A stretch of DNA of 36,325 nucleotides from a virus. Every line of letters begins with the position of its first letter. Within the stretch, counting starts at the first letter, position 1. A program made the translations under genes and the position numbers. Of the stretch, positions 1 to 36,325 are shown one piece after another. The stretch is from IMG/VR virus record IMGVR_UViG_3300029882_000069; one strand, 5' to 3'. The notes below the pieces were generated by a model. The model was given only the letters and a program-made list of their open reading frames with translations, was not told the origin of the DNA and did no database searches.

Positions 1-127
1 CGATCCGCGTTCTACCGCCACTGCCGAAAGCATCAAGGGGCAATATGCCTCGATCCGCTTGCGATCAGTTCAGGACGAAGTGCAGCGATTCATGCGCGAT
101 ATGATTCGCCTGATGGGTGAGGTCATC
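1..127. repeat. terminal duplication, copy 1 (identical to 36199..36325); marks circular closure of the contig
   Basis: Read directly: the first 127 nt equal the last 127 nt base for base. The duplication lies inside an open reading frame. Confidence 0.95.
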
Positions 128-1192
128 GCTAACCACATCAGCTATCAGACACTGGCGCAAGTCTCTGGCGTGAAATTGATGACGCGCATGGAGAAGATGC
201 AGGCCCAGATGCCGCAGCAGCAATACCAGCAGGCAATGCAGCAATATCAGGCAGCTGGCCAGCACGTGAAGCAAATGCAAGTCTCTGGCCAGCCGATGCC
301 GCCGGGATTCCAGCCGCCACCGCCCCCGCAGCCACCACCGCCGCTTCCCGCTGCTGTGCAGGAGCAGCTGTCGGAGCCGTCCTGGGAAGATGTGGAGGAT
401 ATGCTACGCAGCAATGCGATGCGCACCTTCCGACTGGATATCGAAACTGACTCCACCATCGGCGACGATGACGAGACGACCAAGCAGCAGCGCCTTGAGT
501 TCCTAAAAGTGCTGGGACCGTTGATTGCGCAAGCCGTTCAGGCTGGCGAAACCAACCCGACGATGGTCCCGATGATGATCGAGTCGATCAAATGGGCGGT
601 ACGGGCGTTTCCACAGGCGCGGTCGCTGGAAGGCATCATCGATCAGACCTTGGACTTGCTGGCCAAGCAGCCGCCACCGCCAAAACCGAACCCCGAGGCC
701 ATCAAAGCGCAGGCGCAACAACAGGCGCAGCAGGCCAAAATGCAGGGCGAGCAGCAGATACAGCAGATGCGCGCCCAGACGGATCAGCAGATTGAGGCCG
801 GAAAGGTGCAGGGTCAGATTCAGGTCGAGAACGTCAAAGCTCAGGCGCAGATTCAGATTGGCCAAGCGCAACAGCAGGCGCAGGCGGCGCAGGCGCAGCA
901 GGAGAACGAGCTGGAGGCCAAGCGCGACTTGCTCAAGGCCCAGACGGAAGTCCAGATCGCGCAGGTCAAAGGTGATGTGGACTTCCGCATTGCGGTGGCC
1001 GTGGCGCGCATTCACGCAGAAGCTACCATTGCAGCGGCGCGAATCAACTCCAAGACATCCCCGAGCGATGGCACGGCGGATCTGGCCTACCAGGAACTGC
1101 ATGAGACAGAGGCCGGCAATGGGAAGGCGATGGTCAGTGGGCCGGGTGAGCCGCCACCACAGCCGCAGGAATCTAACCATGCCGATCTATGA
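1..1192 (+). CDS. portal protein, C-terminal part (same gene as 34895..36325; about 831 aa once the duplication is collapsed)
   Basis: The frame of ORF 59..1192 is open back to base 2. It is in phase with the stop-free frame 34895..36325 (36198 is divisible by 3). The gene follows TerL and precedes scaffold and capsid. It has a poly-Pro tract and a long Q/A-rich coiled-coil-like tail. Confidence 0.8.
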   Translation, partial: DPRSTATAESIKGQYASIRLRSVQDEVQRFMRDMIRLMGEVIANHISYQTLAQVSGVKLMTRMEKMQAQMPQQQYQQAMQQYQAAGQHVKQMQVSGQPMPPGFQPPPPPQPPPPLPAAVQEQLSEPSWEDVEDMLRSNAMRTFRLDIETDSTIGDDDETTKQQRLEFLKVLGPLIAQAVQAGETNPTMVPMMIESIKWAVRAFPQARSLEGIIDQTLDLLAKQPPPPKPNPEAIKAQAQQQAQQAKMQGEQQIQQMRAQTDQQIEAGKVQGQIQVENVKAQAQIQIGQAQQQAQAAQAQQENELEAKRDLLKAQTEVQIAQVKGDVDFRIAVAVARIHAEATIAAARINSKTSPSDGTADLAYQELHETEAGNGKAMVSGPGEPPPQPQESNHADL

Positions 1193-1529
1193 AGTAAAAT
1201 GCGGAATCTGCGGCGATATTCAGGATATCGTGCGAAAAGTCGCCGAACGAGAAAGCCACTTGCCGGAATGCTGCGGAAGGAAGATGCATAACATCATCTC
1301 TGCGACGCGGATTAACGTGGACATCACGCCCTATCGTCCTGTCGCTGTTGACAAGAAAACCGGGGAACGCCCGCTCATCACGTCCAGGCACCAGCACCGA
1401 GAATTTCTGAAACGAAACGATTACGTGGAAATGCCCGATCTTCCCAGGAAGCGCGAGGTACGGGGAGATTTCGACGTTAAGAAAGAATTGATAGACGCCA
1501 CCAAACAGGTATTGGGGAAACTGAAATGA
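1179..1529 (+). CDS. small zinc-ribbon protein (FmdB-like CxxC...CC motif), 116 aa
   Basis: Internal ATG of ORF 792..1529 overlaps the portal stop. MPIYEVKCGICGD...LPECCGRK resembles the FmdB-type Zn ribbon. Confidence 0.6.
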   Translation: MPIYEVKCGICGDIQDIVRKVAERESHLPECCGRKMHNIISATRINVDITPYRPVAVDKKTGERPLITSRHQHREFLKRNDYVEMPDLPRKREVRGDFDVKKELIDATKQVLGKLK

Positions 1530-2557
1530 GCAGCGAGAACGAGCGTTCACTGCGTGATGAGCTGACCGAAAACCTACAGGAGTCGCAGGAGCGCATGCGC
1601 GATGAGGTAGGGCGCTTCGCCAAGCCTGATGAGGCTCCCATTGATCCCGTCGCGGAAGACGTGCTGGTTGACGCGGATCCACCTGCTGATGAGGTCGTCA
1701 AGCCGGAGCGCGTGAAGACCGGGAAAGAGGCGACCGCTACCAAGCCCGATGAAGACGCTTTCCCGGCATCGTGGAAAAAGGATGTGGCCAAGCACTGGGA
1801 GAAAGTCCCCAAGGAAGTGCGCCAATATATTCGGCAGCACGAGGAACAGACCCGCATTGCGATGACCAAGCAGGACGAGGACCGCCTGACGGGTAAATCC
1901 GTGCGCGAGGTCGTCACGCCTTATATGGCCATGATCCAGGCCGAAGGCGGAACGATCCAGACGGCGATGCAGAATCTGCTCAATCAAGCGTATATCTTGC
2001 GCCGTGGAACGCCTGAGCAGAAGCGCGCTCTTGTCATGGGAGCGATTAAGACGTATGGTATCGACGTAAGTGAACCGGCGAGTACACAGCAAGGCTGGGT
2101 CGATCCTCAAGTATCTGCGCTTCAACAGAAACTCGCAGAACTGGAAGGATGGAAACAGCAGCAGACTCAGCAGGCTCAGTATCAAGAGACGGCCAGTATC
2201 AATGGCCAGATTCAGCAGTTTGGGTCTGATCCAAAGCACGAGCATTTCCAGAATTCCAAGGTGCAATCCATGATGGGTGCCCTTCTGATGAACGGACAAG
2301 CTCAGTCGATGGAAGACGCTTACGAGCAGTCAATCTGGGCCATTCCTGAGCTACGTTCGACGCTGATCAACAGCCAGCAATCGGCAGATCAAGCGAAACG
2401 GGCGGCAGAGGCGAGAGCCAAGGCCACAGCAGCGCGTAATGCTTCCGTAAGTGTGCGCGGTTCGTCGTCCGGTTTATCAGGATCACAGGCCGTCGCTCCC
2501 AAGGGTTCATTGCGCGAGGAACTTCAGGCGGCATTCGCTGCCTCGAAGGATCGCTAA
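1526..2557 (+). CDS. putative scaffolding protein, 343 aa
   Basis: ATGA overlap with the upstream stop. The protein is acidic, helical and Q-rich, and sits between portal and major capsid. Confidence 0.55.
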   Translation: MSSENERSLRDELTENLQESQERMRDEVGRFAKPDEAPIDPVAEDVLVDADPPADEVVKPERVKTGKEATATKPDEDAFPASWKKDVAKHWEKVPKEVRQYIRQHEEQTRIAMTKQDEDRLTGKSVREVVTPYMAMIQAEGGTIQTAMQNLLNQAYILRRGTPEQKRALVMGAIKTYGIDVSEPASTQQGWVDPQVSALQQKLAELEGWKQQQTQQAQYQETASINGQIQQFGSDPKHEHFQNSKVQSMMGALLMNGQAQSMEDAYEQSIWAIPELRSTLINSQQSADQAKRAAEARAKATAARNASVSVRGSSSGLSGSQAVAPKGSLREELQAAFAASKDR

Positions 2558-2575
2558 CCCCGTTAGGAGCCCACC

Positions 2576-3565
2576 ATGGCACTCATCAACCCGAGTACCA
2601 CCCTCACCGAAATTGTGACCACGACCCTGCGCAATCGCACGGGTAAGCTGGCCGATAACATCACCAAAAACAACGGTCTGCTTTTCCGTCTGAAGGAAAA
2701 GGAGAACGTCAAGCCTGTCTCTGGCGGACGCACCATCGTCCAAGAGCTAGAATACGCCGAGAATGGTACGTACAAACGCTATTCGGGCTACGAGGCGCTG
2801 AACATCAGCCCTTCGGATGTGTTCACGGGTGCTGAGTACAATTACGCTCAGGCCGCCGTCGCTATCTCGATCAGCGGACTGGAGATGATCCAGAATGCTG
2901 GTGAAGAGGCCATCATCGATCTACTCGAATCGCGCATCAAGAACGGTGAGAAGACGATCACCAACAACATCGCTTTGGACTGCTATTCGGACGGTTCGGC
3001 GGACGGCGGTCGCCAGATCGGCGGATTGGCACTGCTCGTTAGCAAGACCCCGGCGACGGGCGTCGTTGGTGGCATCGATGCTTCCACTACGATTGGCACG
3101 TTCTGGCGCAACACGGCGTTCAGTTCAGCCACAAACGGCGGCGCGCCAGCGACCTCAGCCAATATCCAGTCGTACATGAATCAGGTCTGGGTCCAGCAAG
3201 TACGCGGCGCCGATCATCCCGATCTGATCGTGGCGGATAACAACTACTACCGCCTATACCTGGAATCCCTGCAGGGCATTCAGCGCATCGGTGATGCAAA
3301 GATGGCCGATGCCGGCTATCAGGTATTGAAGTATATGAACTCCGACGTTGTGCTGGATGGCGGCTTCGGCGGTGGCGCTCCGGTAAACACCATGTATTTC
3401 CTCAACACCGATTACATCTATTTCCGTCCGCATGTTGATCGGTTCTTTGCCCCGCTGGGCGATGACCGCTATGCGGTGAATCAGGACGCGATGGTGAAGC
3501 TGATCGGCTTTGCCGGCAACATGACCGTCAGTAACCGCCGCTTGCAAGCGGTCCTCTCGGCCTAA
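2576..3565 (+). CDS. major capsid protein, 329 aa
   Basis: AGGAG RBS 8 nt upstream. Size and position (after scaffold) fit. The gene pair is followed by a strong terminator. The composition is typical of HK97-fold coat proteins. Confidence 0.8.
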   Translation: MALINPSTTLTEIVTTTLRNRTGKLADNITKNNGLLFRLKEKENVKPVSGGRTIVQELEYAENGTYKRYSGYEALNISPSDVFTGAEYNYAQAAVAISISGLEMIQNAGEEAIIDLLESRIKNGEKTITNNIALDCYSDGSADGGRQIGGLALLVSKTPATGVVGGIDASTTIGTFWRNTAFSSATNGGAPATSANIQSYMNQVWVQQVRGADHPDLIVADNNYYRLYLESLQGIQRIGDAKMADAGYQVLKYMNSDVVLDGGFGGGAPVNTMYFLNTDYIYFRPHVDRFFAPLGDDRYAVNQDAMVKLIGFAGNMTVSNRRLQAVLSA

Positions 3566-3576
3566 GGAGAATAACC

Positions 3577-4170
3577 ATGGCATTTGTAGCTTATGATCCG
3601 ATTCTGGGTGAAGTTGACCTCAGTATCGTAGACAATGGCGGCCCCGGTCCGTTCTCCATTCCGGGCACGTCTGGTGCAACGTACGGTCGAAATTCGCAGT
3701 ACTTCGGCGAAATTCGGGGCTATGACACGCGTCTTGGCGGCGGTGCTTTCGTATATGCTGCTTACGGCGCTACGCTTTTGGCCGGCGCGGTCGTCCAGTT
3801 CGTCGAGTCGCTTTCGGCAGCTGGGCTGCTGATTACCACCGCCATCGCATGGACGGGAACCGCCAATGCCGGGCAGCCTCTGGGTGTCGCGGTGGCCGTC
3901 ACGGGTGGCACGGGCAACTGGGGATGGTTCCAGGTGGCGGGCCCGGCGATCACTAACGTGAGCGGTACGCCCACGGCCAACGCCCCGGTGTACTGGCAGG
4001 CGGCTGGCGTTGTATCGGGTACGGGTGTGGCATCAAAACAGGTTGATGGCGCGCAATTTGCCACGACAAATGCCATCACGCTCGGTACCGGCAACGCGGC
4101 TCAGGTGCTGCCCAGTACTCAGGCCGTCGTGCTCCTTCAGTACCCGTCGTCGCAGAGCGCGATTACCTGA
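3577..4170 (+). CDS. putative capsid decoration/cement protein, 197 aa, Gly/Ala/Thr-rich
   Basis: AAGGAG RBS, immediately downstream of the MCP. The G/A/V-rich beta-type sequence is reminiscent of DUF2190-like head decoration proteins (from memory). Confidence 0.45.
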   Translation: MAFVAYDPILGEVDLSIVDNGGPGPFSIPGTSGATYGRNSQYFGEIRGYDTRLGGGAFVYAAYGATLLAGAVVQFVESLSAAGLLITTAIAWTGTANAGQPLGVAVAVTGGTGNWGWFQVAGPAITNVSGTPTANAPVYWQAAGVVSGTGVASKQVDGAQFATTNAITLGTGNAAQVLPSTQAVVLLQYPSSQSAIT

Positions 4171-4186
4171 TCGTAGTCAACTTTCC

Positions 4187-4210
4187 GGGGCTCTTCGGAG
4201 CCCCTATTTT
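4187..4210 (+). terminator. rho-independent terminator after the capsid genes
   Basis: GGGGCTC-ttcg-GAGCCCC (7-bp GC stem, tetraloop) followed by TATTTT. Confidence 0.75.
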
Positions 4211-4227
4211 CACTCAGAGGCCACTCC

Positions 4228-4887
4228 ATGGAATTCGCCCAGCACAAAGTCGATATGCCACGAGGCGCTACTGTCGCCATGGCGTCCACTGGCAGCGATC
4301 AGAACCTATATGTCGAATTTTATCTGGCACCGAGTCAATATCCCGACCCGATCCTTTCAGAAGAAGCTGGGTTTCCGATTCACTCCGATGTGCCATGGGT
4401 AAAGATCATGGTTCCAGGTGACCGCACCAAGCAGTGGGATCGTCCGGCCAAGCTGTTTATGGACGGTGATGCTGACACGGTTCCGCCGGACAATGTGCGT
4501 TTCCGTCAGCAGTGGCAGGCATTCCAGGAGAACACTCGGGCTCCAGTCACGGGACTGGCTATCGAGCAGTGGGCAGCTATCACCAAGTCGGAATCGGATG
4601 CGTTCAAGAGCATGCAGATCCACACGGTTGAGCAGCTGGCAGCGCTTCCTGACAGCTCGCTGACATGGCTCGGCGGGAGGCATCGGCGCGACCAGGCCAT
4701 CGCATGGCTCAATAGCGCAAAAGATCACGCGGGCGAGGCCAAATTGGCCAAAGAAAACGAACAGATGCTGGCGCAGATCGATGCCCTGACCATTCAGGTC
4801 AAGGAATTAGCGGCGCTGGCAGGCAAGGACATTGAACCGGCTCAGGCGAAGCGCATGGGACGGCCACCCAAAGTACGGGAGAATTAA
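4228..4887 (+). CDS. hypothetical virion-module protein, 219 aa
   Basis: ORF with an AGAGG RBS, inside the structural block. Confidence 0.6.
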   Translation: MEFAQHKVDMPRGATVAMASTGSDQNLYVEFYLAPSQYPDPILSEEAGFPIHSDVPWVKIMVPGDRTKQWDRPAKLFMDGDADTVPPDNVRFRQQWQAFQENTRAPVTGLAIEQWAAITKSESDAFKSMQIHTVEQLAALPDSSLTWLGGRHRRDQAIAWLNSAKDHAGEAKLAKENEQMLAQIDALTIQVKELAALAGKDIEPAQAKRMGRPPKVREN

Positions 4888-4890
4888 CCC

Positions 4891-5268
4891 ATGTGCGTTC
4901 AGAAGAAACTCAGCGGTTCCGGCTTTGCGCCGTTGCAGGTGACCAATATCATCGGCGACGTTGATCCCGCCGTGACCGCTCTGGGCACGACCGCCGCGAC
5001 GGCTTACCCCATCGGCGCCTGTAACACGCTGGTCACGACCGCCGCCGCTGGTACGGGCGTCATTCTCCCGCCGGGAACCACGGGCGCGCCAAACTTCACG
5101 GGGCTCTTCGATGAATACTGCGTGGCCAATGCAGGCGCGAATGCTGTGCTGATTTACCCACCGACCGGCGGCACGATCAACGGTGCCGCGTCCCTGAGTT
5201 TGGCGGTCGGTGCGCTGGATTACCTGACATGCGTTTCGACCAATGGGCTGACCTGGTTCAGCAAGTAA
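4891..5268 (+). CDS. hypothetical virion-module protein, 125 aa
   Basis: ORF with a GGGAGA RBS. Ala/Thr/Gly-rich. Confidence 0.55.
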   Translation: MCVQKKLSGSGFAPLQVTNIIGDVDPAVTALGTTAATAYPIGACNTLVTTAAAGTGVILPPGTTGAPNFTGLFDEYCVANAGANAVLIYPPTGGTINGAASLSLAVGALDYLTCVSTNGLTWFSK

Positions 5269-5274
5269 TCCGCC

Positions 5275-6828
5275 GTGGAAAAGTACACGGATCTGGTTCT
5301 AGTTAGAAACGGGCAGTCGCTCCTTCCTCAACCGGGAGCGTCTGTCACCGTTCTGACTAGCCCTGCGGGGTTGGTGGCGACGATCTATAGCGACAACGGG
5401 ATCACGGAAGTAGCCAATCCGCTGACGACGGATGGCAATGGTCGATTCAGCTTCTACGCTGCCGATGGCCGCTACTCACTCACCGTAACTTATGGAACCG
5501 TCACTTACTCGGTTCTAGATTTTCCTTTGGAGTTCGATCCGTTCGCGTCTGGCGCTGGCGGATTTGTGCCAGCTTCGGCACTAGCATCGGCCTCTGGTGC
5601 TACTTTAGTTGGAACCAGTGACGGATACGGAAACGTCCAGACTAGCCTTTCTGCGCGTGCCATAAATGCCAAGCCGTCTTCTAGCACCAGTAACTACATA
5701 AACCAGTTTTTAGATCAAAATGGCACGGGAAACGGCCAGCTCATAGGCATCGACATAGAGCAGGCGCTGAATCAGTCAGGCACGATCGCAGCCTATCAGT
5801 TCGGCCAGACGACGGAGCTGTTCACGCTATCCGCCAACAACGCTACGTGGAACGGACAGCTGACATCCGTGTATGGTTCGTGCAACCACTTCGGAAGCGG
5901 TAACTCGACTTTCCTTGCTGGCGGAGGGTTCGAGGGATTCAACGACGGCGCCGGCACGGCAACACAGGTTATCGGAGTATCTGGCAATGCCTACAATGGT
6001 GGTGTGGCGGCGGGCAATCCGCAGCAGACACCTACAAACAACGGGGCGGCACTAAACCTTCGCGGCGTGGCCGGTCACGCGATCAACCTCTCATCGGGAG
6101 TCGTGGGGTCGGCAGTGGCGCTTTACGCCTACACCCCGACCAATACGGGTGGCGGATCTATCACGACCGCTTATGGGCTGTTCATCGGTGATCAGCTGGT
6201 CGGCGCCACGAACTACGCCATATTCACGGGTCACGGACTGAACAATCTCGGCGACGTTCTACAGGTAACCGGCCAGGGCGCCCTGCCTGCCGCCACCAAT
6301 CAAAACGCGTTTACGGCCGCAGGCGGCGGATCTGGCGTTAACGGTACGATATATGTGGGCGATGGGACGGGGCGGTCGCTGAATTTCTCCAAACGAACCG
6401 GCGGCGTCGATAGTGTGCTCGCCCAGTTTTTTGACAGCGGGTCATTCCGGCTCGCTGCCAACGTACAGATCAGCGCCCCAACAAAAACGCACGGCTACAG
6501 CACGGGTGCGGGCGGTGCCGTCACGCAACTGACCAGCAAGGCGACAGGCGTCACACTGAACACTTCGGCCGGAGTGATCACGACAAACAACGCCGCACTA
6601 GCCGCTGGCGCAGAGGTCAGTTTCAACTTTACCAACTCAAACTTCAACTCGACAGCCATCATGGTTCATTCGGTGGCGGCGGGTACCTCGACGACCGGCG
6701 CCTACATCATTTCCGTGGACAACATGCAGGGCGGTGTGTGCAGCGTGTGCATACGCAACATGACGGCGGGCTCGCTTTCCGAAGCCATCATTATCAATTT
6801 CGCTGTAATTCAGGCGAGCGCTAACTGA
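5275..6828 (+). CDS. putative tail fibre/tail spike protein, 517 aa (GTG start)
   Basis: The N-terminus (LVLVRNGQ...GASVTVL...DGNGRFSF...DGRYSLTV) resembles the small beta-sandwich heads common on phage fibre proteins. The rest is G/A/T/N-rich. Confidence 0.6.
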   Translation: MEKYTDLVLVRNGQSLLPQPGASVTVLTSPAGLVATIYSDNGITEVANPLTTDGNGRFSFYAADGRYSLTVTYGTVTYSVLDFPLEFDPFASGAGGFVPASALASASGATLVGTSDGYGNVQTSLSARAINAKPSSSTSNYINQFLDQNGTGNGQLIGIDIEQALNQSGTIAAYQFGQTTELFTLSANNATWNGQLTSVYGSCNHFGSGNSTFLAGGGFEGFNDGAGTATQVIGVSGNAYNGGVAAGNPQQTPTNNGAALNLRGVAGHAINLSSGVVGSAVALYAYTPTNTGGGSITTAYGLFIGDQLVGATNYAIFTGHGLNNLGDVLQVTGQGALPAATNQNAFTAAGGGSGVNGTIYVGDGTGRSLNFSKRTGGVDSVLAQFFDSGSFRLAANVQISAPTKTHGYSTGAGGAVTQLTSKATGVTLNTSAGVITTNNAALAAGAEVSFNFTNSNFNSTAIMVHSVAAGTSTTGAYIISVDNMQGGVCSVCIRNMTAGSLSEAIIINFAVIQASAN

Positions 6829-7817
6829 TGACCATTGTCCTAACTCTTGGGCCGAATGCCCCAAATCCCGTCAAGCTCACTCTGCTTCAGATGATCCAAC
6901 AGGCATGTGGGGAGTTGGGCTTGATCCAACCTTCCACGATCTTTGGCAACAGCGATCAGCAGATCGTCCAGCTTCTTTCGCTGGCGCAGCGCGAGGGCTA
7001 CGAGACATACAAGATGTCCACCAAGGATTACGGTTGGCAGACGCTTCGTGCGGAATACCTGTTCAACGTGCAATCCACGGGCATTCAGACCGTTAGCTAT
7101 GTGCAGGGATCTAATCTGATTACCTGGATTACGACGCCCGCCATCCAGCCAGCCGTGGGTTGGGTCATCAGCAACTCCGGTGGTTCTAATGCTACGGACT
7201 TCACCTATCCCACCTATGTGACGGCCGTTCTTAGCAGCACGCAGTTCACCGTCTCTACGACCGCTGAAAACACGAACACCAGCAACAGCATGGCGGTAGG
7301 ACAGGAAGCCTATCCCCTACCCGCCGATTACGATCACATGATCGTGCAGACGCAGTGGGATCGTGGCTTCCGTTGGCAGCTACTCGGCCCACTGAATCCG
7401 CAAGAGTGGCAAGTCCTGAAGTCTGGCATCAGCCCCACCGGGCCACGTCGTCGCTTTCGCATCATGGACAACCAGTTCTTTATCGATCCGGTTCCTTATG
7501 ACAATAACCAGCTTGTGTTTGAGTATTACTCGTACAACTGGTGCCTTAACGGCCAGACGAATAGCGCTCAGTTTCGGTGGACATCGGACACTGATACGTA
7601 CCTCTTGGATGACGACACCTTCATCCTGGGCATGATATGGCGCTATCGCATGGCTAAGGGTCTGGATTACTCCGAAGAGCGAACCATGTGGGATAACTCC
7701 ATTGCGCGGTTCAAGGGGCGTCAGGCGAGCGTGCGCAATCTTCCGATCAATGCGCAGCAGACAGGCGTACGTTTAATTTCGAATGCTCAGGTGCCCGACA
7801 CCGGCTTCGGAAGCTAA
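6828..7817 (+). CDS. virion structural protein (adaptor / tail-tubular-A-like position), 329 aa
   Basis: TGATG overlap with the upstream gene, within the tail block. No motif recognised. Confidence 0.5.
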   Translation: MTIVLTLGPNAPNPVKLTLLQMIQQACGELGLIQPSTIFGNSDQQIVQLLSLAQREGYETYKMSTKDYGWQTLRAEYLFNVQSTGIQTVSYVQGSNLITWITTPAIQPAVGWVISNSGGSNATDFTYPTYVTAVLSSTQFTVSTTAENTNTSNSMAVGQEAYPLPADYDHMIVQTQWDRGFRWQLLGPLNPQEWQVLKSGISPTGPRRRFRIMDNQFFIDPVPYDNNQLVFEYYSYNWCLNGQTNSAQFRWTSDTDTYLLDDDTFILGMIWRYRMAKGLDYSEERTMWDNSIARFKGRQASVRNLPINAQQTGVRLISNAQVPDTGFGS

Positions 7818-7821
7818 ATCC

Positions 7822-8232
7822 ATGACTTCCTCAAAGTCCATCGAGCGAATCGACAGGTTACTGGAGCCTCTGGCCAAAGCGCAGATGGAGGTAGCTCTGC
7901 AGGCTGCGAAGGCCATGCGCATGGCACGTGCCTGCCTTATGGACGGCACAGACCGGGCCGCCGCCATCAAGCTATCCGTCGATGCGGCTAATATCGCCGC
8001 TGACTGGTCTGGCGATAGAAGCAGAACTGATTGGGTGCTGGCCGAGCAAGCCTCTCGTGGCGCAATGTGCTCCCTGCTGACGCTCAAGGGCGAACTGGAT
8101 ATGGCCCGCGATGTGGCCGCGTGGTCAGCGCACTGGTCCGCTGCCGATAAAGCTGTGCGTGATGGTAAGGCTTCCTGTACCGAAGATGCCCTACGCGCCT
8201 GGAAGCGAGAGCTCTCGTATGGCACGGACTAA
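7822..8232 (+). CDS. hypothetical helical protein, 136 aa
   Basis: In-frame ATG of ORF 7783..8232 just after the upstream stop. Confidence 0.5.
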   Translation: MTSSKSIERIDRLLEPLAKAQMEVALQAAKAMRMARACLMDGTDRAAAIKLSVDAANIAADWSGDRSRTDWVLAEQASRGAMCSLLTLKGELDMARDVAAWSAHWSAADKAVRDGKASCTEDALRAWKRELSYGTD

Positions 8233-9787
8233 TCGAGTCGCGGTCAAGCGGCAGATATCGCAGACGGCGACCGTACCGGCCCCTGTTGGGGGCTTGAACG
8301 CCCGCGATTCCATCGCGTCGATGCCACCGACCGACGCGGTGGCTATCAGCAACTGGTTTCCTTCCACGTCCTCGCTGATCGTGCGAAATGGATCCAGCAA
8401 TTGGGCGACGGGACTTTCCGGGTGGGTCGAAACGCTCGCTTGTTTTTCGCCGAGTTCGGGATCGAGGCAGCTCTTTGCGGCGGCGGGTGGAAATATCTAT
8501 AACGCCACGTCAACCGGTGCTATCGGGGCACCGGTAGTCACGGGGAACACGTCGAACCGCTGGCAATACGTGAATTTTGGCAATCCTGCGGGTTCATGGC
8601 TGTATATGGTCAATGGGCAAGACTCGCCCAGGCTCTATAACGGCACGACATGGCAAGCAGTGACGCCCACGAGTTCGCCGATCAGCATTACGGGCGTCAC
8701 TGACCCGCTGGCCAGCCTTGTCACGGTAACCAGCTTTAAGTCACGGCTGTATTTCATCGCTCAGAATACATTCCACGTATGGTACTTGCCCGTTAACGGG
8801 GTGGGCGGCGCGGCCCAGCTTTTTGACATGTCCAGTCTGTTCAAACTGGGTGGATACCTCATGGCCGCCTTTCCGTGGTCGCTCGATACGGTGGCCGGAC
8901 CGCAGGACTACATGGCGTTTCTGTCCAGCGAGGGGGAATGCATCGTCTACCAGGGCTATGATCCCACCCAAGTGGGCAGTTGGTCGCAGCTAGGCACATT
9001 CCGTCTTGGCCGACCTGTCGGTCGTCGATGCTTCTGCAAGGTGGGATCGGACGTGAGCGTGATCTGCGCTGACGGCCTTATTCCATTGTCGCAGGAACTG
9101 CTGACGGACCGATCGCAGCAAGGCATCGCAACTACCGATAAGATACGCAATGCGATTCTCAGCGACTTCCAAAGCTACAACCAAAATTTCGGCTGGCAGG
9201 TCATTCTGCATCCCATCGGGTCGAAACTGATTGTCAACGTTCCTCAACTTACCGACACCACCCAGTATCAATACGTCATGAACACGATCACGGGATCATG
9301 GACGGTCTTCAACGGCTGGAACGGCGCCTGTTTTGAATTGGTGGGCGACCAGCTGTTCTATGGTGGACTAAACACGGTGGTGTGGTGCGATACGGGGGAT
9401 ACCGATAACGGAACGCCGATCACGACGCTCCTAGCCCCGGCCTATTCCTATTTCGGTGCGCCTGGCCAGAATAAGCAGTTCACCATGGTACGGCCCACGT
9501 TCTCGTCCAGCGGAAATATCTCCATCTCCGTCGCGCTCAGCGTTGACTATCGCGTGGTATCGCCGAATTCTTCGCTTCCCATTCCGGCCAATAGCGGCAA
9601 TGCGCAATGGAACGTCGCGCTATGGAATGTTTCGTACTGGGCTCAATCAGCGGTGATCCGCCTTGGTTGGGAAACCATCTCTGGCGTAGGGTATGCCGCT
9701 TCACTCAACATGCGCACGCTGTCCAATATATCCAACGTATCCCTGATTGCCATCGATTACACCTACCAGATGGGCGGTATCCTTTGA
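8219..9787 (+). CDS. putative tail tubular/nozzle protein, 522 aa
   Basis: Internal ATG of ORF 8111..9787. The N-terminal ...PVGGLNARDS...NWFP...RNG resembles N-termini of podovirus tail tubular B-type proteins (from memory). W/G/N-rich beta-type sequence. Confidence 0.5.
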   Translation: MARTNRVAVKRQISQTATVPAPVGGLNARDSIASMPPTDAVAISNWFPSTSSLIVRNGSSNWATGLSGWVETLACFSPSSGSRQLFAAAGGNIYNATSTGAIGAPVVTGNTSNRWQYVNFGNPAGSWLYMVNGQDSPRLYNGTTWQAVTPTSSPISITGVTDPLASLVTVTSFKSRLYFIAQNTFHVWYLPVNGVGGAAQLFDMSSLFKLGGYLMAAFPWSLDTVAGPQDYMAFLSSEGECIVYQGYDPTQVGSWSQLGTFRLGRPVGRRCFCKVGSDVSVICADGLIPLSQELLTDRSQQGIATTDKIRNAILSDFQSYNQNFGWQVILHPIGSKLIVNVPQLTDTTQYQYVMNTITGSWTVFNGWNGACFELVGDQLFYGGLNTVVWCDTGDTDNGTPITTLLAPAYSYFGAPGQNKQFTMVRPTFSSSGNISISVALSVDYRVVSPNSSLPIPANSGNAQWNVALWNVSYWAQSAVIRLGWETISGVGYAASLNMRTLSNISNVSLIAIDYTYQMGGIL

Positions 9788-10203
9788 AAACCATCACCGT
9801 TGATCGTGAGCGCGTCGGCGAGTGGGTGAAAGAGCGCATTGCCCACGTGACGACGTGGGGCGTCGAGTACTGTGCGATGGGCTTTGAAAGGGATGGGAAA
9901 TTACTATGCGGGGTGGTATACAATCACTTCAGTGGTAGCGACATTGCGATGCATGTCGCAGGAACTGGGTATTGGGCTACACCAGCGGCGCTCCGGGTCT
10001 TTTTTTCCTACCCGTTCGACCAGCTCAAGTGCCAACGAGTCACGGCTTACGTTGCTTTCAAAAACGCCAAGTGCCTGACATTGGTGAATCGCCTCGGATT
10101 TGTCCCCGAAGGAAGACTTCGGGAAGGCATGCCGAACGATGATCTGATGGTTTTTGGCATGTTGCGACGTGAATGTCGCTGGCTGGAGAGAAGCAATGGG
10201 TAA
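9784..10203 (+). CDS. GNAT-family N-acetyltransferase, 139 aa (TTG start overlapping the upstream TGA)
   Basis: ...VTAYVAFKNAKCLTLVNRLGFVPEGRLREG... matches the C-terminal GNAT signature (N..s..l.e.lGF..EG.lR). Confidence 0.65.
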   Translation: MKTITVDRERVGEWVKERIAHVTTWGVEYCAMGFERDGKLLCGVVYNHFSGSDIAMHVAGTGYWATPAALRVFFSYPFDQLKCQRVTAYVAFKNAKCLTLVNRLGFVPEGRLREGMPNDDLMVFGMLRRECRWLERSNG

Positions 10204-11083
10204 ATCGTCAAGCCAACCGCAGACGCCCAATCCTTATACGACCGCTGCGGCGCAGACGCAGAGCAACGAGGCGACGGCCCAATTTAACTCGACGCTCAAT
10301 AATTCCAATCAGTACACACCGATGGGATCTTCCACTTGGTCCCAGAACGGGAACGGGCAGTGGACCAATCAGCAAACGATTAACCCGGCCGCTGAAAACA
10401 CGCTGACCCAGCAGCAGGCTGGGCAGGGCATGGCGGCCACAGCGGCGAACAATGCGCTAGGCAATAGCTTGGGGGGTGTTGAATCCCCCATCAATACGTC
10501 ATCGCTTCCCGGCATCCAAGGCAGCGTCAACACCAATTTCGGCCAGCTCGCCAATCAGGCACAGCAAAGTTCCTACAACGCCCAAGAGGCGTTGCTCGCG
10601 CCGCAAATGGCGCAGCAGCAGGAGTCTCTACAGTCGCAGCTTGCCGCTGAAGGCGCTCCGCAGGGATCCACCGCATATAACAACGCGATCAACAATCAGG
10701 CGTTGCAGAACAATTTCACCCAGACGCAGCTCGCGAACAATGCGGTGCAGACGGGCAATGCCATGCAGAACCAGTTATTCGGACAATCACTGAGCGCGGG
10801 GCAGTTCCAGAATCAGGCCAACCAGCAAGGTCTTCAGCAACAAATCGCCCTGCAAGATCAGCCGCTCTCGGTCTATGGCGCATTGAACGGACAAGGCATT
10901 CAGATGCCAAGCTTCGGCAATAGCTCGGTGAATCAGGCCAATTCGTCGCCTACCGATATTTCGAGTGATATCTGGAACGCCTACACGGGCCAGACCAGTC
11001 AGGCAAATGCGCAGACCGCTAGCAATAACGCCACCACCAGTGATGTCGTCGAAGCGGGCGCAATGGCCCTAATGATGTACTAG
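10196..11083 (+). CDS. Q/N-rich internal virion (ejection) protein candidate, 295 aa
   Basis: Internal ATG of ORF 10154..11083. Extreme Gln/Asn/Ala/Ser composition with almost no Lys/Arg. Lies upstream of the SLT protein. Confidence 0.55.
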   Translation: MGKSSSQPQTPNPYTTAAAQTQSNEATAQFNSTLNNSNQYTPMGSSTWSQNGNGQWTNQQTINPAAENTLTQQQAGQGMAATAANNALGNSLGGVESPINTSSLPGIQGSVNTNFGQLANQAQQSSYNAQEALLAPQMAQQQESLQSQLAAEGAPQGSTAYNNAINNQALQNNFTQTQLANNAVQTGNAMQNQLFGQSLSAGQFQNQANQQGLQQQIALQDQPLSVYGALNGQGIQMPSFGNSSVNQANSSPTDISSDIWNAYTGQTSQANAQTASNNATTSDVVEAGAMALMMY

Positions 11084-11096
11084 AGAGGATCTGTCC

Positions 11097-11384
11097 ATGT
11101 CCGTCCCAACCGATTATATGCAGAATATGCTAGCCATGGGCCCGCAGGGCCAAGCTGGCGCGCAGGCTCCAGGCATGGGCCAGCCATCGGGGTATCCCAT
11201 GGCCGCGACCAATCCGCTAACCCAGACGCCCAATATGGCACAGCAGGCCGGTACCTCGGCGCTTCCAGGTGGGGGCATGAGTCCACAGCAGAAGATGATG
11301 ATGGCTCAGGCCCTGATGCAAATGGGCAAGACGCCGCAGACGCAGCCCATGCAGTTGATGCACGGCAATAACACGGGTATGTAA
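11097..11384 (+). CDS. Met/Gln/Pro-rich small virion-module protein, 95 aa
   Basis: GAGAGGA RBS. About 17 Met in 95 aa by hand count. Confidence 0.5.
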   Translation: MSVPTDYMQNMLAMGPQGQAGAQAPGMGQPSGYPMAATNPLTQTPNMAQQAGTSALPGGGMSPQQKMMMAQALMQMGKTPQTQPMQLMHGNNTGM

Positions 11385-11387
11385 CTC

Positions 11388-13052
11388 ATGGCTGACGCCT
11401 CATCCAACCCATTTCCGGTCCTTCCGCAGTATCAGGGTGATTACCTCGATGCTCAGCGGCAGATGGCGCTTGCCCAAGCTTTGCAGCAGCAAGCCCTTTC
11501 ACCCATGGCGTCGGATCAATCGGGCTGGAATCAGATGCGGGTTGTCCCGCGTGCAAGCGCGCTATCGGGACTTTCCAAGCTCGGGGAGGCTCTGGCAGCA
11601 CGAAGCGGCATGAGCAATGCGATCAGCGCGCAGCGCAACGTCGGACAAGAGCAGTGGCAGGGCATGCAACAGATGTTCGCTCCGCAGGGACCGGCTTTGC
11701 AGCAGGGAAGCAACACGTCGCAGGCGCCAGCCACGCCGTCACAGAACGGCGCACAGGCCAACGGGCAGCCATACGGCATGATGCAGCCCGGCCAGCAGGC
11801 ACCGCAGCCTTCGCCTAATCCTCCGCAGTCGCTGGCGAATCAAGGCTCACCGATGAACCCTGCAGGCATTCCAGGATCCGCTGCGGCGATGATGTACATG
11901 CGCGATCCCAATAGCTATTTATCGAATATGGTTGCTCCGTACTACAAACCGACCGACGCCACGTTGATGGCTAATGCCGCAGGCCTCGACCCACGGTCTG
12001 CGAATGCGGCGGCGCTGGCAAAATCGAACAATATTGCGCCCGTGGAGGGTCGTGGTGGCGGCACTACCTGGATGGGAAGTGCAGGTCCTAACGGTCAAGT
12101 AACTTATTCCCCTCATTACAATCAACAAGTCATTCCCGGTGCCATGCCTGTTTATGATGCTAGCGGGAATGTAACCGGGGTTACTCAACTCCCCGGATCT
12201 GCTGGCGTTTCGCAGCAAATGTCCGAAGCCCAAGCTGCCGGTAAAGCCAATCAGACGCTGATTCCTGGCGTAGTCAATGGCATGCCCGGATTTAATACGG
12301 TAGGAAACGTCGTGCGCGGCGTTCAGCCGGGCCAAGGCGCTTCGCAGACTGGCTTCCCCGGCGTTACAGGCCTCGGCGCGCAGCCCACCAGCGGGCAGGC
12401 TGGCGGTTTCGCGCCGGGGCTTCCTGCGGGCTCTGAGGGCATGATCAAGGACTTCGTGGATCGCAACGACGAAGTATCGAATGCGGCTAAAAACGCGCCT
12501 CAAGATATTCAGGCATTCCAAGCCATCAATCAGGCGGCAGCGCAGGCTAAGACTGGCGTCGGATTTGACAGGGCCGCGGCCTGGAAGAGCATGGCATCTG
12601 TCATTCCGGGCATCGATCCGAATGCTTCCGATAAAGTGAACGCGGATATTATCGGCAAATACAGTCAGCAGATCGCGTCTCGCAATGGCGGACGTTCAGA
12701 CGCTGCGCTCGACGCTGCCGTTCACTCCATCACCAACAGCAGCATGTCGCCTGAGGCCATCCATGAGCTGACACCCAGCCTTATCGGCGGCCGCATGGCC
12801 GACCTAGGTAATGCCAATGCGCGGCAACAGTGGTTGCAGGACCACGGAAACGCTCCCGCCTCGCTGATGCAGTACGAACAACAGTGGAATAAGACTTACG
12901 ATCCCGATGTATACCGTTTGCAGGCCATGCAGCCTAATCAGCAGCAGCAATTCATCAAGAGCCTTCCGCCACAGCGGGCCGCTACCTTGATGCAATCGCG
13001 CCAAACCCTGAAGCAGATGGGGGCCATACCCGATTTGCCGCAGGTGCAATGA
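11388..13052 (+). CDS. Q/P/G-rich internal virion protein candidate, 554 aa
   Basis: Long ORF coupled to the SLT gene by an ATGA overlap. Confidence 0.6.
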   Translation: MADASSNPFPVLPQYQGDYLDAQRQMALAQALQQQALSPMASDQSGWNQMRVVPRASALSGLSKLGEALAARSGMSNAISAQRNVGQEQWQGMQQMFAPQGPALQQGSNTSQAPATPSQNGAQANGQPYGMMQPGQQAPQPSPNPPQSLANQGSPMNPAGIPGSAAAMMYMRDPNSYLSNMVAPYYKPTDATLMANAAGLDPRSANAAALAKSNNIAPVEGRGGGTTWMGSAGPNGQVTYSPHYNQQVIPGAMPVYDASGNVTGVTQLPGSAGVSQQMSEAQAAGKANQTLIPGVVNGMPGFNTVGNVVRGVQPGQGASQTGFPGVTGLGAQPTSGQAGGFAPGLPAGSEGMIKDFVDRNDEVSNAAKNAPQDIQAFQAINQAAAQAKTGVGFDRAAAWKSMASVIPGIDPNASDKVNADIIGKYSQQIASRNGGRSDAALDAAVHSITNSSMSPEAIHELTPSLIGGRMADLGNANARQQWLQDHGNAPASLMQYEQQWNKTYDPDVYRLQAMQPNQQQQFIKSLPPQRAATLMQSRQTLKQMGAIPDLPQVQ

Positions 13053-16000
13053 TGGCAATGTCGGATTACACGGGGCAGATCTCTAGTGCGGCTCAACAGG
13101 CGGGTATTGATCCGCGCTTGCTGGCGTCGGTTATCCAGACCGAAAGCTCAGGCGATCCATCAGCCTATAATGCATCGACGGGCGCTGCTGGCTTGGGCCA
13201 GCAGATCCCCGCCACGGCAAAAGCTTTGGGCGTAAATCCGACTGATCCCAGTCAGTCGATCAACGGCGCCGCTCAGCTCCTGGCGCAGAACATCAAGCGA
13301 TACGGTAACGTCGATCAGGCCGTTGCGGCCTATCACGGTGGCACCGACCCGGGCAATTGGGGGCCGAAAACCCAGGATTACGTGCAAAAGGTCTCGCAGA
13401 CATTTCAGGGAATGCCACAGCCTGTAGCACAAGCTTCGCCGCAGCCCACACAAGCTTCCAGTGATCCGCTGGATCAGATGCTGGCTGCGCAGGCCTCCAA
13501 GGGTCAGGCGCAGCAGGGCGCCGCGCCTGCGCCGGCAGACCCACTCGACGCCATGCTGGCCGACCGTGCTCAGGGCGGTTCCGGTGTTCCACGTGGAACA
13601 AATGCTGCCGCTAACAATCTGCTTACCAAGTACGGCGGCTCTCTGAATGCATCCGGCGCATGGATTCCCCCTGCCGCCGATACCGAAAAGGTGGCGGAAA
13701 GTCTGATGTCACCGCAGGAGCGGGCCAGCGCGCAGCAGCTCATGCAGGATGTTCAGGCCCCAGATGCGTCATCACTGATGAATCATGGCTGGCTTGGCCG
13801 TACCGCTGCGGGCATCGGTCAGGGAGCCTTCGATACGGCCCAATCACTAACTAAGGGGCTCGGCTTGGTCGGTAATGAGCTCGGCCTTGTGCCAAATTCC
13901 GATCTCGATACTTTCATGCGCGGTTCCCAGGCGGAGCAGCAAAATTATGGTCAAGCGCGGCAGCAAAACGGTGCGTCTGGCGTCGATTGGGGGCGTATGG
14001 GTGGACAAGTCGCTGCTGCTGGAGGACTTAGTGGAACAGCGGAGGATATTGGACAGGCAGGCCTTCAGGGGCTTGAAAAGCTCGGCTTCCCAGCCTCGCA
14101 GAATGTTCCTACGCGATTGGCTTCCATGGCTTCGACAGGCGTTAAGAACGCAGCTACGGGAGCGGGTGCTGCCGCACTTGCTTCCTCTCAGTCTAGCGTT
14201 CCTACCGGGACTCAGGCTGCTATTGGCGCTGGCGTTGGGCTACTTGCTCCGCCATTTGTTTCTATGGCTGCTGGCGCCTTGGCTAGGCCTCTGAGCGGGC
14301 TTGTTTCAAAGGCTATGGGCGCTGCTCCCGAAGCTGCTGCTGTCGCTCCGGACGTGGCCGCACAGCAAGCCAGCGCGACAATGCAGCAGAACGCACCCTC
14401 CATCATGGATGCGGTGTCAAAGGATGCACAAGGTGGCGTATCGATTGATAAGAGCGCACTGCCGCCCCAAGTGCAGAGCCTGATGACGGGGAACGGGCCG
14501 TTGGCTAACTTGACTCCGGCACAACAGGCTAGGGTGCTGAACTACGAGGCCCTGGGTATCAAGAATTACACGGTGGGTGACGTCACCCGCAATTTTGGCG
14601 ATACCTCGGCAGAGCAGAAGCTGGCCGCGAATACGGTCAATCCGGAGCTTGGGGCGCCGCTTCGTCAGGCCAGTCAGGCTAAGAACGATCAGCTCATGGC
14701 GGCTGCCAATCCCTCTGTTCCCGGGGGTGTTCCGCAACAGGTCATGGGCGCTGCTCCGGTCAATCCCGATGCTCTGGATAGCGCGCTGCGGTCCCATCTG
14801 AAAGCTCAGCTTGGGCAAGCCAATCAGGAGATTACGCAGGCATACACAGCTGCTGACGAGGCTGCAGGTAATGCCCCGAAAGTGGGTATGACGCCCGTGG
14901 TTCAAGCTTTACAGGGCAATCGTAGTCAATTCCTCGCCTCAAGCGACGGTAAAAGCCTGATGAACGGTATTCGGGCCAGGTTGCAGGATTTCCAAGGAGG
15001 GCCACCAAGCGCCGCCAGTCCGCCCCTGATTCGCGATGCCAACGGGGACACCCTGCTGGCACAGGCGGACGTTCCACCGGCTACAACGTTCGCTGACAGC
15101 GAGCGATTCCGGCAATACCTGAATGACGTGTGGTCGCCAGATAACGCACACCTTATCACGCCCATCAAAAATGCCGTGGACCAGGCACAGGACGCGGCCG
15201 GGGCTGGGAAGATTTATGCCCAAGCGCGCAATCTTCGCCAGATGCGGTCAGCCGCGTTTGAAGATCAGTCTGGCATTGCGAACCTCCTCGCCACAAAGCC
15301 CGGTGGCGACCCGCGTATGCCGGTAGGTCAGTTCATCAACAAGTACGTCATGAACGACAATAACCCCGCTGCGCTGAAGCAGGTTGTCAATCAGCTGCAG
15401 CAGGGTGGCGCTGAAGGTCAGAAATTGCTTGGTCAGCTTCGCGCCACCACGATGCAGCAGGCTGTGGATAACTCTATCGGTACGACGCCTGGAGAGAACG
15501 GCATCGGTCAATTCAGTGGGCTAGGATTCTCCAAGCAATTGGGTAAAGTTGGCAGCAACATGGACACCCTTTTCACGCCTGAGCAGCAGAACTACTTAGG
15601 CGCGCTGCAACGCGGCGCTGTCGATCTGACAACGGTTCCAAAGCAGGTCAACCTGTACAACCCCTCAGGAACATCAGGTCAGTTTGGACTTGATGTGTTG
15701 TCGGGCGCAAAACAGCCAACGCTGGCAGGAAAGGCAGGTAAGCTGGCCGTAGACAATCTAGGCGGCATTGGCGGGGCCATTGGCATGATGGGCGGCCCCA
15801 AAGGTGCCGCCGCAGGCTACGCCGCAGGTAAGGCAGCCTCCGGACAGTTCAAGGCCGCAGCAGAACGTGCTGCGGCCAAGGCGCAGGCCGCCCAAGGCGC
15901 GGCAGCCGCTACTCCACTGCAATCCGCTGCAGGCGTCAGCAATGCAGCCCAGGCGGCGGCACAAAAGTCCCGAATGAATCAACTCATCGGCCAGCGCTTG

Positions 16001-16054
16001 GGATCGAATCCCGCGCTCTTAGGCGGCGCAAGTCAACAGGCCAACGGCCAGTAG
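13049..16054 (+). CDS. internal virion/ejection protein with N-terminal lytic transglycosylase (SLT) domain, 1001 aa
   Basis: ...VIQTESSGDPSAYNASTGAAGLGQQIP...AVAAYHGG... matches the E-S / GLMQ / AYNxG family-1 transglycosylase motifs. Size and position are analogous to T7 gp16. Confidence 0.8.
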   Translation: MMAMSDYTGQISSAAQQAGIDPRLLASVIQTESSGDPSAYNASTGAAGLGQQIPATAKALGVNPTDPSQSINGAAQLLAQNIKRYGNVDQAVAAYHGGTDPGNWGPKTQDYVQKVSQTFQGMPQPVAQASPQPTQASSDPLDQMLAAQASKGQAQQGAAPAPADPLDAMLADRAQGGSGVPRGTNAAANNLLTKYGGSLNASGAWIPPAADTEKVAESLMSPQERASAQQLMQDVQAPDASSLMNHGWLGRTAAGIGQGAFDTAQSLTKGLGLVGNELGLVPNSDLDTFMRGSQAEQQNYGQARQQNGASGVDWGRMGGQVAAAGGLSGTAEDIGQAGLQGLEKLGFPASQNVPTRLASMASTGVKNAATGAGAAALASSQSSVPTGTQAAIGAGVGLLAPPFVSMAAGALARPLSGLVSKAMGAAPEAAAVAPDVAAQQASATMQQNAPSIMDAVSKDAQGGVSIDKSALPPQVQSLMTGNGPLANLTPAQQARVLNYEALGIKNYTVGDVTRNFGDTSAEQKLAANTVNPELGAPLRQASQAKNDQLMAAANPSVPGGVPQQVMGAAPVNPDALDSALRSHLKAQLGQANQEITQAYTAADEAAGNAPKVGMTPVVQALQGNRSQFLASSDGKSLMNGIRARLQDFQGGPPSAASPPLIRDANGDTLLAQADVPPATTFADSERFRQYLNDVWSPDNAHLITPIKNAVDQAQDAAGAGKIYAQARNLRQMRSAAFEDQSGIANLLATKPGGDPRMPVGQFINKYVMNDNNPAALKQVVNQLQQGGAEGQKLLGQLRATTMQQAVDNSIGTTPGENGIGQFSGLGFSKQLGKVGSNMDTLFTPEQQNYLGALQRGAVDLTTVPKQVNLYNPSGTSGQFGLDVLSGAKQPTLAGKAGKLAVDNLGGIGGAIGMMGGPKGAAAGYAAGKAASGQFKAAAERAAAKAQAAQGAAAATPLQSAAGVSNAAQAAAQKSRMNQLIGQRLGSNPALLGGASQQANGQ

Positions 16055-16062
16055 GAAATCTT

Positions 16063-16872
16063 ATGGGCTGGAACGGTTCAGGCCAATTTGTTCGCAACTT
16101 CTCATGGGTCAACGATGCGGCGAATAACATCCCCATCACGGCGAGCCGAGTGGATTCGGACACTAACGACATCACCGGAAATGGTTTTGGAAACACGCTG
16201 ACTCGCGACGGCCAAGGTTCGGCGACGGCGAACCTTCCGATGAACGGATTCAAGCATACTAACTGCGCTGTTGGCGTTAATCCTACCGATTACGCCACGA
16301 TGGCGCAGATCAACGTGCTATCACCCCTGGCCAGCCCAGCCTTCACTGGGATCCCTGCGGCACCCACGGCTGCGCCAGGGACGAGCACTACGCAAATCGC
16401 CACCACAGCGTTTGTGGCTGCCGCCCTGGTCAATTATCTACCTCTCACTGGCGGGAATCTGTCAGGCCAGCTCACCGTCAATCGCGGGGTGCTCGGCGGA
16501 ACGGCGGGAAACGCTCTAACGGCGTGGCAGGCCGTCGTTGGGGATGCGAATTCCGACAACATGTATCTCCAAATCGATCGAGTGAATAGCGGATCGACAT
16601 GGACGAGCGCGGCGTGGGGCCTATTTCGCGTGGTGGATAGCAGCGTCTTAGCCACCATCAGCTTCGGCGACGGTAACGGCGACGCTACCTATGCCCTAGG
16701 CCTCGGCTATCAAACGTCGTCGCTGCAATGCTCCACGGGGAACAACTGGCTGTTTACCGCCAGCGCGCAGATTAACGGCACATTTTCCTACGGTGGCGCG
16801 GCGCAACCGCACATTTTCGTCCAATCAGGCACCCCAACTGCGCTAGCGGTTGGCGACCTGTGGTTTGACTGA
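16063..16872 (+). CDS. tail fibre protein, 269 aa
   Basis: AGGAAA RBS. The N-terminus (...DGQGSATANLPMNGFKHTNCAVGVNPTDYATMAQ...SPAFTG.P.APTA) is the classic conserved phage fibre N-terminal motif. Confidence 0.7.
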   Translation: MGWNGSGQFVRNFSWVNDAANNIPITASRVDSDTNDITGNGFGNTLTRDGQGSATANLPMNGFKHTNCAVGVNPTDYATMAQINVLSPLASPAFTGIPAAPTAAPGTSTTQIATTAFVAAALVNYLPLTGGNLSGQLTVNRGVLGGTAGNALTAWQAVVGDANSDNMYLQIDRVNSGSTWTSAAWGLFRVVDSSVLATISFGDGNGDATYALGLGYQTSSLQCSTGNNWLFTASAQINGTFSYGGAAQPHIFVQSGTPTALAVGDLWFD

Positions 16873-17321
16873 TGACGTACGCACGCTGGTCAGGAAGTGC
16901 GTGGGCCGGATTGACCACTTTTAAACGGTGGACGGGATCTGCTTGGCAGACGCTTTCCTTCGGCAAGAGGTGGAGCGGATCGAGCTGGGTCACCTTCGCG
17001 TTTGCGTCCGCTGTTTTGGCGCCTACATCGCTATCGGGGTCATCCGCCGTGGCTGGAGTTATCACGACATCGGGCAGCATAACGTCGGTCACCGTGACAG
17101 GAGGAAGCGGCTCCTACACCTATCTATGGATCGTCAATACGACTTCGGGACCGGCCATCAATGCCAATCTTCCCACCGCCGTGAACACACAGTTTTCAGC
17201 CACGCTCAACGGCGGCAATCCGCAGTCGATTGGAACAGCTGTTTGTCAAGTAACCGATACGGGCACCGGAGCGGTATTCAATACATCCAATGCTTGCGCC
17301 ATCACCCTCACGTTTACGTAG
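16872..17321 (+). CDS. fibre-associated protein with three RW(S/T)GS(A/S)W repeats and an Ig-like C-terminus, 149 aa
   Basis: TGATG overlap. ARWSGSAW / KRWTGSAW / KRWSGSSW at about 14-aa spacing. The GGSGSYTYLW motif is typical of Ig/PKD-like repeats. Confidence 0.55.
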   Translation: MTYARWSGSAWAGLTTFKRWTGSAWQTLSFGKRWSGSSWVTFAFASAVLAPTSLSGSSAVAGVITTSGSITSVTVTGGSGSYTYLWIVNTTSGPAINANLPTAVNTQFSATLNGGNPQSIGTAVCQVTDTGTGAVFNTSNACAITLTFT

Positions 17322-17329
17322 GAGCTGCC

Positions 17330-17734
17330 ATGACACGAGGAGAGCGGAATAATAATCCAGGTAATATCCGGATTGGTCAGCCGTGGCAGGGCTTGGCGAC
17401 CGATCAGACGGACCCGGATTTCTGTCAGTTTACCGATCCGACGTGGGGCATCCGCGCCATCGCCAAAATCCTGCATAGTTACGCTGACGAGGGCGTCATG
17501 ACGCTCAGGCAAGCCATTAACCGCTGGGCACCGTCCACCGAAAACGACACGGGATCGTATGTCGCTGATGTGTCGGCGCAAACTGGCATTCAGGCCGATA
17601 TCACGATTAGCCTGATGGAATATGACGACGTGATGCCCATTGTCAAAGCGATCATCTACCATGAGAATGGCGAGCAACCGTACCCACAGTCCGTTGTTGA
17701 TGCGGGCCTAGCGCTCGCAGGAGTCGTACCATGA
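17330..17734 (+). CDS. putative endolysin / peptidoglycan hydrolase (NNPGNIR-motif family), 134 aa
   Basis: Internal ATG of ORF 16928..17734 after a GGAG. MTRGERNNNPGNIR... is the N-terminal motif I recall from small phage muralytic proteins. It heads the membrane-protein and spanin cassette. Confidence 0.6.
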   Translation: MTRGERNNNPGNIRIGQPWQGLATDQTDPDFCQFTDPTWGIRAIAKILHSYADEGVMTLRQAINRWAPSTENDTGSYVADVSAQTGIQADITISLMEYDDVMPIVKAIIYHENGEQPYPQSVVDAGLALAGVVP

Positions 17735-17967
17735 CCGCGCGACCATGGCTCATCGCCGAATGGAAGCAGTTTATGAAGTTGGCAAGCACATGGGCCGTTC
17801 TGGGCGCGGCAGGGCTTCAGGCGGCTGTGCAGTATTGGCCTGACTTCCCTGATGACCTAAAGCAGTATCTCCCCCACGTCCTCATTAAGGCCTTGGCTTG
17901 GTCGTCTTTCCCGGCCATTGTATTGGCTCGAATCATCAAGCAAAACTCACTCGGCAAGCCGGAATGA
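17731..17967 (+). CDS. holin candidate, 78 aa, two hydrophobic segments
   Basis: ATGA overlap with the endolysin. Hydrophobic stretches STWAVLGAAGLQAAV and ALAWSSFPAIVLARII. Confidence 0.5.
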   Translation: MTARPWLIAEWKQFMKLASTWAVLGAAGLQAAVQYWPDFPDDLKQYLPHVLIKALAWSSFPAIVLARIIKQNSLGKPE

Positions 17968-18230
17968 CGCCTATGCAGACCGATTGGGGTAACTTCCCTT
18001 CGACACTTCTGTTATGGGTGACGGAGTCCATCCTTGGTGGCCTTGTCGTCTCTCATATCGCTCTCTGGATGGCGCACATGAAGTACAAGCTGCACGTGTC
18101 TGAGACCTACGTGAACAAGGTGGAGAACATGAAGACCGATAGGGCCATCGACGACATCCAGAAGACCCTCAAGGATATTCTTGCCATCGTTCACGAGCTG
18201 AAAGGCCGGGCAGCAGGGCACGAGAAATGA
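17964..18230 (+). CDS. membrane protein (holin/antiholin candidate), 88 aa, one TM
   Basis: ATGA overlap. TM segment LLLWVTESILGGLVVSHIALWMA followed by a charged tail. Confidence 0.45.
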   Translation: MTPMQTDWGNFPSTLLLWVTESILGGLVVSHIALWMAHMKYKLHVSETYVNKVENMKTDRAIDDIQKTLKDILAIVHELKGRAAGHEK

Positions 18231-18565
18231 TTGAAGTCACGGAAGAACTCTTGGACCGCATGGAGAAGCTGGCGACCGCCATGCTTGAAAGCCAGCCGAA
18301 AGGAAACAGCAACACCCAGACACTGAACCTGGACGCTGGTGGCAAAGCCCTATGGTTCATTGCCTGCATCTCCACCGTATGCTGCATCGTAATGTTCATT
18401 ATGTCCATGGATCAGAGGGAGACCATTAACATGCTGCGTTCTGATGTCAGCGATGCCACGCGACAATTGGAGGTTGCTCAAGATAAACTGTCGATCATCC
18501 TCCAGTGGGCCCCTAACCTAAGGGATGAAGTCAACCACGAAATGAAAGACAAGGAGAAAAAATAA
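18227..18565 (+). CDS. membrane protein, 112 aa, one TM
   Basis: ATGA overlap. TM segment ALWFIACISTVCCIVMFIMS. Confidence 0.45.
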   Translation: MIEVTEELLDRMEKLATAMLESQPKGNSNTQTLNLDAGGKALWFIACISTVCCIVMFIMSMDQRETINMLRSDVSDATRQLEVAQDKLSIILQWAPNLRDEVNHEMKDKEKK

Positions 18566-18744
18566 TGTCCGTTATCGTCATCGGGGGTGGCCCGCGCCCC
18601 AACGCTCGTATCGTGGGTATCGTCGAAGACGATACCGTGGCACCGGGTTCCTTTGCCATCGTTGATGGAAATGAGCTGGTGGCTATTTTCGCCAAACGGT
18701 CCCACGCCGATGCGCTGCTCCCGCTCATCAAGTCTGGAGATTGA
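18565..18744 (+). CDS. small hypothetical protein, 59 aa (below the ORF-track cutoff)
   Basis: Hand-translated MSVIVIGGGPRPNARIVGIVEDD...LIKSGD*. AAGGAG RBS and TAATG overlap with the upstream gene. Confidence 0.45.
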   Translation: MSVIVIGGGPRPNARIVGIVEDDTVAPGSFAIVDGNELVAIFAKRSHADALLPLIKSGD

Positions 18745-18745
18745 C

Positions 18746-19093
18746 GTGGCTATCCTCCTGAAGCTCAAAGGCTATGCTGAGGTGCTTCTAGCTGTCATCG
18801 TGGCGATAGGAGGCGCTTTCCTTTGGGGTAAACTCAAAGGAGACTCGGCGACCAAAATCAAGGACGTTGAAGCCCAGGCTAAAGCGGTCACGAAAGCCAA
18901 TCAGCAGCAGTCTCAGACGCGTCAGGAGGTGGACAATGCCGTTTCCAAGCTATCCAAGCCAACCGTGCCAGCCCCGCTTCCTACGGCGGCTCAGCAAGAC
19001 CCGCTCGGCCCTGCGGACGCTCAGCCTGTCGCTACTGCTGATCCCCATACTGCTACAGGCATCCTGCGCGACCAGTGGTCCAGTATTGACTAA
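18746..19093 (+). CDS. i-spanin (Rz-like), 115 aa, GTG start
   Basis: N-terminal TM (VLLAVIVAIGGAFLW), then a charged coiled-coil-like periplasmic part. It carries an embedded lipoprotein ORF in the +1 frame. Confidence 0.65.
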   Translation: MAILLKLKGYAEVLLAVIVAIGGAFLWGKLKGDSATKIKDVEAQAKAVTKANQQQSQTRQEVDNAVSKLSKPTVPAPLPTAAQQDPLGPADAQPVATADPHTATGILRDQWSSID

Positions 19094-19217
19094 CGCCTGT
19101 ACTGGCTGGGAGCCCATCTACGTCCACACAGGCGATGTTCTGACGGACGCCACTGCAAAATCTATCTTGGCGCATGATGAGTACGGCGCCAAGCAGTGCG
19201 GATGGATTCACAAGTGA
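18936..19217 (+). CDS. o-spanin (Rz1-like lipoprotein), 93 aa, overlapping the 3' end of the i-spanin gene
   Basis: AGGAGG 6 nt upstream of an internal ATG of ORF 18867..19217. Signal-like LSLSLLLIPILLQAS|C lipobox. Short Pro/Cys-containing mature part. Confidence 0.6.
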   Translation: MPFPSYPSQPCQPRFLRRLSKTRSALRTLSLSLLLIPILLQASCATSGPVLTNACTGWEPIYVHTGDVLTDATAKSILAHDEYGAKQCGWIHK

Positions 19218-19705
19218 GCACGGGACGCAAGTCCGTTCCGGACGACGCGATATCCAGAGATCACATCGATGAGGCGATTAAAACCCTGTTGTCCAAAGTT
19301 TCCATCGACCATAAGCACTGGATACCCTACCTTGGAGGATATAACCAGAACTTCAAGCAAGACCCTGAAGTATTCTTCGATGCTCGCTTTCCCGATACCC
19401 TGGAGATTCGCGGAAAGACTATGCAGCCTTTCCGCTACATCCTTATCCATGAGTGTGTAGAAAAATCACTCATGGACGAACTCGGCCTGCGCTATCTCGT
19501 TGCCCACGACTTTGCTACGGCCTGTGAGCGCTCCGCCGTCGAAGCGGATGGCTTCTCATGGGCCGACTACTGCAATGCGCTTAGGCGCCCCATCCGCGAA
19601 GTTTCCAAGAAGCCAGCAAACCTTTGGGCGCCAGACGATCTTGACCTAACCCCTTATCAGCAAGAAAAAGCACCAATGCTGAAGCAGATAGAGGCTTCGC
19701 AGTAA
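19202..19705 (+). CDS. hypothetical protein, 167 aa, last gene of the late block (start uncertain: GTG 19196, ATG 19202 or GTG 19214)
   Basis: ORF 19196..19705. No motif recognised. Confidence 0.5.
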   Translation: MDSQVSTGRKSVPDDAISRDHIDEAIKTLLSKVSIDHKHWIPYLGGYNQNFKQDPEVFFDARFPDTLEIRGKTMQPFRYILIHECVEKSLMDELGLRYLVAHDFATACERSAVEADGFSWADYCNALRRPIREVSKKPANLWAPDDLDLTPYQQEKAPMLKQIEASQ

Positions 19706-20083
19706 TCACTGCCTCGCCAGCGCCGCAGTGAGTTTGTCGGCCCAAATCTTCATCTCTACGGGGTACGTTCTACGCATCCAACTAATGGCTTGCTCGATTG
19801 CCTCCACATCCACCGTCTTCCCCTTGGTTGCGGCGAGGTGGCGGGTGTTCCATCGACGCAGAGAGGAAAATTTTCTATCCTCAAGAATGCATTCACCGCT
19901 TGGATGTTCCGGATGGTAGAGGTAGTGGAAATCCTCGCCATAGCTAGCTTTCCGATTAACGATTTCAGGCATCATTCCGCAAAACGGGCACGGCAATAGC
20001 CCATTCTCGAACGGTGTCATGCGTCGGTGCCGCGTACCGCCGACTTCAATGCCTGGATCAGCGCCTATGAATTTCTCAGTCAT
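19706..20083 (-). CDS. Lar-family restriction-alleviation-like protein, 125 aa
   Basis: ...LLPCPFCGMMPEI...YLYHPEHPSGECILE...LRRWNTR matches the Lar signature (CPFCG ... C..C ... WN.R) as I recall it, with an extra C-terminal about 45 aa. Confidence 0.5.
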   Translation of the reverse strand: MTEKFIGADPGIEVGGTRHRRMTPFENGLLPCPFCGMMPEIVNRKASYGEDFHYLYHPEHPSGECILEDRKFSSLRRWNTRHLAATKGKTVDVEAIEQAISWMRRTYPVEMKIWADKLTAALARQ

Positions 20084-20271
20084 GGTCCTTTCTCCCGTGA
20101 CTCGGCGGACATGGCGTCTTCAAGGAGGTTCAGCTGCAACGTTACGTACTCGACTAGCGCAGGATCATGTAAATAGCCTTCCATATGCTCGCCAAGATTC
20201 GATATCACTTCCCGCATCGCCGCATCTTTCGCCTCGCGGGAATTGAGGAGGGCGGCTAGTTGGGTGAGCAT
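20080..20271 (-). CDS. hypothetical acidic protein, 63 aa
   Basis: ORF whose stop forms an ATGA overlap with the downstream start. Confidence 0.45.
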   Translation of the reverse strand: MLTQLAALLNSREAKDAAMREVISNLGEHMEGYLHDPALVEYVTLQLNLLEDAMSAESREKGP

Positions 20272-20342
20272 TCGCTAAATACTAGAAACGTGCATACATC
20301 TAGCAGTCAAAGCAAACTCTTCGGAGGTATAGGGTTTAATGT

Positions 20343-20546
20343 TCATGGCTGTGGGTCCGCTATTGAGTATGTGCCGTCAGGGTGGCCTACGTAATAGGTA
20401 GGCTGGCTAAGGGATGCTTGCTGAATTTCTTCTATCTCTCGCAGATAAAGACCGATTCGCTTCACCAGCATTGGACGAATGATTCGTGCAAATTCGCGAT
20501 CGATAAGCTTACCAACTAGCGGCATTACTCTATCGGTTTTGTTCAT
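20343..20546 (-). CDS. hypothetical protein, 67 aa
   Basis: Internal ATG of ORF 20343..20579 forming an ATGA overlap with the upstream stop. Confidence 0.45.
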   Translation of the reverse strand: MNKTDRVMPLVGKLIDREFARIIRPMLVKRIGLYLREIEEIQQASLSQPTYYVGHPDGTYSIADPQP

Positions 20547-21055
20547 GGCGACCTCGGGGCGGCGGCTGCAAGCACACATGCGTTTCGCATAGCTGACTCA
20601 AATGAGTCGCCCTCCGCATTTATGTACAACTCCACAGCGTCGCGCTGTTCCTCCGGCAGTGAATGCCACCAGCGTTGACCAGGTTCATCGCGTACAAATC
20701 TTACGATTGCACGCTTACGAATGCTCTGCACCGTTGTGTATAGGCACGACAAGTCGGCGTGATACCAAGCCCACCCATCCGGCACGCCAGTCGATGGCTG
20801 GGAGGGTGCCGACAAACGCGACGGCTGATACGGCGGTAGCTGATAGTAGTTGCCTTGCCAAATGATGCGATCACAATGGTCAGGAACGGGATGCACATAG
20901 TCCGATGCGTCAGCCACCGGCACAGCCTCACTCTCCCGGCGCTTTAGCTCAAGATCGATGGATCGCACCCAAAGTTTCCTATGGGCGTCGTCGCCCTCTA
21001 ATGCAGCGATGGATTCGCGCACCTGTTCCAACGACATGGGATTACTCGGGGTCAT
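20543..21055 (-). CDS. hypothetical protein, 170 aa
   Basis: ORF with ATGA coupling on both sides. Confidence 0.55.
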   Translation of the reverse strand: MTPSNPMSLEQVRESIAALEGDDAHRKLWVRSIDLELKRRESEAVPVADASDYVHPVPDHCDRIIWQGNYYQLPPYQPSRLSAPSQPSTGVPDGWAWYHADLSCLYTTVQSIRKRAIVRFVRDEPGQRWWHSLPEEQRDAVELYINAEGDSFESAMRNACVLAAAAPRSP

Positions 21056-21345
21056 GGCTTCTCTCCTATGGCGGCTATAAGGGCGGCGCGCATTGCGATC
21101 TTTCCGATGCTCGTAACGACAGCGCTACCCTGAGATTCAAAGGCAGCTCTCAATGCAGAAGTAACCATCTCATCCGACACCCCTTCGCGTACCGACTGGA
21201 TGTCGAGGATGGATAGGAGTTCGTCGGCGCACATAAGGTATGCGTTTGACTTACCTTGTTCATGCTCATAGTCAGACTCAAAAACTCGGCTGCGCCAAGT
21301 CCAAGAGGCGACCAACTCCCGCAATTTCTCGTCAGTGGATTTCAT
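21052..21345 (-). CDS. hypothetical protein, 97 aa
   Basis: ORF within the coupled leftward operon. Confidence 0.5.
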   Translation of the reverse strand: MKSTDEKLRELVASWTWRSRVFESDYEHEQGKSNAYLMCADELLSILDIQSVREGVSDEMVTSALRAAFESQGSAVVTSIGKIAMRAALIAAIGEKP

Positions 21346-21520
21346 GTCGCGCTCCCATCACTTCCCGTATGGTCTGTAGCCGCTTATCGCGGATCGTCTT
21401 GATCGCGTTGTCGTTGAACCGAACCTGCCACGATGAGGCTTTGCGGCCCTTGCGGCCAGCGGCGCTAAGGTCGTGTGTGCTGACGTGACCGCGCTGGAAC
21501 GGCTTTCCGGGACCGCTCAC
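21332..21520 (-). CDS. small basic protein, 62 aa (GTG start in GTGA overlap with the RecT stop)
   Basis: ORF 21332..21604 trimmed to the GTG that overlaps the RecT TGA. Confidence 0.35.
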   Translation of the reverse strand: MSGPGKPFQRGHVSTHDLSAAGRKGRKASSWQVRFNDNAIKTIRDKRLQTIREVMGARHEIH

Positions 21521-22509
21521 TCCGTCGCAACCTTCGGCAAGCGTGTTTTGATAACTTCGCGTTCGTGCGTGGTGAAAATTCCGCCCTTGCTGGGTGCTAG
21601 CCACAGGTCACATTGTGGACCGGCCTTAAGCTCATTCCAGGTTTCGGCCACGGTGTACAGGGCATCTACATTGTCATTGTCATCATCCCACAAGGCGATA
21701 TTGCGCTTGATCACTTCAATGACACCCTGATACTGATCTACGGCTTCGTCGTGCTTTTCTTTACGGCCATCTTCAAGCGTAAGCTGCGGTGGGCGGCCTT
21801 CAAAGTCGTATCCGCCTTCCGATACGTTGGCTACCTCAATGGCCTGAGCAAGACGATCATCGGTATACGGCCACGTCTTGCTAGCCCGTTTGATGACAGC
21901 CTTCTTGCTCATCTGCTCAAACCATTCTTCCCACGGCCCCTTGCGACCAGCCGATCCCTTGACGAATGCGCTCGATTTGCCGCGAATCTTTTCAAGCTCG
22001 GCAATGGGCATCGTCTCGGTGAGTATGTCGCCATCTTTGGTCTTGGCGATGCAGTACGCGCCTACAATCTCGCCGCGATCCTTCTTGAAGGGATCAGCCC
22101 GATGTTCGGGCATGGCTGCCGGGCCGTTGTAGCTGAACTGATCATCACCATAGACAACCTCAGCGCGTGACCAAAGTATGGCACCTGAGTCCGTGGCTAT
22201 CTTGATCAGGCCCTTGTAGCTGATATCCAGCACAATGGCGCCATCGCGTGGCACAAGGTAGGCATATCCATTGGCAGGATTAAGCGTGAGCCCTGTAGAG
22301 GCTACGTTTATCATCGCAAGGATGACGCTCTGTGGATTCTTGTTCGCCGTCTGCATCGAGAAGTCATTCTTCATCAATGCCTGCATGGCGAAGATCGATT
22401 CCTTGTCGTAGTTCACCGATTGTGCAGCAACCTTCTGGAAGCGATCCCGCGAATTCTTGATGGCCTCCTGGTACGGAAGAGCCTTCGCCAAGTTCGTATC
22501 GTTGCTCAT
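21517..22509 (-). CDS. recT: RecT-family single-strand annealing recombinase, 330 aa
   Basis: ...AMINVASTGLTLNPANGYAYLVPRDGAIVLDISYKGLIKIA... plus overall length and composition match RecT. Confidence 0.85.
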   Translation of the reverse strand: MSNDTNLAKALPYQEAIKNSRDRFQKVAAQSVNYDKESIFAMQALMKNDFSMQTANKNPQSVILAMINVASTGLTLNPANGYAYLVPRDGAIVLDISYKGLIKIATDSGAILWSRAEVVYGDDQFSYNGPAAMPEHRADPFKKDRGEIVGAYCIAKTKDGDILTETMPIAELEKIRGKSSAFVKGSAGRKGPWEEWFEQMSKKAVIKRASKTWPYTDDRLAQAIEVANVSEGGYDFEGRPPQLTLEDGRKEKHDEAVDQYQGVIEVIKRNIALWDDDNDNVDALYTVAETWNELKAGPQCDLWLAPSKGGIFTTHEREVIKTRLPKVATE

Positions 22510-22958
22510 GCCGATTTCTCCGCAACGGATTTCTCACGCAAAGCCATCATGTCGAAAATCTCGCCAGCATCCGCGAATACGCTGTAAGCCTCTTTCTTCG
22601 TAGCCATGCGTGTGTATCTCCAGTCGTCGAAATGGTTGTAATCGCTTCCTACCTGAAAGCTCTTGATCTCGCCTTCGTCGCTGCGCCACACTCGGAAATA
22701 TGAATTTCCCCAATGCATCCCAAAGCTCGGCTGATCGTACAAATCACCTTCTGGCTTGAACTCTGAAAATGATGGATGCTTGGGGTAAACGTACACATAC
22801 ACGCACCAACGATGCGGACCTTCACTATCGAAGCATCCATCATCATGAAAAACATGACACTCATGGCGCGATACTTCGACTGCGAAATTTGATCCCTCAC
22901 GCTTCCAAACTTCCTTGCGCTTCCAGTTATCCGCTGGAACTGATGTTAAGTTGCTCAT
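22506..22958 (-). CDS. hypothetical protein translationally coupled to recT, 150 aa
   Basis: AAGGGA RBS and ATGA overlap with recT. His/Cys/Trp/Tyr-rich. No exonuclease motif recognised. Confidence 0.55.
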   Translation of the reverse strand: MSNLTSVPADNWKRKEVWKREGSNFAVEVSRHECHVFHDDGCFDSEGPHRWCVYVYVYPKHPSFSEFKPEGDLYDQPSFGMHWGNSYFRVWRSDEGEIKSFQVGSDYNHFDDWRYTRMATKKEAYSVFADAGEIFDMMALREKSVAEKSA

Positions 22959-23016
22959 CTTAGAATCCCTTGATAGTATCGGCCTGAGCCGTTTGGATGT
23001 CTCACCATCCGATTAA

Positions 23017-23045
23017 CGCGCCTATCGAGCATTGCTCTAGGCGCG
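23017..23045 (-). terminator. 8-bp GC-rich hairpin in the leftward operon (possible attenuator/terminator or RNA-processing site)
   Basis: CGCGCCTA-N13-TAGGCGCG, read directly. Only a weak U-tract (UUAAU) follows on the minus-strand transcript. Confidence 0.3.
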
Positions 23046-23053
23046 GGTTCTTG

Positions 23054-23218
23054 TTACACCTTCACGTCATCCGTTACAACGTCTCGCGCATCATGATCCA
23101 CAACATGCGACTCATCCCGCTCCGCAAGTATGTACTTGTAAGACCACTCTGCGCGGCGCTCAGCGTTACTTAGCTGGCGTATTTCCTCCATCGATTGTGC
23201 GTGCATCAATACGCCCAT
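23054..23218 (-). CDS. small hypothetical protein, 54 aa (below ORF-track cutoff)
   Basis: Hand-translated MGVLMHAQSMEEIRQLSNAERRAEW...DDVKV*. GGAG 8 nt upstream. Confidence 0.35.
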   Translation of the reverse strand: MGVLMHAQSMEEIRQLSNAERRAEWSYKYILAERDESHVVDHDARDVVTDDVKV

Positions 23219-23340
23219 GGCGGATTCTCCTGTAATGGCCTAACCACGATAGTAAGCAGCAATCTCTCTAGCCTTAAAAGGGCGAAAAGTTCTTCGCGCT
23301 CCTCGCTGCTAAGTTCCATCATTTCATGTAAATCAGGCAT
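23200..23340 (-). CDS. small hypothetical protein, 46 aa (below ORF-track cutoff)
   Basis: Hand-translated MPDLHEMMELSSEEREELFALLRLERLLL...*. TAATG overlap with the HNH stop. Confidence 0.3.
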
Positions 23341-23825
23341 TAAAGATGTTTTTCGCATCTCAAATCCTCCCACGTTTTTGAGCATTTTATCTTGCTTACA
23401 TAAGCTCTAGAAACTCCATACAACTCTGCAATCTTAGCGTTTGTCAGGTTCAAAGAACGTATCAAATTTATTTGGTCAAAAGTTAATTTTGCCCGTGGAT
23501 GAGTGTAACCAGAGAATCTACCTTTTTTATATCTATCAATCACATTTTCCTTTTGAGTGCCCAAGAAAAGATGTGAGGGGTTCACGCATGCCGGAGTATC
23601 GCATCTGTGACAAACGCACATTCCTTTAGGTATCCTACCCTTGTGTATTGTGAAGAAAAATCTGTGCGCTGAAACAGATTTCTTCCCTCTATATACTCTT
23701 CCATACTTTGCCCTATCCCATTTTCCAAGCCAAAGCCAACAACCTGTTTCAGTAACATCTGCGTAGTTGTTCAATAAAAAATTAGTAGCCCATCCCACAT
23801 CAATTTCTACCGCCTCAATACTCAT
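23340..23825 (-). mobile_element. HNH homing endonuclease gene, 161 aa (164 aa if ATG 23834 is used), in an AT-rich island
   Basis: ...CWLWLGKWDRAKYGRVY...SAHRFFF...CVCHRCDTPACVNPSHLFLGTQKENVID... is the HNH_3-type signature. The C-terminal part is HTH-like. GC is visibly lower than in the flanks. Confidence 0.85.
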
Positions 23826-24181
23826 GTTAGGCATTCCGTCTTAGCATCATCGAAAATGTCCTTAGCGAAACTCTTGATAGCCAGTTCGCGCAGCCTCTTG
23901 CCAAGTTCGGCATCATCGCCATTGGCCAGCAGTTCAACAATCTCTCCCTCCTTCAGCGAGTACACGGCATCGACTAGAGCGGTATCCCATCGGTCGGCAT
24001 GGTCCAAGTGCGTTACGGAAAGTCGCTTGCAGCAATCCATTACATCCAAGTCCATTCCCTTCTCGTCGTAAGTTTCCTCATTTACGAGACGATCACATTC
24101 ATCCTCGATCAGCATCGCGATAGCTTCCATCGGCGTGCGATGCCATGGAGAGTGAGGGATTTGTTTTACCCAAGTGTTCAT
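23822..24181 (-). CDS. strongly acidic small protein, 119 aa
   Basis: ORF with ATGA overlaps on both sides. About 27 Asp+Glu versus about 14 Lys+Arg by hand count. Confidence 0.55.
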   Translation of the reverse strand: MNTWVKQIPHSPWHRTPMEAIAMLIEDECDRLVNEETYDEKGMDLDVMDCCKRLSVTHLDHADRWDTALVDAVYSLKEGEIVELLANGDDAELGKRLRELAIKSFAKDIFDDAKTECLT

Positions 24182-25608
24182 GACTCAATCGCCGGATGAT
24201 AGGTCTCTTCGGTCAGACCAAATGTCCAGGCTACCGCTGCATGGGCCTTGGTGAGTTCAGGACTTACGCGAATGCTGTACTCCTTGAACCTTGATCCTTT
24301 TGGAGAGTTCATAGCTGCTTTCGCCGCGTCCCCAAACACTTCTATTGCCTCCTCACGCGTCATCACACCGTCAGGCTCCGGTGTCGAATTAAGGACGCGA
24401 ATCATCACGATAGGTTCGTCATTAGGCACTTCTTTGCGGTACAGAATTCCCGTAGCATCCCTATGAATAATCTCCGATCCGGAATCGAGCATGTAACGAT
24501 TCATGCCGTAACGCTCGATCATTACACGGCGAATTTCGGCATTCGATTCGTTGGCAATCCGTGTGACCGTGATCGATGATCGATCTTCAATAACGTCAGC
24601 AGGCACACGAACCCCGTGAATCGCATGGATGCTCCAACCGTCTGGATATTTCATGGCTGCTTCGCTTTCGTTATGCAGCCGGCCTTGATCGTCGCGATGC
24701 AAGGAGACAGGTCGCTCCGTAAGAATCACCCCGCCAGCAAAAGGCCACCACCATCCGCATTCTGAGAGTAAATCCAAGCCAGCCAACTTGTTGCAAATCT
24801 CCATTCCAAAAACTTGGCCAAAAAATTCGTAAAAAGCCAGCCACGCCGAGTCTTGTTGACCATACCCTGCTTCCCAGACCTGATCCCCGACCTGAGCCCC
24901 GACCTGATCCCCGACCTGAGCCCCGACCTGAGCCCCGACCTGATTCAAGACCTGAGCCCAGACCTGAGCCCAGACCTGATCCCCGACCTGAGCCCAGACC
25001 TGATCCCCGACCTGATTCCTGACCTGATCCCCGACCTGATTCAAGACCTGAGCCCAGACCTGATTCAAGACCTGAGCCCAGACCTGAGCCCAGACCTGAG
25101 CCCCTACCTGAGCCCAGACCTGAGCCCCGACCTGATTCCTGACCTGATCCCAGACCTGATTCCTGACCTGATCCCCGACCTGATTCCTGACCTGATCCCC
25201 GACCTGATTCAAGACCTGAGCCCAGACCTGAGCCCAGACCTGAGCCCCTACCTGAACCCAGACCTGATCCCAGACCTGATCCCAGACCTGATAACTGACC
25301 TGATTCCTGACCTGATCCCCGACCTGATCCCCGACCTGATTCAAGACCTGATTCCTGACCTGATCCCCTGAAATATTAGGAGAATGAGCGAGAAAATGCG
25401 CACCGATAGCTCCGGCAAAGGGAGAACCAAGCCAAATCTTCAGTTTTGGAATGGGAAGACCGGCGCAGCGATAGGCTTCGTCAGCGGCGTGTTCCATGGC
25501 CTCACGATCACATGGCCCTGTAGCCAGACCACGAGCCATCCACTTATCACGGAACTCCGGCAAGCGGCTTACTTGTTCTTTGTTGAGTTTTTCGATGCGC
25601 TTAGCCAT
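24178..25608 (-). CDS. tetrapeptide-repeat protein: N-domain, 41 x (x-x-Q-V), W-rich C-domain; 476 aa
   Basis: Long ORF in the early leftward operon. The repeat keeps perfect register. The flanking non-repetitive domains look like ordinary protein. Confidence 0.8.
24877..25368. repeat. 41 tandem 12-bp units (plus strand GACCTGnnnCCn) inside CDS 24178..25608
   Basis: Read directly. The invariant GACCTG half alternates with about 8 variant 6-mers (atcccc, agcccc, agccca, attcaa, attcct, atccca ...). Confidence 0.95.
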
Positions 25609-25610
25609 GA

Positions 25611-25931
25611 TCAGTCCTGTACCGACCGAATGGATTCGGGGTGGTATTCTCTTTGGATAACGATCTCGTAGAAACCAGCGGGAAGAGGGATTGTTGCGTG
25701 TTCCTCGTGCACTACGCTCGCAGCGCTGGCAACTTCCAGGAAGCGGCGAACAGCACCCGCCGCATCGGCCCGCGTGAACTCCACAGCGTCCTCCACACGC
25801 ACGGCATGGGCGTGGCCGGTCACTTCGCCGTGAGCTAGGACGATTCGGAATTCATTTTTGACGGCAGTGGAACCGTTGGGCAGCTCAGCAACCTGCCGGA
25901 TCATAACGTCGCCTTGACGGAACATTTTCAT
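25611..25931 (-). CDS. conserved-looking hypothetical protein (RQGDV...GEVTGHAH motif), 106 aa
   Basis: ORF. The motif pair is one I recall from uncharacterised small phage proteins. Confidence 0.6.
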   Translation of the reverse strand: MKMFRQGDVMIRQVAELPNGSTAVKNEFRIVLAHGEVTGHAHAVRVEDAVEFTRADAAGAVRRFLEVASAASVVHEEHATIPLPAGFYEIVIQREYHPESIRSVQD

Positions 25932-26068
25932 GCGTCTTCCTCTTTGTTGGTTGAATCGTTGGTTGCCATGCGATCAGCATATCGCTGGCGTGGCTCGTGA
26001 TGCTTGGCGATGGACTGCTCAAGCAGGGATTGGAGTTCGTCTAGCGAAAGGTCATCGTGCATTGTCAT
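25928..26068 (-). CDS. first leftward gene, small acidic protein, 46 aa (below ORF-track cutoff)
   Basis: Hand-translated MTMHDDLSLDELQSLLEQSIAKHHEPRQRYADRMATNDSTNKEEDA*. ATGA overlap with the next gene. Confidence 0.4.
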   Translation of the reverse strand: MTMHDDLSLDELQSLLEQSIAKHHEPRQRYADRMATNDSTNKEEDA

Positions 26069-26091
26069 CCCCGTGGTTCGTCTTGAGGCAC

Positions 26092-26120
26092 ATTGGAACA
26101 CGTCTTTTTTCTAGTGTCAA
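26092..26120 (-). promoter_or_regulatory. candidate leftward early promoter (TTGACA-17-TCCAAT on the minus strand)
   Basis: -35 at 26120..26115 and -10 at 26097..26092, read directly. It heads the minus-strand operon. Confidence 0.5.
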
Positions 26121-26126
26121 TAGTGT
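26112..26126. promoter_or_regulatory. direct repeat TAGTGT-N3-TAGTGT between the divergent -35 boxes (candidate operator)
   Basis: TAGTGTcaaTAGTGT, read directly. It overlaps the leftward -35 and abuts the rightward -35. Confidence 0.35.
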
Positions 26127-26128
26127 AC

Positions 26129-26157
26129 TTGCTAAATGTTGTCCGATGTGATGAAAT
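26129..26157 (+). promoter_or_regulatory. candidate rightward early promoter (TTGCTA-17-TGAAAT with a TG extended -10)
   Basis: Read directly, 28 nt upstream of the Cro-like gene. Confidence 0.45.
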
Positions 26158-26184
26158 GGTCTCGAACTCTAGCAGGAAGAACCC

Positions 26185-26379
26185 ATGATCACGCCGCAAG
26201 ACGCAATTAACGCACTGATGAGCAACGGATGGACGCAGCACGCGATAGCTAACAAGGTAGGGTGCACGCAGGTAACCGTTAGCGCCATCGGAAGGGGAAG
26301 TGAGCCAAAGTACGCCCTTGGCGTCAAGATCATGGCGCTGGGCCACAGATTCGGCAAGAAAGGAGCGAAGAAGCCATGA
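26185..26379 (+). CDS. Cro-like helix-turn-helix regulator, 64 aa
   Basis: AGGAAG RBS. GWTQHAIANKVGCTQVTVSAI is a typical HTH. It is the first gene of the rightward operon, opposite the divergent promoter. Confidence 0.6.
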   Translation: MITPQDAINALMSNGWTQHAIANKVGCTQVTVSAIGRGSEPKYALGVKIMALGHRFGKKGAKKP

Positions 26380-26813
26380 AAGATGAGATCAAACAAAGAT
26401 TGTTCGACTCGGTAACGCGTGCATCAGCATGGTCTCCGCTTGGCTATGCGACCAAGACCGGTCCGACCATCCGCATTACGCAGCGGTCCGGAGACGTTAA
26501 CCAAGGAAAGCAGCTAGCTCTGGAGGGTATCGAACGATCCTCAAAACGTCAGCGCGCCATAGACCCGTTTTGGTCGGAGCTGGCGTACAAGTACCTACTG
26601 GCATACGCGGCTGAACATTTTTCGTGCTTTTCCGTGGAGCTAGTCAAGGCCCACGCCTACGCTCACGGCCTCAAAGAACCTTACAACGGATCAGCTTGGG
26701 GCCAAATCGTGCGCCGCGCCATCCGCGAAGATCGCATCGTTTACGCTGGACTTGAGCCTTCGATCAATGGATCGCGGCACACGGCACCCGTTCGTCTTTG
26801 GCGGAGAAAGTGA
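26376..26813 (+). CDS. hypothetical protein, 145 aa
   Basis: AAGGAG RBS and ATGA overlap. Confidence 0.6.
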   Translation: MKDEIKQRLFDSVTRASAWSPLGYATKTGPTIRITQRSGDVNQGKQLALEGIERSSKRQRAIDPFWSELAYKYLLAYAAEHFSCFSVELVKAHAYAHGLKEPYNGSAWGQIVRRAIREDRIVYAGLEPSINGSRHTAPVRLWRRK

Positions 26814-26814
26814 C

Positions 26815-26964
26815 ATGAATTGGGAGATTGAGGACTGCCTTATCCGCCTAGAGAATCAGATGTATGAATGTGGTGGCGATAGAGCAGCCAGTAAAGACAG
26901 GTATTCCATCGAAGAGTACATCCGCGATCTTGAGCTTCAAATACGAAAACTGGAGCGTTCCTAA
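26815..26964 (+). CDS. small hypothetical protein, 49 aa
   Basis: Internal ATG of ORF 26752..26964, directly after the upstream stop. Confidence 0.4.
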   Translation: MNWEIEDCLIRLENQMYECGGDRAASKDRYSIEEYIRDLELQIRKLERS

Positions 26965-27167
26965 TGACCATCTTCCGAGCCCTATGGCAATCTTCCCTAG
27001 TCCTAGCCGGCTACGCCATCCTGATCCTTCTATGCATCTACGTAGACATGCCGCACGTCATGGCGATGACCTTGGCGCTTGTCGTTGGCTTCGTCGCTGC
27101 GATCCTGCTTAGCTTCATCTGGGACGACTTCGCGTGCGCTAGGGAAGCGATGGAGGATGAGGAATGA
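26964..27167 (+). CDS. small membrane protein, 67 aa, two TM segments
   Basis: TAATG overlap. Hydrophobic stretches LVLAGYAILILLCIYV and LALVVGFVAAILLSFIW. Confidence 0.5.
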   Translation: MTIFRALWQSSLVLAGYAILILLCIYVDMPHVMAMTLALVVGFVAAILLSFIWDDFACAREAMEDEE

Positions 27168-27436
27168 AAGACCCCAATAAGCCAAAGGCATCCCCGATAG
27201 TGAGTCTTGATCTAGGCGCCTACAAACTCAGCAAGAAGCATCAGTCTCAGCTTGAGGCATTCGATAAGATGGACGCGTACATGAAGTTGGCCGGAAAACA
27301 CGCGCCATGCCTTCGACTCAAGCGCGTGGACTACGCGGATATCAATGCGGCTATCAAATCTCAATCCAACGGTGAACGTGAATTGTCGAATCTTCGGTAT
27401 CGCGGCGTTCCTGTTATCAGCGAAGCTCGGTCATGA
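27164..27436 (+). CDS. hypothetical protein, 90 aa
   Basis: GGAGGA RBS and ATGA overlap. Confidence 0.5.
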   Translation: MKDPNKPKASPIVSLDLGAYKLSKKHQSQLEAFDKMDAYMKLAGKHAPCLRLKRVDYADINAAIKSQSNGERELSNLRYRGVPVISEARS

Positions 27437-27861
27437 CGATCCGCACCCACTTCCTACCCAAAGACGATCCTAAGAAGGCCGAATCCGTCATGCACCTCGT
27501 GATCGAGGAAGTCGCGGCCATGGTCCGGTCCAACAGGAAAATTCGGATCCGCGTGGACGAGTCAGTAAGTAAGCGCTCACTTGAGCAAAACGACATGCTT
27601 CATGCCATCTGCGGGGAGATATCCAAGCAGCGGCAGTGGGCCGGCAAGGAACGTGACGTGGAGGCATGGAAACGTCTGCTGGTGGACGCGTGGAGCCGCA
27701 CAGAAGGTGGCGCACAGTGCGAGGTCGTGCCTAGCCTAGATGGATCGTCTGTGGTGATGCTTGGCATACAGACCCGGAACATGAAAGTGGGACAGATGGC
27801 CGATCTGATTACGTTTGCCCACGCCTGGTGCTGGGAAAATGATGTGGAGTTGATCCAATGA
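27433..27861 (+). CDS. ninB: NinB-family recombination protein, 142 aa
   Basis: ...KRSLEQNDMLHAICGEISKQRQWAGKERDVEAWKRLL...VVPSLDGSSVVMLGIQTRNMKVGQMADLI... aligns by eye to lambda NinB (RSLDQN..LWA.LGD.S.Q..W.G...ESWK...VVPNL.G..V..G.ST..M.V.EFAEL). Confidence 0.8.
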   Translation: MTIRTHFLPKDDPKKAESVMHLVIEEVAAMVRSNRKIRIRVDESVSKRSLEQNDMLHAICGEISKQRQWAGKERDVEAWKRLLVDAWSRTEGGAQCEVVPSLDGSSVVMLGIQTRNMKVGQMADLITFAHAWCWENDVELIQ

Positions 27862-28136
27862 GTAGTGCCCTGGAACGCCAATGGTTCGCTGCCGTGGCTT
27901 CGCTGGAATCCTGTGTTCTTTGTCATTCCTATGGAGTCCAGGTAGCTCACCGTAACGAGGGGCGAGGCTTGGGGCAAAAGTCTAAACCGTGGAACACTGC
28001 TGCGCTCTGCCCAACGTGTCATCACGAGCTCGATAACGGCAAGCATCTTGATCAAGCTCAGCGACGATCCGCCATGGATCGAGCCATTGTCGAAACCCAC
28101 AACAAGCTGATGGAACTGAACAGGTGGCCTAAGTGA
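27858..28136 (+). CDS. YbcO/DUF1364-like putative nuclease, 92 aa
   Basis: CVLCH..GVQVAHRNEGRGLGQKSKP....ALCPTCHHELD resembles the Cys/His pattern of DLP12 YbcO, recalled from memory. It sits between ninB and rusA as in lambdoid nin regions. Confidence 0.5.
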   Translation: MSSALERQWFAAVASLESCVLCHSYGVQVAHRNEGRGLGQKSKPWNTAALCPTCHHELDNGKHLDQAQRRSAMDRAIVETHNKLMELNRWPK

Positions 28137-28230
28137 AACTTTTCCCTCTAGCCCTAATTATCCTGTGCCTGTATTACGACATGTGGCTTCCAGCCCTTCT
28201 CGTTCTGGCTTCAGAAAGGATGCTGACGAA

Positions 28231-28443
28231 ATGAGACCCGACCCCGTCTGGAAGCGCATCCTGAAGGCGCTGGAACTTGGGCCGATGACGAGGCATCAGC
28301 TTTGCCTGTGCCTGAGCATGAGTCTGAGCTCGATTGAGGCAGCGTTAGGCTGGCTGGCTGCGCGTGGCGCGATTCTGGTCGTCGGAAAGCTCAAGAAGAA
28401 CAGGCAGGGTCATCCACTGTGGATCTATGGGCTGGTGCTATGA
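28231..28443 (+). CDS. small winged-helix-like DNA-binding protein, 70 aa (start uncertain; the ORF is open from GTG 28165)
   Basis: WKRILKALELGPMTRHQLCLCLSMSLSSIEAALGWLAARGAI is a wHTH-type pattern. Confidence 0.45.
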   Translation: MRPDPVWKRILKALELGPMTRHQLCLCLSMSLSSIEAALGWLAARGAILVVGKLKKNRQGHPLWIYGLVL

Positions 28444-28465
28444 ACATTGCCACGAGGATGACTAT

Positions 28466-28831
28466 ATGAAGGAGCTTATCCTTCCCTGGCCTGATACGGA
28501 TTTACACCCTAATCGACGTGTCCATTGGGCTCACAAGGCTAAAGCCGCAAAATCTGCCAGATTGACCGGCTTCGTCTTGGCTAGAGATGCTGGGTGGAAT
28601 GGCTCAAATCTTCCAGAAGGCCCCCTTCACCTTTGGATAGACGGATATCCTAGGGATAAGCGTCGGCGTGACGCAGACGGCCTTCTAAGCAGCCTTAAAT
28701 CAGCCTTAGACGGTATTGCCGATGCACTCGGCATCGATGACCGTCGATTCGTGCCTCACCCTTGGGTGAAAGACGAGGTGCGAAAGAATGGTGAGGTTAG
28801 GATTCGCCTTACTTCATGTCCGACACCATGA
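28466..28831 (+). CDS. rusA: RusA-family Holliday junction resolvase, 121 aa
   Basis: LPWPD...PN.R.HW... and PRDKRRRDADGLLSSLKSALDGIADALGIDD align by eye to E. coli RusA (LPWPPS..., [23 protein letters not shown]..DD). Confidence 0.8.
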   Translation: MKELILPWPDTDLHPNRRVHWAHKAKAAKSARLTGFVLARDAGWNGSNLPEGPLHLWIDGYPRDKRRRDADGLLSSLKSALDGIADALGIDDRRFVPHPWVKDEVRKNGEVRIRLTSCPTP

Positions 28832-29025
28832 CCGCACCTGAAGGCTGGCGCACTGGCCACCCCAAAGAACACGCCAAAGTCCTGGCGATCGATCCGTTCT
28901 ACTGGACTTTCCTGCTTGCCACATGGAACGGCTATCGCTGGTACGTCAACAGTCGCCCGGTCGATGATGACTGGATCGCGATGTGGAGGCCACTTCCGAA
29001 GCTTCCCGAAAGAACGTCAGATTAG
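28816..29025 (+). CDS. hypothetical protein, 69 aa (alternative ATG 28828 in ATGA overlap with the rusA stop)
   Basis: ORF. W-rich. Confidence 0.45.
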   Translation: MSDTMTAPEGWRTGHPKEHAKVLAIDPFYWTFLLATWNGYRWYVNSRPVDDDWIAMWRPLPKLPERTSD

Positions 29026-29035
29026 TTCAAGAAAA

Positions 29036-29073
29036 GTGTTGACAGTCAATTTGGATTGATTTAAAGTCAACAC
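29036..29073 (+). promoter_or_regulatory. near-consensus promoter TTGACA-17-TAAAGT enclosed by an 8-bp inverted repeat GTGTTGAC...GTCAACAC
   Basis: -35 at 29039..29044 and -10 at 29062..29067. IR arms at 29036..29043 and 29066..29073, with inner GTCAAT/ATTGAT. It lies in a 68-nt gap, followed by an AGGAG RBS. Confidence 0.6.
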
Positions 29074-29093
29074 ACATTCAACAGGAGACGGAC

Positions 29094-29342
29094 ATGGTGG
29101 ATCATGATGGCTTCAAACGTGGCGGAACATTCAACTGCTCAACATGCAATCGTCTGACACGCAAGACGGCTTATACCGCTGGCCAGTGCTGTCCTGAGTG
29201 TGACGAGGCGGCGATGATCGAGAACGGAATCAGTGATGAGGGTTTGACTGGCTTGGACTTGGCGAAAGCTGAAGCGAAGATTGCCGAACTCAATCGGATA
29301 GCCGTAAAGAAGGGTGGCATCATCGCAGGAGTGGCCGCATGA
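29094..29342 (+). CDS. zinc-ribbon protein, 82 aa
   Basis: CSTC...CCPEC four-Cys pattern. AGGAG RBS. Confidence 0.55.
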   Translation: MVDHDGFKRGGTFNCSTCNRLTRKTAYTAGQCCPECDEAAMIENGISDEGLTGLDLAKAEAKIAELNRIAVKKGGIIAGVAA

Positions 29343-29554
29343 GCGCGAGCTACGTCATAGAGGTCAGCATCACGCCGCTCTGCACATCGTGCGGCAAAGA
29401 ACTGCAAATCGGCATGGCAGAGTCGCGCCCTACTGGACATACATTTGAACGTGACTGTCCTGAGGAGCGCACACATCAGCGAGTGTTCGTCTATGCGTGC
29501 GCTGATTGTTTTGTGTTCAAGAGCGATCTGGCAGCAAAGGTAGATGAAGCATGA
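29339..29554 (+). CDS. zinc-ribbon protein, 71 aa
   Basis: CTSC...CADC. ATGA overlap. Confidence 0.5.
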   Translation: MSASYVIEVSITPLCTSCGKELQIGMAESRPTGHTFERDCPEERTHQRVFVYACADCFVFKSDLAAKVDEA

Positions 29555-29733
29555 CCGACCGCGCAAAGCTCTCCGAATACCAGCTACGCAGCCGAGCCAA
29601 GCGCCTAGCATCCGGCTCCAAGTTCATGAACGTCTGGATCAACAAGGAGAACGTGAGCAAGCTTGAAAAGCTGCGTGCGATCCGTGGCGTGACGCTGCAA
29701 TCACTGTTTAACGAGGCGATAGAGAAGCTGTGA
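29551..29733 (+). CDS. ribbon-helix-helix-like small DNA-binding protein, 60 aa
   Basis: KFMNVWINKENVSKLEKLRAIRGVTLQSLFNEAIEKL fits a strand-helix-helix layout. ATGA overlap. Confidence 0.4.
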   Translation: MTDRAKLSEYQLRSRAKRLASGSKFMNVWINKENVSKLEKLRAIRGVTLQSLFNEAIEKL

Positions 29734-29888
29734 GCGAACATGATGATAAGGAAGCACGTATGATAGAGAAGATCAGGCGCCTTGCGCTCACTTGGCGAAG
29801 GCATGCAACGAGTGGAGCAAGCAGAGAGCCACGAATCCTTGATGACTGTGCTCAGGATGTCTTGGACATTTTGGAGGAGTTGAAATGA
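29730..29888 (+). CDS. small hypothetical protein, 52 aa (GTG start; below ORF-track cutoff)
   Basis: Hand-translated VSEHDDKEARMIEKIRRLALTWRRH...LEELK*. GTGA overlap upstream and ATGA overlap downstream. Confidence 0.35.
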   Translation: MSEHDDKEARMIEKIRRLALTWRRHATSGASREPRILDDCAQDVLDILEELK

Positions 29889-30094
29889 AAAGTAACGAAC
29901 CAGCGTTTCCAGTTCAAGACGCTGCAAGTTGGCAAGCGCATGGCATGACGTTGCGCGACTACTTCGCAGCAAAAGCGCTGCACGCCCTGATCATACGTGG
30001 CGATGATCCAAGCTCCAACGATCCGAGGGACACGTTTTCAGAATGTGCATACAAGTTCGCCGATGCGATGATTCTTGAGCGGTCCAAGCCCTAA
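29885..30094 (+). CDS. hypothetical protein, 69 aa, last gene of the rightward early operon
   Basis: ORF, followed by a hairpin. Confidence 0.5.
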   Translation: MKSNEPAFPVQDAASWQAHGMTLRDYFAAKALHALIIRGDDPSSNDPRDTFSECAYKFADAMILERSKP

Positions 30095-30101
30095 ACGAAA
30101 A

Positions 30102-30120
30102 AGCCTCCACGAAGGAGGCT
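30102..30120 (+). terminator. hairpin terminator candidate
   Basis: AGCCTCC-acgaa-GGAGGCT, 7 nt after the stop codon. The downstream T-tract is weak (ctgaaggtcttgtt). Confidence 0.45.
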
Positions 30121-30140
30121 CTGAAGGTCTTGTTCGTATA

Positions 30141-30166
30141 GGAATAATTCCTAGGAAAAATTCCTA
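30141..30166. promoter_or_regulatory. four alternating GGAA/TTCC half-sites forming overlapping palindromes in an AT-rich patch
   Basis: GGAATAATTCCTAGGAAAAATTCCTA, read directly. It contains GGAAT-A-ATTCC, TTCCTAGGAA and TAGGAA-AAA-TTCCTA. Confidence 0.4.
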
Positions 30167-30167
30167 C

Positions 30168-30196
30168 TTGATGTGAAGACCGTGTAAGAGTACAAA
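30168..30196 (+). promoter_or_regulatory. candidate promoter P1 (TTGATG-17-TACAAA)
   Basis: Read directly. It has the same GTACAAA -10 context as P2. Confidence 0.35.
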
Positions 30197-30199
30197 AGA

Positions 30200-30654
30200 A
30201 AACGGCAGCGCCCCGCCAAAGGCCTGCCGTGTCAGCTATGTCAGGTAGCTGGATGAAGTTGCACCATTGCGGTGCAAACCAATCCTAACGCACCAATAAG
30301 GTGCAAAGCAACTGCCTGATTCAGCTGGCCGTCAGGGCCACGATAGGTTGTTGCCGGGTTCCATCGGTGAAGCTCAGAAAAGTGAACCGAGAGTGGAAGC
30401 GAGTTTCCATACCCCTCACTGACAAGCCGGGGGTCGTTAAGGCAGTAGAAGCCGAACACGCGAATCAGACAGCGCATTAAGCACCAAGGCGGCTGGCCCA
30501 CGTTACGGGTAGTCTGATGAAGACCGTCATCTACCACTCAACCTAGCTTTGATATGCGGCTAGGGTTCCTCTAGGGGGAGTGCAAAGCGTTCGGCTTGTC
30601 CAATGGCTTTAGGAAAGTTCTCAGACAAACAGCAAGCGGAGATAAATTTCCCTA
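30200..30654 (+). ncRNA. candidate structured non-coding RNA / long regulatory leader (no credible ORF)
   Basis: There is no plus-strand ORF of 60 aa or more. The hairpins are ACGGCAG/CTGCCGT (30202..30230), CAGCTA/TAGCTG (30232..30251), TTGCACC-attgc-GGTGCAA (30259..30277), a sister hairpin GCACC-aataa-GGTGC (30290..30304), TGGCC/GGCCA (30326..30340) and ATCAGAC/GTCTGAT (30464..30518). The strand is inferred only from P1 and the flanking genes. Confidence 0.3.
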
Positions 30655-30683
30655 TTGAAAAGCCCGAAGATAGCGCGTACAAA
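30655..30683 (+). promoter_or_regulatory. candidate promoter P2 (TTGAAA-17-TACAAA), possible late-operon promoter
   Basis: Read directly, about 80 nt upstream of small ORF 30765. Confidence 0.4.
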
Positions 30684-30764
30684 TCACCCATGGCGTCAGA
30701 CCTTTTCCGCGTGAGTGTCTGTGTGAGAGTCCAGACAAGCCCGTTGTGAAGCGATCTGGCGGAC

Positions 30765-30905
30765 ATGGTGAAAATGCACTCCCCTAGCGTTGATAGACAC
30801 CATGAGGCTGACGCCATGCTTATTCGCCACCGCATGACCATCGGGTACCTTCGCTGGAAGTGGCTCTGCCTAAAGGTTGATTTGATTCACTGGCTGAAGC
30901 GGTGA
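30765..30905 (+). CDS. possible small basic W-rich protein, 46 aa (below ORF-track cutoff)
   Basis: Hand-translated MVKMHSPSVDRHHEADAMLIRHRMTIGYLRWKWLCLKVDLIHWLKR*. Its TGA forms a GTGA overlap with the GTG start of the next gene. The RBS is weak (GGCGGA). Confidence 0.3.
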   Translation: MVKMHSPSVDRHHEADAMLIRHRMTIGYLRWKWLCLKVDLIHWLKR

Positions 30906-31105
30906 AGACGTTGATAGACCCACGCAAAGAAGGCTTGCGCGCCTACCAGAACGGCTTGCCGCGCAGCATGTGCCCCTACGGTATTCTTGCGATGCACAGC
31001 GAGCTCCACAGCGTCACTCAGTGGCACAGGGGTTGGGTGGAGGCTTTCTGTCAAGCGAAGAAGCTTGATCCCCAGTTGACGCTTGCGGACGAGCCTGACG
31101 CTTGA
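30902..31105 (+). CDS. ribosome modulation factor (Rmf)-like small protein, 67 aa, GTG start
   Basis: ...LRAYQNGLPRSMCPYG......VTQWHRGWVEAF... shares AYQxG / MCPY / QWxxGWxEA, in the same order, with E. coli RMF (recalled: ...RGYQAGIAGRSKEMCPYQTLNQRSQWLGGWREA...). Confidence 0.6.
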   Translation: MKTLIDPRKEGLRAYQNGLPRSMCPYGILAMHSELHSVTQWHRGWVEAFCQAKKLDPQLTLADEPDA

Positions 31106-31116
31106 TACATTGAGGC

Positions 31117-31401
31117 ATGATGGAGGACCGTATGGCCGAGCTGAAATCCAAGGCACGAAACGCGCTACCGGCATCAACGTTTGGGCTGCCTGGGAAACGA
31201 GCGTACCCCATGCCTGACCGAAGCCACGCCGCCAACGCCAAGGCGCGTGCTTCACAGATGGCGAGCGCTGGCAAGATTTCTACCTCAGCCAAATCTCAGA
31301 TCGACGCCAAGGCAAACAAGATCCTCCAGAGCGGCGCGTACCCTCCCAAGTCCAACACGCCCACCAGCGGCGGCTACAAAGGAGCTTCCCGTGGCAAATA
31401 A
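31117..31401 (+). CDS. small basic protein, 94 aa, C-terminal ...TPTSGGYKGASRGK
   Basis: TGAGG RBS. The ALPASTFGLPGKRAYPMPDRSHAANAKARA motif is one I recall from uncharacterised phage proteins. Confidence 0.55.
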   Translation: MMEDRMAELKSKARNALPASTFGLPGKRAYPMPDRSHAANAKARASQMASAGKISTSAKSQIDAKANKILQSGAYPPKSNTPTSGGYKGASRGK

Positions 31402-31576
31402 GAAGGCACCTAGCGAAGGCGCGACCAAGCCAGATGGTAGCCGCTCGCCCTACGAGAATTCCCCGTTGCAGAACAAGGTCCATAGCTACCCGAAGGGCGA
31501 TGTCATGCCTGGTCGCGGTGGTTATCCGCCTAGCGGCAACCCGAAATCCGGTGGTTACAAGGATTGTCCGAAATGA
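31391..31576 (+). CDS. small basic protein, 61 aa (GTG start), C-terminal ...NPKSGGYKDCPK
   Basis: In-frame GTG of ORF 31181..31576 preceded by GGAG. It shares the P-x-S-GGYK tail with the upstream protein. Confidence 0.4.
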   Translation: MANKKAPSEGATKPDGSRSPYENSPLQNKVHSYPKGDVMPGRGGYPPSGNPKSGGYKDCPK

Positions 31577-31752
31577 GCGATAAAAGCTTCGTTGACCAGG
31601 TAGAAGGCGCGATCCGATCGTTTGAAAGTTCGCTGCAGTCAATCGAGGGCTATAGGAAGTACGCTCCACAGGTGTGGAATACCGTACTCCAAAGAGCCAA
31701 GTGGCACCTGAAACTCCCCACCATCACACAGGAAGCATCTCATGAAGGGTGA
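31573..31752 (+). CDS. hypothetical protein, 59 aa
   Basis: ATG in an ATGA overlap. The ORF-track start 31564 is a TTG. Confidence 0.45.
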   Translation: MSDKSFVDQVEGAIRSFESSLQSIEGYRKYAPQVWNTVLQRAKWHLKLPTITQEASHEG

Positions 31753-31900
31753 TATGAAAGAACGCGGCAAGAGTTCCGACCACATCGCGCCGCGCACGCC
31801 AAAGTCCCCGGCGCCGAGCTCCAAAGGGGGCGCCAAGCAGCCACAGGGTTCCGGAAACTGGGATGTCGAGCGCAGTCCATACGGGAAGAAGCTGAAGTGA
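31742..31900 (+). CDS. small basic protein, 52 aa (below ORF-track cutoff)
   Basis: Hand-translated MKGDMKERGKSSDHIAPRTPKSPAPSSKGGAKQPQGSGNWDVERSPYGKKLK*. GTGA overlap with the next gene. Confidence 0.4.
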   Translation: MKGDMKERGKSSDHIAPRTPKSPAPSSKGGAKQPQGSGNWDVERSPYGKKLK

Positions 31901-32082
31901 CGCTTTCTGAAAGCGAACTAGGACGAATGGGCATCTGGGATAAGGTGCTGACTGCCGGACTCAACACCGGCAAGGACATCGATACCGCCATCGAGCATGC
32001 CGAAAAGGCTGTTCGGGCGTTCGAAGCTCGTTTTCACAAGACCGTCGAGTCCGTCAATGGCACTGACCTCCCAACCGCCTAA
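31897..32082 (+). CDS. hypothetical protein, 61 aa (GTG start)
   Basis: ORF with GTGA coupling. Confidence 0.45.
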   Translation: MTLSESELGRMGIWDKVLTAGLNTGKDIDTAIEHAEKAVRAFEARFHKTVESVNGTDLPTA

Positions 32083-32248
32083 TGCCCCTGGATGGTATTG
32101 GGTGGCTAACTACGCTGCCCCGACGCCTACCATCGTCTACGTGACTACGCAGGGATTTGGTGCCGCCACTCTCACGCCGGCCCTCGTCGTGCAGAATTGG
32201 TCACTAGATGGCACCGAGACGTGGGAAGGGCCGATTCAACCGACCTAG
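32057..32248 (+). CDS. hypothetical protein, 63 aa
   Basis: Internal ATG of ORF 31997..32248. Confidence 0.4.
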   Translation: MALTSQPPNAPGWYWVANYAAPTPTIVYVTTQGFGAATLTPALVVQNWSLDGTETWEGPIQPT

Positions 32249-32257
32249 GCTAGCGCG

Positions 32258-32521
32258 ATGATATGGTTCCGTCGAAACCGCATACAAATCCTTATTGAGC
32301 GCATTGACGCTCTGGAGAAACACCTTATGACCGCCTCTACCGATCTCACCACCAATGTGCAGAACGCTGTTACAGCTATCAACTCGGCTATCGTGGTGAT
32401 CCAAGCTTCGACAGGTAACGATCCGGCCGTCGTGGCTGCCAACGCGGCGCTGGTGACAGCTACGACCGCACTGACCAGCGCGCTGGCAGCCGTCCCGAGT
32501 AGCGCTCCAGCCGCTTCCTGA
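32258..32521 (+). CDS. hypothetical Ala/Thr-rich helical protein, 87 aa
   Basis: ORF. Confidence 0.5.
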   Translation: MIWFRRNRIQILIERIDALEKHLMTASTDLTTNVQNAVTAINSAIVVIQASTGNDPAVVAANAALVTATTALTSALAAVPSSAPAAS

Positions 32522-32656
32522 ACAACCAGGACTAGCCGGGAGTGTCCGCGCCTCAGCGAAATAACACCGGCAGCCAAGGCCTTAGTTAGCCGTGTTACGG
32601 CGGTACTTCCTACCGATCTCGCTCGGGTGACTTGGTAATCGTTTGATGTACTATCT

Positions 32657-32683
32657 AGTTCACATGAACTCACAAAAGTGAAC
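32657..32683. promoter_or_regulatory. palindromes just upstream of terS (AGTTCA-ca-TGAACT; alternative GTTCAC-N14-GTGAAC)
   Basis: Read directly. The second pairing ends 4 nt before the terS ATG. Confidence 0.35.
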
Positions 32684-32687
32684 GACC

Positions 32688-32957
32688 ATGGCAGCACGCA
32701 CAAGGCGTATTACCCAGAACGAAAAGATACGCGAGAAGATTCAGGCAGGTATGCTCATCAAGGGCCTGCATGACCATTTCGAGGGTAAGCGAGAGCTATC
32801 AGCCACCCAACTTAAGTCTGCTGAAATTTTGTTAAGGAAATCAGTACCGGACTTGAGCGCTGTTGAGATGACTTCTGACGTTAACTTGAAGGGTGAGGTT
32901 GCAATTAGGCCGGTGCTCACTCGCGAAGAGTGGCTCAAGCTGCACAAGGCGAAGTAA
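32688..32957 (+). CDS. putative terminase small subunit, 89 aa
   Basis: Immediately upstream of TerL. ...ATQLKSAEILLRKSVPDLSAVE... resembles short TerS proteins, as recalled. Confidence 0.55.
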   Translation: MAARTRRITQNEKIREKIQAGMLIKGLHDHFEGKRELSATQLKSAEILLRKSVPDLSAVEMTSDVNLKGEVAIRPVLTREEWLKLHKAK

Positions 32958-32959
32958 GC

Positions 32960-34432
32960 ATGTGGTATCCGCAGCCGGGTCATCAGCTCGCCGCCTTTGA
33001 GGCCGACTGGTGCGAAGATCTCTTCTACGGCGGTGAGCGCGGGGGCGGTAAGTCGGACTTCCAGTTGGGTTGGCAAGAGGATGGCGCCCTGCGCTACGGT
33101 CAGGCCCATCGCGGCATCCTATTCCGCAAGACCTATGCTGAGCTGGAGGAGCTTCAATCCCGCGCCATGGAGATATTTCCGGGCGAGGGCGCGATCTACA
33201 AGACGCAGCCTAGCGCCGACTATCCGTTCTCCAACAGCTGGTACTGGCCCAACGGCGCGAGTACCAAGATGCGCTTCATCGAGGCTGAGAAGGATTACGG
33301 GCGATATCACGGACACTCGTATACCCGCATTGGGTTCGACGAGGTCACGGAATACGCCACACAAGCGCCGCTGATCAAGATGTACTCCACGCTGCGCAGC
33401 CCTTTCGGCGTGCCTTGCAGCGTTCGATCCACAGGAAACCCAGGCGGTGCCGGTCATATCTGGGTCAAGAGTCGCTACATCGACCGTGCGCCACCCATGA
33501 CACCTTACCTTGATGTCGATGACGGCATGACGCGGATGTTTGTGCCTAGCGCGCTGGCCGATAACGTGATCCTGGTCAAGCAGGATCCTAAGTACAGAAG
33601 CCGTATCATCGCGGCGACCAATGGCAATGAAGCCTTGCGCAAGGCATGGCTAGAGGGGGATTGGAACATAGTTGCCGGCGCGTTCTTCGATTGCTGGAAT
33701 AGTAAACTGCATGTGGTAAAGCCGTTTAGTATTCCTGATGAATGGGGGCGCATACGCTCAGGGGACTGGGGTAGCGCTAGACCATTCAGCTTTGGATGGT
33801 GGGCAGTTGCTACTGACCCCTACACGCTGGAATCTGGTTTGGTCATTCCTCGTGGCGCGATGGTTCGTTACCGTGAGTGGTACGGCTGCAAAGACCCTAT
33901 CAACGAGCCCAACGTGGGCCTGAAGCTCACGGCCGAGGATGTTGGTGCCTATATCCTAGAGCTTGAAAAGAATGATCCTAAGATCAACGATGCGGTACTC
34001 GATCCTGCCGCCTTCACTCAAGACGGGGGGCCCAGCATTGTGGAACGCATTGTGAAGGGTGCGCGGAGCCAGATATGGTTTAGGCGCGCCGATAACAAAC
34101 GCGTTGCCAAGGCTGGCGCTATGGGTGGCTGGGACCAGGTGCGAGCAAGAATGCTGGGCGACAGCGATGGGCCTGCGATCTACTGCTTTGATACGTGCAC
34201 GGATTCCATACGCACGATCCCCTTGCTTCAGCACGACAAGCTGAAGCTTGAGGACATCGATACGGAGATGGAAGATCACGCCGCTGACGAATGGCGCTAC
34301 GCTTGCATGTCCCGACCCTATGTGAGAAAGTCTGCCGAAGAGTCAAAGCCACGTTTTCTGCATGAAATGACTGCAAATGACGTATTTTGGCCGAAGAAAC
34401 AGTCCAACAAGCTTCAAAACGACAGGATTTGA
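32960..34432 (+). CDS. terL: terminase large subunit, 490 aa
   Basis: Walker A-like GGERGGGKSD near the N-terminus, a Walker B-like IGFDEV, and a C-terminal acidic nuclease-type region. Followed by the portal gene. Confidence 0.9.
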   Translation: MWYPQPGHQLAAFEADWCEDLFYGGERGGGKSDFQLGWQEDGALRYGQAHRGILFRKTYAELEELQSRAMEIFPGEGAIYKTQPSADYPFSNSWYWPNGASTKMRFIEAEKDYGRYHGHSYTRIGFDEVTEYATQAPLIKMYSTLRSPFGVPCSVRSTGNPGGAGHIWVKSRYIDRAPPMTPYLDVDDGMTRMFVPSALADNVILVKQDPKYRSRIIAATNGNEALRKAWLEGDWNIVAGAFFDCWNSKLHVVKPFSIPDEWGRIRSGDWGSARPFSFGWWAVATDPYTLESGLVIPRGAMVRYREWYGCKDPINEPNVGLKLTAEDVGAYILELEKNDPKINDAVLDPAAFTQDGGPSIVERIVKGARSQIWFRRADNKRVAKAGAMGGWDQVRARMLGDSDGPAIYCFDTCTDSIRTIPLLQHDKLKLEDIDTEMEDHAADEWRYACMSRPYVRKSAEESKPRFLHEMTANDVFWPKKQSNKLQNDRI

Positions 34433-34435
34433 CCG

Positions 34436-34771
34436 ATGAATGTTCAGCCGTTCACCCCCTTGGTCGGCCAGACGCAGGCAATCCTTGCGACAGCGACTTC
34501 CCAGTTCATCATGCTTACCGCTGGCGGCGCGGCGGTCAACTGCATCCTTGTGTTCAATGGCACGACGACGCCAATTGCTGTACGCACTGGTTTAGCAATT
34601 GCCGGCGCAGTGGTGGCCGTGGCTCCAGTCGTTGGAACGCCCGGGGATATGGTTATCGCGCCTGGCGCCTATAAAGTGATCAGCAAGGGATATAACGATA
34701 CAGTTGCTGTGGTTACCGCTATTACCGCCGGAACTGGCGATGTCTATATCACGCCAGGAGAAGGCCAATGA
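34436..34771 (+). CDS. hypothetical Ala/Val/Thr/Gly-rich protein, 111 aa
   Basis: ORF between terL and portal. Confidence 0.5.
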   Translation: MNVQPFTPLVGQTQAILATATSQFIMLTAGGAAVNCILVFNGTTTPIAVRTGLAIAGAVVAVAPVVGTPGDMVIAPGAYKVISKGYNDTVAVVTAITAGTGDVYITPGEGQ

Positions 34772-34902
34772 GCATCGATACCATTCTGCTGATCCTAGCC
34801 GCTGTCTGCTTTGGTGTAGCTGCTTGCGGGTTCCCTTCACGCATCAACCTGATCGCGCTGGGCCTGCTGTTCTGGGTCATTACACTGATCCACCATGGCT
34901 GA
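34768..34902 (+). CDS. small membrane protein, 44 aa (below ORF-track cutoff)
   Basis: Hand-translated MSIDTILLILAAVCFGVAACGFPSRINLIALGLLFWVITLIHHG*. ATGA overlap upstream, and it overlaps the portal start by 8 nt. Confidence 0.4.
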   Translation: MSIDTILLILAAVCFGVAACGFPSRINLIALGLLFWVITLIHHG

Positions 34903-36325
34903 GTGGTCTGGCAGCGCACCGGAAGTGATTGAGGGAGAACCTGTCACCTCAAACGATGATGTGCGCAAGTACGTTGTGGAAATTGAGGTTTACGACCGCA
35001 CATCGCAGAAATTCCGCACGCGAGGCAACAAGATACTTCGTCGCTACCGTGACGAGCGCCGGCAGGCCGACGAAGATCAGATCAAGTACAACATCCTATG
35101 GAGCAACATTCAGACGTTGCTCCCGGCCTGCTACGCGAAGAATCCCAAACCCGAGTGCGAGCGGCGTTTTAAGGACGACGATCCGGTCGGGCGCGTGGGC
35201 TCGGAGATTTTGGAGCGGTCGATCACTTATTACATGGATTGTGGAGACTTCTTCGACTCCGCCCGGTCGGCGACGCTGGATCGTCTCCTCCCAGGTCGCG
35301 GTCAAATGTGGGTGCGCTACGTGCCTCATTTCCGTGATGTCGACAACGATTCGGACGACGCAGGAACGCCAGAAGTAAAGCAGGAAGGCCCTGAAGTCAC
35401 CGATAGCTCTGACGAGATGGTGGAGCGCGATGCTTCCATGATCGGTTCGGACCCCTCCGATGTAGAGGATGGGCAGGAAGTCGAATATGAGGAAGTGTGC
35501 TGCGATTACGTGCACTGGGAGAACTTCGGGCACAATGTGGCGAGGACGTGGGACGAGGTTTACCTCGTCTGGCGCATGGTGTTCCTTGACCGTGATGAGC
35601 TCATCGAGCGATTTGGCGCCGACTTGGGCAAGCGCATCCCACTGGACTACTCGCCGAAGAATCTCGCGGAAGAGAAGATCACGCAGGAAATGAAAAAGGC
35701 GACTGTCTACGAAATGTGGGACAAGCGTTGCAAGAAAGCCTTTTGGGTGAGCAAGAAAGTTCCGGAATTCCTGGATGAGCGAGATGATCCGCTGAAACTG
35801 GAGAAGTTCTTCCCATGCCCGAAACCTCTGCTGGCCACGGTAGCTAACGATTCGATCCTGCCCACAGCGGATTACAGCGAATACCAAGATCAGGCACGGG
35901 AGCTAGACGCTCTCACGGCGCGTATCGCGGCGGTCACACGTGCGCTGAAGGTGGCCGGCGTGTACGCCGCAGACGCTACGGGCATCGACCGGCTTCTGTC
36001 GGAGGGAACCGAAAATCAACTGATCCCCATCGAGCAATGGGCGATGTTCGCGGAGAAGGGTGGCCTTAAGGGCGTCTTTGAGCTATTCCCCATTCAGGAT
36101 ATCGCCCAGACGCTTCTGGCCATGTATCAGGCTAGGGACAAGATCAAGGCGGACCTTTACGAAGTGTCTGGCATGCCAGATATCATCCGGGGCGCCAACG
36201 ATCCGCGTTCTACCGCCACTGCCGAAAGCATCAAGGGGCAATATGCCTCGATCCGCTTGCGATCAGTTCAGGACGAAGTGCAGCGATTCATGCGCGATAT
36301 GATTCGCCTGATGGGTGAGGTCATC
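34895..36325 (+). CDS. portal protein, N-terminal part (continues at base 128 after collapsing the terminal duplication)
   Basis: I translated the whole frame by hand and found no stop to the window end. It was absent from the ORF track only because it has no in-window stop. ...KYNILWSNIQTLLPACYAKNPKP... and the acidic insert are typical portal-like features. It follows terL. Confidence 0.8.
   Translation, partial: MAEWSGSAPEVIEGEPVTSNDDVRKYVVEIEVYDRTSQKFRTRGNKILRRYRDERRQADEDQIKYNILWSNIQTLLPACYAKNPKPECERRFKDDDPVGRVGSEILERSITYYMDCGDFFDSARSATLDRLLPGRGQMWVRYVPHFRDVDNDSDDAGTPEVKQEGPEVTDSSDEMVERDASMIGSDPSDVEDGQEVEYEEVCCDYVHWENFGHNVARTWDEVYLVWRMVFLDRDELIERFGADLGKRIPLDYSPKNLAEEKITQEMKKATVYEMWDKRCKKAFWVSKKVPEFLDERDDPLKLEKFFPCPKPLLATVANDSILPTADYSEYQDQARELDALTARIAAVTRALKVAGVYAADATGIDRLLSEGTENQLIPIEQWAMFAEKGGLKGVFELFPIQDIAQTLLAMYQARDKIKADLYEVSGMPDIIRGANDPRSTATAESIKGQYASIRLRSVQDEVQRFMRDMIRLMGEVI
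36199..36325. repeat. terminal duplication, copy 2 (identical to 1..127)
   Basis: Read directly. Confidence 0.95.

Follow-up and report, generated by a model that had tools for sequence, protein, structure and literature searches.

The 36,325-nt stretch of viral DNA analyzed here (the window) contains a gene in which a short peptide is encoded dozens of times over by 12-bp tandem units. Such a locus raises the question of whether the array is a feature of a protein, a DNA element that happens to lie within a reading frame or a product of assembly, and what role it could have in the phage.

The repeat-bearing gene and its domains

The ORF encodes 476 aa, as the initial annotation had stated, and the three parts proposed there could all be recovered (Table 1): the N-terminal part, given as about 80 aa, was measured as 80 aa, and the Trp-rich C-terminal part, given as about 230 aa, as 232 aa with seven Trp residues. 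Translation of the stretch between them (residues 81-244) gave exactly 41 uninterrupted in-register ..QV units, which confirms the earlier hand count of x-x-Q-V tetrapeptides. Tandem Repeats Finder reported one array at 24872..25367 (period 12, 41.3 copies, 84% matches, 0% indels, score 586), which no other repeat in the window approached in strength. Its peptide pattern was [G/W/R/L/S][D/A/N/Y/V]-Q-V, and the tetrapeptide types were the same set as had been listed before: GDQV (10), WAQV (9), RNQV (6), GAQV (6), LNQV (5), WDQV (3), SYQV (1) and WVQV (1). At the DNA level, the earlier description needed some correction. The GACCTG half had been called essentially invariant, and 39 of the 41 units indeed begin with it; the other two deviate because they carry the synonymous codon GTA. 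About eight cassettes had been described, with all variation in the other two codons, whereas nine cassettes were found and the two GTA units vary elsewhere. The proposed unit consensus, GACCTGnnnCCn, fits only 33 of the 41 units.

Table 1. Coordinates of the two genes and of the parts of the DUF6745 protein in the window
Feature	Position	Strand	Description
DUF6745-protein gene	24178..25608	minus	ORF, 476 aa: N-domain, 41 x-x-Q-V units, C-domain
N-terminal domain, residues 1-80	25369..25608	minus	Beyond the Pfam model; conserved across the DUF6745 family
Array of 41 twelve-bp units NGG-GMT-CAG-GTC, residues 81-244	24877..25368	minus	In-frame VNTR linker
C-terminal DUF6745 domain, residues 245-476 and stop codon	24178..24876	minus	Pfam PF20530
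Partner gene, 106-aa His-rich all-beta protein	25611..25931	minus	phrog_27831, E=1.4e-17

The C-terminal domain matched Pfam DUF6745 (PF20530) over residues 245-416 plus a second stretch (E=3.9e-63, 212.9 bits against a gathering score of 27 bits), so that the family name tentatively offered in the initial annotation proved correct. That annotation had also placed x-x-S-V repeats between N- and C-terminal domains of this kind, and such variants were found among the relatives. AlphaFold2 gave the C-domain a pLDDT of 92-98, and the conserved motifs in its alignments are YGQxD, GWWWPF, TERP, RDxxGRLH, YPDGW, HGVRVP and one starting with NAEx; D306, H312, D323, H331, N356 and E358 are invariant. 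The Pfam entry covers the C-domain only and names no function; the N-domain, the linker or array and the partner gene described below all lie outside it. In the N-domain, residues 11-70 were predicted with a pLDDT of 94-97 (AlphaFold2), G27, Y46, S62 and P63 were invariant in family alignments, and a profile search identified the domain in 120 of 150 family representatives. A Foldseek search of the PDB with the full 476-aa protein returned no fold match (best E=0.73), a structure search of BFVD returned solely other DUF6745 proteins and a sequence profile search of the PDB matched low-complexity repeats only. No functional annotation was obtained from NCBIfam, PADLOC or PHROGs, and no mention of DUF6745 was found in the searched literature.

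A protein-coding array in a conserved two-gene module

A conserved partner gene, missed by the initial annotation, lies immediately upstream, its stop codon 2 nt ahead of the DUF6745 start codon. We collected 521 homologs of its product, none of which has a Pfam domain or a name. The partner has invariant QGDV, GxxTGHxH and HEEH motifs and an invariant C-terminal Asp, and AlphaFold2 predicted eight strands with a pLDDT of 90.7; no fold match was found in the PDB (Foldseek, best E=0.37). Of 65 loci from several phyla, 57 have the partner directly beside the DUF6745 gene in the same orientation (38 upstream, 19 downstream), and the two genes also adjoin in a prophage of Mycobacterium and in plasmids of Streptomyces and Deinococcus (Actinomycetota and Deinococcota). 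Thus, the unit is a two-gene module. No third conserved gene could be identified, the neighbors being diverse and mostly orphans. The conserved His, Asp, Glu and Arg motifs of the two proteins suggest metal binding or catalysis.

The family is very large. At least 1,428 homologs of the array protein were found, and PF20530 was carried by all of the top 120; a search with the C-domain alone gave 8,350 clusters at 50% identity. Relatives occurred on at least 494 IMG/VR contigs, including phages of 97-153 kb. A megablast search of the locus against GenBank phages and exact flank probes in metagenome and viral collections gave no match. The linker between the N-domain and DUF6745 ranges from 0 to 653 aa across the family. 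Among full-length representatives from the C-domain-only search, approximately 21% of linkers were mostly array, 12% were partly array and 68% were non-repetitive; in roughly one-fifth to one-third of lineages, that of the window included, the linker has turned into an array made of 12-bp units. It should be noted that a much higher figure, 119 of 120 homologs with arrays, is biased, since the repeats themselves had seeded the word-indexed search behind it. Because most family members have no perfect array, the array is not essential to the core activity of the module. A Streptomyces plasmid member, for example, matches the PF20530 model end to end (E=1.4e-116) and has no array. In a Deinococcus member, what appear by eye to be leucine-rich repeats stand in place of the N-domain and array, and Pfam finds only DUF6745.

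These relatives bear on whether the 41 phased GACCTG sites are a DNA element (iterons, an origin or another protein-binding array) that falls within a reading frame by chance, as the initial annotation had raised with an iteron-like array. In the window, GACCTG occurs 54 times, compared with 18.3 +/- 4.1 in shuffled sequences; 39 of these copies are phased inside the array and the level elsewhere is that of chance. No replication initiator was recognized in the window, which had also been taken to favor such an element. In relatives, however, the DNA word changes and the peptide is kept: GACCTG gives way to words such as CAA-GTC, CAG-GTG, AGC-GTC and TCG-GTC, and arrays with Ser differ in the codon they use for it (AGC in some; TCG, TCC or AGT elsewhere). 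The predominance of non-repetitive linkers and the array-free Streptomyces member also speak against a DNA element, and no AT-rich flank was seen. The sense strand of the array folds no better than shuffles (-199.8 kcal/mol versus -196.5 +/- 13.8), with a G-quadruplex contribution of only about 1.5 kcal/mol though 29 G3+ tracts are present; no Rfam family or tRNA was detected within the window. Since it is the peptide rather than the GACCTG site that is conserved, we rejected the iteron reading, and a DNA element of any of these kinds is extremely unlikely. The reading frame through the repeat is always kept in relatives. The array is an in-frame, protein-coding VNTR, and the gene that contains it is one of the two in the conserved module.

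Turnover of units within the array

Comparison of 74 distinct arrays showed that any one array almost always uses a single codon 3 and a single codon 4 (for example, CAG x60 and GTC x60), whereas between arrays these codons vary synonymously or by Ser codon family (CAG/CAA; GTC/GTG/GTT/GTA; AGC/TCG/TCC/AGT). The first two residues of the unit stay mixed (W/G/R, encoded by NGG, followed by D/A), and within-array diversity reached 0.61 at nt 1 and 0.41 at nt 5, versus 0.02-0.04 at the third positions (nt 3, 6, 9 and 12). Concerted evolution keeps the constant Q/S and V codons identical within arrays. Neighboring units avoid an identical x1 residue (W-W observed/expected 0.80, z = -4.9), and beyond this nearest-neighbor effect the spacing of W, G, R, D and A had no periodicity. 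The only hint of higher-order structure was weak, a block of five units repeated twice (P=0.034).

Whole units are gained and lost far faster than the flanking domains accumulate any substitution. Unit number differed in seven of eight homolog pairs whose flanks were at least 96% identical. In four clusters at 90% identity, the N and C flanks were 100% identical in every member, and members differed only by x1/x2 substitutions or by the gain or loss of 3-12 units in the array, with unit counts of 41/41/41/29, 35/31/27/24 (among 10 alleles), 45/36 and 31/36. The first two of these sets are the lineage of the window, with 41 or 29 units, and a sister lineage with 35, 31, 27 or 24. The comparison of repeat number and cassette order in related phages that had been proposed earlier thus showed that both vary among alleles with identical flanks. 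On the basis of these results, the original suggestion that units are shuffled by slippage or recombination while the protein is under constraint is strongly supported: the constant codons are homogenized within arrays and differ synonymously between them, and alleles with identical flanks differ by whole units.

Allele lengths in this comparison derive from short-read assemblies, and the length and order of the array might be assembly artefacts, with the polymorphism reflecting collapse. About 20 of 80 IMG/VR contigs end at the array, the allele deletions fall between internally repeated blocks, and the junction in the 29-unit allele connects two sites with 55 nt in common and could be a collapse at low k. 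Against this, an independent ENA assembly (L086) is identical to the window over 14,753 bp except for two bases, one of which is AGG/TGG at nt 1 of unit 16, and likewise has 41 units, and one cluster member (P0381) with the exact array and flanks of the window was recorded on five contigs. The longest exact repeat inside the array is only 67 nt, and therefore the array is resolvable at k>67. Moreover, arrays exist in finished isolate genomes and in cultured phages and prophages, and real differences in repeat number are known from the Sanger-era genomes of mycobacteriophage Tweety and its relatives (PMC2884959). We thus consider an artefact very unlikely. As arrays break or collapse metagenomic assemblies, their diversity is under-measured.

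The initial annotation had also predicted either one very long helix or a new solenoid. AlphaFold2 predicted helices at a pLDDT of 40-68 and no solenoid, so that neither form is established by the model. A related possibility is that the array folds as a period-4 solenoid or superhelix in which the two variable residues form a surface, or 'code', that recognizes a linear target, comparable to the variable di-residues of TALE repeats. A unit that pairs two constant with two hypervariable residues in otherwise homogenized DNA would fit this, as would the linkers that are not arrays, which keep a pure period-4 hydrophobic signal (observed/expected 1.63 at lag 4) without the lag-3 and lag-7 signals of amphipathic helices (0.85 and 0.96), and the apparent leucine-rich replacement in Deinococcus. 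However, the predicted helices are of low confidence, x1 and x2 pair almost at random, cassette order has no long-range periodicity, free change of unit number among alleles is hard to square with a fixed target and a 4-residue unit is too small to fold as a repeat alone. Such a fold is therefore improbable. That the [W/G/R][D/A] di-residues on a period-4 scaffold make up a programmable recognition surface rather than a passive spacer is quite improbable; if true, the DUF6745 module would represent a new class of binder or effector that can be rapidly reprogrammed and that phages and other mobile elements direct at a linear or repetitive target, with slippage and intra-array conversion as its built-in diversification mechanism.

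Possible roles of the module

The gene pair lies in the early-left operon of a lambdoid phage, next to RecT, and the position of the array gene as third in a leftward operon agrees with the gene calls on L086. The neighbors described earlier were also identified, an acidic protein at 23822..24181 (27 D+E versus 14 K+R) and an HNH_3 homing endonuclease at 23340..23834 (E=5e-11), but neither of these, which the initial annotation had emphasized, is a conserved neighbor in relatives. Recombination genes recur near the module: ERF and YqaJ at one locus, YqaJ and Lar at another and Gam/ERF in the Mycobacterium prophage. Outside phages, the module was found on plasmids beside the STM4011-4015 radical-SAM cluster, which the searched literature names only in passing, in Salmonella papers, and in a chromosomal island that also carries transposases and a type II restriction-modification gene.

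The closest known parallel is gp54 of Tweety (with Che8 gp57 and PMC gp51). It is likewise a phage gene of the early region, right of the integrase and immunity genes, and its unique N and C regions enclose dozens of tetrapeptides. These are specified by 12-bp units in which two residues are constant, two vary and the third codon positions do not change. In our re-analysis, its constant codons were monomorphic (GCC x49 and GCA x49). Its variable codon toggles between GGG and TGG. Repeat number in gp54 is 48, 26 or 15 in relatives (PMC2884959), and close relatives differ here as well, with lengths from short-read assemblies. According to PMC9262239, which cites Dedrick et al. 2017, gp54 is a counter-defence factor whose activity against the Phrann gp29/gp30 defence is tuned by repeat number, with escape mutants that change this number. 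On the other hand, the flanking domains have no detectable homology (profile E>0.1; E=0.3 for the family profile on gp54), a tblastn search with the window protein did not match Tweety and gp54 has no Pfam family, no DUF6745 and no partner homolog nearby. Its N-domain is 142 aa and its C-tail only about 36 aa, compared with 80 and 232 aa here; its unit is A-A-[G/W/Q]-[S/Y], whereas that of the DUF6745 family is [W/G/R]-[D/A]-[Q/S]-V. The gp54 type is confined to mycobacteriophages; the DUF6745 module extends across many phyla. A literature search on 12-bp repeats gave nothing relevant.

Given the early-left operon, the adjoining recombination genes and the counter-defence precedent of gp54, a conflict function appears to be the most likely role. 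We tentatively propose, with a probability of roughly 45%, that the array is a fast-evolving tunable linker in a phage or mobile-element conflict module, most plausibly for counter-defence or early host takeover. Replication slippage or unequal recombination between near-identical 12-bp units would generate variants in length and cassette order, and selection would maintain the x1/x2 mixture. The array would then be a spacer, probably helical, whose length and surface could be quickly re-tuned and which would govern the way in which the N-domain and the DUF6745 domain, together with the partner, engage a target. The anti-defence or takeover role already suggested in the initial annotation stays inferential, with Tweety gp54 as a concrete precedent in PMC2884959 and PMC9262239. 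Several observations sit against this proposal. Function is transferred by analogy alone from a non-homologous protein, the module also occurs in plasmids and a chromosomal island, and closely linked gene pairs characterize defence or toxin-antitoxin systems no less than anti-defence. In addition, most family members have no perfect array, the array is predicted at low pLDDT, and the allele lengths come from short-read assemblies in which many contigs end at it.

The pair might instead be a defence, abortive-infection or toxin-antitoxin-like module of mobile elements, with the DUF6745 protein as effector or sensor, the small His-rich protein as regulator or antidote and the array tuning recognition of invading phages. 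Tight linkage with flexible gene order fits this, as do the plasmid and island settings, where a RES-Xre toxin-antitoxin pair lies nearby in addition to the genes named above, and the apparent leucine-rich repeats of the Deinococcus member, a typical sensor module. Prophages, too, often carry defence systems (PMC9262239). However, no PADLOC model matched either protein beyond noise (in PADLOC-DB v2, a 16-bit match of PDC-S29 to the repeat, E=0.0013, and none for the partner or the Deinococcus pair), and neither protein has a DNA-binding domain of the antitoxin type. The two genes are translationally coupled in a lytic early-left operon, in which no promoter-like site of their own was seen, unlike a cassette expressed in lysogeny, and the relatives on 97-153 kb contigs belong to phages that are probably virulent. 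A defence role is thus doubtful.

Until now, Tweety gp54 was the sole phage protein whose activity is re-tuned by gain and loss of tetrapeptide repeats. A gp54-like design is now seen in an unrelated, very large family across many phyla, culturable isolates included, with a conserved partner, and neither the DUF6745 protein nor the partner matches a known fold. If the analogy with gp54 holds, in-frame VNTR linkers would be a general and fast route by which phages adapt in host conflicts, and the DUF6745 pair an abundant, unexplored conflict module. Tractable carriers include M. abscessus prophage prophiGD102-1 (genes 37-38), a Hydrogenophaga prophage, Rhizobium lusitanum Opo-234, Ruegeria sp. 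EL01 and the Streptomyces and Deinococcus plasmids.

Other repeat systems were less similar. The array lacks both the template repeat and the adenine-specific substitutions of a diversity-generating retroelement: every secondary blastn hit lay inside 24866..25369, with no further copy elsewhere, and the variable sites are T/G/A (nt 1) and A/C (nt 5). TALE repeats are also near-identical in DNA apart from two adjacent hypervariable codons, but their unit is 34 aa rather than 4 aa, and cassette order here is not conserved among alleles; the likeness is one of sequence and implies neither a folded repeat nor nucleic-acid binding. Pentapeptide-repeat proteins (PF00805; beta-helices of the Qnr/MfpA type) share short repeats with a hydrophobic center and D/N, S/T and G/R around it and occur on mobile elements. 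This family was rejected, as Pfam gave no match at E<=1 and the period is exactly 4 aa, not the 5 of A(D/N)LXX units; moreover, pentapeptide proteins are beta-helices, whereas the array is predicted as helix (AlphaFold2). To our knowledge, near-identical DNA units that vary in number are not a feature of pentapeptide proteins. Genes for pentapeptide-repeat proteins adjoin the module at two loci.

Repeat array, flanking domains and linker states

The tetrapeptide array of the DUF6745 gene is a coding, in-frame VNTR that shows concerted evolution, keeps its diversity at two residues per unit (x1 and x2) and changes in length more quickly than its flanks evolve, and it lies between two conserved domains in one protein of a mobile-element two-gene module. 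The array is genuine and far exceeds chance: Tandem Repeats Finder identified one strong array (period 12, 41.3 copies, 84% matches, 0 indels, score 586), and the 41 in-register x-x-Q-V units counted by hand in the initial annotation were recovered by translation as 41 unbroken ..QV units. The tetrapeptide cassettes were also as described there (GDQV 10, WAQV 9, RNQV 6, GAQV 6, LNQV 5, WDQV 3, SYQV 1 and WVQV 1), with nine cassettes at the DNA level. Within the 12-bp unit, nt 6-11 were invariant and nt 12 was C in 39 units and A in two, all other variation being confined to nt 1 (T18/G16/A7), nt 2, nt 4 and nt 5. The plus-strand unit pattern proposed earlier, GACCTGnnnCCn, fitted 33 of the 41 units and did not fit the other eight. 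An antisense ORF with PDLI/PDLS repeats runs across the array; it stays open simply because no stop codon falls in that frame of the unit, and it was treated as a by-product.

Features of the window around the array and in the early and terminase regions
Feature	Position	Strand	Remarks
RecT	21517..22509		
HNH_3 endonuclease	23340..23834	-	after module in window and L086 (independent ENA assembly)
Acidic protein	23822..24181	-	119 aa, 27 D+E vs 14 K+R; no match in any library
DUF6745 gene	24178..25608	-	476 aa
Antisense ORF	24814..25371	+	185 aa, TTG start
Array, Tandem Repeats Finder	24872..25367		
Array, translated units	24877..25368	-	residues 81-244
Partner gene	25611..25931	-	106 aa; ends 2 nt ahead of DUF6745 start codon
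NinB	27433..27861		
Second HNH endonuclease	27858..28136	+	phrog_131, E=1.5e-19; rightward early region, between NinB and RusA-like gene
RusA-like resolvase	28364..28831		
Large terminase	32930..34432		

The C-terminal part, for which DUF6745 had been suggested as a possibility, was indeed assigned to this family (Pfam PF20530, 212.9 bits, E=3.9e-63). NCBIfam and PADLOC added nothing for this protein, PHROGs gave unannotated families only, and no mention of DUF6745 was found in the literature searched. At least 1,428 homologues were detected by a word-indexed search whose query included the repeats, and with only the C-domain as query, exhaustive phmmer returned 8,350 cluster representatives (50% identity) at E≤1e-3, of which 5,082 also passed E≤1e-10. 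In the AlphaFold2 model (60-sequence alignment), residues 11-70 and about 250-470 had pLDDT >90, and the array was modelled as three helices that are unreliable at pLDDT 40-68. Foldseek found no PDB match for this model (best E=0.73), and its BFVD matches were other uncharacterised DUF6745 proteins only, such as that of Microcystis phage LMM01. Thus, the N-domain and DUF6745 are conserved and confidently foldable, without known fold or function. Family members occurred in Proteobacteria, Actinomycetota, Deinococcota, Cyanobacteria, Planctomycetota, Chloroflexota and Acidobacteriota, and some carried two or three DUF6745 copies per protein, among them P0247 (861 aa), P0288 (847 aa) and P0276 (941 aa).

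Among the top 120 homologues, a sample biased by a search seeded with the query's own repeats, 119 had at least three period-4 units, nearly all x-x-[Q/S]-[V/L/I], and the runs, perfect over 3-50 units, mostly started directly after the N-domain. In an unbiased set of 120 full-length representatives, linkers measured 0-653 aa and were mostly perfect array (21%), part array (12%) or non-repetitive (68%). The hydrophobic observed/expected ratio of the non-repetitive linkers was 1.63 at lag 4, compared with 0.57, 0.85 and 0.96 at lags 2, 3 and 7, and by this measure they still show a period-4 signal. The array is best regarded as one form taken by a variable linker that joins two conserved domains. 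A Streptomyces plasmid member matched the full length of the Pfam model and had a non-repetitive linker, and a Mycobacterium abscessus prophage protein contained about 46 [W/R/G][G/D]QL units. The N-domain of one member is separated from DUF6745 by a 653-aa non-repetitive linker. Deinococcus members (L089:6398-7399; L090:6365-7366) kept only the C-terminal half of DUF6745, the remainder, N-domain and array being replaced by apparent leucine-rich repeats (LxxLPxxL, judged by eye); in the one scanned (L089), Pfam found DUF6745 only.

Length turnover and codon usage of the arrays

Unit number differed in seven of eight homologue pairs with flanks at least 96% identical, including pairs with 100% identical flanks (26 vs 17 and 39 vs 27 units). 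In four 90%-identity clusters, the N and C flanks of each full-length member equalled those of the representative and differences were limited to the array: alleles of 41, 41, 41 and 29 units with one R/W change in the window lineage; 35, 31, 27 and 24 units with substitutions at x1 or x2 only in the P0002 lineage (10 alleles); 45 and 36 units with one R/W change in the P0013 lineage; and 31 and 36 units with no other difference in the P0089 lineage. Whole-unit shuffling, as initially proposed, is borne out by such relatives, in which unit counts and x1/x2 differ between identical flanks. On these comparisons, the array is the fastest-evolving part of the gene.

It seems very improbable that the array is an assembly artefact, since L086, an independent assembly of the same phage, matched 14,753 bp of the window with two differences and also had 41 units, and the longest exact repeat inside the array was 67 nt. 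On the other hand, about 20 of 80 IMG/VR contigs encoding relatives ended exactly at or inside the array (position 1-10 of L011, L015, L018, L034, L035, L038, L041, L043, L045, L046, L054 and other loci), and the 29-unit allele, in which 12 units are missing between two WA-WA-LN blocks (units 15-26 or, indistinguishably, 13-24), had a junction sharing 55 nt. Because of this junction, the contig ends and the short-read assemblies, some length variants could be collapses; breakage at the array also means that its diversity is under-sampled in metagenomes. One difference from L086 was AGG/TGG at nt 1 of unit 16; the other, at position 16455 in the structural-gene region, was C in the window and A in L086 on the minus strand.

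We compared 74 distinct arrays of at least 10 units each, from 85 loci in genomes with 28-69% G+C. Constant-residue codons were nearly always monomorphic inside one array (for example, CAG x60 and GTC x60), and mean within-array diversity at third codon positions was 0.02-0.04. Different arrays used different constant codons (CAG/CAA; GTC/GTG/GTT/GTA; AGC/TCG/TCC/AGT/TCT for Ser), and it is thus the peptide that is conserved, with concerted evolution of the units inside each array. GACCTG, which the initial annotation had considered as a possible iteron-like binding array, had 54 copies in the window where 18.3 ± 4.1 were expected, 39 of them phased within the array. However, codon words differed between arrays with the peptide kept; the synonymous and Ser-codon differences exclude GACCTG as a conserved binding word, and an iteron array acting at the DNA level is extremely improbable.

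Across the 74 arrays, within-array diversity was 0.61 at nt 1 and 0.41 at nt 5, 15-30 times the silent-site level. W, G or R made up 86% of x1 residues and was almost always NGG-encoded (Gly by GGG in 657 of 680, Arg by AGG or CGG in 87%), and x2 was D or A in 88% of units (GAY or GCY). The same x1 was avoided in neighbouring units (W-W observed/expected 0.80, z = -4.9), the opposite of expectation from plain duplication; beyond this avoidance, x1/x2 order had no longer-range periodicity. A solenoid carrying a recognition 'code' appears improbable. Array variants would be generated by slippage or unequal recombination. In the simplest reading of these patterns, units would interconvert via single-base changes around the sole Trp codon TGG with the remainder of the unit homogenised, and the x1/x2 mixture would be maintained by selection.

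The two-gene module and its genomic context

The partner gene, overlooked by the initial annotation, is a near-obligate DUF6745 neighbour across phyla. Of 65 non-redundant loci with both flanks available, 57 had its homologue immediately beside the DUF6745 gene in the same orientation (38 upstream, 19 downstream), and it was also adjacent in Streptomyces (E=3e-26), Deinococcus (about 1e-24) and the Mycobacterium prophage (2e-12). The 521 members at E≤1e-3 lack a Pfam domain or name; invariant motifs were QGDV, GxxTGHxH and HEEH plus a C-terminal Asp. AlphaFold2 predicted an all-beta protein of eight strands (pLDDT 90.7), and no PDB match to the model was found. No third conserved gene appeared among 136 immediate neighbours scanned, which were mostly orphans and scattered recombination/replication genes, and the functional unit is the two-gene module. 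At two loci, pentapeptide-repeat proteins (PF00805, best E=6e-40; 136 flanking ORFs, alignment A5) directly adjoined it.

The window phage is small and lambdoid-type, with RecT, NinB, a RusA-like resolvase, two HNH genes, a Cro-like HTH protein and the large terminase. The window ORFs scanned included no recognisable integrase or replication initiator; the whole of 1..36325 lacked tRNA genes and Rfam families, and no DNA-level relative was present among GenBank phages. The module occupies the second and third positions in the leftward early operon; neither a promoter-like site on its strand nor a convincing terminator was found there. Neither the acidic protein nor the HNH_3 gene lay beside the module in other relatives examined. 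The module adjoined ERF+YqaJ in one relative and YqaJ, upstream of Lar and integrase, in a Hydrogenophaga prophage, and it followed Gam, ERF and RepA in prophiGD102-1. In three plasmids (L088:1-4151, Streptomyces; L089:7378-13390 and L090:7353-13325, Deinococcus), it abutted an STM4011-STM4015 cluster, for which no functional literature was found. This cluster encodes two radical-SAM proteins, a sulfatase-like hydrolase, STM4014 and two STM4015 proteins (one with a weak LRR match), and the pair is convergent with it in Deinococcus and divergent in Streptomyces.

Comparison with Tweety gp54 and putative function

Mycobacteriophage Tweety gp54 has been described as having unique N and C regions around 48 A-A-[G/W/Q]-[S/Y] units of 12 bp each, with relatives of 26 and 15 units; its codons are invariant at the third position and vary at the first two, a pattern called 'consistent with selection for variation' (Pham et al., 2007; PMC2884959). 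Escape mutants of Tweety that overcome the (p)ppGpp-synthetase-like defence of Phrann gp29/gp30 were reported to map to gene 54 and to alter repeat number, which suggests a tuned juxtaposition of the gp54 end domains (Hatfull, 2022; PMC9262239, citing Dedrick et al., 2017). The window array is real and more than an isolated oddity: its protein, a putative variant of such repeat-tunable phage proteins, belongs to a very large uncharacterised family and has a partner gene. The array may set how far apart the N-domain and the DUF6745 domain lie and what surface separates them, and the module may act in phage-host or phage-phage conflict. We tentatively favor a putative early counter-defence or takeover function that could be re-tuned by repeat number (probability roughly 0.45). 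A chromosomal island also holds the module, together with transposases and a type II restriction-modification gene; that the pair is a defence or toxin-antitoxin-like module is the main rival and rather unlikely.

Our re-analysis of gp54 (L091:5645-6769, Tweety locus) revealed 49 units (GCC x49, GCA x49, GGG 34/TGG 11/CAG 3, AGC 38/TAC 10). gp54 has no Pfam family, and its comparison with DUF6745-family and partner profiles gave E>0.1; it also differs in its C-tail of only about 36 aa and in having no partner gene. The same array design without homology makes this a genetic likeness without family membership, and the window protein is a DUF6745 member that resembles gp54 in its genetics rather than a gp54 homologue. 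In the gp54 array, constant codons are monomorphic and the variable codon toggles GGG/TGG; its codon logic, NGG toggling included, is shared with the present arrays and suggests a common mutational or selective route.

Follow-up and report, generated by a model that had tools for sequence, protein, structure and literature searches.

Between the early-right and late operons of the phage studied here, the window (the whole stretch of DNA analysed, 36,325 nt) contains a gap at 30095-30901 that the original prediction described as dense in hairpins and without a credible gene. What does this stretch do at the boundary of the two operons? To our knowledge, late-gene switching in temperate phages without Q is largely unknown outside a few models. 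The phage carries RecT, NinB and RusA, and the best explanation is that it is of lambdoid type and that the gap is its late-control region. As had been proposed, no Q-like protein was found: the 13 early-right ORFs (26376-30094) gave no Q-family match in Pfam or PHROGs, a result compatible with a very divergent Q. Our best reading of the sequence comparisons is that the gap consists of two tandem putative promoters of an unusual type, TTGAnn-N17-TAnAAA, each leading straight into a conserved RNA fold (Table 1).

Table 1. Features in and next to the gap, in window positions
Feature	Position	Strand	Description
Terminator-like hairpin	30100-30122	minus	9-bp stem, 5 of its pairs G-C, followed on the minus strand by TTTTTCGTTT
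Two tandem GGAA-N3-TTCC palindromes	30139-30166	no strand	Abut the -35 of promoter P1
Promoter P1 (putative)	30168-30196	+	TTGATG-N17-TACAAA
P1 5' domain, three hairpins	30202-30285	+	H1 30202-30230, H2 30234-30250, H3 30251-30285
Sister hairpin H4	30290-30304	+	GCACC-AAUAA-GGUGC; within a block 85% identical to L405; absent from L001
Remainder of the putative P1 transcript	30305-30654	+	Poorly conserved
Promoter P2 (putative)	30655-30683	+	TTGAAA-N17-TACAAA
Late leader RNA, 130 nt, five helices	30689-30818	+	Covariance-model match 30680-30831
Small ORF, 29 aa	30816-30905	+	MLIRHRMTIGYLRWKWLCLKVDLIHWLKR; AUG within the 3' arm of helix P1
RMF-like gene, 67 aa	30902-31105	+	Second late cistron, coupled to the small ORF

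The gap indeed lacks a + strand ORF of at least 60 aa, and folding of its + strand exceeded chance. Against shuffled sequence, z was -2.67 for 30200-30654, -4.74 for 30199-30310 and -3.09 for 30684-30830, whereas the minus strand of 30200-30654 reached only -1.29. The hairpin density previously assigned to the whole region did not extend to the 3' part of the interior, 30540-30660, which folded no better than shuffles (z = +0.17). The 10-nt direct repeat TGAAGACCGT is present twice as described, but by estimate its frequency is about that expected by chance in 800 nt; it is not kept in the related phage L001, and only the first copy lies inside the block common to the relative L405. The terminator hairpin placed near 30102-30120 is real, but its orientation is that of the minus strand. 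It sits just past the stop codon of the last early-right gene (29885-30094), its T-run lies on the minus strand at 30092-30099 (AGAGCCTCC..GGAGGCTTTTTCGTTT), and the + strand 3' of it reads CTGAAGG, with no T-run. Thus, the hairpin is oriented against minus-strand transcription.

Searching the whole window with Rfam 15 at gathering scores returned no match to any family. At E <= 10, the region 29900-31100 gave three weak matches only, all far below threshold (asX2, 26 of 70 bits; Phe_leader, 25 of 55; Yfr1, 16 of 38), two of which fall on the hairpin just past the early-right genes. ARAGORN found no tRNA or tmRNA gene in the window. Among 50,697 deposited phage genomes, no DNA similarity was detected to the gap in distant mode or to 26000-36325 in near mode.

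For comparison, we used five related metagenomic phage contigs (L001, L177, L240, L399 and L405). BLASTN and nhmmer searches of the gap against the retrieved loci, the nearest relative included, found nothing, and the homology of the gap was first seen by eye and then with covariance models. Searches with the neighbouring 94-aa and 69-aa proteins yielded 160 loci, with the element in L001 only. Scans based on TerL across genome and metagenome collections gave no new leader member (best genome match, a Dyella marensis prophage, 72%), the RMF-like protein as sole query found only itself, and an alignment scan of viral contigs with the small ORF recovered known members only. All copies of the window's contig are identical across the gap, and the literature on put RNA and on phage RMF contained nothing directly relevant that we could find.

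Both promoter-like sites of the original prediction were recovered, and TTGAnn-N16-18-TACAAA has no other match in the 36-kb window (2 observed against 0.05 expected; 0 of 100 shuffles reached 2). The counterpart of promoter P1 is TTGACG-18-TACAAA in L001 (3686-3715) and TTGCAG-17-TAAAAA in L405 (2023-2051). The hexamers of promoter P2 are kept in L001, L177, L240, L399 (TAGAAA) and L405 (TAAAAA), while its spacers are free. Altogether, the nine promoter copies of the six phages conserve their hexamers and differ in their spacers, so that conservation of the promoter sequence across the relatives is clear from the alignments. The -10 hexamer TAnAAA ends without the usual T, and a sigma-70 promoter scan called neither site. 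We infer promoter activity and start sites from the sequence.

The late leader directly follows promoter P2: its helix begins 6-8 nt past the -10 hexamer in all six phages. The closing helix, helix P1, pairs 30689-30699 with 30808-30818; the other parts are P1b, P2 around hairpins P3 and P4, and P5, and the fold has two branch points. P4 carries a GUGA loop, and P5 a C-rich one. Each leader sequence, folded alone, adopts the same closed multi-branch shape, and RNAalifold recovers the same helices. Since MAFFT put the helices of both the leaders and the P1 5' domain out of register, pairs were counted by script and model-fitted alignments were used. A four-member hand alignment of the leader had standard pairs in 151 of 152 cells, double changes in 27 of 42 pairs and nine G.U cells. 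In the alignment of all six members, which represent about three lineages and whose model-fitted register leans towards structure, 90.4% of the cells were paired, as compared to 29-43% with the partners slid, and 23 of 41 pairs had changed on both sides, as compared to 1-5 when slid; the observed value was reached by none of 500 shuffles. Covariation, which the original prediction had proposed looking for in related phages, is seen in these pair counts.

The fold also held in cross-validation. A model built from L177 and L240 found the window at 31.5 bits (E = 4e-7), a model built without L001 found L001 at 26.5 bits (E = 5e-6), and L399 (80 bits) and L405 (93 bits), both found independently of the model, then matched it. 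Against about 3.2 Mb of other phage loci, the model had no match at E <= 0.9, and it can be used on large collections to find more members. The G.U pairs fit the + strand only, as they would be A.C mismatches on the other strand, which points to an RNA on the + strand. These results establish the structure of the leader and its strand, and the leader is a new RNA family with no match in Rfam. Its most sequence-conserved part is P4, which reads CGYUGUGAAGCG or GUUGCAA(G/U)AAC, and the P5 loops carry CUCCCCU, CUCCUUUCUC or AUCCUCCC. In L405, the leader is 92% identical to that of the window, yet it is followed by a different first gene and unrelated late genes, indicating that the leader is tied to the promoter and the position and to no particular protein. 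At a late control point without Q, the phage group thus offers a defined element of about 130 nt that is portable and whose structure can be tested.

The first late cistron has its AUG at 30816 and its Shine-Dalgarno sequence, GAGG, at 30804-30807; in the predicted fold, the closing helix pairs both with the expected 5' end of the RNA. The 3' arm of helix P1 contains this AUG in four of the six leaders; in the other two, L001 and L405, it stops 6-7 nt short of the AUG. The Shine-Dalgarno sequence itself is not conserved: it is plain in the window, but L177 and L001 have weak versions. Averaged over the start region (-15 to +4), the probability of being unpaired was 0.07-0.31 in the six leaders, as compared to 0.41 +/- 0.11 for 38 other gene starts in the window, and the window's own value (0.105) was below that of every one of these controls. 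By computed accessibility, the leader fold sequesters the site at which translation of the first late cistron begins.

The first cistron is a small ORF, and here the assertions that the gap holds no credible ORF and that nothing in it is translated did not survive comparison. Homologous peptides are encoded in L001, L177, L240 and L399. Between L177 and L240, six codon differences are synonymous and one is non-synonymous, and the comparison with L399 shows codon-family switches at serine and arginine, a sign of purifying selection in the relatives. On 17 contigs, JGI annotation lists a variant differing by one residue as a gene of 29 aa. The codon comparison demonstrates a real, conserved ORF that the original prediction had overlooked, and 'empty' gaps in phage genomes may likewise hide micro-ORFs under selection. 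The peptides (29-35 aa) are basic and rich in Arg and Trp, with an N-terminal Arg-rich stretch that has an aromatic residue, at positions 14-20. A type I toxin of the hok/sok kind was considered and rejected, as the peptides have no hydrophobic span.

By its arrangement, the next gene is translationally coupled to the small ORF, whose TGA stop overlaps its GTG start (GTGA, 30902-30905). Its product matched PF04957 with E = 9e-6 and 26.1 bits (gathering cut-off, 27.9) and RMF chains in the PDB with E = 0.0024, and the source databases list PF04957 for it. RMF-like homologues adjoin the leader in L001, L177, L240 and L399. The gene coupled to the small peptide is probably a homologue of ribosome modulation factor, rare among phages.

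We propose, with a probability of about 0.5, that the late leader is a cis-acting gate on the translation and stability of the first late cistron. The folded leader would keep ribosomes off the first-cistron start and may also shield the 5' end of the RNA from decay, so that the first late genes would be expressed only once the closing helix opens. Candidate openers are co-transcriptional ribosome loading, RNase III-type processing, or a factor recognising the P4 hairpin or the P5 loop. The products gated in this manner would be the Arg/Trp-rich peptide and the coupled RMF-like protein. The effect on translation or stability and the nature of the opener are inferred.

Two known leaders resemble such a gate. 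In the MS2 maturation (A-protein) leader, the extreme 5' end pairs with the ribosome-binding site, and the gene is translated only when the RNA is unfolded or nascent. The late leader is likewise multi-branched, with the 5' end of the RNA paired to the ribosome-binding site of the first gene, but MS2 is an RNA phage genome whereas the leader would belong to the mRNA of a DNA phage, and the two are not homologous. If the leader only gates translation, it would be a clean phage case of pairing between a 5' end and a ribosome-binding site. The lambda N leader has the order PL, nutL, RNase III-sensitive hairpin and N. It shares with the late leader a long-range hairpin covering the ribosome-binding site of the first cistron of an operon, a GNRA-like hairpin and a small Arg-rich cistron. 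Unlike it, the late leader lies at the late and not the early boundary, has no identified boxA-like element and shows no sequence homology, and its peptide has 29-35 aa as compared to the 107 of N. Furthermore, the GNRA-type hairpin P4 is present in six of six leaders, but in L405 no Arg-rich peptide follows.

Upstream, the promoter P1 unit is less widely kept, and L177, L240 and L399 lack it as a whole. The alternating GGAA/TTCC sites reported there are two 13-nt tandem palindromes, TAGGAATAATTCC and TAGGAAAAATTCC, at 30139-30164, which look like candidate binding sites of a dimeric DNA-binding regulator; promoter P1 would then probably be controlled by a phage-specific DNA-binding protein, for which the small products encoded early-right at 29551-29733 and 29885-30094 are candidates. 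The palindromes are not conserved, L405 having AGTTTCAaaTGAAACT and L001 TACACAA repeats at the equivalent site. The putative P1 transcript would begin with the three-hairpin domain, pass through a decayed 5' UTR and run on into promoter P2. The 5' domain has the same topology in the window and L001 (z = -4.74 and -4.51), and in a hand alignment of the window with L405 and L001, 77 of 77 cells are standard pairs and 15 of 26 pairs have changed on both sides. The twin hairpins GCACC-N5-GGTGC were found as described, starting at 30261 and 30290. Beyond the domain, 30312-30654 had no similarity to L001 or L405, as DNA or in six-frame translation, other than short colinear motifs. The stretch 30305-30654 is probably the 5' UTR of a small 'ORF A' that has been lost in this phage; ORF A has a strong Shine-Dalgarno sequence in L001 (4086-4226) and L405 (2442-2600), and a trace, GGAGATA (30640-30646), is left in the window. 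The idea that the P1 unit duplicates the leader was rejected, as the covariance model gives one match in the window. A DNA pattern for the start of P1 retrieved chance matches only.

This domain could instead be read from the other strand. We consider it possible, though rather unlikely, that the main role of 30197-30311 is to encode a small RNA on the minus strand, or that sense and antisense RNAs form a pair there, for which phages offer precedents in lambda oop/cII and P22 sar/ant. In this reading, a promoter TTGCTT-18-TAGGAT (30311-30282) would give rise to a countertranscript some 80 nt long that begins near 30277, forms H3' and H2', and finishes with H1' and UUUUCUUUU; it would pair with the P1 transcript at the latter's 5' end. 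On the minus strand, H1 with TTTTCTTTT was called as an intrinsic terminator, and its T-run is conserved in three phages (TTTTCTTTTGTA, TTTTCTTTGTAC and TTTTCTTTTTTA); the second minus-oriented terminator in Table 1 lies just beyond. The 77 cells contain no G.U pair, as compared to 9 of 152 in the late leader, and this absence fits a structure kept on both strands. In addition, the block conserved with L405 ends precisely where the candidate -35 has its outer edge, at 30311, and L001 has TTGACA-18-GAAGAT at the equivalent place. However, the candidate minus-strand promoters are weak (7/12 and 9/12 matches) and were found by eye, and for the P1 unit as a whole, the + strand gives a more stable fold than the minus strand, both in the window (-164.7 against -158.5 kcal/mol) and in L001 (-151.6 against -125.8 kcal/mol). 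Promoter P1 on the + strand is, moreover, conserved in the independent lineage L001 and needed for expression of ORF A in L001 and L405. As in lambda oop and P22 sar, a possible hairpin countertranscript of about 80 nt with a terminator would overlap the 5' part of the regulated transcript, but here the minus-strand RNA is proposed on the grounds of a terminator signature and missing G.U pairs. An antisense RNA at this site is compatible with the leader acting as a gate on the first late cistron, and does not replace that explanation.

The original prediction had suggested a structured non-coding RNA or long leader that gates late transcription by antitermination. Two conserved, covarying RNA domains directly 3' of two conserved promoters support its structure, strand and position, but not the gating by antitermination. 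We regard it as unlikely that the leader, the P1 5' domain or both bind polymerase in cis and replace Q in processive antitermination over the late operon of about 25 kb. The location favours this: the gap directly follows the NinB-RusA region and precedes the packaging genes, the site of Q, PR' and qut in lambdoid phages, with the 6S RNA and tR' in lambda, and here too a putative late promoter is followed by a non-coding leader. Scanning of the ORFs upstream turned up no Q-like protein, the fold lies at the extreme 5' end of the transcript, and the RNA travels with its promoter and not with the downstream genes, as in L405. A strong + strand terminator inside the late operon (4187-4204), together with the absence of Q, leaves room for a transcriptional role. 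A close relative without the RNA, L163, has at the same junction a lambda-style promoter, a 75-nt leader and a terminator, which suggests two alternative solutions to one task. In contrast to lambda, the window has neither a recognisable Q gene nor a promoter-proximal + strand terminator, with no + strand terminator-like site in 29500-31500 or in 3000-5400 of L001, and its leader contains much more structure. Antitermination would also leave unexplained why the closing helix consistently overlaps the first-cistron start.

HK022 offers an analogy for an RNA acting on polymerase. Its put sites, putL and putR, belong to the early operons and comprise two stem-loops of about 70 nt. By analogy, the phage studied here likewise has a cis RNA structure just 3' of a promoter and is a lambdoid-type phage without the corresponding protein antiterminator. 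In the present case, however, a five-helix fold of 130 nt lies at the late operon and overlaps a start codon, and the P1 5' domain has three hairpins and not two stem-loops. It is unlikely that this phage group has replaced Q by RNA, with the 5' folds of P1 and P2 driving put-like read-through of the whole late operon in cis and the leader also timing first-cistron translation. An RNA acting on polymerase would enlarge what is so far a very small group of RNA antiterminators, and a put-like one would form a second family of them in phages, unrelated to put, and the first to serve a late operon.

Autoregulation, in which the leader would serve as an operator RNA for its own products, with the peptide binding P4, much as boxB is bound by lambda N, or the RMF-like protein binding the P5 loop, appears improbable to us. 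P4 is the most sequence-conserved part of the leader, the peptide has its N-terminal Arg-rich stretch and aromatic residue, the C-rich P5 loop resembles the anti-Shine-Dalgarno end of 16S rRNA, and peptide and RMF-like gene follow five of the six leaders. Yet the leader of L405, P4 included, is preserved with neither of them downstream. Lambda N carries parts that bind NusA and polymerase, and a peptide of 29-35 aa has no counterpart of these.

A DNA element built on the palindromes, inverted repeats and AT-rich patch, either a replication origin, as the original prediction had also entertained, or a packaging (cos/pac) site, is very improbable. The GC content falls to 0.46 at 30000-30199, the palindromes are there, no replication initiator was recognised anywhere in the window, and the region lies upstream of the terminase genes. 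However, the palindromes are replaced by unrelated repeats in L001 and L405, phages of the L177 type lack the whole P1 unit, and the window has neither an iteron array nor a skew inflection at the gap. What is conserved is base-pairing and not sequence, G.U pairs included.

That the minus-strand ORFs 30241-30537 and 30560-30841 are real genes, although an automatic caller annotated an ORF of 68 aa on the minus strand of the source contig (30560-30766), is hardly conceivable, as they had no Pfam or PHROG matches above noise, indels between relatives are not multiples of three, no frame is conserved with L001, and the stretch is taken by a + strand promoter, RNA structure and an ORF under selection; their earlier dismissal was right.

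As to the leader itself, its five-helix fold with the conserved GNRA-type hairpin is more elaborate than occlusion of a start site alone needs.

The gap between the early-right and late genes (30095-30901) bears two predicted plus-strand promoters, P1 and P2, and a conserved RNA fold lies at the predicted 5' end of each of their transcripts. The window amounts to a nearly complete phage genome, ~36 kb long (source contig ENA ERZ27248691 k141_1555573), and shows no resemblance to any of 50,697 deposited phage genomes. The gap occupies the place of Q and PR' in lambdoid phages, and no Q-like protein was detected before it. None of the ORFs scanned was recognisable as a replication initiator, helicase or integrase.

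Features of the gap, its two predicted transcripts and the surrounding genome (window coordinates)
Feature	Position	Strand	Description
Early-left block		minus	RecT, HNH endonuclease, DUF6745 protein
DUF6745 protein	24178-25608	minus	476 aa, early-left; DUF6745 at E = 4e-63
Early-right block		plus	NinB, HNH endonuclease, RusA
Sigma-70 promoter	29039-29067		near-consensus, TTGACA-17-TAAAGT; inside early-right operon, between 28816-29025 and 29094-29342
Last early-right gene	29885-30094		directly before the gap
Repeats upstream of promoter P1 -35, window			two GGAA-N3-TTCC palindromes
Repeats upstream of promoter P1 -35, L405			one 7-bp palindrome
Repeats upstream of promoter P1 -35, L001			TACACAA repeats
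Promoter P1 (predicted)	30168-30196	plus	TTGAnn-N17-TACAAA
Hairpin H1	30202-30230
Hairpin H2	30234-30250
Hairpin H3	30251-30285
Promoter P2 (predicted)	30655-30683	plus	TTGAnn-N17-TACAAA
Leader RNA	30689-30818	plus	five helices
Leader helix P1			closing, 9-14 bp; extended by P1b
Leader helix P2			encloses hairpins P3 and P4
Leader hairpin P5			large pyrimidine-rich loop
Small ORF	30816-30905	plus	29-aa peptide MLIRHRMTIGYLRWKWLCLKVDLIHWLKR
RMF-like gene	30902-31105		phage-encoded homologue of ribosome modulation factor; second late cistron, among first late genes after the gap
PHROG 16160 gene	31117-31401		among first late genes after the gap
TerL	32930-34432		further downstream in late block
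Late block	wraps round window ends	plus	long

Most of the features named by the original prediction are present in the gap. Besides the two in the gap, no TTGAnn-N17-TACAAA site occurs in the 36 kb window, against an expectation of 0.05. The reported hairpin density was borne out on the plus strand, on which 30200-30654 folds better than shuffled sequence (z = -2.67), as do the first 112 nt after promoter P1 (z = -4.74) and 30684-30830 (z = -3.09); the minus strand of 30200-30654 is unremarkable (z = -1.29). The hairpin described as a terminator exists, at 30100-30122, but in the other orientation, with its T-run on the minus strand, as is likewise the case for the hairpin directly after promoter P1. 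The claim that the gap contains no credible ORF failed, the 29-aa ORF having been overlooked. No Rfam 15 family reached its gathering score, a relaxed search at E <= 10 gave no meaningful match, and no tRNA or tmRNA was found. The readings of the gap as a replication origin or as a site of minus-strand genes were rejected.

With the gap as query, BLASTN and nhmmer found no match, not even in the closest relative, the metagenomic phage contig L001 (IMGVR_UViG_3300047494_000031), whose TerL is ~80% identical to that of the window. Read by eye, L001 has both promoters, a hairpin with a compensatory change after promoter P1, and a long-range inverted repeat after promoter P2. Four other contigs were reached by different routes: L177 via TerL, L240 via the RMF-like protein, L399 via a profile of RMF-like proteins against 5.8 billion proteins, and L405 via a DNA pattern from the P4 hairpin. 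TerL scans of genome and metagenome collections yielded no further member.

When folded individually, all sequences of the leader, the RNA following promoter P2, adopt the same closed multi-branch shape, with a GNRA-type P4 loop (GUGA, GCAAG or GCAAU). In a hand alignment of four leaders, 151 of 152 pair cells are standard, nine cells are G.U, and both sides are changed in 27 of 42 pairs; the G.U pairs assign the predicted structure to the plus strand. A covariance model built from L177 and L240 only matched the window at 30680-30831 (31.5 bits, E = 4e-7), while a model lacking L001 recovered that contig at 26.5 bits (E = 5e-6). L399 and L405, neither of which was used for model building, scored 80 and 93 bits, and the ~3.2 Mb of fetched phage loci held no other match at E <= 0.9. 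In the alignment of all six members, pairing holds in 90.4% of cells, versus 29-43% with the partners slid by 1-3 columns, and 23 pairs are double-changed, versus 1-5 after sliding; 500 shuffles never reached the observed values. RNAalifold independently returned the same five helices. Since the alignment is model-fitted and its members represent about three lineages, these covariation numbers are strong but not final.

In all six members, the closing helix P1 starts 6-8 nt past the -10 hexamer, where transcription is expected to start, placing the predicted RNA 5' end within the helix. In four members (the window, L177, L240 and L399) its 3' arm takes in the AUG of the first ORF to follow, whereas in L001 and L405 it stops 6-7 nt short of that codon. 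The window's Shine-Dalgarno, GAGG (30804-30807), is base-paired as well. For the start region, the unpaired probabilities computed for the six leaders run from 0.07 to 0.31, against 0.41 +/- 0.11 for 38 control gene starts elsewhere in the window; at 0.105, the window leader lies below all 38 of these controls. These computations show the start site of the first late cistron as buried in the predicted fold. We consider it about an even chance (0.5) that the folded leader restricts ribosome access to this cistron and shields the RNA 5' end. Expression would then require the leader to be opened, by co-transcriptional ribosome loading, by processing, or by a factor recognising P4 or P5.

To judge from its sequence, the micro-ORF downstream of the leader is evidently translated. 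Homologues of its peptide, 33-35 aa in length, occur in L177, L240, L399 and L001. L177 and L240 differ by six synonymous codons and one conservative codon, and the first 20 codons of L177 and L399 by one Met-to-Ile and eight synonymous differences, AGC to TCA (Ser) and AGG to CGA (Arg) being among the synonymous ones. In L240, an upstream 1-nt indel that shifts the frame marks the short form as the real one, and JGI independently called a 29-aa gene, one residue different, on 17 contigs. Its stop codon shares bases with the start codon of the RMF-like gene in GTGA (30902-30905), which points to translational coupling of the two genes. The RMF-like subfamily is rare: a set of 5.8 billion proteins contains four clusters of it, all adjoining the leader RNA.

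L405 (1-8029) is a mosaic, matching the window at 92% identity over NinB-HNH (27433-28339), at 85% over 30173-30311 (the hairpin domain after promoter P1) and at 92% over 30675-30816 (the leader). Its late genes are not related to those of the window, and the first gene after the leader is an unrelated 58-aa acidic ORF. The retention of the leader beside different downstream genes argues against its being an operator dedicated to either the peptide or the RMF-like protein, and in favour of a general role at the start of the late transcript. L163, a relative whose TerL is 77% identical to that of the window, has no such leader RNA and no RMF-like gene. At the same junction (4380-4545), a promoter (TTGACG-16-TATGCT) is followed by a leader of 75 nt and then an intrinsic terminator (4461-4500), a layout like that of lambda PR'/tR'.

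A put-like action of the leader on RNA polymerase would suit its position in the genome, the missing Q, its portability, and a terminator inside the late operon, but seems unlikely, given an architecture unlike that of put and no promoter-proximal terminator. The late-operon terminator, GGGGCTCTTCGGAGCCCC followed by TATTTTC (4187-4204), is a strong plus-strand intrinsic terminator between two late genes, and late transcription must read through it. For a leader that restricts ribosome access, the closest working likenesses are the lambda N leader and the MS2 A-protein leader, each with a long-range helix over the first ribosome-binding site, while lambda PR'/qut shares its genomic place. The element belongs to none of these systems, and the defining features tested were not found in it. 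It is absent from Rfam, and constitutes a new structured-RNA family of six members at the point of late control in lambdoid-type phages that lack Q.

Both predicted promoters are conserved in sequence across relatives, promoter P1 in L405 and in L001, an independent lineage. All nine promoter copies (window, L001, L177, L240, L399 and L405) have a -10 of the form TAnAAA, namely TACAAA, TAAAAA or TAGAAA. The usual T is absent from the last position in 9 of 9, suggesting that the promoters depend on an activator or that the host's sigma specificity is non-standard. The repeats upstream of the promoter P1 -35 differ between phages, as do the genes preceding them, which suggests that phage-specific regulators act there.

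The first 85 nt after promoter P1 form three hairpins of the same topology in the window, L001 and L405, with 77 of 77 pair cells standard over the three phages, both sides changed in 15 of 26 pairs, and not one G.U pair. On the minus strand, H1 and the conserved TTTTCTTT(T) run together make a good intrinsic terminator, and in both lineages weak minus-strand promoter candidates were seen by eye immediately upstream of H3; the domain is thus possibly a sense/antisense pair that accompanies the leader family. Over the rest of the P1 unit (30168-30654), neither the sequence nor any reading frame is conserved. Between this domain and promoter P2, L001 (4086-4226) and L405 (2442-2600) carry a conserved small acidic ORF of 46-52 aa, ORF A, with a strong Shine-Dalgarno. 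ORF A is absent from the window, which keeps only the remnant GGAGATA, so that 30305-30654 looks like a 5' UTR whose gene was lost. Being wholly absent from L177, L240 and L399, the P1 unit is evidently accessory. The end of the unit has a perfect 10-nt complementarity with the P5 loop of the leader (GGGGAGTGCA, 30575-30584, with TGCACTCCCC, 30775-30784), which may be chance, as neither L001 nor L405 showed an equivalent. In the 5' UTR of L001 (3976-4057), CCAATGGGGCTTAG occurs as three direct repeats at spacings of 30 and 38 nt, and its window counterpart is a single copy, CCAATGGCTTTAG, at ~30601.
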